From an uncultured bacterium (GTDB taxonomy: Bacteria; Hydrothermota; Tepidihabitantia; CAYHGV01; CAZWJY01), in the NCBI GenBank assembly GCA_964634335.1, contig CAZWJY010000001.1, positions 1 through 39,429 on the forward strand: a stretch of DNA of 39,429 bases. Reading direction: 5' to 3'. Below the pieces are notes generated by a model that had not been told where the DNA came from, made no database searches, and saw only the letters and a list, made by a program, of their open reading frames with translations. This document shows positions 1 to 39,429 of the stretch, one piece after another. The position numbers were made by a program, and so were the translations under genes. How positions within the stretch are numbered: the first letter of the stretch is position 1; each line of letters starts with the position of its first letter.

Positions 1-221
1 CTAAGGTTCTCCCCCAAATCCTCTCTTTTTATAAAAAAGATTAATTTAGAGGAAGATTCTGTCGTCACAGCTTTAGATTGTAACTCCTCTTCAGCTCCTT
101 CCTCAATAGAGTCTTCCTTATTCCCTACCCTGAAAGTTGCGAAATTAAAGTTGAAACAAAAGTTGCTATTTTGAAGTTGCAACCACAGGGGTTCTTGGAG
201 CAAGAGTAAACGCTTTGACAT
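1..221 (-). CDS. possible 5' end of a hypothetical gene running off the left edge (uncertain)
   Basis: ATG at 221-219 opens a minus-strand frame that stays open to position 1 (MSKRLLLLQEPLWLQLQNSNFCFNFNFATFRVGNKEDSIEEGAEEELQSKAV...). It is absent from the ORF track because it has no stop inside the window. Its N-terminal part is the translation of a periodic DNA heptamer repeat, so the region may be non-coding. Confidence 0.2.
   Translation of the reverse strand, partial: MSKRLLLLQEPLWLQLQNSNFCFNFNFATFRVGNKEDSIEEGAEEELQSKAVTTESSSKLIFFIKREDLGENL
134..183. repeat. four phased copies of AAGTTGC/A, the last forming the palindrome GTTGCAAC
   Basis: AAGTTGC occurs at 134-140, AAGTTGA at 148-154, AAGTTGC at 160-166 and AAGTTGC at 174-180, a spacing of 14/12/14 nt. 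GTTGCAAC lies at 176-183. Confidence 0.6.
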
Positions 222-259
222 CCAGAATCAGGATGGTCACTATTCTGCAGGTAAAAATT

Positions 260-490
260 CTATCCTATCTCCACGACCTTTCTTGTTGACCTCTCCCCTG
301 AGATGATTCTTATCTCTCCCTTTCTTAACTTGAAATGTTTTGAGAGAAGTGAGATGAGTGCTCTATTTGCCCTCCCTTTTTCCCTTGGTGCAGTAAGATA
401 GACCTTAAGAAATCTTTCTTCTTCTTTTATCTCATTCTTCTTAGCATTAGGAATCACCTTAACCTCTATCCTCTTCATCTTTAATCTCAA
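260..490 (-). CDS. DUF167 / YggU-family small protein
   Basis: The 76-aa ORF has the YggU-like pattern: 'IEVKVIPNAKKNEI', 'LKVYLTAPREKGRANRALISLLSKHF' and 'IISGERSTRKVVEI'. It overlaps the upstream gene by 4 nt. Confidence 0.7.
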   Translation of the reverse strand: MRLKMKRIEVKVIPNAKKNEIKEEERFLKVYLTAPREKGRANRALISLLSKHFKLRKGEIRIISGERSTRKVVEIG

Positions 491-1176
491 GCCTTCCCCT
501 TTCTGTGAACCGTAAATTTAAGGAGCTCCTCCCCTATGAGTAAGGCAGTTTTTGCTACAATTCTTTGAACTCCTCTTCTATCGAATTTTACTTTATAGAT
601 AGGCTCTGTGCTGTCTAAGTTTAAAACACCGATAACTCTTCCCTTGGCTATAATGGGGACACTTAGAATACTTTTTAATAGTTTAGTCATCTCTGTTTGC
701 TTTTTAGAAAGACCCCAATTTTGAGGGCGTCCTATAGTAAGGTCTCCATAAACCATCTTTCCTATCTCCCAAGCTGTTCCCGCGCATCCTACCCCTTTAT
801 CTAAAGCCATATTCAAATCAGGGGCATCTTCCATATTTACAGAATATTCAATATATAGTTTATTACCTCGGGGTAACATTACATTCGCTCTTAAAGGGAT
901 GGTCGGATTATTGATAACTCGCTTAACTTCGGAGAGCAGATTCTCTAAAATCGTAGGTATAACAGCGCGAGGGTCTTTAGAAGGTATATACTTCTTCTCT
1001 CTTTCTCTTCTCTTTTTTCTAATTCTTATAATTATAATAAAAGCAACTGTTAGAGGAACTGCTGGAATTATATAGCCTATTACCCCACTCATTGGAATAC
1101 GAGAGAGGTAGTATGTTCCAATAGCTATAATAATATACCACCAGAATTCCTCTTTTTTCCAGAATTCTTCTCGCAA
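487..1176 (-). CDS. membrane-anchored GAF-domain protein
   Basis: Two N-terminal hydrophobic helices and a basic stop-transfer stretch (RIRKKRREREKK) precede a ~150-aa GAF-like domain ('GVGCAGTAWE', 'GRVIGVLNLDS'). Confidence 0.55.
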   Translation of the reverse strand: MREEFWKKEEFWWYIIIAIGTYYLSRIPMSGVIGYIIPAVPLTVAFIIIIRIRKKRREREKKYIPSKDPRAVIPTILENLLSEVKRVINNPTIPLRANVMLPRGNKLYIEYSVNMEDAPDLNMALDKGVGCAGTAWEIGKMVYGDLTIGRPQNWGLSKKQTEMTKLLKSILSVPIIAKGRVIGVLNLDSTEPIYKVKFDRRGVQRIVAKTALLIGEELLKFTVHRKGKA

Positions 1177-1185
1177 GAAGTAGCC

Positions 1186-1368
1186 TTATTGTGTTAAAAT
1201 CTTTTGAGATTTTCTTTTCTTCTCTTCTAACACAGGGGGATGGAGTGTCAGGAATTTCTGCTTTTGAGATTCTGTAAAACTCGCAAAATCCATATGACCA
1301 TCTGCTACTACGAACATCCCCTTTTTAATCTCCTTGTCTCTATTTTGTCTTCTCTTCCTTCTTTTCAT
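1186..1368 (-). CDS. hypothetical small basic protein
   Basis: The 60-aa ORF has a GGGGG Shine-Dalgarno 5 nt upstream of ATG 1368 and a consensus-like promoter upstream. No family was recognised. Confidence 0.35.
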   Translation of the reverse strand: MKRRKRRQNRDKEIKKGMFVVADGHMDFASFTESQKQKFLTLHPPVLEEKKRKSQKILTQ

Positions 1369-1388
1369 TATACCCCCTTTCTATTTAT

Positions 1389-1416
1389 AGAATAGGATAA
1401 AATTATATTTTGTCAA
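1389..1416 (-). promoter_or_regulatory. sigma70-like promoter TTGACA-N16-TATTCT
   Basis: On the minus strand, TTGACA is at 1416-1411 and TATTCT at 1394-1389 with a 16-nt spacer. About 20 nt, including the SD, separate it from ATG 1368. Confidence 0.4.
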
Positions 1417-1465
1417 GTCTGTTTCCCTCAAAAATAATTTATAATTATATGGGGAGATAGAGCTA

Positions 1466-2260
1466 TCAGGGGATATCCTCTTTATACTCCACCTCCCCCT
1501 TAAAGGTCAATTCTGTATCACCCTCAAGCCATACCTCTCCTAAATCCTGAGAGAATCGGACAATAAGTTCACCCCCTTTGAATTTACATCTGACAGGAGG
1601 GGTAGCCCTTTTTAATAAAAAGGCTATTATAGAGGACGCCACAGCCCCTGTTCCACAGGATGGAGTCTCCCCTTCTACCCCCCTCTCATAGGTGCGGATT
1701 TTTAAAATAGAGGGACCTGCGAGTTCTACAAAGTCTACATTAGTCCCCTCAGGCTGGAACTTAGGATGGAACCTTATCCTTTTGCCTAAATCCAATATAT
1801 CTTCCCCTTTTGAAAAGACCACTGAATGGGGAACAAGAACTTTGATATAGTGAATGGGATAGGCGAACTCCTTAGGTTCTAAATTGAGTCTTATCTCCTG
1901 AGGAGATGGGAGGGATATGCTTACCTTATCTTTTATGAGTGCCCTGTGTATACCTGCCTCAGAGCGGAAGGAGAAACTATTGGGGGTTATATTATTCTTA
2001 TAGGAATAAAAGGCTATACATCTTGCTCCATTCCCACAGAATTCAGCCCTGCTACCATCTTTATTGAAGTATCTCATAAGAAAGGGGAATTCTCTATCCT
2101 TCTCCATTATCAATACCCCATCAGCTCCTATGGAGTCTCTCCTCCTGCATACTAACTTTGCAAAATAGGGGATGTCTATCTTAGAAAGTAGACCTTCTCT
2201 ATTATCAACAATGATGAAATCATTTCCACAACCCGAACACTTTGTAAAAGGAATCTTCAT
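1466..2260 (-). CDS. dapF: diaminopimelate epimerase
   Basis: The protein has 'GCGNDFIIVDN', 'FCGNGARC' and 'SCGTGAVAS', giving the two catalytic Cys motifs. Its length of 264 aa is typical. Confidence 0.9.
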   Translation of the reverse strand: MKIPFTKCSGCGNDFIIVDNREGLLSKIDIPYFAKLVCRRRDSIGADGVLIMEKDREFPFLMRYFNKDGSRAEFCGNGARCIAFYSYKNNITPNSFSFRSEAGIHRALIKDKVSISLPSPQEIRLNLEPKEFAYPIHYIKVLVPHSVVFSKGEDILDLGKRIRFHPKFQPEGTNVDFVELAGPSILKIRTYERGVEGETPSCGTGAVASSIIAFLLKRATPPVRCKFKGGELIVRFSQDLGEVWLEGDTELTFKGEVEYKEDIP

Positions 2261-2802
2261 CTCTTTTTAAAGAATCTTAGGGCATAGCTTAAGGCAGATA
2301 GAAAGATTAACAGAACCACTGCATAGAGGACAGGGGTATAGAATTTCTTTAATCCTAAGGTATAGACAGTGAGGAGAACTGCAAAGGAGAAACCTGTTAT
2401 CTTACCTATGAGATTTGAAGAGGGGATATCCGCAAATCTGTTTATAAAAAATGGACTTCCGAAGACAATGGCTGCATCCCTTCCAATGATGAATAGGACT
2501 ATCCAGAGGGGGAGACCTCTTGTAAAGAAAAGGACAATAGCAACAGTCCCTACAAAGAGTTTGTCTGTTAAAGGGTCTATTATCTTGCCGAGGTTGGACA
2601 CCTGATTCCACTTACGAGCAAGAAAACCATCCAGAACATCTGTCACCCAGGCGAGACCCATTAAGGAGAGGGCTATTATCTCTTTATGGGTTACAAGAAA
2701 TAGGATTACAAAGGGAAGGATAATGAGTCTTGATAGAGATAGGAAATTGGGGAAGGTTACAGGTCTATCAAGAACCAACCCCTTAAACTTACTGAACTCC
2801 AT
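2257..2802 (-). CDS. CDP-alcohol phosphatidyltransferase (PgsA-like)
   Basis: 'DVLDGFLARKWNQVSNLGKIIDPLTDK' matches the signature D-x2-DG-x2-AR-x8-G-x3-D-x3-D. The protein is polytopic. Confidence 0.8.
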   Translation of the reverse strand: MEFSKFKGLVLDRPVTFPNFLSLSRLIILPFVILFLVTHKEIIALSLMGLAWVTDVLDGFLARKWNQVSNLGKIIDPLTDKLFVGTVAIVLFFTRGLPLWIVLFIIGRDAAIVFGSPFFINRFADIPSSNLIGKITGFSFAVLLTVYTLGLKKFYTPVLYAVVLLIFLSALSYALRFFKKR

Positions 2803-4486
2803 CTAATAGCTCCTGGGCATGTTTAAGGGTAGTTGGGGTTATTCTCTCTCCGGAGAGCATCCTTGCAAGTTCCTCTACTCTCTTCTTCTTAGATAGTTTC
2901 TCAAGCTTAGTAAAGGTTCTCCCCCCTTTTGTCTCTTTATAGACCTTGTAATGGACATTAGCATATTTGGCTATCTGGGGAAGGTGAGTGATACAGAGGA
3001 TCTGGCGATATCTCCCTAAGAGAGAGAGCTTCTTACCCACCGCTTCAGCTATCCTTCCACCAATACCTGAGTCTATCTCATCAAAAACCATAATAGGGAT
3101 CTCATCCACCTCTAAAAGCACAGATTTTATGGCAAGCATAATCCTTGAGAGTTCACCACCAGAGGCAACCTTTCTTAAAGGTCTTGGTGGTTCTCCAGGA
3201 TTGGCAGAGAAGAAGAACTCCACCCTATCTATCCCTCTCTCATCTAAGTGGTAGGTCTTCCCATCCTTATGGAATAGACCAGAGGGGTCCTCTTTATGAG
3301 ATATATCCACTAAAAATTCTGAGGCAGGCATCCCAAGGGTCTTCAATACCCCTCCAATCCTCTTCTCAAGTCTCTCCTTTCCCTTCCTCCTCCTCTCTGA
3401 AAGCTCTTCTGCCAGTCTAATGGACTTTTCTATCTCCCCATTCATCTCCTCCTTTAGCTTCTCAATATTCTCCTCATCTATCTGCAGGGATGATAACTCC
3501 TTCTCTATCCTCTCTCTATATGAGAGAATCTCTTCGATTGTATTGCCGTATTTCTTCTTTAAGTTATCCAAAAGATAGAGTCTCTGATTTACCTCTTCCA
3601 GCCTCTCTTGAGAGAATTCAATCCTCTCCTGATAGTCCACCAGATACCTCCAGACATCCTCAGTAATTACTGAGGCATTCCTTAAGGCATCGAGTTGAGA
3701 TTTTAGACCCTTATCGATTTTTGATAGCTCTTCAAGTCTATTTTCAGACTCCTGGAGGAGCTGGAGGGCTGAGTTATCCTTCTCAGATAAGAGCTCCCTT
3801 AATTCTCCTATGAGGAGATATCTCTTCTCTGCTGTTTCTAAAAGTTTCTTCTCGTTTAAGAGTTCTTCCAATTCCCCCAGTTTCAGGTTTGCCTTATCTA
3901 TCTCCTCTATCTGGAATTGGTATAGGTCCCTCTTCTCCTTTCTCCTCTTTACATCCTCTATCAATCTTGAAAAATCCTCTCTTAAGGATAGAAATTTTTT
4001 GTAATGTTTCTTTAATTCATCCCTGAGTGTTTGAAGTCCTAAGAATCTATCCAGGAGTTCAAGGTGGAGGTCTGTATTGAGGAGGGATTGGTGCTGGTGT
4101 TGTCCATGGATATCCACGAGCAGGTCTCCCAACTTCTTTAAAGTATTGAGGCTGACCTGGGAGTCATTTATATAATTCATGCTCTTCCCATTCTTTAGAA
4201 TCCTTCTCCTGACAATAATCTCCTCCTGGGGTTCTATCCCTATCCTCTCCAAGAATTCTTCTATCTTCTTCAGTCTTGTAGAGAATCTTCCCTCAACAGT
4301 AATGGAGGATGTGCCTGCCCTTATAGACTCCTTATCCACCTTCTCTCCCAAGAGGGCACCAAGAGCCCCTATGATTATGGACTTACCTGCCCCTGTCTCA
4401 CCTGTGAGGATGCAGAGTCCGTGGTTGGGGTCTACTCTCAAATCATCAATCAGGGCATAGTTCTTAATATGGAACTCCTTAATCAT
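2789..4486 (-). CDS. recN: DNA repair protein RecN
   Basis: It has an N-terminal Walker A 'GETGAGKS', a long coiled-coil middle region, and a C-terminal 'ASGGELSRIMLA' with 'MVFDEIDSGIGG' (SMC signature and Walker B). Length is 565 aa. Confidence 0.9.
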   Translation of the reverse strand: MIKEFHIKNYALIDDLRVDPNHGLCILTGETGAGKSIIIGALGALLGEKVDKESIRAGTSSITVEGRFSTRLKKIEEFLERIGIEPQEEIIVRRRILKNGKSMNYINDSQVSLNTLKKLGDLLVDIHGQHQHQSLLNTDLHLELLDRFLGLQTLRDELKKHYKKFLSLREDFSRLIEDVKRRKEKRDLYQFQIEEIDKANLKLGELEELLNEKKLLETAEKRYLLIGELRELLSEKDNSALQLLQESENRLEELSKIDKGLKSQLDALRNASVITEDVWRYLVDYQERIEFSQERLEEVNQRLYLLDNLKKKYGNTIEEILSYRERIEKELSSLQIDEENIEKLKEEMNGEIEKSIRLAEELSERRRKGKERLEKRIGGVLKTLGMPASEFLVDISHKEDPSGLFHKDGKTYHLDERGIDRVEFFFSANPGEPPRPLRKVASGGELSRIMLAIKSVLLEVDEIPIMVFDEIDSGIGGRIAEAVGKKLSLLGRYRQILCITHLPQIAKYANVHYKVYKETKGGRTFTKLEKLSKKKRVEELARMLSGERITPTTLKHAQELLDGVQ

Positions 4487-5327
4487 CTCCCCTTGTTCCC
4501 CATTTCAATTTCCTTCTTAGGATAGTATAGAAGGGCTTTTCTTTGGGCATAATCAGCCTCATCTTATATTCAGCCATAGAGAAGGAGATCCTATCCTTAG
4601 GGGAGAGTGGTCTCTGGGATTGACCATCTATGGTCAAAAAGACCTCCGGACTCTTTGCACCCACCTCTATATAGACCTTCATATCCTTAGAGAATACCAG
4701 GGGACGGATGGATAGGGCATGGGGGCAGATAGGGGCCACAATAATCGCTTCCATTATAGGATAGAGGATGGGTCCTCCAGCAGCTAAGGAGTAGGCAGTA
4801 GAACCCGTAGGGGTAGCTACTATAACCCCATCGGCAACGAATTTGCAGACATACTCACTCTCTACATAGAGGGTGAGTTCAATGATTCTCCTGGATGGAC
4901 CCAAGGATACAGTGAAGTCATTTAGGGCAAAGAAAGAGTCCTCACCTATCTCTGCCTTTAAAACCATCCTCTCCTCTTCCTTATAATCGTGTTTAAGAAA
5001 ATCATCTATCGCTTTTATAGCTTCATCAGTAGAGAATCCTGTCAAGAAACCCAGACCACCCAGGTTTATTCCCATTATAGGAATCCCTTTATCTCCTACT
5101 ATACCCGCTGTCTTCAGAAGGGTCCCGTCTCCGCCAAGAGCCAGGATTAACTCTGTTTTAGGGATAGATTCATTAGTAAGGGGAGGAAATTTACCCACCC
5201 TCAGAGAGTCAATAGCTCTCTTCTCTAAAAGGGGGGTTATACCCCTCTTCCTTAATTCCCTCAATAGATTTTCTAAGAATGGTTTTGCATTCGGTTTCTT
5301 CTCATTGATGATTATACCTATCTTCAT
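4479..5327 (-). CDS. nadK: NAD+ kinase
   Basis: The 'LALGGDGTLL' and 'ATPTGSTAYSLAAGGPI' motifs are present. Length is 282 aa. Confidence 0.9.
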   Translation of the reverse strand: MKIGIIINEKKPNAKPFLENLLRELRKRGITPLLEKRAIDSLRVGKFPPLTNESIPKTELILALGGDGTLLKTAGIVGDKGIPIMGINLGGLGFLTGFSTDEAIKAIDDFLKHDYKEEERMVLKAEIGEDSFFALNDFTVSLGPSRRIIELTLYVESEYVCKFVADGVIVATPTGSTAYSLAAGGPILYPIMEAIIVAPICPHALSIRPLVFSKDMKVYIEVGAKSPEVFLTIDGQSQRPLSPKDRISFSMAEYKMRLIMPKEKPFYTILRRKLKWGTRGDD

Positions 5328-6124
5328 CTAAATAGGAGACAGAACCTATATACCCCTCTCAGGTCCTTTTCAAATAAGAGATTCTCAAATTCAAGAGGGA
5401 CAGTCTTCTCTATACCGGCTTTTAGGTCTGGTGATATCTCCAGAGCCAGAACCCCTCCCTTTTTAAGGAGTTTTGGGGCCTTAAGGATTATCCTCTTTAT
5501 GAGGGATAGACCATCCTCTCCACCATCCAAGGCTATCCTTGGTTCATACTTTACAGATAAGGGGAGGGTGCTAATTTCGGATGTCCTTATATAGGGTGGA
5601 TTGGAGATGATTAAATCTGCCTCTATATCAGAGGGGGAGAGGTCTATTAAGATGGGTTCTATCCTTGAGTCTAATCCATATCTTCTAATATTTATCTCAG
5701 CCACTCTTAAGGCATCTTTTGAGATATCGGTAGCAATTATCCTCGCCTCTTTATATAGCCTTGCAAGAGCGATGGCTATATTTCCAGAGCCTGTTCCTAT
5801 ATCAACTATTAGCTTTGGTTTCAGACCTAAAAAGATTATCTTCTCTATAAGCTCCTCTGTTTCAGGTCTGGGGATAAATACCCTTTCATCAATAAAGAGA
5901 GAGAGGTCTCTAAAGGGGGCAGATTTCAGAAGATACTGAAGGGGAAATCCCTTTTCTCTAATACTTACGATTCTCAGAAATTCCTTAAGAAGATGGTCCG
6001 AGGTATCTATAGGTTCGGTATATAGCTCATATCTCTCTTTCCCTAATAAAGAGGAGAGGATAACCTCCAACTCATAAAGGGGGAGTCTCCCTTTTGTAGT
6101 TTCAAGAAGCTCTCTCACCCTCAT
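5324..6124 (-). CDS. prmC: release-factor glutamine N5-methyltransferase
   Basis: It has the SAM-binding '[12 protein letters not shown]' and the catalytic 'NPPY' ('ISNPPYI'). It lies immediately downstream of prfA and overlaps it. Confidence 0.85.
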
Positions 6125-7175
6125 CCCTTTTCAAAAATTCCTCTGCCTCCTTTTCTAAAAGAGAAGAGAGAATGGGTTCTAAGTCTCCATCCAGCACCTC
6201 TTCTAAATTATGGAGGGTGAGACCTATTCTATGGTCAGTGACTCTATTCTGGGGAAAGTTATAGGTTCTTATCTTCTCTGCCCTCTCTCCTGTCCCTATT
6301 TGAGTTTTGCGGGACTCTGCAATCTCTCTCTCTTTCTCTCTCTTTCTTAAATCCAACAGCCTTGACCTGAGTATCCTCATAGCCTTGGCTCTATTCTGGT
6401 GCTGGGAGCGTTCATCCTGACAGCTGACCACTATACCTGTAGGGAGATGAGTAATCCTGACTGCTGAGTCTGTAACATTTACATGCTGACCTCCATGACC
6501 TGATGCCCTGAATACCTCTATTCTTAGTTGAGAAGGGTCTATCTTCACTTCTACAGGGGTAGCTTCAGGCAAGACTGCAACAGTTACGGTGGATGTATGA
6601 ACTCTTCCATAGGCTTCGGTCTTTGGCACCCTCTGGACTCTATGGACCCCTCTTTCAAATCTCAACCATTTATAAGGGGAATCTCCTTGAACAGAGAAGA
6701 TAACCTCTTTAAATCCACCAAGACCTGTAGGTCTGGTAGATAAGACCTCTATCCGCCATCCCTTCTTTGCTATATATTTAGAATACATCCTGAAAAGGTC
6801 GGCAGCGAAGAGGGATGCCTCCTCTCCACCAGCTGCTGCCCTTATCTCTACAATACAGTCCTTTGACCAATCAGGGTTCTGAGGCAAGAGACTCCTCCTC
6901 AATTTCTCCTCGCTCTCCTTCTCTTTCTCTCTTAAGAGTTCAAGCTCCTTCAGAGCGAGTTCTCTAAGTTCTGAATCTTCAAGGAGTTTTTTGGTCTTCT
7001 CAATCTCATCCCTTATCTTATTATACTCTTCTGATACTGCCACAATCTCTGAGAGTCTTGCATACTCCTGCTGGAGTCTATTGAGTCTGGGAAGGTCTCT
7101 AATTACCTCTGGACTGGAGATAAGTCTTTCTAATTCGTAGACTCTCTTCTTGATCTCTTTTATCTTCTCTACCAT
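6102..7175 (-). CDS. prfA: peptide chain release factor 1
   Basis: The GGQ motif 'SGHGGQHVN' is present. The P-x-T type tripeptide ('RVPKTE') identifies RF1 rather than the SPF of RF2. Length is 357 aa. Confidence 0.95.
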
Positions 7176-7191
7176 CTCTATTTTAAGGGTT

Positions 7192-7839
7192 CTACCCCTT
7201 CTTTCCGAACTTATCTCGTAGGGCTATATACTCTATATACTCCTCTAAATCAGGGATAGAGTGGACTATGAGTCTATCTCCTTCTATAGATATAAGCCCA
7301 ACGTCCATCAATCTCTTCAGATACTCCTCTACCTTTGGGGCAGATACCCCTGTAATATCTGCAAGGTTATCGTAACTAAAACTCTCTAAGAGTTCTACCC
7401 CCTTCTCTCTTGGGATACCTTCTTCCTTAGCTCTGGCTAAGATATAAGAAATTACTCTGCGCTCATCATTCCGAATCATAAGGTATCTAATCTTCTCATT
7501 GGCTGCTCTTAGGCGTTTGGTAAGGGTATGAATAATATACTCAAACAGAGGATTTTCACCTATTCTGGCACGAAAGGACTCCTTATCAATGACCATAAGA
7601 GAAGTCTCCTCAATGGCTGTGGCTGTAGTAGCCCTTGGGCTTCCATCAATAAGAGCCATCTCCCCAAAGAAGTCACCATCTTTAAGGATGGCAACTATTC
7701 TCTCCTCTTCTTCTGAACCCTTGGAGAGTTTAATCTTCCCTGATCTTATAAGATACATCTCCTCCCCTTTATCTCCTTCTCTGAAAAGGACTTCGCCCCG
7801 TGCCAGTTTCTTCTCATATCTACTCTTCTTATCCCACAT
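7192..7839 (-). CDS. Crp/Fnr-family transcriptional regulator
   Basis: An N-terminal cNMP-binding fold ('[21 protein letters not shown]') is followed by a C-terminal HTH ('[19 protein letters not shown]'). An AGGAGG SD lies upstream. Confidence 0.8.
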
Positions 7840-7855
7840 TAGAGCCTCCTTTCAT

Positions 7856-7883
7856 AGGTTAAAGAATTTTAAGGAATTGTCAA
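7856..7883 (-). promoter_or_regulatory. sigma70-like promoter TTGACA-N16-TAACCT for the crp-prfA operon
   Basis: On the minus strand, TTGACA is at 7883-7878 and TAACCT at 7861-7856. A short leader carrying AGGAGG precedes ATG 7839. Confidence 0.4.
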
Positions 7884-7906
7884 GACCTGAGGGTCTTAAT
7901 AAGTCC

Positions 7907-7934
7907 TTGACTTGAGGCGATTCCCCTCTATATT
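7907..7934 (+). promoter_or_regulatory. sigma70-like promoter TTGACT-N16-TATATT for tRNA-Gln
   Basis: TTGACT is at 7907-7912 and TATATT at 7929-7934. The mature tRNA 5' end lies 9 nt downstream. Confidence 0.5.
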
Positions 7935-7943
7935 TATAAGAGA

Positions 7944-8015
7944 TGGGGGATCGTCTAACTGGCAGGACGACTGACTCTGGATCAGTTAATCGGGGTTCGA
8001 ATCCCTGTCCCCCAG
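7944..8015 (+). tRNA. tRNA-Gln (anticodon CUG)
   Basis: I folded the cloverleaf by hand. The acceptor is TGGGGGA/TCCCCCA (U1-A72) and the D stem GTCT/GGAC. The anticodon stem ACTGA/TCAGT has loop CTCTGGA, and the T arm is CGGGG-TTCGAAT-CCCTG. The discriminator is G and no CCA is encoded. Confidence 0.9.
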
Positions 8016-8037
8016 CTCCGCTGGTGTCCAGAGCCTC

Positions 8038-9273
8038 ATGGTAAATCTATTTCTATCCCTCTCCTTTCTATTTGTATCTGCTGATAGCCTGAATATTAGA
8101 TGTGTGGGTAGATGCACGACCTATACAGTGGATGCTGTAGCAGTAGAGGATACTCTCGTATATTTAGGTTCCAGTGGTAGTATCATTATCTTAAATGTCT
8201 CTAACCCCTCATCAATTCAGGAAATATCAAGAGTGGATACCAAGGGAGAGTCAAGGGAACTCTATCTCTCACCACCTTATCTCTATACTGCAGATGGGGG
8301 TGCAGGCTTAGGTATAATAAATGTATCAAACCCCTATTCTCCAAGAATAATGGGCTATTGTGAGGTCCCTGATGCGGCTCGTGGAGTGGCTCTCTCTGGA
8401 AATTATGCCTATGTGGCAGCCAAGAGTCAGGGCTTAAGGGTGATAGATATATCAAACCCCTCCTCTCCCAAAGAGGTGGGTCATTGTAATACCCCTGGCT
8501 CTGCATATGGAGTAACAGTATCAGGTAATTATGCCTATCTTGTAAACCAGCATGCTGGTTTAAGAGTGATAGATATATCGAACCCTATATCCCCAAAAGA
8601 GGTGGGTTATTATGATACGCCAGGATATGCTTATGGGGTGGTAGTCTCTAAAAATTATGCCTATGTAGCCGATTTTTACGAAGGTCTTAGAATAATAGAT
8701 GTATCAAACCCTTCATCACCCAAGGAAGTAAGTTATTGGGATACACCTGGTTATGCTTATAGAGTCAAGCTCTCTAAGAATTGTGCATATGTGGCTGACG
8801 GACCTAAGGGTTTGAGAATGGTAGGGGTTGGGAAACCAAGAAACCCCGTAGAGATGGGTTATTATGATACAGAAGGTAATGCTAAGGAGCTGGCAATAAC
8901 CGATAGATATATCTATATAGCAGATGAGTACGGAGGGCTCTCTATCCTTGAGTATTATGGTCCAGGAATAGAAGAACCTTCCCACTCTCAGGCTGGTGAT
9001 ATAGAGATTTTGCCTAACCCCTTCAGTCTTAAAACAGTCATCAGTTATCGGTTGCCTCTTCAGAGTGAGGTCTCCTTAAGGATTTATAATGCCTGTGGAG
9101 AACCGGTAAAGGTTTTCACCAAGACCAGGTGCCAAAAGTCCAAGACTTATGTATGGGATGGCAGAGATAATCAGAACAGAAGACTACCCCCCGGGGTCTA
9201 TTTCCTTGAACTGCAGAGTAAGGGTTATAGAATTACCAAGAAGATTATCCTTATAGACGGATTATCTTACTAA
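8038..9273 (+). CDS. secreted LVIVD-repeat beta-propeller protein with T9SS-type C-terminal sorting domain
   Basis: It has a short signal-like N-terminus and six to seven 42-aa repeats of the form 'GLRVIDISNPSSPKEVG..TPG.AYGV.VSGNYAYVA'. The C-terminal ~85 aa ('ILPNPFS...SLRIYNACGEPV...WDGRDNQNRRLPPGVYFLEL...KKIILI') resemble the Por/T9SS (FlgD-Ig-like) sorting domain. Confidence 0.8.
   Translation: MVNLFLSLSFLFVSADSLNIRCVGRCTTYTVDAVAVEDTLVYLGSSGSIIILNVSNPSSIQEISRVDTKGESRELYLSPPYLYTADGGAGLGIINVSNPYSPRIMGYCEVPDAARGVALSGNYAYVAAKSQGLRVIDISNPSSPKEVGHCNTPGSAYGVTVSGNYAYLVNQHAGLRVIDISNPISPKEVGYYDTPGYAYGVVVSKNYAYVADFYEGLRIIDVSNPSSPKEVSYWDTPGYAYRVKLSKNCAYVADGPKGLRMVGVGKPRNPVEMGYYDTEGNAKELAITDRYIYIADEYGGLSILEYYGPGIEEPSHSQAGDIEILPNPFSLKTVISYRLPLQSEVSLRIYNACGEPVKVFTKTRCQKSKTYVWDGRDNQNRRLPPGVYFLELQSKGYRITKKIILIDGLSY
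8173..8958 (+). repeat. tandem 126-nt (42-aa) intragenic repeats
   Basis: Repeat units begin at protein residues ~46, 90, 132, 174, 216, 258 and 300. The units starting at nt 8431 and 8557 share 21 of their first 24 nt and an identical 'aaagaggtgggt' block. Confidence 0.8.
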
Positions 9274-12200
9274 TATTACCTTTTTTGTAATGCTCCCCTT
9301 TTTACTCTCCAGTCTATAAAAATAGATGCCTGGGGGAAGAGATGTGGCATCCCACCTCAAGGCATAGACCCCGGCTCCCCTCTCCTCTGATATTAGAGTT
9401 TTTCTGAGTCTACCTGTAATATCATAGACCTTAAGGGATATCCATGTTCTCTCAGGGAGCTCAAATGTGATGGAGGCAAAACCTGTTAAAGGGTTGGGAT
9501 GGGTAGTCAATCGGAATTTTGAAAGAGGAGGCTCTGATGATATCCCTGCTCTTACTGAATCAAACTCCACCTTTGCGAATTGGGTTATAGTGTTGGCATA
9601 TTCCTTCCCAAAACAGGGAGAGGTATAGGTAGCAGGGTCAGTAGGGGCTGCATCTAAGGCAGGAGAATACTCTCTTGAGAGGGTATCATAACCTGCTGAG
9701 AACAGAGAGATGTTTAAAATATTAGAATTATTGAATATCTCTGTTGGTATTCCCAGCTCTATAAATTTAGTAGTGGAGTCATAAGCCAGTATACATCCGG
9801 AGTCGGGAAAGAATATCCATTTATCCCAGGAAGCCCACTTCTCATTAGCCTCATCCCAGGGTATGAGCCATCCATAGGCTCTATTATCATTCAGATAGAT
9901 GCTCAACCCTATCTCACAGTCTATGGGGTGTGATTTCCCAAAGGCTACCCAGGTATTAAAAGCATCCTGAGTCTCTCCCTCTTTACCCTGATATCCACCT
10001 TCCTTATAATCGATTGCAAGCAGGTATGTAGTCCAGAAGGTATGGGTGAGGGCATCGAAGCCAAAATACCACCGATTTTCATCATTTGTGAGATAGAGGT
10101 TCTTAATCTCATAATCCTCGGTAGTAAAGTCAGGTGGGTCATAGGCGATAGGCTTCAGCCCTGCCCTTTCCCAATCCTTCTTATCTCCATCCACAGCTAT
10201 CTTTGAGGTCGTGGCATAGGTATAGAACCATCCTTCCTTTCCATCCTCAGACTCTGCCCTTACTATATAAAGCTGATAATCTGAAAAGGGTTTAAAGTAA
10301 TAGGACTCTCCTCCTTCCCTTTTATCAAGAGCAGGCATACCCAATATACCCTTGCATAGCTTATACTTCAGACTGGGTGAGTTGGTAGTGGTCTTTATAA
10401 CAATCCCCTCCCCTTCCCTTAGATGGAACACAGGGCAATTCTTTACATTAATATAGGTGGGGTTTTCTACAAAGAGCTCTGGGGTGGTATAATTCTTCCC
10501 TGTAATCTGGGGAGGAATCTTTAAGGCTGGGTCACCCAAAAGGGTGAAACAGAATATAGACCATTGATTATATAGATCTGTCATATCCTCAGAGCTTACA
10601 AATTCAAATATACTCTCTCTGTATATATCTCCCAAGTCTTCTGCCCCATTATGATAGGATCTTATAGTGTTGGTAAAGATTCTATCAAAGTAGTCATGGT
10701 CTGTAATTACAAGCCTCCCTTCATCAAAGTAATAGTCAAACCCTGCAAGGTTTGCCCTGGTTCCCCCAAAGAAGCATATCCCACCTGCCTTAGACTTGAG
10801 GACTGCCTCGCCAAAGGATATAGAGAACTTAAGGTCAGGAGCAAGCCTGGTATCAAAGGCACCAACTATACAGGCAGGGGTTATAACAAGAGGAAGATTC
10901 TCTGCCTTCTCGTAATTTAAAAGGGATTCTGCCTCTATGCCTGTCTCATCATCAAACCATATAGCAGAACCTGAACCATGTCCTGTTTCAAAGAATATCC
11001 CCACATTTCCCTCTGAGAGATAGGGAGTAAGGAAGGATGAGGAGAACCTATCGTCTGAAAATAGATATTTATTAAGGGTATGTCCGCTCAGATACTCCCT
11101 GTTAATACAATCAGCAAGCAGAGCCTCATCATAATAAGGGAAGGAATAGGGGAAGGGGTCCCCACCTGCTACTATTGTATTTGAGAACCACTGCCAACTG
11201 GCAGGATACCACTCCCTCAATTTTCTTATAACACCCATCGCTTCAGAAATATCGCTCACAGATATCCTTCCCACCTTGTAGTTGGGCACAAAGTCATAAT
11301 CTGGAGAGGCATAGAGGAAATCTGATGGTGCCCACCACTCCACATCAGTAAAAAGGGTATCCATCGCATAGTAATAACTGGGAGGAACCTCTTCGGCATC
11401 ACCAAGAATGGTTATATATTCAAGATTGGGATGAGAAGGGGTATCCCTTAGATAGCTTATTATCTTCCTCGCTAAACTGAAATCATATCCCTCTATACCC
11501 TCGGGTTCTCTCTGCGAATAACCCGGATAGGGTGGCTTAGGAGCCTCTCCATACACACTCTCAATCCATCCAGTGGCAATTATCTGAGTGGGAATACCCA
11601 GCTCTGTAGTATGGAACTCCTTTAAACTCTCAGCCACTCCTAAGAACTTCTCAGGAGAGATTATTATCCCTTTAAACTCAGGACCCTGACAGTGCACCTG
11701 TTGATAATTTATATTGTAATAGACCTTAATTGTGGCATCTGTTATGAGTAAAGCCTTCCCTTTGGCTGGAATATACTGGACAGGAGAGAATTTTAGAAAG
11801 AGGTAGGTAGAGTCCTTTGAAGAACCTGTATAAAAATCTACAAGTCTACCCGGAAAATATCGGGAAGAGTTATATATTCTCTTATCAGGAATGTATTCCC
11901 CTCCTCTATTATCCCCCCTTACAAGAGGTGTAGGGTTAGGGATGATTTTTAACACCTCCTCAATCTCAAGATACTGAATATCCTCTACTCTTATCCCCTT
12001 TACCTCACTGCCAAGGGGCAGTGCTATCACAAAACTCTTCAAAGGCAGTTTTGGCTCACCTGGTCTACCTTCCGGGGGGAGTCCATCTATATCCAGATAG
12101 GTATAACCTGGCAGAGGAGCTGGATAGAGACCACAGTTGGAGGGGTCTATCTTGTATTTAATACTGGAGATTAGTCCTCCTATAACCCCTGACCCAGTCT

Positions 12201-12309
12201 CTATCCCTTTCAGATTCAATGGTTCAAACCCCTGAGAATACCTTAAAGGTCTTGCAACCCCCTGATAGAACCCTATAATAATCCCAAGAAGGATAAATAT
12301 CCTCTCCAT
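9262..12309 (-). CDS. peptidase C25 (gingipain-like cysteine protease) with T9SS-type C-terminal sorting domain
   Basis: The protein has a signal peptide. The catalytic His/Cys pair sits in a gingipain-like context: 'ETGHGSGSAIW' ... 'NLPLVITPACIVGAFD' (compare RgpB 'GHGSETAW' ... 'LPFIFDVACVNGDF'). The C-terminal 'HPNPLTG.ASITFELP...SLKVYDITGRL...PPGIYFYRL...KKVILVR' is a sorting domain. Confidence 0.85.
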   Translation of the reverse strand: MERIFILLGIIIGFYQGVARPLRYSQGFEPLNLKGIETGSGVIGGLISSIKYKIDPSNCGLYPAPLPGYTYLDIDGLPPEGRPGEPKLPLKSFVIALPLGSEVKGIRVEDIQYLEIEEVLKIIPNPTPLVRGDNRGGEYIPDKRIYNSSRYFPGRLVDFYTGSSKDSTYLFLKFSPVQYIPAKGKALLITDATIKVYYNINYQQVHCQGPEFKGIIISPEKFLGVAESLKEFHTTELGIPTQIIATGWIESVYGEAPKPPYPGYSQREPEGIEGYDFSLARKIISYLRDTPSHPNLEYITILGDAEEVPPSYYYAMDTLFTDVEWWAPSDFLYASPDYDFVPNYKVGRISVSDISEAMGVIRKLREWYPASWQWFSNTIVAGGDPFPYSFPYYDEALLADCINREYLSGHTLNKYLFSDDRFSSSFLTPYLSEGNVGIFFETGHGSGSAIWFDDETGIEAESLLNYEKAENLPLVITPACIVGAFDTRLAPDLKFSISFGEAVLKSKAGGICFFGGTRANLAGFDYYFDEGRLVITDHDYFDRIFTNTIRSYHNGAEDLGDIYRESIFEFVSSEDMTDLYNQWSIFCFTLLGDPALKIPPQITGKNYTTPELFVENPTYINVKNCPVFHLREGEGIVIKTTTNSPSLKYKLCKGILGMPALDKREGGESYYFKPFSDYQLYIVRAESEDGKEGWFYTYATTSKIAVDGDKKDWERAGLKPIAYDPPDFTTEDYEIKNLYLTNDENRWYFGFDALTHTFWTTYLLAIDYKEGGYQGKEGETQDAFNTWVAFGKSHPIDCEIGLSIYLNDNRAYGWLIPWDEANEKWASWDKWIFFPDSGCILAYDSTTKFIELGIPTEIFNNSNILNISLFSAGYDTLSREYSPALDAAPTDPATYTSPCFGKEYANTITQFAKVEFDSVRAGISSEPPLSKFRLTTHPNPLTGFASITFELPERTWISLKVYDITGRLRKTLISEERGAGVYALRWDATSLPPGIYFYRLESKKGSITKKVILVR

Positions 12310-12324
12310 TCTACCCCCTTTTAT

Positions 12325-12352
12325 AACTTATATCAAAAAACAGCCCAGTCAA
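12325..12352 (-). promoter_or_regulatory. sigma70-like promoter TTGACT-N16-TAAGTT for the C25 peptidase gene
   Basis: On the minus strand, TTGACT is at 12352-12347 and TAAGTT at 12330-12325. A 15-nt stretch containing GGGGG precedes ATG 12309. Confidence 0.45.
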
Positions 12353-12364
12353 GGGGACTGTGGC
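12335..12364 (-). terminator. putative intrinsic terminator after tsaD
   Basis: The minus-strand RNA reads GCC(A)CAGUC-CCCUU-GACUGGGC, an 8-bp stem with one bulge, followed by UG-UUUUUU. It overlaps the -35 box of the next promoter. Confidence 0.4.
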
Positions 12365-12386
12365 GGTTGAGATAAAAATCTCCCCA

Positions 12387-13367
12387 TTAGCACATATCTG
12401 TGATATTAGCCACTGCAGGTATGGAGAGTGGAGAGGGACCAAACCTTTTCAACCTCTCCAAGCCTGCCGCAGCAATCATCGCACCATTATCTGTGCATAG
12501 TTCTGGTCTTGGAATGTAAATCTCCACCCTATATCTATCTCTTAGCTCTTCCATTTTCTCTCTCAACCTTTTATTTGCTGCTACCCCTCCACATATCCCT
12601 ATCCTGTTGATATTGAGTGATTCTATAGCTAAGGAAATTTTATTTATCAAGTGGTCCAGGGCAGCTTCCTGAAATCCATAGGCTACATCGGCATAGTCTG
12701 CGTCCTTATGGTCCCGCAGGTAGTATAAAACTGCAGTCTTAAGTCCTGCAAAACTGAAGTTATATCCATCAATCCTTGGACGGGGAAAATCTATTCCTGG
12801 CAAACCCTTTTTAGCCAGTTCTTCTAAGGGGACCCCTCCGGGATAGGATAGTCCCAAAAGCTTAGCTACTTTATCAAAAGCCTCTCCACAGGCATCATCA
12901 AGGGTAGAGCCCAATCTCTTATACTGACACCTATCCTTGACAAGGAGGAGTTCAGTATGACCTCCTGAAACAACCAAACCAAGGAAAGGGAATTTAATCT
13001 CTGGATATTCTAAAAATATAGAGAATATATGCCCTTCGATATGGTTGACCCCTACAAAAGGGATACCCAGAGAGAAGGAGAGAGCTTTAGCAAATCCCAG
13101 ACCCACCATCAGGGAGCCGATAAATCCAGGACCATAGGTGGCAGAGACACAGCCCAGCTTTTTCAATTCTATCTCTCCTATCTCCAATGCCACTTTTGTG
13201 ATCTTCACAATAAGTCTGATATGAGCTCTGGATGCCAATTCAGGCACCACACCACCAAACTGGGAGTGTATAAGCTGGGAAGAGGTTATATCAGCGATGA
13301 TTCTCTCCCCCTCTACCAGCCCTACAGCAGTCTCATCACAGGATGTCTCTATGCCTAAGGAAATCAT
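12387..13367 (-). CDS. tsaD: tRNA N6-adenosine threonylcarbamoyltransferase
   Basis: It has 'LGIETSCDETAV', the metal site 'NHIEGH', 'VSGGHTEL' and 'GGVAANKRLR'. Length is 326 aa. Confidence 0.95.
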   Translation of the reverse strand: MISLGIETSCDETAVGLVEGERIIADITSSQLIHSQFGGVVPELASRAHIRLIVKITKVALEIGEIELKKLGCVSATYGPGFIGSLMVGLGFAKALSFSLGIPFVGVNHIEGHIFSIFLEYPEIKFPFLGLVVSGGHTELLLVKDRCQYKRLGSTLDDACGEAFDKVAKLLGLSYPGGVPLEELAKKGLPGIDFPRPRIDGYNFSFAGLKTAVLYYLRDHKDADYADVAYGFQEAALDHLINKISLAIESLNINRIGICGGVAANKRLREKMEELRDRYRVEIYIPRPELCTDNGAMIAAAGLERLKRFGPSPLSIPAVANITDMC

Positions 13368-14284
13368 TCAATAATAATAGAGAAACGGGTGGGTTCACAT
13401 TTCACAAGGTCTATCCCTGGAGGGAGCTTAATTTCTGCCAGGAGCTCATACTTCCCCTTTTTCAAACCACCGGCATCAAGGATCACTTCAATATCTTTGG
13501 ATCCTATTCTCTCTACTTTACTCTTAGGTCCTTTTACTCTTATAGTTGCCTCCTTAGGATTTACCTTTACCTTTGCTTCTTCCTCAGCAATTATTATGAG
13601 AGGGATTTTAGAGAAGGTTCTCTCTAATTCCTTCTCTATCTCTACCAAGACCCTTACCGAGCCTGGTTTACAGGTTAAGTTTAAGTCCGGAGGGGTTATG
13701 ACTCTTAAAGTCTCCTCTCTATCTTCAGATAAGCCCTCAAGCAGAAGGGGTTCTGTAGAGAGGGTAGATATAAGCTCTATCTCTTCTCTTAGCCCCCAAA
13801 TGTGCACGGTATCTTTTTGGATAATTCTCAATACAGAGAATCCTGGCTTAGGACTCCCCTTTTGTGGAATGTCTAAGGAGACTCTTTTCTCTTCCAGTTC
13901 CTTTAAAGAGATATGAATCTTGTGGGGTGATATCTCCCTTATCTCTGCATTAGAGGAGAGGTGGACATTTTCAGAACTGAGAATAAAATCACGCACCCCT
14001 CTTCTTGCCTTAGATAGGTCTACATTAATATAGGGGGGGCGGAAATGGAGTCTGAGAAGGTCTCTACCTTTGGCAAAGATTTTTATCTTGCATTTGGTAG
14101 CACTCACCTTAACTATCGTATACTCTTTGGCTAAATTATGGAACCTGATAGGAACTTCCTGTTCTACTAAATAAGGTCTTTCTAAAACAGAATAGAACCA
14201 GATTACGACGGCTACAAAAAAGGATATACCCTTTAATACAGGGTCCTCGGTAAAGAAATCAATGATAAGCCTTAGAATCTTCAC
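13364..14284 (-). CDS. YbbR-like (CdaR-type) domain protein
   Basis: A single N-terminal TM is followed by three to four ~85-aa beta-rich repeats with the YbbR-type pattern ('VPIRFHNL...', 'V.I.G......I'). The start is GTG at 14284. This assignment is by architecture only. Confidence 0.55.
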   Translation of the reverse strand: MKILRLIIDFFTEDPVLKGISFFVAVVIWFYSVLERPYLVEQEVPIRFHNLAKEYTIVKVSATKCKIKIFAKGRDLLRLHFRPPYINVDLSKARRGVRDFILSSENVHLSSNAEIREISPHKIHISLKELEEKRVSLDIPQKGSPKPGFSVLRIIQKDTVHIWGLREEIELISTLSTEPLLLEGLSEDREETLRVITPPDLNLTCKPGSVRVLVEIEKELERTFSKIPLIIIAEEEAKVKVNPKEATIRVKGPKSKVERIGSKDIEVILDAGGLKKGKYELLAEIKLPPGIDLVKCEPTRFSIIIE

Positions 14285-14289
14285 CCCTT

Positions 14290-14317
14290 AGAATAGGAAA
14301 AGGAGAAAGAAAGTCAA
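14290..14317 (-). promoter_or_regulatory. sigma70-like promoter TTGACT-N16-TATTCT, 5 nt before GTG 14284
   Basis: On the minus strand, TTGACT is at 14317-14312 and TATTCT at 14295-14290. Only 'AAGGG' separates the -10 box from the start codon. Confidence 0.5.
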
Positions 14318-14336
14318 GCCTTTTAACAATCAGGCG

Positions 14337-14364
14337 TTGACAAAAGGAGAGAATTGCATATTCT
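14337..14364 (+). promoter_or_regulatory. sigma70-like promoter TTGACA-N16-TATTCT, 5 nt before ATG 14370
   Basis: TTGACA is at 14337-14342 and TATTCT at 14359-14364. It diverges from the ybbR-like promoter. The TTG start used by the ORF track is the -35 hexamer itself. Confidence 0.5.
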
Positions 14365-14369
14365 TTATA

Positions 14370-15860
14370 ATGTCTCCTCCAATCCATCCCCAGAATTCCT
14401 TATTGAGGCTTGGAGAGTTTAAAAAACTATCCAAGGATACCCTTATTTATGGATTGGGTAATGCTGCCAATAGGATGGTCTCCTTCTTCCTCATCCCTAT
14501 TTACACCGCCTATCTTGCTACCTGGGAGTATGGGATTCGCTCCCTCACTACTTCCTTGGAACAATTCCTTTTCCCTTTTGCTACCTTGGGTTTTGTTCAA
14601 GCTCTGATAGCCGACTACTATGCTACTGAAGCCATAGAAGAGAGGAGGAGAGTAGTCTCTACAGCCTTCCTTTCTGTTACCATAATGGGTTTCATAATTG
14701 GACTCTCTATGTTCCTCTTTTCTGGAGGACTCTCCAAGCTCCTTTTCCAGAGAGAATTTAAGGATATAATGGTTCTCTTCTCCATCTATTTTGCCTTCAA
14801 CCTCCCCAGTCTCATCTTCTACTCCTTCTTAAGGGCAAGGGTTCAGCCCAGGCTTTATGCCTTCTTCACCTTCTCCAAAAGTATCATCCGTATTCTTCTC
14901 ATCTCCCTCTTCCTTATCCTTTTAAAGAAGGGACTTAAAGGAGCATATATCTCTGATGCCTTGGTAATGATGATATATTTCCCCTTTATTCTCTTTCTGA
15001 TACTTAAATATACAAAGGGGTTAAAATTTTCCAAAAAGTGGTGGATAAGCATGCTGAAGTATGGACTCCCTCTTGTCCCTGCCACTATTTTCCATTGGCT
15101 TCGGACCTTCTCAGACAGATTTCTCATAAGTTATCTCATAGGACTTGGAAGTGTAGGTATATTCTCAGTAGCTGTCCAATTCTCCTCAGTCGTCTCCTTT
15201 ATTCTTATTGCTCCTCTTTCTATGGCTTGGCTCCCCTATGCCTTCTCTATCAAGGATAGAGAGGATAAGGGAAGATATTATTCAAGAGCTCTCACTTACT
15301 ATCTCTTTGTGGGAATGATTCTCTGGCTTGTGGTGAGTGGAATATCAAGGGAGTTCATACCCCTGATAGCCAAAAATCCCAGTTATTGGCAGGCATCCCA
15401 GTATATCCCCATTCTTACCTTCGGTATACTCCTCTATGGGGCAGGATATATTCTTGCTACCCCTATAAATGTATTTCGAAAAACCATCTATATATCCTTA
15501 GGAACTCTATTTTCAGGGATAGCAAATATATCTTGCAACTTCCTCCTCCTCCCGAAGATAGGGATTATGGGAGCTACTCTTGCGTCCCTCATCTGTTACC
15601 TCACTGTATGCCTTTTCTTCTACTTTATCGCTCAGAGGATTTATCCTATAAGATACGAAAGGAGGAGGATAGCTATGGTAGCAATAATAGGAATCCTCTT
15701 ATATCTGATACTGAGTAGTATCCTACTAAAGACCATCTGGTTATCCCTCCTCCTTAAAATTGTCCTCTCTATCTCTCTCTTCCCTCTGATTCTCTACCTC
15801 CTTGGATTCTTTACAAAAGATGAGAAGAGGATAATATTACATTATATAAAGAGATGGTAG
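14370..15860 (+). CDS. polysaccharide/oligosaccharide flippase (MOP/Wzx-like)
   Basis: About 12-14 TM helices are present, and the N-terminal 'LSKDTLIYGLGNAANRMVSFFLIPIYT' is typical of polysaccharide-biosynthesis (PST/Wzx) proteins. I moved the start to ATG 14370 on promoter evidence. A glycosyltransferase follows. Confidence 0.75.
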   Translation: MSPPIHPQNSLLRLGEFKKLSKDTLIYGLGNAANRMVSFFLIPIYTAYLATWEYGIRSLTTSLEQFLFPFATLGFVQALIADYYATEAIEERRRVVSTAFLSVTIMGFIIGLSMFLFSGGLSKLLFQREFKDIMVLFSIYFAFNLPSLIFYSFLRARVQPRLYAFFTFSKSIIRILLISLFLILLKKGLKGAYISDALVMMIYFPFILFLILKYTKGLKFSKKWWISMLKYGLPLVPATIFHWLRTFSDRFLISYLIGLGSVGIFSVAVQFSSVVSFILIAPLSMAWLPYAFSIKDREDKGRYYSRALTYYLFVGMILWLVVSGISREFIPLIAKNPSYWQASQYIPILTFGILLYGAGYILATPINVFRKTIYISLGTLFSGIANISCNFLLLPKIGIMGATLASLICYLTVCLFFYFIAQRIYPIRYERRRIAMVAIIGILLYLILSSILLKTIWLSLLLKIVLSISLFPLILYLLGFFTKDEKRIILHYIKRW

Positions 15861-17071
15861 AGAAGATATGTGTTGTAGTGAGTAATAATCTTTTATATGA
15901 TTCAAGGGTTAGAAAGGAGGCTCATTCTCTATCCACCTTGGCTAAGGAGGTAGTAGTTATTGCAAAAAAGGAGAGCTCCCTTCCAGAAGTGGAATCCTTA
16001 AGTGACAAGGTAAGAGTAAAGAGGATAGAGAATTGCTTTCCTTCCTTTCCTATAAGACCTAAGAGATGGATCCCTTGGTATAATTTGTTAAGAGCGCTTA
16101 TCAAAGAGAAGGCGAGGATATACCATGCGAATGACCCTGATACCCTTCTCGCCTCTTACATCGCATCTAAAGTAAACAGGGGGAAACTGGTCTATGATAG
16201 CCATGAACTCTGGACTTCTATCCCTAAGAAAGTTAGTCTAAGAGAGAGAATCTCACATCTTTTCATAAGATGGATAGAAAGGTTCTTAGCTCATAGGGCA
16301 GAACTCGTATTAGCTACCACACCCCTTCGTTCTAAAGAGATGGAGAGGACTTATAAATTAAAAAGGACTCCTCTTATTCTCCTCAACTGCCCTCCCTACA
16401 AGGGAGTAAAGAAGGGTAAATACTTTGATAGATACAAAAAAGAAGGCGAAAGGATTGTCCTCTACTTGGGGGGGCTGCAACCTGGTAGGGGACTATTTAA
16501 AGCTGTGGAAGCGATAAGGGAATTGAAGGGTTGCAAACTGATAATTATGGGACCTGTTCCTGAAACCTATCAAACCTTTGCCCATAAACTTAGAGATTTT
16601 ATTAAAAAAATGAAAATGGAGGATAGGGTTATTATCCTCCCTCCTGTTCCTCCAGATAGAGTCGTAGATATTGCCTCTTCAGCAGATATAGGGATTATAG
16701 CTAATCAGAATATTAACAAAAATTACTTCTACTCCCTCCCAAACAAACTCTTTGAGTATATCCAGGCAGAGCTCCCTGTGGCTGTAAGCAATTTCCCTGA
16801 GATGAGGAAGATAGTATTGAAGTATAACATCGGAAGGGTCTTTGACCCAGAAGACCCAGCCAGTATAAAAGAGGCTCTACAAGAGATACTTCAGGAGAGG
16901 GTTTATAAGGATTGCAAAAGGAATCTAAAAAAGGCAAAGAGAGTTTTCAACTGGGAGAGGGAAGAGAACAAACTCAAAAGGGCTTATCAAGGGATACTCT
17001 TCTCCTCTTCAGAGAGCTTGCGGCTTCTCTGTGCCTCTTATGAAGAGGAAACCCAAGCCACAGAAGACTAA
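15854..17071 (+). CDS. glycosyltransferase family 4 (GT-B fold)
   Basis: It has an N-terminal 'ICVVVSNNLLYDSRVRKEA' and a C-terminal GT1/GT4-like core ('PNKLFEYIQAELPVAVSNFPE'). The last ~20 codons overlap the convergent MFS gene. Confidence 0.75.
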   Translation: MVEKICVVVSNNLLYDSRVRKEAHSLSTLAKEVVVIAKKESSLPEVESLSDKVRVKRIENCFPSFPIRPKRWIPWYNLLRALIKEKARIYHANDPDTLLASYIASKVNRGKLVYDSHELWTSIPKKVSLRERISHLFIRWIERFLAHRAELVLATTPLRSKEMERTYKLKRTPLILLNCPPYKGVKKGKYFDRYKKEGERIVLYLGGLQPGRGLFKAVEAIRELKGCKLIIMGPVPETYQTFAHKLRDFIKKMKMEDRVIILPPVPPDRVVDIASSADIGIIANQNINKNYFYSLPNKLFEYIQAELPVAVSNFPEMRKIVLKYNIGRVFDPEDPASIKEALQEILQERVYKDCKRNLKKAKRVFNWEREENKLKRAYQGILFSSSESLRLLCASYEEETQATED

Positions 17072-18169
17072 TAGAAGAATACCGCAGCCAAAGAGTACCC
17101 TTTTATAAGAGATAACATCCGCAAAGAGACCTACCAATACCGTAGAGATTAAGAAGGAGGTGCTTGCCATAAACTCCTTTGTGGAGAATATTCTCCCCCT
17201 TATCCCTGCCATTACTTCCTCTTGAAGCAGGGTATCCTGAGCAATAGCAATAAAGGAGAAGAGAATACCTGCGAGAAGGGCGACCAGATATAAAAACCAG
17301 GTGGTTATAAGGAAAGGTCCTATTAATAAAAGCAGTCCTATTATAGTAAAAGATGAGAGGATGATGGATGTCCTCTTAGGCTTAAAAGGGGAGATCCCCA
17401 AGAGAAGAGCACCCAATATCATCCCTGCTGCCATAACTCCACCCAATACTCCTACACCAGCAGTCCCTAACCCTAAGACCTGCTGAACAAGAAATATCAA
17501 TACTGTATAAGCAATAGCAGAGACAAAGGTGAGAGCCCAAATCGAGCTCATTACCAGAAGGACGAGCCTATCCTTTACTACTAATATAGCTACCTCTTTT
17601 AATTTTGAATAGAAGAGAGAGAAGGCATCCCTTATAGATTCTGAAAAGGATGGTTGCTTGACAGGAGTCTCCTCCATCCTGGGTAGGGGTAACATCCCTA
17701 AGACTAAGAGTCCTGCTGTTAGATGAGTGAGAGCATCAAAATAAAATCCCAATCTCCATCCCATCCATCTTATGATAAACCCTCCCAATACCATCCCTAC
17801 CACTGATGCTATTCTGGCAAAGAAGGTGAAGACAGAATTTGCGGAAAGGAGTTTTGCCTTAGGGATTATGGCAGGGATACATGCCTGCTTTGAAGTATTG
17901 TTAAAAAGGTCTAAACCGAAGAAGAGAAAGGCAGCCACCAATACAGGAGAAAGCCCACCTACCAAGACTATAAAGAAGGGCGTAATCGCAAGAATTCCAC
18001 TTTGAATAATATGGGCAACAGTCATAATCCTGCGCTTGTCCCAGCGGTCTACCAGCACACCTACAATAGGAGCAAAGATAATCACAGGAAGAGTAAAGAA
18101 TATAGAGACCTTGGAGAAAGCAAATACCTTCCCAGGGGCAGCAATGCCTATCATAGTAATCAAGACCAT
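17009..18169 (-). CDS. MFS transporter (N-terminus probably extends upstream of the first ATG)
   Basis: The protein has multiple TM helices and 'GVLVDRWDKRRIM' (MFS loop 2-3 motif). The frame stays open upstream to 18289 and encodes 'FSFLTLSNTVSQFGDRLTH', a typical MFS TM1, without any ATG/GTG/TTG. Confidence 0.75.
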   Translation of the reverse strand: MVLITMIGIAAPGKVFAFSKVSIFFTLPVIIFAPIVGVLVDRWDKRRIMTVAHIIQSGILAITPFFIVLVGGLSPVLVAAFLFFGLDLFNNTSKQACIPAIIPKAKLLSANSVFTFFARIASVVGMVLGGFIIRWMGWRLGFYFDALTHLTAGLLVLGMLPLPRMEETPVKQPSFSESIRDAFSLFYSKLKEVAILVVKDRLVLLVMSSIWALTFVSAIAYTVLIFLVQQVLGLGTAGVGVLGGVMAAGMILGALLLGISPFKPKRTSIILSSFTIIGLLLLIGPFLITTWFLYLVALLAGILFSFIAIAQDTLLQEEVMAGIRGRIFSTKEFMASTSFLISTVLVGLFADVISYKRVLFGCGILLLVFCGLGFLFIRGTEKPQAL

Positions 18170-18261
18170 ATGGGTAAGCCTGTCTCCGAATTGGGAGACA
18201 GTATTGGAAAGGGTGAGAAAGGAGAAACTCCTTATCTTAAGGATACCCTTTATCTCTTCGG

Positions 18262-18750
18262 TTAAAGCCCTAATGAAGAGAACCCTTGTTTAAGGTTTTT
18301 ATAAGTGACCCTCAGGTGTTCACAGATTACCTTTGTCTCACTCAGGACAGGCATAAAGTTCACATCACCAACCCATCTGGGGACTATATGGATATGGAGA
18401 TGGTCAACAACCCCTGCCCCTGCAGCTCTCCCAAGATTCATACCTATATTTATCCCCTGTGGTTTTAAGACCTTCTCTAACACTCTGATTGAATATTTCA
18501 TCAGTTTAAACAATTCTACTGCTTCACTATCCTTTAATTGTTTAAATTCTCCTATATGCCTATAAGGGGCAACCATCAGGTGCCCATTTGCATAAGGATA
18601 CCTATTCATCATAATAAAAGCCTTCTTACCTCTAAAGAGAATGAGTCTTCCTTCATCCTGACTCTCATCATCTCCTATACAGAAGATACATTTCTCAAGA
18701 TTTGGATTTTTTATATACTCCATTCTCCAGGGTGCCCAGAGCCTTTCCAT
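18262..18750 (-). CDS. HIT-family nucleotide hydrolase/transferase
   Basis: The histidine triad 'VDHLHIHIVPR' is present, together with an N-terminal 'LWAPWRMEYI' and 'C.FC' as in the Ap4A-phosphorylase-like HIT branch. Confidence 0.85.
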   Translation of the reverse strand: MERLWAPWRMEYIKNPNLEKCIFCIGDDESQDEGRLILFRGKKAFIMMNRYPYANGHLMVAPYRHIGEFKQLKDSEAVELFKLMKYSIRVLEKVLKPQGINIGMNLGRAAGAGVVDHLHIHIVPRWVGDVNFMPVLSETKVICEHLRVTYKNLKQGFSSLGL

Positions 18751-18752
18751 AA

Positions 18753-20000
18753 TTAAAAGAGGGTCATCTGTTCTTCCTCTTCTTGTTTTTCCCTTTGCTC
18801 CTCTTTCTCTCCAAATATCTTCACTGTCCCAAAAACACCATCATACCCTGGAATTATGGTAAGTCTCCCCTCCCTTACCCTCTTTACCCCCTCCCCTATC
18901 CTTTCATCCGAATATTTGGAGATCTCTGAAAGGGGTGCATTGAGTAGGACATTGAATTCTCCATCCAGTTCCCTTACTAAATTTAAGTATTTATTTCTCA
19001 CTCCGACGGTATGGACACTTGTATTTAAGGCTTCAGCAATTATCTCCTCCAAGGGAACGAGGTGTTTATAAGGGATGGCATTTTCTGGAATAATCCTCTC
19101 CTCCCTATCTGATAGAAGTTCTATACGGTGCATTACCCCTATGGTTAATGGTCTTCCACATACAGGGCATATATCATTATTCATCATAGACTCCTTTGGT
19201 GATAACCTGATATTGCACTTCCTATGTCCATCGTAATGGTACTTCCCTTCCTGGGGGAAAAATTCAATGGTATAAAGCAGTCTATTCTTATCCTTCTTCT
19301 TCAGGGTATCCCTGATATCATAGAAAGAGAGTTCACAATTAAAGAGGTTCGCCTCCCTTCCTATCTTGGCTGGCGAATGGGCATCAGAGTTGGAGATGAG
19401 GGTATAGGGGTCTAAGGAGGAGAGTCTCCAGTTCATAGGAGGGTCTGAGGAGAGTCCTGTCTCTAAGGCAAAAATCTCTCTCTTCAACTCTCCGAAACAT
19501 TCCTCTATGGAGTCAAATCCTGAATTAGCACCAAATAGGGCAAACCAGGGGGTCCAGATATGGGCTGGAACCAGAAAGGAGTCAGGAGATATTTCAAGAA
19601 TCTTCTCCAGCATCTCCTTAGAATCTAAGGAGAGAGTAGGTCTACCATCTGCTCGGAGGTCTCCAAATCTTCCAAGATAACTATTTATCCTCTCTACATC
19701 ATCGAAAGATGGTGAGAATATAAGGTTATGAACCCTCCGTAGCTTCCCATCTTTCACATAGGTATTGTTTACCTCAGTAGATAAGATAAAATAGGTGTTC
19801 TTATAGGTAAAGAGTCCATTCCCTGTAGGTTTAAGCTTCTTCTTCAAGATAGAGAGCCATTCAGGGTGGGTAAAATCACCTGTTCCCATAAGTTTTATCC
19901 CCTTCAACTCTGCATATTCAGCAATAGACTCCACTACCATATTCTGAGATGTGGCTCTGGAGAATTTAGAGTGGATATGGAGATCACCGATAAATCTCAC
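18753..20000 (-). CDS. endoQ: endonuclease Q-like protein (PHP domain + zinc ribbon)
   Basis: The motif series matches archaeal EndoQ as I recall it: 'GDLHIHSKFSRA', 'GTGDFTHP', 'RVHNLIFSP', 'GRPTLSL', 'PAHIWTPW', 'LETGLSSD', 'SNSDAHSPAKIGREAN', 'GKYHYDGH', 'CPVCGRPLTIGVMHR' and 'IIPGYDGVFG'. The start is GTG. Confidence 0.8.
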   Translation of the reverse strand: MRFIGDLHIHSKFSRATSQNMVVESIAEYAELKGIKLMGTGDFTHPEWLSILKKKLKPTGNGLFTYKNTYFILSTEVNNTYVKDGKLRRVHNLIFSPSFDDVERINSYLGRFGDLRADGRPTLSLDSKEMLEKILEISPDSFLVPAHIWTPWFALFGANSGFDSIEECFGELKREIFALETGLSSDPPMNWRLSSLDPYTLISNSDAHSPAKIGREANLFNCELSFYDIRDTLKKKDKNRLLYTIEFFPQEGKYHYDGHRKCNIRLSPKESMMNNDICPVCGRPLTIGVMHRIELLSDREERIIPENAIPYKHLVPLEEIIAEALNTSVHTVGVRNKYLNLVRELDGEFNVLLNAPLSEISKYSDERIGEGVKRVREGRLTIIPGYDGVFGTVKIFGEKEEQREKQEEEEQMTLF

Positions 20001-20006
20001 CTCTTA

Positions 20007-20034
20007 AAGTTACTCCAATAATCGGTTATGTCAA
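20007..20034 (-). promoter_or_regulatory. sigma70-like promoter TTGACA-N16-TAACTT, 6 nt before GTG 20000
   Basis: On the minus strand, TTGACA is at 20034-20029 and TAACTT at 20012-20007. Confidence 0.5.
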
Positions 20035-20045
20035 CCCCCAGCTGT

Positions 20046-22277
20046 TTAGAAATCTGTAGATGGGGTAACTCTCAGGAAATAGGGCTGGAACCTCCTCCCT
20101 CCCTCATCAAGACCATAGCCCAGGTCAAAGCCCAAGTATCCCATAAGGGGGATCTCTATCCTTATTCCTACCCCTACCCCTCTCTTCATATCTGAGAAGT
20201 TTACCTCCCTGATAGAATCCCATGCATTCCCTATATCAAGAAAGGCGAGGAAGGCAAGCTGTGGTGAGACCTTCAATTTCAAATCCAAATTGAATATAGC
20301 TACAGCCTTCCCCCCTTGATTATACTCCCCTATCCTTGGACCCACCGACCTCTCTCGATAACCCCTTATCCCATTAACCCCTGCCCCTCCAGGATAGAAC
20401 CTCTCATACACAGGGATTTCAGAAGAGGTAATATAGTTATCTATTAAGCCGAAGTAGGCTCTGAACATTAAGGAGAACTTCCAGAACAGGGGATAATAGA
20501 ATCTTGAATCCGTTATCTGTTTTATAAACTCTACATCTCCACCCAAGAGCCTTCCGCCTGCCACCTCTATTGAATAGGAATTATAACTCCCTGAGGAGGG
20601 GTTATATCTATAATCCCTTGAGTCTCTTATGAATTGACATCCGACTGATAGGGTCCTCTTAGGCCATCGCTCCTCTCTCAAATCATAACCGCTGCTTGGC
20701 TTATAAAGAGGAGAGATATCTGATACACTTACATCCTCTGCCTTCAAGGTTAGATAGCCTCTGGTAAAATCTAAAAGGAGGGGCCTGGCTAAATTGACCT
20801 TACCACCATGCTCTTCCAAATCGTAGTAGTCAAGGAATCTTGTCCTGTAGAAGAGATTGAATCCTAAGGAATTGGAAGTCTCTAAGAACCAAGGTTCAAG
20901 GAAACCAAATTCAAAGGTATTCCTCTTCCCCCCTTTTTCTAAGTGGATAGAGATATTATCCCCCCTGCCTAAGAGGTTTGGGTGAGAGAGTTCAAGGAAA
21001 CCAGCAATCCCTTCTTGAGCAGAATAGGTAACCCCTGCCCCAACATTTCCAATCGCTTCCTTCTCCTTAACTCTATAGATAAGGTCTATATCCCCTTTCT
21101 TATTCACCTTTTTATAATCTACCTTTATATCCTCAAAGAAGCCGAGGTTGAATATCTCCCTCTGAGAACGGATTACTTCACTCCTTCTGAATATAGTCCC
21201 AGGCATACTCCATATATTACGCCTTATTACATTCTCATAGGTTCTTACATTACCCTCAATGATTACTCTCCGAATATGGGCAGGCTCCCCCTCTTTAATC
21301 TCATAGGTCAAGTAGATAGTATCCTTAGAGGCATCCTCCTGGGGTAGAATCTGGACATAGATATAACCTTCGTCTGTATAGAGGGCATAGAGATTCTGGA
21401 GGCTCTCCTGAACCTTCTTGGCATTATAGACATCCTTAGGTTTAATCCTTAATGTATCCCTCAGTCTCTCGCTATCTATTGCCTTGTTTCCCTTAAAGCT
21501 TATCCCTCCCAGGTAATACCTTTTCCCCTCATCTACCTTTATAGTAATATAAGCCCATCCTTCCTTATATCTAATATCATAATCCTCTACCTTAGCATCT
21601 ATATACCCCCTCTCCTTATAGAAATCTATAATCCTTCTCAAGTCCTCTTTAAACTCTTCCTCCTTAAATAAGCCTGAGCGATACCATCTCTTCTCTCTAT
21701 TTTTCAATCTTCCCTCAATCTCTCTATCAGTGAAAGCCTTATTTCCTACTATCTCAATATTTTTAATCCTCACCCTCAACCCCTCTTCAATAAGGAATTT
21801 CAATATACTCCTGTTTGCTGAATCGGGTGGAGAGATTTTTGTAGAGATGTTTGCCAGTATATAACCCTTCTCTTTATATAGGTTCTGGATAGAGTCTCTC
21901 CATGCAAATACCCTTTCTCCGGTGAGTATATCTCCCTCCTTAGCCTTTATTTTATCCCTTAGTGTCTTCTCCTTAATTCTCCGATTTCCGATAAACTCTA
22001 CCTTTTTAAGAAAGGGGAACTCTTTCACTTTAATCATTACCCTTAAACTACCACTGACTGTAGATGTATCTATAGAGACTTGAGAAAAGAGTCCGAGTCT
22101 GTAGAGGCGATGGATGGCATCTTTTATAGATATGGGGTTGAGAGAGTCTCCTTTATTAAGACCAGAGTTAGAGATGATGAGGACAGGGTCAGTGAATCTG
22201 CTCTCTGCCTCAATGTCAGAAATGACCTGAGCATGGAGGAGTAAAGGGATGGTTAAAAAAGCAAATATTCTTGTCAT
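20046..22277 (-). CDS. bamA: outer-membrane protein assembly factor BamA (Omp85)
   Basis: A signal peptide 'MTRIFAFLTIPLLLHAQV' is followed by repeated POTRA-like modules ('I..I.F.GN......L') and a C-terminal beta-barrel rich in aromatic-x-aromatic strands. I chose the start at ATG 22277; the ORF track extends to 22352. Confidence 0.9.
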   Translation of the reverse strand: MTRIFAFLTIPLLLHAQVISDIEAESRFTDPVLIISNSGLNKGDSLNPISIKDAIHRLYRLGLFSQVSIDTSTVSGSLRVMIKVKEFPFLKKVEFIGNRRIKEKTLRDKIKAKEGDILTGERVFAWRDSIQNLYKEKGYILANISTKISPPDSANRSILKFLIEEGLRVRIKNIEIVGNKAFTDREIEGRLKNREKRWYRSGLFKEEEFKEDLRRIIDFYKERGYIDAKVEDYDIRYKEGWAYITIKVDEGKRYYLGGISFKGNKAIDSERLRDTLRIKPKDVYNAKKVQESLQNLYALYTDEGYIYVQILPQEDASKDTIYLTYEIKEGEPAHIRRVIIEGNVRTYENVIRRNIWSMPGTIFRRSEVIRSQREIFNLGFFEDIKVDYKKVNKKGDIDLIYRVKEKEAIGNVGAGVTYSAQEGIAGFLELSHPNLLGRGDNISIHLEKGGKRNTFEFGFLEPWFLETSNSLGFNLFYRTRFLDYYDLEEHGGKVNLARPLLLDFTRGYLTLKAEDVSVSDISPLYKPSSGYDLREERWPKRTLSVGCQFIRDSRDYRYNPSSGSYNSYSIEVAGGRLLGGDVEFIKQITDSRFYYPLFWKFSLMFRAYFGLIDNYITSSEIPVYERFYPGGAGVNGIRGYRERSVGPRIGEYNQGGKAVAIFNLDLKLKVSPQLAFLAFLDIGNAWDSIREVNFSDMKRGVGVGIRIEIPLMGYLGFDLGYGLDEGGRRFQPYFLRVTPSTDF

Positions 22278-22282
22278 AAGTA

Positions 22283-22310
22283 ACCTTATTCCAAAAATTG
22301 CAAATGTCAA
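22283..22310 (-). promoter_or_regulatory. possible promoter TTGACA-N16-TAAGGT, 5 nt before ATG 22277
   Basis: On the minus strand, TTGACA is at 22310-22305, overlapping the stop of the upstream gene, and TAAGGT is at 22288-22283. Confidence 0.35.
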
Positions 22311-23995
22311 CTCTCTAAGAGCTTTATTATCCTTTTCTTGAGTTCTCCCCACTTTACCAAGCCTTTCCTTTCTATTCTGAATATAGCCAAATAAAAATCA
22401 CCAAAAGCTATCCTGTTGCTTGTCATCTCTATACCTTTAAAGATTTTCAAGCAATTTTCAAAGATTTTGAATTCTAAAGGAAAGGAGAATACTACGAGAT
22501 AATATTTAGGGAATCTCTTCAAAGAGAAGGTAGTTCTCCTCTCTTTTATGAACTTTCTCATCACTTGATAGGCAAGTCTTATCTGTTCCCCTAACTCCTC
22601 AGGAGACATCTCCATCCTCGATTTTGTATCCAAAAGTCCATAGAAGAAGGTCTTTACAAAATCCTCAGGGATCCTTCTCCTCTTCAATCTCTTCTTCACT
22701 TCTCCAAACTTCTCCTTGGAAAGTTTAGGAAAGGTGCCTGTATAATCTCTGAATTCTCCTATTACAGGTCTCAACCTCTTTGCGATCTCCTCATAGATTT
22801 CTGTAGGATGAATAAACCTTCTCCTATCCACTCTTATCACTATCCCATTAGTCTCTTGAGTGAGGTCTCCAGCAGGGATGGGTGAGCGTTCTAAGGATAA
22901 GACCTCAAATCCTCTACCTTCTAATACCTCAGCACATTTCAGACCTACATCCCCCTTGACTCTATTCTTCTCTGTTACAATAGTTATTCTAAGTTCATCA
23001 GGGGTTCCAAGGATGAATTGGGTGTAGAGATGAGGGATTCTATAATTACGGTGGTCAGCTAATAGTCTTGGCAGAATAGTCTTATGATAGGTTTCGTCAT
23101 CAAGGTACTCTACTTTTTCTAAGGTCTCTTTCCCAAAATCGAGGATCCCTCTCTTTATCCTCTCCCTTTCTGCTTTTCCCAATGGATTCCCATTTCTATC
23201 CGTGATTTCTATTCTGTATACTCCAATCCCATCCTCTGTGAAGAACTGCTTAACAAATTTCTCCTGAAATCCCCCACTCACCTCTCTCAAGACTCCCAAG
23301 ACATCCTTGAGAGAAATCTTTGATGCATAGCCTGCCACAGAGACTGTGGTAAGGTGTTCCTTTACTGTCTCTATATTTCTCACCCTTGCTTGAATCTCTC
23401 CGGTTTTCCTTACCCTCTGTTGCATCTTATAATTATTGTAGATCTGTTCTACTAATGTGGAGATACTCCTCTCCTCAATATAAGACTCTGGTCTACTTAA
23501 AAAGAAGGCACCTGCCTCATTAAGGAGTCCTTTTGCTTCTCCCTTCTTTGCTCTTTTTAAAAGAGCCCTCTTCACTTCCTCATACCTCTTCACCTTTTGG
23601 CTCAATTTTTGCATCAATAGCCTTTTCCATTCATCTTTTATAGCAGCGATTAAAAAGTCATGAACTATATGTTTTGCCTCCTTTTTGAAGGATTTCCATA
23701 TTTCCCTATTTGGACATTCTATCTCTGTGCTGACAAATCCCAGTCTCTTCCTCTTTATACTTATTCCAGCTACATAGGAGATATTAAAATTTCTACCATG
23801 GAAGACTGCAGTTACACTTTCTAAAAAACCTTCCCAATCAGGTCCTAAGACAGCAAAGGTAATGGGTTTATCCTTAGAAAATCTATAGGGAATTTCCTGA
23901 TATATCTGGACCTCCCCTTTCTTGTCAAACTCTTCCATAAGTTTAAGGCATATCTCTCTATCCTTCTCAGGGAGTTTCTCTAAACTCTCTTCCAT
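22307..23995 (-). CDS. hypothetical cytoplasmic protein with about four ACT-like modules
   Basis: The 562-aa protein has no TM or signal peptide. Four segments (residues ~40-115, ~205-290, ~325-400 and ~490-560) show a beta-alpha-beta-beta-alpha-beta-like hydrophobic pattern, e.g. 'ITFAVLGPDWEGFLESVTAVFHGRNFNISYVAGISI'. No catalytic motif was recognised. Confidence 0.45.
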   Translation of the reverse strand: MEESLEKLPEKDREICLKLMEEFDKKGEVQIYQEIPYRFSKDKPITFAVLGPDWEGFLESVTAVFHGRNFNISYVAGISIKRKRLGFVSTEIECPNREIWKSFKKEAKHIVHDFLIAAIKDEWKRLLMQKLSQKVKRYEEVKRALLKRAKKGEAKGLLNEAGAFFLSRPESYIEERSISTLVEQIYNNYKMQQRVRKTGEIQARVRNIETVKEHLTTVSVAGYASKISLKDVLGVLREVSGGFQEKFVKQFFTEDGIGVYRIEITDRNGNPLGKAERERIKRGILDFGKETLEKVEYLDDETYHKTILPRLLADHRNYRIPHLYTQFILGTPDELRITIVTEKNRVKGDVGLKCAEVLEGRGFEVLSLERSPIPAGDLTQETNGIVIRVDRRRFIHPTEIYEEIAKRLRPVIGEFRDYTGTFPKLSKEKFGEVKKRLKRRRIPEDFVKTFFYGLLDTKSRMEMSPEELGEQIRLAYQVMRKFIKERRTTFSLKRFPKYYLVVFSFPLEFKIFENCLKIFKGIEMTSNRIAFGDFYLAIFRIERKGLVKWGELKKRIIKLLES

Positions 23996-24002
23996 TCTAT
24001 AA

Positions 24003-24030
24003 TCTTTAAGAAAGAAAGGGGATTTGTCAA
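24003..24030 (-). promoter_or_regulatory. sigma70-like promoter TTGACA-N16-TAAAGA, 7 nt before ATG 23995
   Basis: On the minus strand, TTGACA is at 24030-24025 and TAAAGA at 24008-24003. Confidence 0.5.
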
Positions 24031-24047
24031 TAGGGGCTATAGAATGA

Positions 24048-24076
24048 TTGACAGAGACTGAAAAATCGGATAGATT
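24048..24076 (+). promoter_or_regulatory. sigma70-like promoter TTGACA-N17-TAGATT, 6 nt before ATG 24083
   Basis: TTGACA is at 24048-24053 and TAGATT at 24071-24076. It diverges from the promoter at 24003-24030. Confidence 0.5.
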
Positions 24077-24082
24077 TATAGG

Positions 24083-25111
24083 ATGAGAAGGAGAGTGCTG
24101 GTGGCAATGTCTGGAGGTGTAGACTCCTCCATAGCTGCTCTTATACTTAAGGAATCAGGATATGATGTGATAGGGGTCACTCTCAAACTCTTCCCCTCTA
24201 ATGGGATAGAGGACGCAAGAAGAGTAGCAGCAGAGATAGGTATACCCCATTATGTCTGGGACCTCCAGGAAGTTTTTGAGCAGAGGGTGGTTAAAAATTT
24301 TTTGGAGGAGTATAGGAGGGGAAGAACTCCAAATCCCTGTGTCCTGTGCAATAGGGATATAAAATTTGATGCCTTGCTAAAGAGAGGGAAGGAGATAAAA
24401 AGGGACTTCATAGCCACAGGACATTATGCCAGGGTCTTCTATGATTATAAAATTAAAAAGTATAAACTCTTCAAGGGGAAATATAGGGATGAGTCCTATT
24501 TCCTCTATCTGCTAAATCAGGAACATCTGAGCCATAGCCTATTCCCCTTGGGAGAGCTAAATAAGGCTGAGGTGAGAAGGATGGCAGAAAGGCTTGGATT
24601 AAGGGTAGCAGATAAACCCTCATCCCAGGAGATATGTTTTATCACTCATAACCACTACTCCTTTATAAAAGAGAAGATAGGTGGGAGACCCGGTCCTATC
24701 TTTGATACAAAGGGGAACTATCTCGGAGAGCATAAAGGTATAGCAGGGCATACCATAGGACAGAGAAAGGGGTTGGGTATATCCAGGGGGAAGAGGATGT
24801 ATATTGTTAAAATAGATGAAAAGAGGAATGCCATAATCTTGGGGGAGGAGAAGGAGGTTTATGGAAAATCACTAACAGCAAGGGATTTGCATCTCATTGC
24901 TATGGAAGAGTTGGATACTCCTATGGAGATTGAAGCAAAGATAAGATATAATAGTAGACCATCCCAGGCTCTCCTCACCCCTTTGGATAAGAGAAGGGTA
25001 AGGATAGATTTTGAGTCTCCTCAGTGGGCTATTACCCCTGGACAGGCTGTGGTCTTTTATAAGAATGGAGAGGTAGTGGGCGGAGCTACTATAGAGGAGA
25101 GAATAGAATGA
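24083..25111 (+). CDS. mnmA: tRNA 2-thiouridine(34) synthase
   Basis: It has the PP-loop 'VAMSGGVDSS', 'PNPCVLCNRDIKF', 'ATGHYAR' and 'DESYFLY'. Length is 342 aa. Confidence 0.95.
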   Translation: MRRRVLVAMSGGVDSSIAALILKESGYDVIGVTLKLFPSNGIEDARRVAAEIGIPHYVWDLQEVFEQRVVKNFLEEYRRGRTPNPCVLCNRDIKFDALLKRGKEIKRDFIATGHYARVFYDYKIKKYKLFKGKYRDESYFLYLLNQEHLSHSLFPLGELNKAEVRRMAERLGLRVADKPSSQEICFITHNHYSFIKEKIGGRPGPIFDTKGNYLGEHKGIAGHTIGQRKGLGISRGKRMYIVKIDEKRNAIILGEEKEVYGKSLTARDLHLIAMEELDTPMEIEAKIRYNSRPSQALLTPLDKRRVRIDFESPQWAITPGQAVVFYKNGEVVGGATIEERIE

Positions 25112-25521
25112 GATACAGATACATAAATCATACAGCAGATATAGGGTTCGAAATCTATGGAAGGGATTTAAAGGAGCTCTTTAAAAATGCTGCCTTTGCC
25201 CTATTTGATAATATGACAGAACTGAGAAATGTCCAGAGAAGAGAGAAGAGAAGAGTGATTCTCTCCTCAGATACCTTACAGGAACTTTTTTTAGATTGGC
25301 TCAGAGAACTCTTATTTATCTTCAGTACAGAGTTCTTTATCCCTAAGGAGATAGAGATGATAACCCTTAAACAGAAGAGATTAGAAGCAGAACTCTCTGG
25401 TGAGGTCTTTGATAAGAAAAGGCACAAAATAAAGATTGAGATAAAGAATCCTACCTATCATATGTTCTCCTTTAAAAAGATACCTGAGGGTTATACTGCA
25501 AGGGTAATATTCGATACATAG
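25108..25521 (+). CDS. archease
   Basis: The protein is 137 aa. 'YRYINHTADIGFEIYGRDLKELF' carries the archease HTAD(I/V) signature. It has an ATGA overlap with mnmA. Confidence 0.75.
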   Translation: MRYRYINHTADIGFEIYGRDLKELFKNAAFALFDNMTELRNVQRREKRRVILSSDTLQELFLDWLRELLFIFSTEFFIPKEIEMITLKQKRLEAELSGEVFDKKRHKIKIEIKNPTYHMFSFKKIPEGYTARVIFDT

Positions 25522-25536
25522 GAGTTACAGGAAGAT

Positions 25537-25677
25537 TTAAGATTCAAAGAAAGGGTCCTCTCTCTCCAGCCCTGCTCCCATACACTCATAATAGTCAGGG
25601 CACTCCTCACAACAGGTATCCTTCAATTTCCCCAGCTCCTTACATTCCTCATAATAGGGACAGATTTCACAACACAT
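25537..25677 (-). CDS. small Cys-rich protein B (46 aa, not in the ORF track)
   Basis: I translated it by hand as MCCEICPYYEECKELGKLKDTCCEECPDYYECMGAGLEREDPFFES. GGAGGA lies directly upstream of ATG 25677. It is a paralogue of the adjacent 58-aa ORF. Confidence 0.55.
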   Translation of the reverse strand: MCCEICPYYEECKELGKLKDTCCEECPDYYECMGAGLEREDPFFES

Positions 25678-25683
25678 ATCCTC

Positions 25684-25860
25684 CTATCTCTTAAAATACT
25701 TCCTCTTCTTTATAGCCCCTTCTCTTGTCTTTGTTCTACTTATCGTTCCTTCCAACTCCTCCATACAAGTCTCATAGTATTTACACCGTGGGCAGCAGTC
25801 CTCTGTCAATTTACCTTCAGCCTTACATTTTTCATAGGCTGGACAGGCACGGCAACACAT
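25684..25860 (-). CDS. small Cys-rich protein A (58 aa)
   Basis: The sequence is MCCRACPAYEKCKAEGKLTEDCCPRCKYYETCMEELEGTISRTKTREGAIKKRKYFKR. ATG 25860 lies 8 nt after AAGGAGG, and the GTG start used by the ORF track (25869) sits inside that SD. Confidence 0.6.
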   Translation of the reverse strand: MCCRACPAYEKCKAEGKLTEDCCPRCKYYETCMEELEGTISRTKTREGAIKKRKYFKR

Positions 25861-25865
25861 CCCTT

Positions 25866-26696
25866 TCACCTCCTTTTTAGAGAAAGGATAGCCTCTTTTA
25901 AAATCCCTGCTACTACTCCCCCATAGGCTGTTTGAGGAAATACTAAGGGGTTATACTCTACTATATCAAGCCCTATAACTTTTAAAAACGAAAGACCTCT
26001 CAGTGATTCTCTCAGTTCCTCATAAGATATCCCTCCAGGCTGGGGTGTAGCTACTGCTGGCATCAGACTCAAGTCAAGCACATCCAAATCTATGGAGAGA
26101 TACACCCACCTATCTCCAATCTCTCTCTTCACCTCTTCCATATACTCTAATACCCTAAATTTATAAAGATGAGCCACAAAGTCAAGCTCTTCTTTGCTGA
26201 TGGAACGGATACCGAGTTGAAAGATATTCTCTTTCCCTATAATCTCTGAGACCCTCCTCATCACTGTAGCATGACAATATCTCTCTTTCAGATACTCGTC
26301 CCTCATATCCGTGTGGGCATCCAATTGGATAACAGCCAGGCTGGGGTATATCCTTTTTGCAGCCTCTATTATAGGTAGAGTAATAGTATGTTCACCCCCT
26401 AAGAAGATGGGGATTTTCCTATCCTTAAAGATTCTTAGAGCCTCTTCCTCCACTCTTTTTAAGGGACTTGTGGGAGACTCGAAGGAGAACTCTATATCTC
26501 CTAAATCACATACCTTTACTAACCCAAGGTCTCTATCCTGATAAAGGCTATAGGACTCTATATTCTCTGAGGCTCTCCTTATATATTCTGGACCAAATCT
26601 TGCTCCGGGTAGGAAGGAGCTGGTCCTATCGAGAGGGCATCCCAGGACTACAACCTCTGCATCTTTATAGGATGTGTTAGCATACCAGAGTCTCAT
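25866..26696 (-). CDS. speB: agmatinase (arginase/ureohydrolase family)
   Basis: The Mn-binding motifs 'GGEHTIT', 'QLDAHTDMRD' and 'SIDLDVLD' are present. Length is 276 aa. Confidence 0.85.
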   Translation of the reverse strand: MRLWYANTSYKDAEVVVLGCPLDRTSSFLPGARFGPEYIRRASENIESYSLYQDRDLGLVKVCDLGDIEFSFESPTSPLKRVEEEALRIFKDRKIPIFLGGEHTITLPIIEAAKRIYPSLAVIQLDAHTDMRDEYLKERYCHATVMRRVSEIIGKENIFQLGIRSISKEELDFVAHLYKFRVLEYMEEVKREIGDRWVYLSIDLDVLDLSLMPAVATPQPGGISYEELRESLRGLSFLKVIGLDIVEYNPLVFPQTAYGGVVAGILKEAILSLKRR

Positions 26697-26705
26697 AATA
26701 CAGCC

Positions 26706-26733
26706 AAGATAAGGAATTTTAAATCTCTGTCAA
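26706..26733 (-). promoter_or_regulatory. sigma70-like promoter TTGACA-N16-TATCTT, 9 nt before ATG 26696
   Basis: On the minus strand, TTGACA is at 26733-26728 and TATCTT at 26711-26706. No SD lies in the 9 nt before the start. Confidence 0.45.
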
Positions 26734-26736
26734 GGT

Positions 26737-27384
26737 CTAACGAATAACCCCCAGCCAGTCCCTTAATAGGAACTGAAGTCTACCAATGAGCAAGGAGATT
26801 CTTGCCATAAAGGTATATCCAAATGAAGCACCAAAACCGACCATTATAAAAATTATCCCCAGCCTTGCGGCAGGTCTTAAAGCACCCTTCCGTTCCACAG
26901 AGAAGAAGAAATATGCAAGGGTAGACAGGACACCTATAAGGAGTATAATAGACCAGAGGATTCCCAAGTTGCCCGCATACCAGGAGGCGAAGTTCGCTTT
27001 GGTAAGGATGGTAGCCTGAATCTGACGGAGGAAGTTGGTCTCTATGGTCGCAGGTATAGATACCCCCATAGAATAACCCATAACCACTGCAATGGGCAAT
27101 CTGACCATCCAGGAGAGCCTCCTTATAAATCTCGTAAAGTATAAAACCCCCAAAATTGTTGGTATCATAAGCCACCAGTTTAAAGAGGGATTGGCTCTCA
27201 ATGGGTCCACAAGCTTTGGTTTTAAAAGAAGATGCCAGGTCATGGCTATACTATATCCATTTGCTACACCAACAAAGAGATGCTCGGCAAATCTGTATAA
27301 GGGATTGTCCTTATATAAGAAGGAGAAGATACATAAGGTAAGAAAGGCAGCTACCCACACCCAGATATTTGTAGAGAGACTCAC
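26737..27384 (-). CDS. polytopic membrane protein D of the uncharacterised cassette
   Basis: The 215-aa protein has ~6 hydrophobic helices. Its GTG start forms a GTGA overlap with gene C. The C-terminal 'PAARLGIIFIMVGFGASFGYTF' resembles 'TAAKRGIIFGVGLGMVATSLKI' of gene B. Confidence 0.6.
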   Translation of the reverse strand: MSLSTNIWVWVAAFLTLCIFSFLYKDNPLYRFAEHLFVGVANGYSIAMTWHLLLKPKLVDPLRANPSLNWWLMIPTILGVLYFTRFIRRLSWMVRLPIAVVMGYSMGVSIPATIETNFLRQIQATILTKANFASWYAGNLGILWSIILLIGVLSTLAYFFFSVERKGALRPAARLGIIFIMVGFGASFGYTFMARISLLIGRLQFLLRDWLGVIR

Positions 27385-28247
27385 TTCCTCCTCCTTATAA
27401 TAAAGTAGCTGATATTTCCAATAATGATAAAGATAATTATGAGAAAATGGGCAAAGGTCTGGGCACTCATCGCCTGGGTAGCTGGTCGGTATCTCTTCAC
27501 TCCACAGTGTTCTGCCACAAGTTCCTCGTATTCTGCTGCCCCCTTCATACCAGCGAGTAGACCACTAAACTGCCCTGACTGGAGATAAGGATAGAAGTCT
27601 GCAACAGATACCGCAGTAATCCCCGCCCCTACTCTCAATCCATACCTGTTCTGGGAATAGGCAAGATAGGAGAAAGGGGTACTACTCCCTGAAAGGGAGA
27701 CAAGGATAGCTACATCACGGAACTTCTTTATATGTCTCATAAGCTCTAAGGTATCTGTCTTATTGTGATAATAATCAGTGGGATATACCCCTGCTATACT
27801 CTCTCCCATACCCAATAGCCATGCTAAGGGAGGCCATGTCCAGCCTAAGAAGACATAATCCCTCCCATATATGACGCTATCCTCTCTGGTTTCTGCATTC
27901 TGGTTAATCTCCCTTGATGCATCTTTAATGGCATTCTCAGCAAGACCTATCCCTGTTATTGTCCAGGCAAGGACGCATACCCTTATATGCCTTTTGAAGG
28001 CATGCCTTAGTAGAGCCTTTGCCATAGGGTGGAGTTCTGGTGCAGTGTTGGGGTCATAGTCCACGGATATCATAAGGGCTTTGGAATAGGGAGGAATGGA
28101 GTCTATCACCCGAAATAGTTTCTCTGCCGGAGGGGAGGGATGGATGGGTATGATTATATGAACAATAAGGGGGATGGTTACCACTACCCCGAGTATGAGA
28201 TAGATTATTCTCCTATCTATCCTGCCCAGCCTCTCCCATATACTCAT
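27381..28247 (-). CDS. bitopic membrane protein C of the uncharacterised cassette
   Basis: N-terminal and C-terminal TM helices bracket a ~230-aa soluble domain. I chose the start at ATG 28247, which gives an ATGA overlap with gene B and has GGAGGTGGAGG upstream. The ORF track starts 6 codons earlier. Confidence 0.6.
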   Translation of the reverse strand: MSIWERLGRIDRRIIYLILGVVVTIPLIVHIIIPIHPSPPAEKLFRVIDSIPPYSKALMISVDYDPNTAPELHPMAKALLRHAFKRHIRVCVLAWTITGIGLAENAIKDASREINQNAETREDSVIYGRDYVFLGWTWPPLAWLLGMGESIAGVYPTDYYHNKTDTLELMRHIKKFRDVAILVSLSGSSTPFSYLAYSQNRYGLRVGAGITAVSVADFYPYLQSGQFSGLLAGMKGAAEYEELVAEHCGVKRYRPATQAMSAQTFAHFLIIIFIIIGNISYFIIRRRK

Positions 28248-28903
28248 CCTCCACCTCCAAGCCATCCCCTCTCAATCCCCAGAATTATCTTTAAGGATGT
28301 AGCTACCATCCCCAGACCCACCCCAAATATTATACCCCTCTTTGCTGCTGTATTGGGAATATTAAGTATCCATTCAGCAAAGGCAGGGAGTTTTGGGGTA
28401 ATGTAGTAACCCGTAGGAACCACTGCAAGCATTACAATAAAGGCAGCCCCTAAGAGAAGCGCAGCCTCTAAGTTCCTTGCCCTGAAGGCTCTATATGCAG
28501 CAGAGGTCATAAAAAAGGCTAAGAGGGCGAACATCGTCCCACCAAGAGGAATCACCACATTCATATAGATGGTCTGTATATCAAAATGGAAAGTCCCTAC
28601 GCTTGTAGGGATTACCCCTCCCCCTTTTACTCCCCCCAAGAGACCAATAATGGCTGTTATTATGAGACTGACAAAGAAGACATAACTGTAAGGCCAGTAC
28701 TCCTTTCTTCTTTTTATCTTTTCTAAATGGTGGTTTATAATACTACCCAGACCCAAGACAAGGGCAAAGGCAGTAATGACAGGGAGGACCCGGGTCACAA
28801 AGGCATTATCTACATTCTGCACAGCACGGTGGGGAACAAAGAAGGGAACCATAGCAATCCAGCCAAGGATGAAGACGATGGTTAAGGGTATTCTCCTCTT
28901 CAT
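28244..28903 (-). CDS. polytopic membrane protein B of the uncharacterised cassette
   Basis: The 219-aa protein has ~6 hydrophobic helices and a Gly-rich C-terminus. It has an ATGA overlap with gene A. Confidence 0.6.
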   Translation of the reverse strand: MKRRIPLTIVFILGWIAMVPFFVPHRAVQNVDNAFVTRVLPVITAFALVLGLGSIINHHLEKIKRRKEYWPYSYVFFVSLIITAIIGLLGGVKGGGVIPTSVGTFHFDIQTIYMNVVIPLGGTMFALLAFFMTSAAYRAFRARNLEAALLLGAAFIVMLAVVPTGYYITPKLPAFAEWILNIPNTAAKRGIIFGVGLGMVATSLKIILGIERGWLGGGG

Positions 28904-29985
28904 TCAAATAGACTAAGGACAGGAAACTTTGTGAGTAGCCCCACAATGCTTCCCAAAAGTATCAATCCTGTAATGATGAGCTTCCCCATATCCTGTCCCC
29001 TTAGAGTCCCTAAGAGGACAGGCTCCCTTGATATATAGGCAGAGGCTGCATAGAGTTCTTCACCTATAAGGGTATAGTCGCAGGCAGTTATGAAGAATGG
29101 GAGCTGAGCAGTAGAGTCCGTGCCTGCTATCTGTATAGCCCCTGTCGATGCCCCTGTCTCAGCAAGGATTAGAGATTCTGCCCAGAACATCCCTAATAGA
29201 AAAATCGTAGCTGGATTTTCTCTTACCATTATTCCATCAACAGCAGCAGCATAAGCAAACTGACTGGTAGTAACAAAGAATACACTATCAGGATTGAAAG
29301 CATCCGGTCTACCTACTGAACTATAGGACTCCTTTACTATCTCCCTTGCTACAGTATAGACGATAGGGTCTCTATTAGGAACCATTAAGGGAGTATCATA
29401 CTGGGCTGCCTTCTTTGCCACCTCTCCCAAAATGTTCAAAGAGGCAATGGTAGCGACATCCCTCATATCAGATGTCCCAGGAATGTAGAGGATAGGCTTG
29501 CCCATCTCTGTAGCTCTCCCTATCGCCTCCTCTACTGCATCAAGACCCGCTATCCTTCGTATAAAGAATCTCTTCCCCCCTTTAGCAGATTGGATAAAAC
29601 CCACAAAGAGGAGGATAATCACTATGGTTCCTACAAGGACATTCACCCTTTCTGTGTGAAACCACTGGGGAGAAGAGGTAACCACATTTGAGACCTCTGA
29701 AGCTACCCTCTCCCCTTCCCTCTTTGCTACTACCCGATAGTAGTATCTCACACCATCCTTTGCCCTATCATCCTTAAATACCCTTCTCCCCCTTCCTACA
29801 AACCCAACCTTTTTAAACTCTCCCTTTTCTTCTCTTCTTTCAATATCATAGCCCTCAAGGAGAGTATCGTCCTTAGAAAGTCTCCACTGGATAGTTATAC
29901 TTCCACCCTTATCATTCGGGGTATCTTTGGCAATTACACCTGTAGGAGGTGAAATCTGGGAGAGGAGGAAGAAGAAGAGGGTCAT
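28900..29985 (-). CDS. membrane protein A of the uncharacterised cassette (FN3-like ectodomain + TM + soluble domain + TM)
   Basis: An N-terminal hydrophobic segment is followed by a ~90-aa beta-sandwich-like region ('GGSITIQWRLS...GYDIERRE...GVRYYYRVVA'). Then come a TM ('VLVGTIVIILLFVGFI'), a ~200-aa domain and a C-terminal TM. It has an ATGA overlap with the MazG-like gene. Confidence 0.6.
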   Translation of the reverse strand: MTLFFFLLSQISPPTGVIAKDTPNDKGGSITIQWRLSKDDTLLEGYDIERREEKGEFKKVGFVGRGRRVFKDDRAKDGVRYYYRVVAKREGERVASEVSNVVTSSPQWFHTERVNVLVGTIVIILLFVGFIQSAKGGKRFFIRRIAGLDAVEEAIGRATEMGKPILYIPGTSDMRDVATIASLNILGEVAKKAAQYDTPLMVPNRDPIVYTVAREIVKESYSSVGRPDAFNPDSVFFVTTSQFAYAAAVDGIMVRENPATIFLLGMFWAESLILAETGASTGAIQIAGTDSTAQLPFFITACDYTLIGEELYAASAYISREPVLLGTLRGQDMGKLIITGLILLGSIVGLLTKFPVLSLFE

Positions 29986-30278
29986 TCTAAGAAACCCTCC
30001 TCACATCTACAAGGGGACTTCCCACACCTCGGGCATCCATAGGAGTATTTCTCAACAGCGTCCTCCAAGTCTATCTGATAGAGGTTGGCTAAAGAAGTAA
30101 GCCAGGCAAAGACATCACCAAACTCTCTCCTCTGATCCTCTTTATCTCCTCTCCTCAATGCCCTTGCCAACTCCCCCACCTCTTCTGTGAACCAGATAAA
30201 AGTCTTCTCTTTCCCCCTTCTCTTATCCCTCTCATAATAGGTCTGATATATCCTCTTCTGGAATTCTCTCAATTCCAT
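29982..30278 (-). CDS. MazG-like nucleoside triphosphate pyrophosphohydrolase with C-terminal Cys4 knuckle
   Basis: 'MELREFQKRIYQTY', 'FTEEVGELARAL' and 'EFGDVFAWL' fit the all-alpha NTP-PPase E-x2-E / E-x2-D pattern. The C-terminus carries 'CPRCGKSPCRC'. I chose the start at ATG 30278; the ORF-track TTG start (30311) is the -35 hexamer. Confidence 0.7.
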   Translation of the reverse strand: MELREFQKRIYQTYYERDKRRGKEKTFIWFTEEVGELARALRRGDKEDQRREFGDVFAWLTSLANLYQIDLEDAVEKYSYGCPRCGKSPCRCEEGFLE

Positions 30279-30283
30279 TTCTG

Positions 30284-30311
30284 ATTTTAACCAGAAATGG
30301 TGGATTGTCAA
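30284..30311 (-). promoter_or_regulatory. sigma70-like promoter TTGACA-N16-TAAAAT, 5 nt before ATG 30278
   Basis: On the minus strand, TTGACA is at 30311-30306 and TAAAAT at 30289-30284. Only 'CAGAA' separates the -10 box from the ATG. Confidence 0.55.
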
Positions 30312-30420
30312 GAGGCAGTAGAGAGCAATCTAAAACCTTCACCATATTGTGCCCTGCATCGCACTTAGGGCTAATTGGTGTAGTCAAAATATTATCCCTG
30401 TTTTTCCATGGTCTTAAAGA

Positions 30421-31041
30421 CTATCCGAGAATGATTCCTAACCTCTCGCAGGTATCTATTATCTCTCTGCTCTTCTCCAAGGTGATAAATGCTTTCTCTA
30501 TCTTCTTTATCCCTCTCTCCTTTTTAAAAAGCTCTGCCTTATCATTAAATCTCTCTACATCCTCCTTTTCAGCATAAGATTTAATCTCAAAGATAAGGGG
30601 GATAGTATCAGAGGCATAGAGGTCTATCTCATACTCCCTCCCCTTATCATCCATTATCTTCTTTCTCAAGACTACCTTCTGAGGCTTAATATCTGGGCGG
30701 CGGATGGCAATCCTTAAGGTTCCTGCAATAGCCTCCTCAAGACCCTTGCCAGCCCTCCTCTGAAACCCTCCCACTACTATACCTACCCAGTGCTGGAGGT
30801 CCTCAAATCTACGGTTAGTATCTTCTCTAAAAGCCCTCATCTCCCTGATCATTTCATTAAACCTTTTATTCATCTCTTCAAACCTCTTGTCGCTCCTCTC
30901 CATATACTCCTTAAGCTCTCCCCTTGTGACATACTCCTTAGAGAGAATCTGATAGAGCTCTACTTTTATCTCCGGGTGCTCCTTAAGTATATGGGGCAGG
31001 GCTTTAATCACCTTTTCAGGTGTTAAATCTGTAGTTCTCAT
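30421..31041 (-). CDS. PD-(D/E)xK nuclease-fold protein with N-terminal coiled coil (DUF3782-like)
   Basis: An N-terminal helical repeat 'DKRFEEMNKRFNEMIREMRAFREDTNRRFEDL' is followed by a C-terminal 'EYEIDLYAS...PLIFEIKS', which fits a D...E-x-K nuclease core. The family assignment is from memory. Confidence 0.5.
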   Translation of the reverse strand: MRTTDLTPEKVIKALPHILKEHPEIKVELYQILSKEYVTRGELKEYMERSDKRFEEMNKRFNEMIREMRAFREDTNRRFEDLQHWVGIVVGGFQRRAGKGLEEAIAGTLRIAIRRPDIKPQKVVLRKKIMDDKGREYEIDLYASDTIPLIFEIKSYAEKEDVERFNDKAELFKKERGIKKIEKAFITLEKSREIIDTCERLGIILG

Positions 31042-31106
31042 AATGAAATGAGAATAGCCATAAAGCAGAAAGTCAAGTGGGCTCTTTCCCCTCTCTATCC
31101 AAATTG

Positions 31107-32435
31107 TTAAAAGATTTTAAGGGCTAAGGAGGCAAGCCCTAATAGGACAAAGAACCCTATGCAGTCAGTAAAGGTAGTGAGGATTACCCCTGATGCCAAA
31201 GATGGGTCGAGCCCCAACCTCTTTAAAAGAAATGGTATAGCTACACCCATACCACAGGCAATACCCATATTGATTATAAGGGAGACAAAGACTAAGGGGG
31301 CAAGGATTAAGGGGGCATGGAAAACCCATGCTATAAATCCTGTAAGGGCTCCTACTGCAGTCCCTGTCAACAATCCTACCCTCAACTCCTTAAAGAGGAC
31401 CCTCTTTGCATCGGATAATTCAACCTCTCCAAGAGCTATACTCCTGATAATAAGGGTAAGGGTTTGAATACCTGCATTCCCTCCCATCCCGGCAACAATA
31501 GGCATCACAACAGCTAAGGTGACCATAGCCCTGATAGTATTCTGGAAGACCCCTACAACCGCAGCAGCAAGAAAGGCGGTGATTAGGTTTATATAGAGCC
31601 AGGGCAACCTTCTCATAGCAGATTTTGCAGGAGGAGCAAAAGCGCTCTCAATCTCTCCCATACCCCCAAACCTCAAAATATCCTCTGTGTTCTCTTCCTC
31701 TATTACATCCATTATATCATCATAGGTTATCACCCCTTTGAGAATACCCAGGTCATCAACCACAGGGACTAAACTCAACTCATACTTCATTGCTATCCTT
31801 GCCACATCCTCCTGGTCATCCATAGTATAGACCTTTGCTTTAAGAGGTCTTAAGATAGATTTTATGAGCTTTCTGGGAGAAGAGAAGACAAGGTCTCTTA
31901 GATGCACCCAACCCAATAGTCTCTTATTCTTATCGGTCACAAAGAATATAGCCCTTTTTGGTATATCTTCTCTCATCCTCTTTATCTTTCTCAATGAAGA
32001 AGCCACTGTATCTGTGGTATAAAGGGATAAGAAATCCAAACTCATCCTACCCCCAGCAGTATTCTCAGGATATTTTAAAAGTTCTGCAACTTCCTTAGAT
32101 GTCTGTTTTGGGATAGCCCTGAGAACCTCCCTCCTCCTTCGAGGGGTCATCGTTGCGACTATATCGGTTGCTTCATCCGAGTCCATCTCTGAGACCAGCT
32201 TTGTCAATTCAGGGCGGTCCAATTTGGCTAAGATTACTTTAAGGGAGAACTCATCCAGTTCTAAGAGTGTATCAGCAGCTACATCCAGATCAAGGTTTTC
32301 AAAGATGAGCAGTTTATGGACAGGGTCAAGCCTCTCTATTATCCTGGCAATATCTCTGTAATGGAGGGTCTTCAACAATCTCTTTATCCCTCCAAAATCT
32401 CCCTTCTCTAATAATTCCCTTATCTTTGAAATCAT
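31107..32435 (-). CDS. mgtE: magnesium transporter MgtE
   Basis: It has an N-terminal MgtE-N helical domain, a CBS pair and a C-terminal 5-TM domain ('AGMGGNAGIQT', 'TFTDCIGFF'). Length is 442 aa. Confidence 0.9.
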   Translation of the reverse strand: MISKIRELLEKGDFGGIKRLLKTLHYRDIARIIERLDPVHKLLIFENLDLDVAADTLLELDEFSLKVILAKLDRPELTKLVSEMDSDEATDIVATMTPRRRREVLRAIPKQTSKEVAELLKYPENTAGGRMSLDFLSLYTTDTVASSLRKIKRMREDIPKRAIFFVTDKNKRLLGWVHLRDLVFSSPRKLIKSILRPLKAKVYTMDDQEDVARIAMKYELSLVPVVDDLGILKGVITYDDIMDVIEEENTEDILRFGGMGEIESAFAPPAKSAMRRLPWLYINLITAFLAAAVVGVFQNTIRAMVTLAVVMPIVAGMGGNAGIQTLTLIIRSIALGEVELSDAKRVLFKELRVGLLTGTAVGALTGFIAWVFHAPLILAPLVFVSLIINMGIACGMGVAIPFLLKRLGLDPSLASGVILTTFTDCIGFFVLLGLASLALKIF

Positions 32436-33353
32436 CTATTCCTCAGACCTGATCTCTCCGATAAGTTCTTCCAGAAGGTCCTCAAGGGTGATAAGTCCCA
32501 CAGTCCTGCCCCTCTTGTCCTTTACCAGAGCCATCCCAACCCCTCTATTCTTCATCAACTTCAATACCCTCATTGGAGACTCATTAAGTTCAATAAAGAA
32601 AGGGATTCTGGGGATAGGATGTTCATCCAGGAGGAAATCCTTTATATGAGCTATTCCGATAATATTCTCCTTCTGCCCATCGTATATAGGATATCGGGAA
32701 TAGCCATATTTTTCTACAGCATCCTTTATACAGGAGTAGAGGTTCTCTCTGGGTATAGCCACAACCTGAGACAAAGGGACCATAATCTCTCTTATAGAGG
32801 TTTTTGAAAAGGAGAAGAGATTTGCTACAATCCCTCCTAATCTCCTTGGTAATCTCTCCCTTTTTGTGGCTTCTCTTATAGCAGCTATGAAGTCGCTCCT
32901 ACTGAAAGGGGGACGAGGTTTGGAGACCAGAAAATTCAACCTCCCAAATAGGGGATGGAGAGGGGATAGAAGAGTGTAAAAGATAGGTCCTATCTTAAGC
33001 ATTATGGATTCTGATGCCACTACAGAGTAGGATTTAGGAATAAACTCCCCTAATATAAGAGAGAGGGAGAGATTAATTATAATAGCCAGAGTGGCTCCTC
33101 CCGGACCTAATCTATCTACAAAGAATTTAGTAAAAAGCATAGAGGAGAGGACTACCATTATGTTAATTCCTATAAGGAGAAAGACTAACCCCTCCTCTTT
33201 TCTCTTCAATAGGTCTAAACCCCTTTGAACCTTTCCCTTCCCTTCCTTAAGCCAGTGGATAAGCCTTATAGGATTGGCACTTATAAGGGCAGTCTCAGTA
33301 GCTGAGAATAACCCTTGGATAAGGATGCATAGCACTCCAAAGAAGAGACTCAT
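32436..33353 (-). CDS. CNNM/DUF21 + CBS-pair membrane protein (short form, no CorC_HlyC domain)
   Basis: The DUF21 N-terminus ('FSATETALISANPIRL') is followed by a CBS pair ('IGIAHIKD', 'VGLITLEDLLEELIGEI'). The protein ends right after the CBS pair. Confidence 0.75.
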   Translation of the reverse strand: MSLFFGVLCILIQGLFSATETALISANPIRLIHWLKEGKGKVQRGLDLLKRKEEGLVFLLIGINIMVVLSSMLFTKFFVDRLGPGGATLAIIINLSLSLILGEFIPKSYSVVASESIMLKIGPIFYTLLSPLHPLFGRLNFLVSKPRPPFSRSDFIAAIREATKRERLPRRLGGIVANLFSFSKTSIREIMVPLSQVVAIPRENLYSCIKDAVEKYGYSRYPIYDGQKENIIGIAHIKDFLLDEHPIPRIPFFIELNESPMRVLKLMKNRGVGMALVKDKRGRTVGLITLEDLLEELIGEIRSEE

Positions 33354-34588
33354 CTCTTTATCTTTTTAATCAGCACTTTCTCAATCCTATGCCCTCTCAT
33401 CTCTTTTATCTCCAAAAATATGTCCTTATACTGGAACCCCTCACCCGGAGAAGGCAGCCTTCCCATTCTATGCTGGATAAATTCAGAGAGCCTGTTAAAT
33501 TCTACCCCTTTAAAAGAACCTTTAAAGAGCCTATCTAAGGTAAAGAGGTCAATCTCTCCATCCACAATATAGGTCTCCCTGTTCACTCTATGGTAGGGCA
33601 ACTCCTCTCCTGTATCATACTCATCCCTTATCTCTCCAAATATCTTCTCAAGGATATCCTCTAAGGTGACCAGCCCTGCTGTCTGTCCAAACTCGTCCAC
33701 TACTATAGCAATATGTAAGCCCCTACGCCTCAACTCTTCAAAAAGGGTTGCTAAGGGCTTAGATTCCACAACAAAGTATGCCTCCCTTATAAAGGGTTCT
33801 ATCCTCTCCTCCGCAGACTTTCCCAAGAGGTCTTTTGTATAAAGAATCCCTATAATATTATCCACCGTTTCTTCATAAACAGGTATTCTCGACCTCTTAG
33901 ATTTCTTAGCCAACCGAAGGGCATCCTTCACCCTTTTACTCTTTTCTAAGCATACCATCTCAATCCTTGGGGTCATCACCTCTGCCACGGTAGCCTGATT
34001 TAGGTCCAGAAGGCTATAGATAATCTCTTCCTCCTCATTCAAAAGGACTCCTGACTCTCTTCCCAGTTCTAACATCGTCTTAAGCTCCTCTTGAGTAGGA
34101 AATGGGACACGGGTTACAGACCTTCTTATAACTCTCCCTATCCCAGATAAGAGGGCAGTGATAGGATATATCACTGAAGCCCATACCCTGAGAATTCTGG
34201 AAACCCTTAAGGAGAAATGCTCTGCTCTATGAAGGGCATAGACCTTCGGAGATATCTCGCCAAAGAAGAGGAGAAGGAGAACCATTACCACAGTACCGAT
34301 GGGCAAAAGGTTCTCTTCTGGAATTCCAAGTCTTAAAGAGAGGGTAATAACAAAGAGAGTAAATATTGAGGAAGCGGCTATATTGACAAGAAGGTTAGAG
34401 AAGAGGATGGTGGAGAGGAGTCTCTCAGGAGTTCTCCTCAATCTCTCTATATCCCTCCCCTTCCCTTCTGCTTTTAATCTGGAGATCCCTATCCTTGATA
34501 AGGAGAAGAGGGCAGTTTCAGAGGCAGAGAAGAATCCAGAGAATATAAGAAGTATGCCAACAGATATTAAATAGAGAATCTCTCTCAT
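33350..34588 (-). CDS. CNNM/CorC-type hemolysin-family protein (DUF21 + CBS pair + CorC_HlyC)
   Basis: It has 'FFSASETALFSLSR', a CBS pair ('AGLVTLEDILEKIFGEIRDEYD') and a C-terminal transporter-associated domain. Length is 412 aa. Confidence 0.85.
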   Translation of the reverse strand: MREILYLISVGILLIFSGFFSASETALFSLSRIGISRLKAEGKGRDIERLRRTPERLLSTILFSNLLVNIAASSIFTLFVITLSLRLGIPEENLLPIGTVVMVLLLLFFGEISPKVYALHRAEHFSLRVSRILRVWASVIYPITALLSGIGRVIRRSVTRVPFPTQEELKTMLELGRESGVLLNEEEEIIYSLLDLNQATVAEVMTPRIEMVCLEKSKRVKDALRLAKKSKRSRIPVYEETVDNIIGILYTKDLLGKSAEERIEPFIREAYFVVESKPLATLFEELRRRGLHIAIVVDEFGQTAGLVTLEDILEKIFGEIRDEYDTGEELPYHRVNRETYIVDGEIDLFTLDRLFKGSFKGVEFNRLSEFIQHRMGRLPSPGEGFQYKDIFLEIKEMRGHRIEKVLIKKIKR

Positions 34589-34950
34589 AGATAGGTCCTC
34601 TCTCTCTCCTCCATCTCCTTATGAGAATAACCCAAGAGGTGGAGGAGTCCATGGAGGGCGAGCTTATAGCACTCCTCTCTCAGACTTACCCCATAATCCT
34701 TACAATTAGCCAGAGCCTGCTGGACGGATATATAGACCTCTCCCAAGAGATTAAAGTCTCCTTCAAAGGCTAAAACATCGGTGGGATAATCCCTTTTCAA
34801 AAATCTTTTATTCAAGTCTTGGATATACCTATTATCAACAAATATGATATTCAAATCCTTAGTCTCCCCTTCTTCTTTAAGGACTCTTCCCAGTATCCTT
34901 TTCAACTCCTCAGGGTCTATCTCCTCTGGTGGGTTAAATATCTCTATCAC
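34585..34950 (-). CDS. ybeY: rRNA maturation endoribonuclease YbeY
   Basis: The Zn site 'HGLLHLLGYSH' is present. Length is 121 aa, and the gene sits in the conserved phoH-ybeY-corC context. Confidence 0.9.
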   Translation of the reverse strand: MIEIFNPPEEIDPEELKRILGRVLKEEGETKDLNIIFVDNRYIQDLNKRFLKRDYPTDVLAFEGDFNLLGEVYISVQQALANCKDYGVSLREECYKLALHGLLHLLGYSHKEMEERERTYL

Positions 34951-36953
34951 TTATAATCTACTCTTGGATGGACTATACCCAGAATCATATGGAAGAAAGC
35001 CTTCTCTATCCTGGATAGGTCCCTTCTTGTAATAGGGGACTCATCCAGCTGTCCATCTCTAAACTTCTCTTCTATAGCCTCCCTTATTACCCTTCTAAGG
35101 TCCTCAGGATTTTTAGAACCCTTTGCCCTTACTACAGCCTCTACGGTATCAGCCAGCATTACAAGGGCTGCCTCCTTTGTCTGGGGTTTTGGTCCAGGAT
35201 AACGATAATCCTCCTCCCTAACCTCTCCTCTCCTCTTTGCCTTTCTATAAAAAGCCTCTACCCTTGTTGTCCCGTGATGTTGAAGAATGATATCTGTTAT
35301 CTCCCTTGGCAACCTATACTTCTTTGCCAATTTCACAGCCTCAGTAGTATGGGCAAGGATGGCTTTTACACTCTCCTGGGGAGAAAGTCTATCATGAGGG
35401 TTGGCTCTGCCTGTCTGATTCTCTATAAAGTATCTGGGCTTGTAAAGTTTGCCAATATCATGATAGTAACCCCCTGCCCTGGCAAGGATGGGGTCTGCTC
35501 CTATAGCCCTTGCCCCTGCTTCAGCAAGACCACCCACAGCAATAGAGTGCTGATAGGTTCCTGGTGCTAAGAGAGCCATCCTCTGGAATAAGGGATGGTT
35601 TAAATCTATAAGGTCCAAGAGGGATATATCTGTGGTTATAGAAAATATTCTCTCTAAGAAAGGGAAGATGAGCAGGGCCCCCATAGCTGAAATGAAACTC
35701 CCACCAGTCATCCAACCAAATCCGATAAGGAGATCCCTCCATCCTGAAGGGTTGGTTAAAAAAATCCCAAGGGCTCCGGCTATTAACATAAATCCAAAAC
35801 TGTAATAGAAATTCTTACGAGATCTTATCCAATAGATAGAGAGGGAAGCCCCTATCCCACAGAAGAGGAGAGGTATGAATAGGGAGAAGAGGGAACCTAA
35901 AAGGAGAGTAAATATAAGGGAGGAGAAGAGGCTGAAGAAAATTCCTGTCTCTATATCCAGAAAGAGAGCCAGAAGCACACTCCCCAGACCTATCGGGATA
36001 AGCCAGAAAGATAAAGGGTATAAGACCCTTCCTAAAAGGAAGACAAGGGAAGTGATAGTAAAAAGGAGATAGAACTTCCTCTCCTCTTGCCAGATATCCC
36101 TCTTCCTCAAGAAGAGATAGAGACCAAAGAGACTTAAAAGGGTTATATAGAATAAGTTAGGGATAAAGATGGCTTTGAATTTTGATGTCTTTCCCACACT
36201 GCGTAACCCGGATAACTTCAGAAGAGCCTCCTTATCCACCCTTTTATGAGCCTCAACAATAAGTTCCCCTGCCAATACATAACCCTTGGTCTTGGGAACC
36301 CTCTCCCTTGCTTCCGCCCTTCTACGCTCTGTCTCAGTCTCATCATAGAGGAGATTTGGCTTTAAAAATATTGATGAGAGCTCAAGGAGTGTCCTTTTGA
36401 GTCTCCCCCTCCTGGGAAAAAGCCTCTCCGCTTCCCTCTTTATCTCCCTTTCTGCCTGTTTAATAGTAAGGGGATGAGGAAGGATAGTATCTATCTCCTT
36501 ACCATCCCTTCTCAGGGTTATCTTCCCCTTTGGGACAGGTTTACTCTTGGAGACTCCTCTGGATAATAATGTATCCATAACAGTTGCCAGAGCCTCCAGG
36601 ACTTTCTTCCCATCCTTTGATTTCAGGATTTCCTGAGTCTTGGGAGGTAAGAGGGTAAACTTTGAACTTTGGAGCAGGGAAGTAATCTCCTTATGGAGAC
36701 TATCCCTTAGAAAGGGATTGAATCTGAAGACTAAAGGGGTAGAGAGAGCCGCCTCCTCTTCTTCCCTCTTTAGCTCTAAACTATCCTTGGGGATGGGAAA
36801 GGTATAGGGGGCAATGATATCTGATGGGGCTATGTCCCCCTCCTTGAACTTGTAAGGCTTTGGACCTGTGCGTAAAAATAGTAGATTTAAGATGATTAAA
36901 AAACATAGAGGGGCGAGGAGCCTTCTATAGGTTGTTAGTCCTCTTAGATTCAT
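34947..36953 (-). CDS. 7TM-receptor / HD-domain phosphohydrolase (PgpH/YqfF-type)
   Basis: The protein has an extracytoplasmic N-domain, a 7-TM block and a C-terminal HD domain ('HSIAV', 'YYHDIGK', 'QHHGT'). Length is 668 aa. Confidence 0.85.
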   Translation of the reverse strand: MNLRGLTTYRRLLAPLCFLIILNLLFLRTGPKPYKFKEGDIAPSDIIAPYTFPIPKDSLELKREEEEAALSTPLVFRFNPFLRDSLHKEITSLLQSSKFTLLPPKTQEILKSKDGKKVLEALATVMDTLLSRGVSKSKPVPKGKITLRRDGKEIDTILPHPLTIKQAEREIKREAERLFPRRGRLKRTLLELSSIFLKPNLLYDETETERRRAEARERVPKTKGYVLAGELIVEAHKRVDKEALLKLSGLRSVGKTSKFKAIFIPNLFYITLLSLFGLYLFLRKRDIWQEERKFYLLFTITSLVFLLGRVLYPLSFWLIPIGLGSVLLALFLDIETGIFFSLFSSLIFTLLLGSLFSLFIPLLFCGIGASLSIYWIRSRKNFYYSFGFMLIAGALGIFLTNPSGWRDLLIGFGWMTGGSFISAMGALLIFPFLERIFSITTDISLLDLIDLNHPLFQRMALLAPGTYQHSIAVGGLAEAGARAIGADPILARAGGYYHDIGKLYKPRYFIENQTGRANPHDRLSPQESVKAILAHTTEAVKLAKKYRLPREITDIILQHHGTTRVEAFYRKAKRRGEVREEDYRYPGPKPQTKEAALVMLADTVEAVVRAKGSKNPEDLRRVIREAIEEKFRDGQLDESPITRRDLSRIEKAFFHMILGIVHPRVDYK

Positions 36954-37854
36954 AAGCTTTTATTATAGAAGAGACGAGGGGTGGTCTTACAACATCCTCT
37001 TCGGTAAAATATATAAACCTTATCCCTTGAATCCCTTTTAACAGACCTTGGATTTCTACAAGTCCTGAGGATTTTTGTGAGGAGAGGTCTATCTGGGTTA
37101 TATCGCCTGTCACTACAGCCTTAGAGTTCCATCCCAGTCTGGTGAGAAACATCTTCATCTGTCCAGGGGTAGTATTCTGTGCCTCATCTAAGATTACATA
37201 AGAATCTGAGAGAGTCCTTCCTCTCATATAGGCTAATGGGGCTACTTCTATTATCCCTTCATCTATAAGTTTTCTTACTTTTTCCAGGGGGACCATCTCA
37301 TATAAGGCATCGTAGAGGGGGCGTAGATAGGGGTCTACTTTCTCCTTAAAGGTTCCGGGGAGAAATCCCAAAGACTCTCCTGCTTCCACCGCAGGTCTTG
37401 TAAGAATTATTCTGGAAACCTTATTAAGGGTAAGGAATGATACTGCCTTTGCAACAGCTAAGTAAGTCTTCCCTGTACCTGCGGGTCCAATCCCTATAAC
37501 AAGGTCAAAGTTATCCATAGCCTCAAGATACTCCTTCTGGTTCTTACTCTTTGGTCTAATGGAGAGCCTTGGGGTAATTATCCTTATCCCCTCCCCTATC
37601 CCCTTTATCCTCTCTATCTCCTGTTCTATCTCTGTAGGGGTAATAGGTCTATTCTTTCCCACTCTTTTCAATAAGACAGAGAAGAGTTCCTTTATCCTCT
37701 TCACTTCTGAATTATTACCCCTGATAATAATCCTGTCTCCCCTTACTGTTATTAAGGAGTCGAAGTGCCTCTGGATAAGACTCAGATTAGAATCGTGATG
37801 ACCCAGGAGGAGGAGGGGGTCAATTTTACCTATAGAAAGGGTTGTTCTCTTCAA
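36925..37854 (-). CDS. phoH: PhoH-like ATPase
   Basis: It has Walker A 'GPAGTGKTYLA', Walker B 'YVILDEAQN' and 'VVTGDITQIDL'. The start is TTG. Confidence 0.9.
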   Translation of the reverse strand: MKRTTLSIGKIDPLLLLGHHDSNLSLIQRHFDSLITVRGDRIIIRGNNSEVKRIKELFSVLLKRVGKNRPITPTEIEQEIERIKGIGEGIRIITPRLSIRPKSKNQKEYLEAMDNFDLVIGIGPAGTGKTYLAVAKAVSFLTLNKVSRIILTRPAVEAGESLGFLPGTFKEKVDPYLRPLYDALYEMVPLEKVRKLIDEGIIEVAPLAYMRGRTLSDSYVILDEAQNTTPGQMKMFLTRLGWNSKAVVTGDITQIDLSSQKSSGLVEIQGLLKGIQGIRFIYFTEEDVVRPPLVSSIIKAYESKRTNNL

Positions 37855-37857
37855 GCT

Positions 37858-37893
37858 ATAAGAAAGGGGGACTCACCTATAGTGAATCCCCCC
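37858..37893 (-). terminator. intrinsic terminator / attenuating hairpin between the LysM gene and phoH
   Basis: The minus-strand RNA reads GGGGGAUUCAC-UAUAG-GUGAGUCCCCC, with 10 of 11 bp paired, followed by UUUCUUAU. It ends 3 nt before the phoH TTG start. Confidence 0.6.
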
Positions 37894-37906
37894 TTGTTTC
37901 TACTCA

Positions 37907-38497
37907 CTACCTTGGGATAGTGAATTCTTGACCAGGATAGATAAGGTCAGGGTCTTTAATCTTATCCTTATTTGCTTCATATATCTCAGTCCACTTCCTG
38001 GCATTGCCATAAACAGAAATATAGCTGGCTATCCTCCAGAGGCAATCCCCAGGTATAACCTTATAGACATCAAGACCAGGGATCAATAATACCCATCCTG
38101 GATAGATAAGGTTAGGGTCTTTAATCAAGTCTTTATTTGCCTCATAGATAACCTTCCATTTTGTGCCATCGTGGTAGATAGTTCGGTAACTGGCTATCTT
38201 TGAAAGCCAATCACCAGGTTTTACCGAGTATTTACCATAATACTTTGGTTTCTTTCTACACTCAGCCAGTTGTGCTTCAAGCTCAGCTATTGTGCTATCC
38301 AATTTAGCTACTATCGGTCTTAGAGAATCTACCTTTGGCTGGAGTTCAGCTATCTTAGCATTAGCTGCCTCTTCTCTGGCATGATACTCCTCAATAAGGG
38401 CTCTCGCCTCCTTTTCGGTCAATCTCTTCTCCTGGGCAAGGGATATGCCAGAGAGAAAAACCAAGAGACCAAAAATTATGGTTAATCTCTTTCCCAT
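37907..38497 (-). CDS. secreted coiled-coil protein with two LysM peptidoglycan-binding domains
   Basis: A signal peptide and ~60 aa of coiled coil precede two LysM-like units: 'YSVKPGDWLSKIAS...IYPGWVLLIPG' and 'YKVIPGDCLWRIAS...IYPGQEFTIP'. Confidence 0.8.
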   Translation of the reverse strand: MGKRLTIIFGLLVFLSGISLAQEKRLTEKEARALIEEYHAREEAANAKIAELQPKVDSLRPIVAKLDSTIAELEAQLAECRKKPKYYGKYSVKPGDWLSKIASYRTIYHDGTKWKVIYEANKDLIKDPNLIYPGWVLLIPGLDVYKVIPGDCLWRIASYISVYGNARKWTEIYEANKDKIKDPDLIYPGQEFTIPR

Positions 38498-38506
38498 TTC
38501 TCCTCC

Positions 38507-38773
38507 TTATTTTCTTTTAGGTTTTATACTCTTGCACTTCTCAAGTTCTGCCTTCAGTTCATCCACCTTTGCCTTCTTGGTAGCTATCTCCTCTTCCAAT
38601 CTCTTCAACTCTGCCTCCAGATCTCTTGCCTTAGCCTCAGCTGCCTCAGCAGCCATCCTTGCCTCCTCCAACTCTGCAAGGGTCTTTTTTGAGGCATAGC
38701 GATGGCAACCAGTGCTTAATAGGGCAAAAGAGAACCCTATAAGCATGACTGCACTGGCTATTCTCTTTAGCAT
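38507..38773 (-). CDS. small coiled-coil lipoprotein with C-terminal lysine (Lpp-like architecture)
   Basis: The signal peptide 'MLKRIASAVMLIGFSFALLSTG|C' has a PROSITE-type lipobox. The 66-aa mature part is almost entirely Ala/Glu/Lys heptads and ends with KPKRK. I chose the start at ATG 38773 (AAAGGAGGTG 6 nt upstream); the ORF track starts at 38791. Confidence 0.6.
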   Translation of the reverse strand: MLKRIASAVMLIGFSFALLSTGCHRYASKKTLAELEEARMAAEAAEAKARDLEAELKRLEEEIATKKAKVDELKAELEKCKSIKPKRK

Positions 38774-38822
38774 ACCAGCACCTCCTTTCATAGTTTAAAG
38801 AATCCCTTATAAATCATACCCC

Positions 38823-39254
38823 TCAAATCTTAATAGGAAAAGAGGATTTGTCAAGAGGGGGAGTGAGCCTATCCCTGATAAATTCTATCACCTTCTCAGA
38901 GTCAGGGGGTAAAAGGATGTGAAGTCCTCTAAAATTGTCCAAGAAATTCCTTTTATGAAAAGTAGAGAGAACCAATCCATTTTTTGTAAGGTAGAATCTC
39001 CTGAACTCCTTCCATCTCCTCCTTGTCTTATAAATCCTTTTATCTATCAAAATCCCTTCCTTATCCAGGGTATAGGTGTGAGGAAGAAAATAGGGGTTTA
39101 GGGTAATGAAGAAGACTATGAGCGTGAAGAAGAGCCAGAGAGGACCATAGAGGAGATAGGTAAGTATGAGGAAGGCTATAAGGATAAAAGAAACAACCGT
39201 AGTCTTTAAGGGGTGTCTCTTTGCCAGGTGTATCTCCCAGGAAATCTGCTCCAT
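38823..39254 (-). CDS. hypothetical membrane protein (2 TM + small C-terminal domain)
   Basis: The 143-aa protein has two adjacent hydrophobic helices and then a basic ~75-aa domain. It starts 7 nt after the tRNA 3' end. No family was recognised. Confidence 0.5.
   Translation of the reverse strand: MEQISWEIHLAKRHPLKTTVVSFILIAFLILTYLLYGPLWLFFTLIVFFITLNPYFLPHTYTLDKEGILIDKRIYKTRRRWKEFRRFYLTKNGLVLSTFHKRNFLDNFRGLHILLPPDSEKVIEFIRDRLTPPLDKSSFPIKI
38827..38854 (-). promoter_or_regulatory. sigma70-like promoter TTGACA-N16-TAAGAT inside the 3' end of the upstream gene
   Basis: On the minus strand, TTGACA is at 38854-38849 and TAAGAT at 38832-38827. Confidence 0.4.
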
Positions 39255-39261
39255 CCTTCTA

Positions 39262-39336
39262 TGGGCCCGGTAGGACTCGAACCTACGACCCGCTGATTAT
39301 GAGTCAGCTGCTCTAAGCCAACTGAGCTACGGGCCC
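39262..39336 (-). tRNA. elongator-type tRNA with CAU anticodon (tRNA-Met or lysidine-modified tRNA-Ile2)
   Basis: The reverse complement folds as GGGCCCG-TA-GCTC-AGTTGGCTTA-GAGC-A-GCTGA-CTCATAA-TCAGC-GGGTC-GTAGG-TTCGAGT-CCTAC-CGGGCCC-A. G1-C72 is paired, so it is not an initiator. No CCA is encoded. Confidence 0.9.
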
Positions 39337-39343
39337 TTTTAAT

Positions 39344-39371
39344 ATTTTATAAAAAATTTCCCCTTAGTCAA
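39344..39371 (-). promoter_or_regulatory. sigma70-like promoter TTGACT-N16-TAAAAT, 7 nt before the tRNA 5' end
   Basis: On the minus strand, TTGACT is at 39371-39366 and TAAAAT at 39349-39344. The -35 box overlaps the stop codon of the upstream partial ORF. Confidence 0.55.
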
Positions 39372-39429
39372 CCCCCTTTTTGGCTGTCTTCCCTACCATC
39401 CAGAGATACCTACTTCCATATCCTGGATT
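39364..39429 (-). CDS. 3' end of an unidentified gene entering from the right edge
   Basis: An open minus-strand frame reads ...NPGYGSRYLWMVGKTAKKGVD and ends at TAA (39366-39364). It is too short to assign. Confidence 0.25.
   Translation of the reverse strand, partial: NPGYGSRYLWMVGKTAKKGVD

Follow-up and report, generated by a model that had tools for sequence, protein, structure and literature searches.

Tandem eight-cysteine mini-proteins encoded directly downstream of agmatinase in uncultured bacteria: a candidate metal- or Fe–S-binding pair

Agmatinase is normally a Mn2+-dependent enzyme, and Mn2+ does not favour thiolate ligands; we know of no protein partner of agmatinase, and a literature search found none. 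CX2CX5C recurs as a ligand motif for [4Fe-4S] clusters in NUBP1, Dna2, RseC, and SPASM domains, and in Wbl proteins and MutY the [4Fe-4S] ligand motif takes the form C-x2-C-P-x4-C. In desulforedoxin, a vicinal Cys–Cys pair provides two ligands of one Fe. In Methanosarcina and Haloferax, small CxxC proteins have proved to bind Zn, and one of the heat-stress small proteins detected in Methanosarcina belongs to DUF2769 (PF10967), a Cys-rich, uncharacterised family from anaerobes and archaea (PMC12704099). SCIFF and other Cys-rich RiPP precursors with their peptide arginases share with the locus described here a short Cys-rich peptide gene beside the gene of a ureohydrolase-superfamily enzyme (PMC12703449).

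The window (the whole stretch of DNA analysed, 39,429 nucleotides from an uncultured bacterium) carries two short minus-strand genes, A and B, directly after a gene that the first-pass annotation had read as speB (Table 1). The latter encodes a true agmatinase, scoring well above the TIGR01230 equivalog cut-off of 174.3 bits, and the claim of a paralogous gene pair, each member with its own GGAGG, is confirmed from the sequence. A (MCCRACPAYEKCKAEGKLTEDCCPRCKYYETCM and then a tail whose net charge is +5) and B (MCCEICPYYEECKELGKLKDTCCEECPDYYECM and then a tail whose net charge is −3) both begin with MCC, contain two CC-x2-C-x5-C units apiece, and are 43% identical overall and 53% identical across the 34-aa domain. 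The half-motif TGYTGY-N6-TGY-N15-TGY occurs four times in the window, each time within A or B, with an expectation of 0.00 from 100 shuffles. An ORF listing starts A earlier, at GTG 25869 (61 aa), but M-C-C is the true N-terminus, because the family alignment shows it to be so. B had been described as missing from ORF lists; this applies only under a 60-aa floor, and the JGI gene caller annotated both A and B in the near-identical contig GBSed_10000317 (L002). Besides agmatinase, the window neighbours of A and B are archease, MnmA, and membrane proteins. The sigma-70-like match ahead of speB may, on weak evidence, mark the start of a speB-A-B transcript.

Table 1. Positions of the speB-A-B genes and associated elements in the window
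Feature	Positions	Strand	Basis and remarks
speB, agmatinase, 276 aa	25866..26696	-	PF00491, E 9e-73; TIGR01230, 242.9 bits; stop codon TGA 25866..25868
GGAGG, ribosome-binding site of A	25869..25873	-	read from sequence; 8 nt before ATG 25860; adjoins speB stop
Mini-protein A, 58 aa, A-type: 8-Cys domain and acidic-then-basic tail	25684..25860	-	ATG 25860 to TAG 25684 (stop 25684..25686)
Cys domain of A, residues 1-33	25762..25860	-	two CC-x2-C-P/K-x-Y-x2-C units, 9-residue linker
GGAGG before B	25680..25684	-	read from sequence; overlaps A stop (TAG 25684..25686); 2 nt before B ATG
Mini-protein B, 46 aa, B-type: 8-Cys domain and acidic tail ending FFES	25537..25677	-	ATG 25677 to TAA 25537
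Cys domain of B, residues 1-33	25579..25677	-	family alignments; AlphaFold helices 9-15, 29-35
Sigma-70-like promoter match, TTGACA-16-TATCTT	26706..26733	-	consensus scan; 40-nt gap before speB

Searches with the single sequence of A or B returned one near-identical relative each, and the family surfaced only with an HMM search using no word index. Among 1.84e9 representative proteins, the HMM search gave 44 matches, 43 of which are 39–77 aa long with the domain at residues 1–34; a profile search of 5.8e9 proteins gave 71 clusters, all small and hypothetical and without a Pfam domain. Profile searches, which had been proposed as a check, recovered about 70 clusters and 150 unique sequences of stand-alone proteins (39–103 aa) with the domain beginning at residue 1. 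A bare 8xTGY scan of genome contigs yielded mostly poly-Cys/TGC-repeat noise (of about 120 loci, just 3 proved to be genuine family members), which was removed in the metagenome pattern scan by adding ATG to the pattern; a scan of viral contigs gave no matches. The host DNA ranges from 29 to 67% GC, and Omnitrophota, Auribacterota, and Atribacteria are among the hosts with a name. Guaymas Basin sediment, a Black Sea MAG from 750 m, and Atribacteria, among the hosts and samples, presumably indicate anoxic habitats. The family is previously unnamed: no match was found in Pfam, NCBIfam, PDB, or the literature, in agreement with the earlier remark that the motif was not recognised as SCIFF or any named RiPP precursor, and no description of it was found in the literature on agmatinase with Cys-rich small proteins, CX2CX5C, CCxxC, DUF2769, or SCCRRSCN.

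In the family, the domain reads M-CC-x2-C-P-x-[YF]-x2-C, a linker of ~9 residues, and CC-x2-C-P-x-[YF]-x2-C. In the profile-derived alignments, eight Cys residues never vary (C2, C3, C6, C12, C22, C23, C26, and C32), and a Pro after the third Cys and one aromatic residue are also conserved. The unique relatives fall into two subtypes, A-type (30) and B-type (120). In the A-type, the tail is basic and the domain is neutral or basic; in the B-type, domain and tail are both acidic, and the last residue of the tail is often aromatic. Whole-protein charges are −1 to +8 for A and −9 to −21 for B. Both A and B are real genes under purifying selection. Between A of the window and its nearest relative (L001), the dN/dS ratio is 0.043 and 18 of 24 differences lie at third codon positions, which answers the proposed check for purifying selection; across the family, the median dN/dS is 0.15 for A and 0.24 for B (B-domain).

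The linkage of A, with or without B, to speB is conserved. Wherever the sequence upstream of an A-type gene extends for 360 nt or more (22 distinct genes), an agmatinase homolog directly precedes that gene on the same strand, which answers the question of synteny raised with the first-pass annotation; SpeB homologs of 42–52% identity were found upstream of every A-type gene examined. The order speB, A (basic), B (acidic) recurs in 13 of the 22 distinct lineages, where the gaps measure −1 to 77 nt, and the neighbours outside this triad differ across three synteny groups. A follows speB after 5 nt in the window and after 2 nt in another lineage (L123), and in a further one (L130) the stop of A and the start of B share 1 nt. 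The arrangement of GGAGG, stop, and start at the A–B junction suggests termination-reinitiation coupling, and from the sequence the speB-A-B genes appear to be translationally coupled. Three loci (L123, L132, and L133) could be read as speB and B only, which is ruled out by an uncalled A-type gene with a 6-residue linker, found between the two with a relaxed regular expression; in one lineage, the A-type gene was missed altogether by gene callers. Nine lineages, including the closest relatives of the window, have A without B. In the sister lineage of the window B has been cleanly deleted and is therefore dispensable; the remnant TAGGAGAATA is kept in the relatives that have lost B. The suggestion of an A/B heterodimer thus stands in part: charge complementarity and the speB-A-B order speak for it, but since A occurs without B in nine lineages, any heterodimer is not obligatory.

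Other contexts broaden the picture. A family member of Auribacterota (L079) lies 36 nt upstream of the gene for pyruvoyl-dependent arginine decarboxylase, the preceding step of the pathway. Away from speB, the gene ahead of a B-type gene usually encodes another small and strongly basic protein (x51 family). B-type genes are also found beside KamA-like, DUF4912, GGDEF, and ApbE genes; in view of these unrelated contexts, the family taken together has no specific tie to polyamine metabolism. At Omnitrophota and Atribacteria-type loci, the B-containing operon opens with an ArsR/SmtB-family HTH gene.

Structure prediction with AlphaFold gave models of moderate confidence overall (pLDDT, 67–72), with values of 76–85 across the Cys domain of A. 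In the model of A, helices span residues 7–15 and 29–41, with coil at residues 1–6 and 16–28, and both proteins are predicted to consist of two knuckle-helix units, in which CC-x2-C forms a coil before the helix and only the fourth Cys of each repeat is helical. Because residues 1–6 and 16–28 are placed in coil, C2, C3, C6, C22, C23, and C26 would not be helical, and the helical hairpin with a Cys-lined face put forward in the first-pass annotation is not upheld. With three of the four Cys per repeat predicted outside helices, a twin CX9C/CHCH hairpin of the Cox17 type is not supported either. A Foldseek search of both models against PDB gave no matches, and a PDB profile search with the family gave none at E ≤ 10, that is, no metalloprotein homolog of known structure.

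Metal or cluster binding by A and B is plausible from the sequence features at hand, namely the invariant Cys residues, the conserved Pro and aromatic residue, the predicted knuckle-helix repeat, and the CX2CX5C precedent for [4Fe-4S] ligation. We tentatively favour, as a possible role, that the two form a metal- or Fe–S-binding pair of mini-proteins that assists or regulates agmatinase. Both would be cytoplasmic proteins with an internally duplicated N-terminal domain of 33 residues and a disordered charged tail; in each repeat, a short helix would come after a Cys knuckle. Together, the eight invariant Cys residues would hold one or two metal centres, most likely Fe–S cluster(s) or, alternatively, mononuclear Fe or Zn Cys4 sites. 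The A-type protein would be a dedicated agmatinase partner, made from the same transcript right after SpeB, and the B-type protein would be made right after A and probably bind to it electrostatically. It is possible that the pair serves as a metal- or redox-dependent accessory that regulates agmatinase or helps the enzyme to mature, by which polyamine synthesis would be tied to the redox or metal state of the cell. Adjacency alone is no proof of a physical or functional interaction with SpeB; any action on SpeB, like metal binding and A–B pairing, is what we infer. The Mn2+ of agmatinase and the metal-free pyruvoyl-dependent decarboxylase beside the Auribacterota member make the metallochaperone version weak. 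A more elaborate form, which we consider unlikely, would have A and B as a minimal Fe–S or metal-thiolate redox-sensing module that binds agmatinase and switches polyamine synthesis on and off, with A as effector and B as antagonist; its logic would resemble that of eukaryotic antizyme and antizyme inhibitor in a bacterial, cofactor-based version.

If Fe–S binding is true, the 33-residue domain would be among the smallest natural Fe–S-binding folds, and with any metal it would be a very small natural metal-binding scaffold. If the pair binds Fe–S or another metal and acts on SpeB, polyamine synthesis would prove to be controlled at a new point in candidate phyla of anaerobes such as Omnitrophota, Atribacterota, and Auribacterota. 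Small proteins are systematically under-annotated, and this family is coherent and widespread, with a simple signature, charge-complementary subtypes, and a very strong neighbourhood link to agmatinase.

Among the described [4Fe-4S] proteins, Wbl (PF02467) resembles A and B in its small size and in the C-x2-C-P-x4-C motif with Pro after the second Cys, a ligand motif also present in MutY/EndoIII, NUBP1/Nbp35, and Dna2/AddB; Wbl and A further share an N-terminal cluster-binding region (putative in A) and a basic C-terminal tail. B matches Pfam Whib weakly and exactly over the motif (E, 0.55; 11.3 bits against a cut-off of 23.6), and A does not match it. Homology was rejected, as hhalign of the family against WhiB1 gave a probability of 0.45% over 12 columns. 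Wbl proteins have a single motif, a distant fourth Cys, and a GVWGG turn and are confined to Actinobacteria, whereas A and B carry the motif in two copies, each with a vicinal CC, in a domain that is 33 residues long in all. DUF2769 has a C-x-C-x2-C-P-x-Y-x2-C-like motif, as in the A/B family, and 14 of the 71 family members match the first 16 positions of its model weakly, covering only one half-repeat; all matches are below threshold (best E, 0.018; P0060, 11.1 bits against a gathering cut-off of 22.8, positions 3–16 of 57), and A and B of the window do not match PF10967. A 2x[4Fe-4S] ferredoxin is not indicated, with no Fer4-type Pfam match and a Cys spacing different from CxxCxxCxxxCP. Desulforedoxin and rubredoxin with Fe(Cys)4 and the archaeal C(P)xCG micro-proteins are likewise tiny (about 36–60 aa) and bind one metal through CxxC knuckles. 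A and B differ from these and from zinc micro-proteins in having CC-x2-C-x5-C twice and show no profile or sequence similarity to them; their N-terminal domain, charged tails, and agmatinase linkage have no counterpart in desulforedoxin or the zinc micro-proteins.

A somewhat unlikely alternative is that A and B are small zinc-finger-like regulators that bind nucleic acids, comparable to two-knuckle nucleocapsid proteins or archaeal zinc-finger micro-proteins. With its knuckles and its basic tail, A would bind RNA or DNA and might thereby autoregulate the speB message as polyamines, which are known to modulate translation, rise or fall; B would be an acidic decoy titrating A. The layout of A, two short Cys4 units with a linker followed by a K/R-rich tail with an aromatic residue, is consistent with this, as is the fact that B-type genes generally lie behind the gene of a small basic protein (A or x51 family). 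Zn-binding small CxxC proteins are also common and often regulatory (PMC12704099). However, neither protein resembles any known zinc-finger model, the domain of A is itself roughly neutral, a regulator downstream of and translationally coupled to its own target would be unusual, and the C-x2-C-P-x4-C spacing is better known from Fe–S sites.

It is quite improbable that A and B have no particular connection with agmatinase chemistry and instead, as metallothionein-like buffers or as metallochaperones, sequester or deliver soft metals, for example Fe(II), Zn, Cu(I), Cd, or As(III). SmtA/BmtA metallothioneins and the Cu(I) CC proteins (Cox17 and Csp) share the high Cys content (25% of the domain here) and the vicinal CC pairs, and each A/B repeat also allows a reading as C-x9-C; the ArsR/SmtB-family gene heading some B operons recalls SmtB–SmtA, and Miller, Xu and White reportedly described in 2012 a Fe(II)-dependent agmatinase subfamily in methanogens. 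Against this, no metallothionein model matches: at E ≤ 10, Pfam returned no family for A and, for B, just KIF1B and Whib, both spurious, and a scan of all 71 members gave no metallothionein or named Cys-rich family. The aromatic residue and Pro conserved in A and B are not conserved in metallothioneins; together with the strict spacing and the predicted helices, they argue for a defined fold rather than a metallothionein-like thiolate cluster. Moreover, an ArsR homolog (L119) has only one Cys at the alpha3 site, and the speB linkage of all 22 A-type genes would be left unexplained. The metallothionein, Cu-storage, and disulfide-stapled readings of the first-pass annotation found no specific support.

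A RiPP-like system, in which the arginase-family enzyme converts Arg to ornithine in A and B as precursor peptides in the manner of KgrD or OspR, is very improbable. The peptide arginase KgrD (enteropeptin) belongs to PF00491 and acts beside a modified Cys, and Cys-rich SCIFF and 'SCCRRSCN' precursors are substrates of the other peptide-arginase family (PMC12703449); most A-type proteins have an MCCRAC start and an Arg-rich tail. The window enzyme, however, is well above the agmatinase equivalog cut-off and matches PF00491 only, with no match to PF12640 (OspR family). Arg is not invariant in A (position 4 is mostly R, with H or Q in some), A tails swap K and R, some being almost all Lys, and B is poor in Arg. 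An NCBIfam scan of A and B at E ≤ 10 gave no families, SCIFF (TIGR03973) included, and the conserved part is N-terminal, without a leader, and predicted to fold. The earlier remark that no maturase gene is adjacent holds for the window neighbours and for genes conserved at the loci of relatives: no protease or exporter is conserved nearby, no radical SAM gene is conserved across 23 A-type loci, and the speB-A-B loci contain none. A KamA-family aminomutase, not a SPASM maturase, is present in Omnitrophota B-type loci only. That A and B are bioactive peptides (bacteriocins or toxins, for example), secreted or disulfide-stapled, is suggested solely by high Cys content and small size and is scarcely credible, given the conserved M-C-C as N-terminus with no signal peptide or leader, the highly charged, disordered tails, the absence of conserved transporter or immunity genes nearby, and the apparently anaerobic hosts, with a reducing cytoplasm that disfavours disulfides.

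In the linked SpeB proteins, a search for a conserved Cys gave no clear signal; the position of C141 in the CHAT motif is occupied by Cys in 71% of them and by Ser in the rest.

The arginase-family gene speB precedes two tiny minus-strand open reading frames, A and B, each encoding an eight-Cys mini-protein, and their description in the first-pass annotation (coordinates, motif count, and speB neighbor) was accurate. Within the 39 kb window, all four copies of the half-motif TGYTGY-N6-TGY-N15-TGY (0.00 expected) fall in A and B, and the speB product scores 242.9 bits against TIGR01230, the NCBI agmatinase equivalog model, passing its cut-off of 174.3. Between A and B, sequence identity is 43% over the full length and 53% in the first 34 residues. 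The GGAGG of A adjoins the speB stop codon, 8 nt 5' of the ATG, and that of B overlaps the stop codon of A, 2 nt 5' of the ATG, a geometry that fits termination–reinitiation better than independent initiation. A sigma-70-like site in the 40-nt gap 5' of speB is weak evidence for a shared transcript. A convergent archease gene, with mnmA beyond it, has its stop codon 15 nt from the end of B. The expectation that gene callers skip B did not hold; B is absent only from ORF lists with a 60-aa floor, and both genes were called by JGI's pipeline in a near-identical Guaymas Basin sediment contig. The ORF listing starts A at an upstream GTG, whereas the family alignment places its real N-terminus at Met-Cys-Cys.

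Features of the speB–A–B locus and of other loci carrying family members (L-numbers)
Locus	Feature	Position	Strand	Remarks
Window	562-aa ORF	22307..23995	-	
Window	Archease gene	25108..25521	+	
Window	ORF B	ATG 25677 to TAA 25537	-	46 aa, MCCEICPYYEECKELGKLKDTCCEECPDYYECMGAGLEREDPFFES
Window	GGAGG for B	25680..25684	-	
Window	ORF A	ATG 25860 to TAG 25684	-	58 aa, MCCRACPAYEKCKAEGKLTEDCCPRCKYYETCMEELEGTISRTKTREGAIKKRKYFKR
Window	GGAGG for A	25869..25873	-	
Window	speB	25866..26696	-	
Window	Candidate operon with genes of three predicted membrane proteins	26737..29985	-	215, 294, and 219 aa; upstream of speB
L119	Very basic protein gene	2486..2641	+	Directly before B-type gene; also L127, L183, L202, L214
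L119 (Omnitrophota MAG)	B-type gene, KamA-family 2,3-aminomutase gene, two ATP-grasp ligase-like genes	2863..6008	+	
L123	RtcB gene	3377..4930	-	
L123	A-type mini-gene, 6-residue linker	5834..5989	+	51 aa, MCCQVCNLFNICKNKNESCCEKCPYFDSCMAMTK...KKIKKKK; between speB and B-type gene
Window	Outer neighbors			Membrane proteins and DUF6754 upstream, archease downstream
Large high/low-GC group	Outer neighbor			Convergent 700-aa propeller protein
L123 group	Outer neighbors			Divergent RtcB and UvrC; rotamases downstream
L154, L167, L208, L210, L232, L233, L235, L236, L240	Poly-Asp/Glu B-type subgroup			

Neither A nor B matches Pfam or NCBIfam, and word-indexed single-sequence searches returned one close relative of each. 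Among 1.84 billion representative proteins, a 34-column profile matched 44 at E < 1e-3. Of these, 43 are proteins of 39–77 aa with the domain at residues 1–34, and the remaining one is a eukaryotic repeat protein. In a collection of 5.8 billion proteins, 71 clusters matched a family profile; every one consists of small proteins annotated as 'hypothetical', and Pfam domains are absent from all of them. With members added by DNA pattern scans, the search of relatives proposed in the first-pass annotation recovered 150 unique sequences. Met1 and all eight Cys (C2, C3, C6, C12, C22, C23, C26, and C32) are invariant or nearly so in alignments from profile matches, and the larger set, whose Cys columns are partly imposed by the search pattern, also conserves P7 (71%), Y/F9 (97%), L18 (83%), P27 (69%), and Y/F29 (96%). 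Purifying selection, another check proposed there, is evident between window A and its L001 relative (24 of 177 nt differ, 18 at third codon positions; dN/dS, 0.043), and across the family the domains have median dN/dS values of 0.15 (A) and 0.24 (B). The GC content of host loci ranges from 29% to 67%; named hosts are MAGs of Candidatus Omnitrophota, Auribacterota, and Atribacteria, and a scanned viral contig collection contained no copy. A and B are almost certainly real conserved proteins. Pfam (2025) and NCBIfam (June 2026) hold no model for the family, and no solved structure, informative annotation, or describing paper was found in the PDB, the clusters, or the literature searched. Small Cys-rich metal-binding micro-proteins are an already known kind; A and B constitute a new family of small Cys-rich micro-proteins, new in the distinctive Cys signature, the basic/acidic paralog pair, and the very consistent agmatinase link.

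The 30 unique A-type sequences (basic tail) usually start with MCCRAC and usually have Met after the last Cys, the tail being acidic at its start and K/R-rich at its end, with an aromatic residue near the end in 12; the 120 unique B-type sequences start with MCC[ED]xC and are acidic in both domain and tail, and in 72 of them at least one of the last three residues is aromatic. Synteny with speB, suggested earlier as a test, was found throughout: of 23 distinct A-type genes, 22 are preceded by 360 nt or more of available sequence, and in all 22 the next gene upstream, on the same strand, encodes an agmatinase homolog, 42–52% identical to the window enzyme except in the near-identical strains L001 and L002. 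A B-type gene follows the A-type gene in 13 cases, spaced by -1 to 77 nt. In a low-GC group (L123, L132, and L133), a relaxed pattern finds an A-type gene whose linker is 6 residues long (MCCQVCNLFNICKNKNESCCEKCPYFDSCM..KKIKKKK); this gene begins 2 nt after speB and is uncalled by annotation pipelines; such mini-genes, likewise uncalled, occur in L124–L126, L132–L134, and L200. Beyond the speB–A–B triad, the neighbors are completely different between groups; that the linkage was retained through all these changes speaks for selection acting on it directly. In an Auribacterota MAG, a family member lies 36 nt upstream of the gene of a pyruvoyl-dependent arginine decarboxylase, the product of which, agmatine, is the agmatinase substrate. 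A is rather likely to be functionally tied to agmatinase or polyamine synthesis. Next to the L123 triad lies the gene of RtcB, an RNA ligase activated by archease, and an archease gene lies next to the triad in the window lineage; this recurrence in unrelated lineages may be coincidence.

B is not obligatory. The sister lineage (L001, L256, and L257) has speB, archease, and an A protein 90% identical to that of the window, and a clean deletion of ~138 nt removes B with a Shine–Dalgarno remnant (TAGGAGAATA) retained; aligning window positions 25470..25730 with L001 and L256 places the A stop codon 24 nt from that of archease after the deletion. One entire high-GC clade also lacks B. B-type genes are also found apart from speB. 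Omnitrophota/Atribacteria-type loci encode, in order, an ArsR-family HTH protein, a ~125-aa secreted acidic protein, a ~50-aa very basic protein, and B, followed 3' by a KamA-family aminomutase, DUF4912, or an unknown 416-aa protein. The very basic protein is conserved (consensus, LSxGLRKYIRRQKxxIKRxAKxKEEExxLxxELLxRFY) and matches neither Pfam nor NCBIfam; by analogy with A, the acidic B-type proteins may have it as a partner. The L119 KamA-family enzyme scores under the cut-offs for lysine, glutamate, and arginine aminomutases, and the gene set there may represent a beta-amino-acid or peptide pathway. A B-type subgroup of 87–103 aa, with a poly-Asp/Glu tail of ~50 residues and a net charge down to -46, sits after a GAF-GGDEF diguanylate cyclase gene. 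B thus looks like the family generalist, typically behind a small basic protein, and A like the agmatinase-specific paralog.

AlphaFold2 models built with family alignments are of moderate confidence (mean pLDDT, 72 for A, with 76–85 in the domain, and 67 for B), and both show coil at residues 1–6, helix at ~7–15, coil at 16–28, helix from 29, and a disordered tail. Based on this pattern, each repeat is predicted to form a CC-x2-C knuckle and then a helix bearing the fourth Cys, in place of the Cys-lined helical hairpin proposed at first. Neither Foldseek of the models against the PDB nor a profile search of PDB sequences gave a match, and database likenesses are sub-threshold and motif-level only: B matches Whib at E 0.55, hhalign aligns the family to WhiB1 over C-x2-C-P-x4-C alone (0.45% probability), and 14 of 71 members match DUF2769 within its model positions 1–16, with a best E of 0.018. 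In Wbl proteins and MutY, CX2CX5C likewise has Pro directly after its second Cys, and vicinal Cys pairs ligate one centre in desulforedoxin and complex I (cluster N2). In the literature, CX2CX5C recurs as a [4Fe-4S] ligand set in NUBP1, Dna2, RseC, and SPASM domains. A metal-dependent fold is quite probable. Based on these ligand precedents and on hosts that appear to be anaerobes, the leading candidate cofactor, at about an even chance, is one or more Fe-S clusters; mononuclear Fe or Zn Cys4 sites are less likely, and other options less likely still.

In the best-supported model, which we hold tentatively, SpeB, A, and B would be made from one transcript, with translational coupling giving near-stoichiometric amounts; A and B would pair through complementary charge, possibly also through their homologous Cys domains, and agmatinase would be assisted or regulated by the pair in a metal- or redox-dependent way. 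An unlikely rival is that A and B are regulators that bind nucleic acids in zinc-finger fashion, B serving as an acidic decoy; metallothionein- or chaperone-like metal handling is less probable still. A RiPP-like system, in which the ureohydrolase acts on A and B as peptides, has precedent in peptide arginases such as KgrD, a PF00491 enzyme working next to modified Cys (PMC12703449), but is very improbable here: the window enzyme is an agmatinase equivalog outside PF12640, A has no invariant Arg, and the surroundings of family loci contain no conserved radical SAM enzyme, protease, or exporter. Secreted disulfide peptides are scarcely credible.

Upstream of speB in the window, the three predicted membrane proteins match neither Pfam nor NCBIfam, and beyond them are encoded a DUF6754 protein and a MazG-like pyrophosphohydrolase; the reading frames overlap or abut, and the stretch looks like one uncharacterised operon. 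On the other side, the 562-aa ORF has only a faint ACT-domain match (E 1e-3, below cut-off) and is conserved in the close relative L002.

Follow-up and report, generated by a model that had tools for sequence, protein, structure and literature searches.

A conserved four-gene cassette headed by a DUF6754 protein probably encodes an undescribed inner-membrane machine of FCB-group bacteria

Introduction

Binding-protein-dependent ABC importers combine a substrate-binding protein (SBP), two permeases with six transmembrane (TM) helices each and an ATPase. GldG-type auxiliary components (Pfam ABC_transp_aux) and Wzz-type co-polymerases carry a periplasmic domain between an N-terminal and a C-terminal TM helix and are encoded beside a 6-TM protein. 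RnfA/RnfE and NqrD/NqrE are ion-translocating pairs of 6-TM proteins of about 200 residues with opposite orientation. The cassette described here, a MazG-like gene followed by four membrane-protein genes (A to D), lies in a window of 39,429 nucleotides, the whole stretch of DNA that was analysed.

The part count of A-D is that of an ABC importer, with C as a putative outward-facing alpha/beta protein, B and D with about six TM segments and A with a predicted cytoplasmic alpha/beta domain. The conservation gradient is alike as well (variable outside, most conserved in the cytoplasmic module), and both occur as multiple paralogous operons per genome. However, A has neither Walker A/B motifs nor an ABC signature, and the parallel in layout has no sequence relationship. 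B and D give no BPD_transp_1 or ABC2_membrane signal, the A domain is anchored by two TM helices of its own, and C is a single six-stranded domain whereas the binding protein has two lobes.

C shares its layout, and its place beside a 6-TM gene, with the GldG and Wzz types, but among the families listed at E≤1 for 114 C members neither ABC_transp_aux nor Wzz appears and, unlike the GldG type, A-B-C-D has no ATPase partner. Like the Rnf and Nqr pairs, B and D (each about 215 residues) are small polytopic proteins, are probably oppositely oriented and stand beside bitopic subunits. In contrast to these pairs, B and D show no Rnf-Nqr family signal and no detectable homology to each other, and A-D lack conserved Cys/His patterns indicating a flavin or Fe-S site. 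A itself is a full-length member of Pfam PF20539 (DUF6754), annotated at NCBI as 'DUF6754 domain-containing' or 'fibronectin type III domain-containing' proteins. The literature searched does not mention this family, and a link of DUF6754 to genes B, C and D, to tandem arrays or to the topology suggested below was found in no annotation.

Operon organization and conservation

The region 26737–30311 is one tightly packed operon on the minus strand. Its five open reading frames and four start/stop overlaps of 4 nt are all in place as originally predicted. The overlap is ATGA between MazG and A (29982–29985), A and B (28900–28903) and B and C (28244–28247), and GTGA between C and D (27381–27384). 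The predicted string of co-oriented, overlapping genes downstream of a promoter-like site is thereby borne out.

The sigma-70-like promoter TTGACA-N16-TAAAAT (30284–30311, minus strand) is located 5' of the MazG ATG. Two promoter-like matches of 11/12 lie within 25500–31200: this one, which alone is positioned 5' of the operon, and another on the plus strand within gene D. By itself the site is weak evidence, since this interval holds 16 promoter-like sites compared with 9.6 ± 3.2 in shuffled sequences. The -10 box ends 5 nt from the MazG ATG and no Shine-Dalgarno sequence precedes this codon. Thus, the transcript may be leaderless. No riboswitch was detected.

In the 80 genome loci, 97 A genes have 2.6 kb or more of sequence downstream, and 92 of them are followed by B, C and D. 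A distant clade (about 40% identity) retains the order A-B-C-D in 80 metagenome loci, of which about 48 are complete and the remainder mostly cut by contig ends. The median spacing is 12 nt from A to B, -1 from B to C and -4 from C to D, and the reading frames overlap at over half of the junctions B/C and C/D. Taken together, the two separate collections amount to about 160 loci in which order and tight spacing are kept. Judged by this gene order, the conserved unit is the four genes A-B-C-D, not five. The original prediction had regarded all five products as subunits of one unit; order, spacing and the number of loci support this for A-D and speak against it for MazG, which is present in about 22 of the 80 genome loci and never overlaps A there.

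Paralogous cassettes are commonly arranged in tandem, two or three in a row. The arrangement ABCDABCD is found in 15 loci, and CP070705 contains a triple array. The 2.7-Mb genome CP070686 has at least three separate cassette regions, and three to five paralogous cassettes occur per genome. The hosts are uncultured FCB-group lineages (WOR-3, TA06, Stahlbacteria, Latescibacterota, Zixibacteria, Cloacimonadota, Eisenbacteria and others). Beyond lineage synteny, the surveyed neighbourhoods contain no conserved partner genes. The cassette was not found on plasmids or phages and matches no known defence system. Neither speB nor the Cys-rich gene downstream, both suggested as possible companions, is linked to the cassette in other genomes. 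An ABC ATPase adjoins the cassette once (locus L089) and does not recur.

Architecture of the membrane proteins

Profile searches place A-D in no characterised transporter, motor or enzyme family and, as predicted, reveal no Walker, transporter, secretion or redox motif. For B, C and D the searches detected no family of transporters, secretion systems, redox proteins, ATPases or defence proteins, and A matches a domain of unknown function only. Similarity to transporter families was found neither in Pfam, NCBIfam and PDB sequence profiles nor, for C only, by Foldseek. The claim that all four proteins lack a recognisable family therefore stands for B, C and D and fails for A. Given that no characterised transporter, motor or enzyme matches, A-D probably encode an undescribed inner-membrane machine.

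Gene A (28900–29985, minus strand) encodes 361 residues and matches DUF6754 with E=4e-120. The match covers profile positions 3–249 of 257, a span with both TM helices and the alpha/beta domain between them. This family is also matched by all 117 aligned relatives, and at least 8000 relatives of A are in the database. A short N-terminal hydrophobic export signal is followed by an FN3 domain (residues 13–105; 29671–29949, minus strand), TM1, an alpha/beta domain (residues 140–320; 29026–29568, minus strand) and TM2. Both TM segments are strong, and the arrangement agrees with the predicted FN3-like ectodomain, TM, soluble domain and second TM.

The FN3 domain matches titin FN3 (E=1e-8) and is recovered by Foldseek (probability 1.0, TM to target 0.6–0.78). 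It is missing in distant members (255–284 residues, loci L087 and L090) and is therefore optional. The alpha/beta domain exceeds all other parts of the system in conservation, with a mean pairwise identity of 0.69 compared with 0.34 for FN3. It contains the motifs GRATEMGKP, AETGA, QIAGTD, QLPFF and CDYTLIGEELYAASAY and invariant columns that include Cys, Asp, Glu and Arg; a nucleotide-binding motif (Walker, P-loop) was not found in A. The AF2 model of A has a pLDDT of 77. Residues 243–297 form the most conserved stretch, yet have the lowest confidence in this model, and the Foldseek results of A are dominated by FN3. Homologues of A bear classical signal peptides, and the K+R count directly after TM1 is 3.6. 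The FN3 domain is accordingly predicted to be periplasmic and the alpha/beta domain cytoplasmic.

Gene C (27381–28247, minus strand) encodes 288 residues. TM1 (residues 12–28) and TM2 (255–287) enclose a six-stranded Rossmann-like alpha/beta domain (39–248), which is predicted to be periplasmic. The AF2 model (pLDDT 87, pTM 0.86) thus confirms the proposed domain clamped between two TM helices. The start at 28247 is supported by an identical database protein (P0001) and by about 100 homologues of 287–291 residues; an alternative ATG lies upstream at 28265. The family comprises 3508 representatives at 50% identity, and none of 114 members has a Pfam match. Foldseek of the model against the PDB gave no meaningful structural match (best E=3.6e-3, TM ~0.3); the weak neighbours are Rossmann halves of GT-B glycosyltransferases, LOG/PpnN and isochorismatase-like hydrolases. 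Conservation of the domain is 0.47, some members have CARDB and HEAT insertions, and the polar residues conserved within the membrane, H267 and N278, lie in TM2.

Gene B (28244–28903, minus strand) encodes 219 residues with six hydrophobic segments and is predicted to be N-in/C-in. Its motifs are SAAYRAFRAR in a cytoplasmic loop and PNxAAKRG...LGIERxWLGG at the C-terminus. Conservation is 0.78 in cytoplasmic loop 4 and 0.75 at the C-terminus, compared with 0.26–0.29 in outer loops 1 and 3. Relatives of B were found neither in Pfam and NCBIfam nor in the PDB. Gene D (26737–27384, minus strand; 215 residues) also has no family match. Its GTG start is backed by the 99%-identical protein P0241. 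Four strong and two weaker hydrophobic segments indicate 4–6 TM helices, probably N-out/C-out. The motifs of D are FSFLYKDNPxYRFAEH in cytoplasmic loop 1 (conservation 0.75) and GFGASFGYTVMARISLLIGR in TM6. In other lineages D has an Ig-like insertion in loop 4 and an extra, seventh C-terminal TM helix ending in RKK. TM4-6 of B and TM6 of D are highly conserved.

B and D had been proposed to be paralogues that share a C-terminal motif and form a pseudo-symmetric core. Profile comparison gives no such signal (hhalign P=0.06–0.07) and aligns regions other than this motif. Furthermore, charge bias (K+R) and lineage-specific insertions suggest opposite orientations, N-in for B and N-out for D.

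Proposed function

The topology is deduced from the signal peptides of A homologues, the K+R bias, CARDB in C, the Ig-like insertion in D and the seventh TM helix ending in RKK. Read in this way, the periplasm-facing parts vary and acquire extra beta-sandwich or repeat domains, and the cytoplasm-facing parts are strongly conserved. A-B-C-D may therefore form a hetero-oligomeric translocation complex of the inner membrane, whose periplasmic face varies and whose cytoplasmic coupling domain is conserved. This is the favoured, though tentative, reading, with a probability of roughly 0.4. It is gene order that suggests the stoichiometry and physical association of the subunits. A stoichiometric complex would have about 14–16 TM helices per A:B:C:D unit. 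The membrane path would run through B and D. C, together with the FN3 and Ig-like add-ons that some members have, would confer specificity on the outer side, and coupling or catalysis would fall to the conserved DUF6754 domain of A. The cargo could be a solute or an envelope component. Against translocation speak the missing similarity to any transporter family in these searches, the lack of a conserved mid-TM acidic residue typical of ion coupling and the lack of a nucleotide-binding motif in A.

The 69% identity and the invariant Cys, Asp, Glu and Arg give the A domain an enzyme-like look. A could accordingly be the catalytic, nucleotide- or lipid-carrier-dependent subunit of an envelope-biogenesis complex, in which B and D flip or hold a lipid-linked intermediate and the C domain completes the reaction outside, similar to three-component GtrA/B/C-type glycan modification. 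The weak structural neighbours of C fit this, as do envelope genes that are occasionally nearby (a glycosyltransferase and LpxC in locus L090, Bac_transf in L085). However, the matches of C do not rise above noise (E≥3.6e-3, TM ~0.3), the neighbours are not conserved and no glycosyltransferase, acyltransferase or PAP2 family was found in any subunit. The number of paralogous cassettes per genome also exceeds the norm for a single biosynthetic step. This explanation is rather unlikely.

An energiser or motor spanning the envelope, with a role like ExbBD-TonB, TolQRA or GldLM, is improbable. Ion flow through B and D would drive C and FN3, which would contact peptidoglycan or the outer membrane. 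The hosts are diderm (BamA is encoded on the window contig, PorV and Por_Secre_tail genes beside WOR-3 cassettes), multi-copy four-gene energiser clusters are typical of FCB bacteria, and the FN3, CARDB and Ig-like beta-sandwiches could reach envelope partners. Nevertheless, there is no MotA_ExbB, ExbD, TonB or OmpA family signal, and the architecture differs from 5:2 motors (stator with 3–4 TM helices and a single-TM plug subunit). The bitopic subunits lack a conserved intramembrane Asp, the conserved polar TM residues being H267 and N278 of C, and FN3 is dispensable in distant members.

Variable outside and conserved inside, with expanded paralogues and FN3 on a bitopic subunit, is also a pattern of a transmembrane receptor or signalling complex, in which A would relay periplasmic sensing to a conserved cytoplasmic partner. 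Little probability is assigned to this, because no output domain (kinase, GGDEF, HAMP, anti-sigma) is present, no conserved regulator gene is close by and the high conservation of the polytopic B (TM4-6) and D (TM6) is unexpected for a pure sensor.

The MazG-like gene

The leading gene (29982–30278, minus strand) encodes a 98-residue all-alpha NTP pyrophosphohydrolase. Its longest reading frame (29982–30311) starts with TTG, but homologues and gene calls favour the ATG at 30278. As predicted, the protein is MazG-like (PF03819, 42.6 bits compared with a cutoff of 22) and carries a CPRC-x4-CRC tail. It shares the EExxE...E/DxxD helix motifs of this superfamily (EEVGELARA...EFGDVFAW) but is a single-domain form with a C-terminal CxxC-x4-CxC knuckle and scores far under the NCBIfam MazG equivalog thresholds. 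The tail is kept as GCP[KR]C-x4-C-x-C in 22 of 22 cassette-linked homologues.

A five-subunit system with MazG as integral, stoichiometric enzymatic subunit, for instance in nucleotide-linked transport or detoxification, is very improbable: MazG and A overlap here and this zinc-knuckle subfamily recurs 5' of the first cassette, yet none of the 22 other pairs overlaps (median gap 361 nt, often with 23S_rRNA_IVP in between), arrays of up to three cassettes have a single MazG, and the gene was found neither in the 80 distant-clade metagenome loci nor adjoining Zixibacteria, groundwater and JAUXGM cassettes. PurF, a protein of nucleotide metabolism that would suit such a system, is encoded directly 5' of A in one Latescibacteria contig. 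Only the WOR-3/TA06/Stahlbacteria-like clade combines MazG with the cassette. By its distribution it is a lineage-specific neighbour outside the conserved machine, and its proposed value as the enzymatic clue to a five-gene unit is lost. In the genome studied here, MazG has been drawn into the same transcript and is translationally coupled to A.

Organization of the operon

Five open reading frames occupy the minus strand between 30311 and 26737. A MazG-like gene (29982 to an ATG at 30278, 98 aa) is followed by four genes for membrane proteins, A (28900–29985, 361 aa), B (28244–28903, 219 aa), C (27381–28247, 288 aa) and D (26737–27384, 215 aa, GTG start). The four junctions are 4-nt overlaps (ATGA, ATGA, ATGA and GTGA) at the coordinates named in the original prediction. 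Three of them join A to B, B to C and C to D on the same strand and in this order, which defines the cassette A-B-C-D. Database proteins that are identical or 99% identical, as well as homologue lengths, support the start codons assigned to C (at 28247) and D (GTG).

A promoter-like sequence on the minus strand, TTGACA-N16-TAAAAT (30311–30284), is an 11/12 match. A scan of 5.7 kb returned two such matches and this is the only one sited upstream of the operon, the second being located on the plus strand within gene D. Promoter-like sites are mildly more frequent than in shuffled sequences (16 versus 9.6 ± 3.2). Reading frames, overlaps and promoter-like site are thus all present as originally described.

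Most likely, the MazG-like protein starts at the ATG at 30278, since gene callers on sibling contigs and 22 homologues concur. The TTG at 30311 coincides with the −35 hexamer. The end of the −10 box is 5 nt upstream of the ATG, which is not preceded by a Shine-Dalgarno sequence, so the transcript may be leaderless. Sites of the GGAGG type for A, C and D sit inside the preceding gene. B has no Shine-Dalgarno sequence and its translation probably depends on coupling to A. The contig belongs to a diderm bacterium (BamA is encoded nearby) from a Guaymas Basin/hydrothermal-vent metagenome and its closest relatives are WOR-3 MAGs.

Conservation and distribution of the cassette

The surroundings of A relatives in species-representative genomes were collected as 80 genome loci from WOR-3, TA06, Stahlbacteria, Latescibacterota, Cloacimonadota, Eisenbacteria, Zixibacteria, Coatesbacteria and CSSED10-310. 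Cassettes were counted with family HMMs built from these loci, limited to A genes followed by 2.6 kb or more of sequence. B, C and D follow in order in 92 of 97 cases. The other five cases comprise an orphan A, a third cassette that is truncated, one case at a contig end and two degenerate remnants. The apparent orphan (locus L024, 7914–9068) has no B, C or D within 8 kb. Locus L013 (6352–7891) has decay products, namely fragments of A, A and B, flanked by an intact cassette on either side.

Another 80 loci, from soil, lake and groundwater metagenomes, form an independent second set that was collected starting from a C protein only ~40% identical to those of the genome set. The order A-B-C-D is kept here as well. 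About 48 cassettes are complete and nearly all others are cut by contig ends; one locus (L163) contains B and C only. Co-occurrence outside the genome under study, on which the original prediction depended, is therefore found in both sets. The junctions are tight, with medians of 12 nt for A to B, −1 nt for B to C (overlap in 54 of 100) and −4 nt for C to D (overlap in 56 of 94).

Head-to-tail repeats are frequent. Two consecutive cassettes are found in 15 loci and triple arrays exist, for example in CP070705; an A-A-B-C-D variant was also seen. Three complete cassettes follow each other in loci L084 (CP070705, 3739–15338), L075, L004 and L005. The array of CP070705 has one MazG gene and a 23S_rRNA_IVP gene ahead of it, and Por_Secre_tail and PorV genes after it on the opposite strand. 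In the single 2.7-Mb genome CP070686, cassettes are present in at least three regions. Outside WOR-3, the two cassettes of a tandem pair belong to different A subfamilies, the main one and a divergent one, which indicates that these duplications are old.

The families are large. At 90% identity, C alone comprises at least 3001 clusters. Clustering at 50% identity leaves 3508 representatives with E≤1e-3, and E is below 1e-30 for 503 of them. A comprises at least 8000 and D 6070 clusters at 90% identity. Database relatives of A, C and D are named 'hypothetical', 'DUF6754' or 'FN3 domain-containing'.

Gene A

The original prediction assigned no recognisable family to A. This does not hold, as A matches Pfam DUF6754 (PF20539) with 400.1 bits (E=4.3e-120, profile positions 3–249 of 257, gathering threshold 27 bits). 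The match is present in 117 of 117 relatives and spans TM1, the soluble domain and TM2. The predicted FN3-like ectodomain, on the other hand, was corroborated by sequence and structure and corresponds to the N-terminal 100 residues. Pfam fn3 itself scores 12.6 bits on this protein, below the cutoff of 25, and matches 72 of 117 relatives. A titin FN3 domain aligns with E=1e-8, and Foldseek with the model of A gave a probability of 1.0 and TM-scores to the target of 0.6–0.78. Classical signal peptides precede FN3 in A homologues and hence the domain is exported. The number of Lys and Arg residues rises from 0.7 before TM1 to 3.6 after it, which suggests that the following α/β domain of ~180 residues is cytoplasmic.

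This α/β domain is the most conserved element of the system, with a mean pairwise identity of 0.69 in the sampled loci compared to 0.34 for FN3 and ~0.4 for the TM helices. Invariant residues of A include Arg157, Glu160, Asp228, Glu270, Glu276, Asp290, Cys302, Asp303, Glu309 and Glu310. Asp332 and Lys335 are conserved polar residues at the boundary of TM2. The AF2 model (mean pLDDT 77) displays a β-α-β alternation; residues 243–297 are unreliable. Residues 256–285 (tip ETGASTGA) have a hydrophobicity of 1.42, just below the TM threshold. The simpler reading is an amphipathic Rossmann helix, as opposed to a third membrane segment or a re-entrant hairpin. A contains no Walker motif, as GRATEMGKP differs from GxxxxGK[ST]. 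Foldseek matches of the full model were swamped by FN3 and say nothing about DUF6754. Distant members lack FN3 and are 255–284 aa long.

Gene C

The model of C is of good quality (pLDDT 87, pTM 0.86) and consists of TM1, a six-stranded Rossmann-like domain and a long C-terminal TM helix. Foldseek against the PDB, a check proposed with the original prediction, returned generic Rossmann neighbours at noise level only (best E=3.6e-3, TM-score ~0.3). Positive charges at both termini of this protein, together with CARDB or other domains inserted in some members, suggest that the Rossmann-like domain is periplasmic. In a diverse alignment, Glu71 and Asn278 are invariant and Asp63, Asp130, Asp158, Thr211, Gln226, Tyr240, Glu241 and His267 nearly so. 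One representative carries a large insertion with a CARDB domain and another one HEAT repeats.

Genes B and D

B is a clear 6-TM protein with a predicted N-in orientation. Cytoplasmic loop 4 (SAAYRAFRAR) and the C-terminus are conserved to 75–78%, the outer loops 1 and 3 to 26–29%. D has four strong and two weaker hydrophobic segments. For D, an N-out/C-out orientation is favoured because of the charge bias, an Ig-like insertion that one member has in loop 4, and a seventh C-terminal TM helix that ends with RKK and is found in the soil/lake clade. Loop 1 (YKDNPxYRFAEH), which is highly conserved, would then be cytoplasmic. The β-rich insertion and the seventh helix of D are, like the inserts of C, lineage-specific add-ons, with examples in loci L145 (800–1816) and L089 (5823–7028 and 9833–10609) and in the database proteins P0366 and P0489.

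B and D had been proposed to be paralogues. Profile-profile comparison by hhalign, with alignments of 88–108 sequences and with more diverse ones, gave a probability below 1% for this pair. Across the B/D and A/C comparisons P was 0.03–0.07; non-corresponding regions were aligned and paralogy is unsupported for both pairs. A and C have the same alternating order of helices and strands.

Comparison with known families and systems

Among known families, only DUF6754 and FN3 in A and MazG in the leading gene were identified. B, C and D match no Pfam or NCBIfam entry, neither singly nor per member (62–117 relatives, E≤1). PDB searches with single sequences and four family profiles yielded nothing besides FN3. 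For B, C and D, the statement that they lack a recognisable family stands. Recurrent weak Pfam matches across the four families (DUF373, Acyl_transf_3 and DUF3704) are hydrophobic noise only.

An ABC transporter would be expected to contain a nucleotide-binding domain with Walker A, Walker B and LSGGQ, but A–D have no ABC_tran match. ABC permease families (BPD_transp_1, ABC2_membrane, FtsX, MlaE and LptF/G) are not among the Pfam families listed for 68 B and 62 D proteins scanned one by one at E≤1. An ABC ATPase as external partner was rejected: an OppD-like gene follows a cassette in one groundwater contig (L089) and is absent from 80 further loci. This gene (10615–11574; ABC_tran and oligo_HPY) begins 6 nt downstream of D in the second cassette and has no adjoining cognate permease genes. 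The Rnf/Nqr pair (PF02508) differs in that no family match was found and in that B and D show no detectable mutual homology by hhalign. GldG-like ABC_transp_aux (PF09822) is not among the families listed for 114 C members at E≤1; the likeness to C is limited to the TM-domain-TM architecture.

None of the seven proteins searched matches a PADLOC anti-phage family at E≤0.1, and a defence system was dismissed. The same applies to a plasmid or phage origin, as there are no matches in the respective collections. No Rfam element, riboswitch or RNA leader was detected in the window or in 10 loci. A literature search retrieved no paper that mentions DUF6754 or PF20539 or that combines WOR-3, fibronectin type III and membrane, and neither the operon nor its topology or distribution was found described. 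The sequences are already public, only as hypothetical or DUF proteins. On present evidence, the system is outside every characterised kind; B, D and the isolated DUF6754 domain were compared by sequence and may still be remotely related to a known fold.

Proposed function

The cassette is a strictly co-inherited, translationally packed module of four genes with paralogous expansion and lineage-specific β-sandwich decorations. Two of its products are polytopic; the other two each have an α/β domain, which is conserved in one of them and variable in the other. Gene order and the shared conservation of cytoplasm-facing parts suggest that the four products form one inner-membrane complex.

Binding-protein-dependent uptake systems display the same pattern of four genes, with an outside that varies, membrane parts of intermediate conservation and a cytoplasmic module that is conserved most strongly, and also occur as several paralogous sets per genome. 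By this analogy, the favoured reading of A-B-C-D is a translocation machine (probability about 0.4). The variable periplasmic face (C, FN3 and Ig-like inserts) would set specificity, B and D would form the membrane path, and the coupling or catalytic heart would comprise the DUF6754 domain and the conserved loops that B and D expose to the cytoplasm. A bolder version, which is rather doubtful as a whole, is a new class of membrane translocation machine of the FCB superphylum with an ABC-importer-like layout made from unrelated folds. It would consist of a receptor domain facing outwards, two polytopic subunits and an energising domain in the cytoplasm. The latter, the membrane-anchored DUF6754 α/β domain, would act as a non-P-loop coupling or catalytic module, and the machine would have expanded into several substrate-specific paralogous cassettes per genome.

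An envelope-biogenesis enzyme complex is an unlikely alternative to the translocation machine. A glycosyltransferase gene with LpxC accompanies the cassette in JAUXGM, and annotated contexts are mixed, with PurF in Latescibacteria and sugar-ABC and OmpA genes in Zixibacteria. An ion-driven trans-envelope energiser is quite improbable: there is no MotA_ExbB-family match as in ExbB/TolQ/MotA–ExbD/TolR/MotB motors, and in place of the intramembrane Asp of the ExbD type the conserved polar TM residues are His267 and Asn278 of C. There is a similarly small chance that the complex is a receptor.

Strict retention and the 69% mean pairwise identity of the cytoplasmic domain make it likely that the machine has a central part in the nutrition or envelope construction of these bacteria. 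No family model exists for three of the four subunits and the fourth is a DUF. Cassettes occur in up to three tandem copies and, within one genome, at several separate places, in lineages that have been seen in metagenomes only. If the system were defined, thousands of MAG annotations would lose a series of 'hypothetical proteins' that recurs in them, and the few known architectures of membrane transport or energising machines could gain a new one. Should it prove to be distantly related to a known transporter and to have gone unrecognised, the benefit would be smaller, though annotation would still profit.

MazG and other neighbours

The leading gene matches PF03819 with 42.6 bits (gathering threshold 22), and the acidic motifs EEVGE and EFGD are present in the alignment; it is a MazG-family predicted NTP pyrophosphohydrolase. 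A MazG gene of the same subfamily with the conserved tail GCP[KR]C-x4-C-x-C is located upstream in ~22 of 80 genome loci, once per array. There it never overlaps A; the median gap is 361 nt and an intervening gene is frequent. The 80 metagenome loci contain none. The overlap with A in the window notwithstanding, a MazG-centred complex of five subunits is thus very improbable and MazG is a clade-specific neighbour. The proposal of one undescribed membrane system is partly supported, as the unit is widely kept in about 160 loci of two sets and comprises four genes (A–D), not five.

Clustering of all flanking ORFs revealed no other widely conserved neighbour; only MazG recurs and the rest is clade-level synteny. 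In a Latescibacteria contig (L085/L086, 8550–11137), purF (amidophosphoribosyltransferase) ends on the first base of A with a 1-nt overlap, a second case of a nucleotide-metabolism gene coupled to the cassette.

speB and a Cys-rich gene had been suggested as possible companions of the cassette; neither is linked to it elsewhere. Downstream of speB, two small Cys-rich ORFs are arranged in tandem on the minus strand (25537–25869). The first one (25684–25869, 61 aa) has a GTG start that overlaps the speB stop (GTGA) and no Pfam or NCBIfam match. The second one (25537–25677, 46 aa) shares its pattern MCC-x2-CP-x-YE-x-CK-x2-GKL-x3-CC-x2-C-x-YY-x-CM. In other genomes, these ORFs do not accompany the cassette.

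On the other side of the operon lies a 206-aa ORF (30421–31041, minus strand) with a coiled coil in its N-terminal half, which matches PD-(D/E)XK_10 weakly (E=5e-4). Gene calls on the sibling contigs L081 and L082 split this region into two genes (108 and 87 aa), which may reflect a frameshift difference between the assemblies. Further upstream (31107–37854, minus strand), magnesium- and ribosome-maturation-associated genes encode MgtE, two CNNM/CorC-type proteins, YbeY, a 7TMR-HD protein and PhoH.
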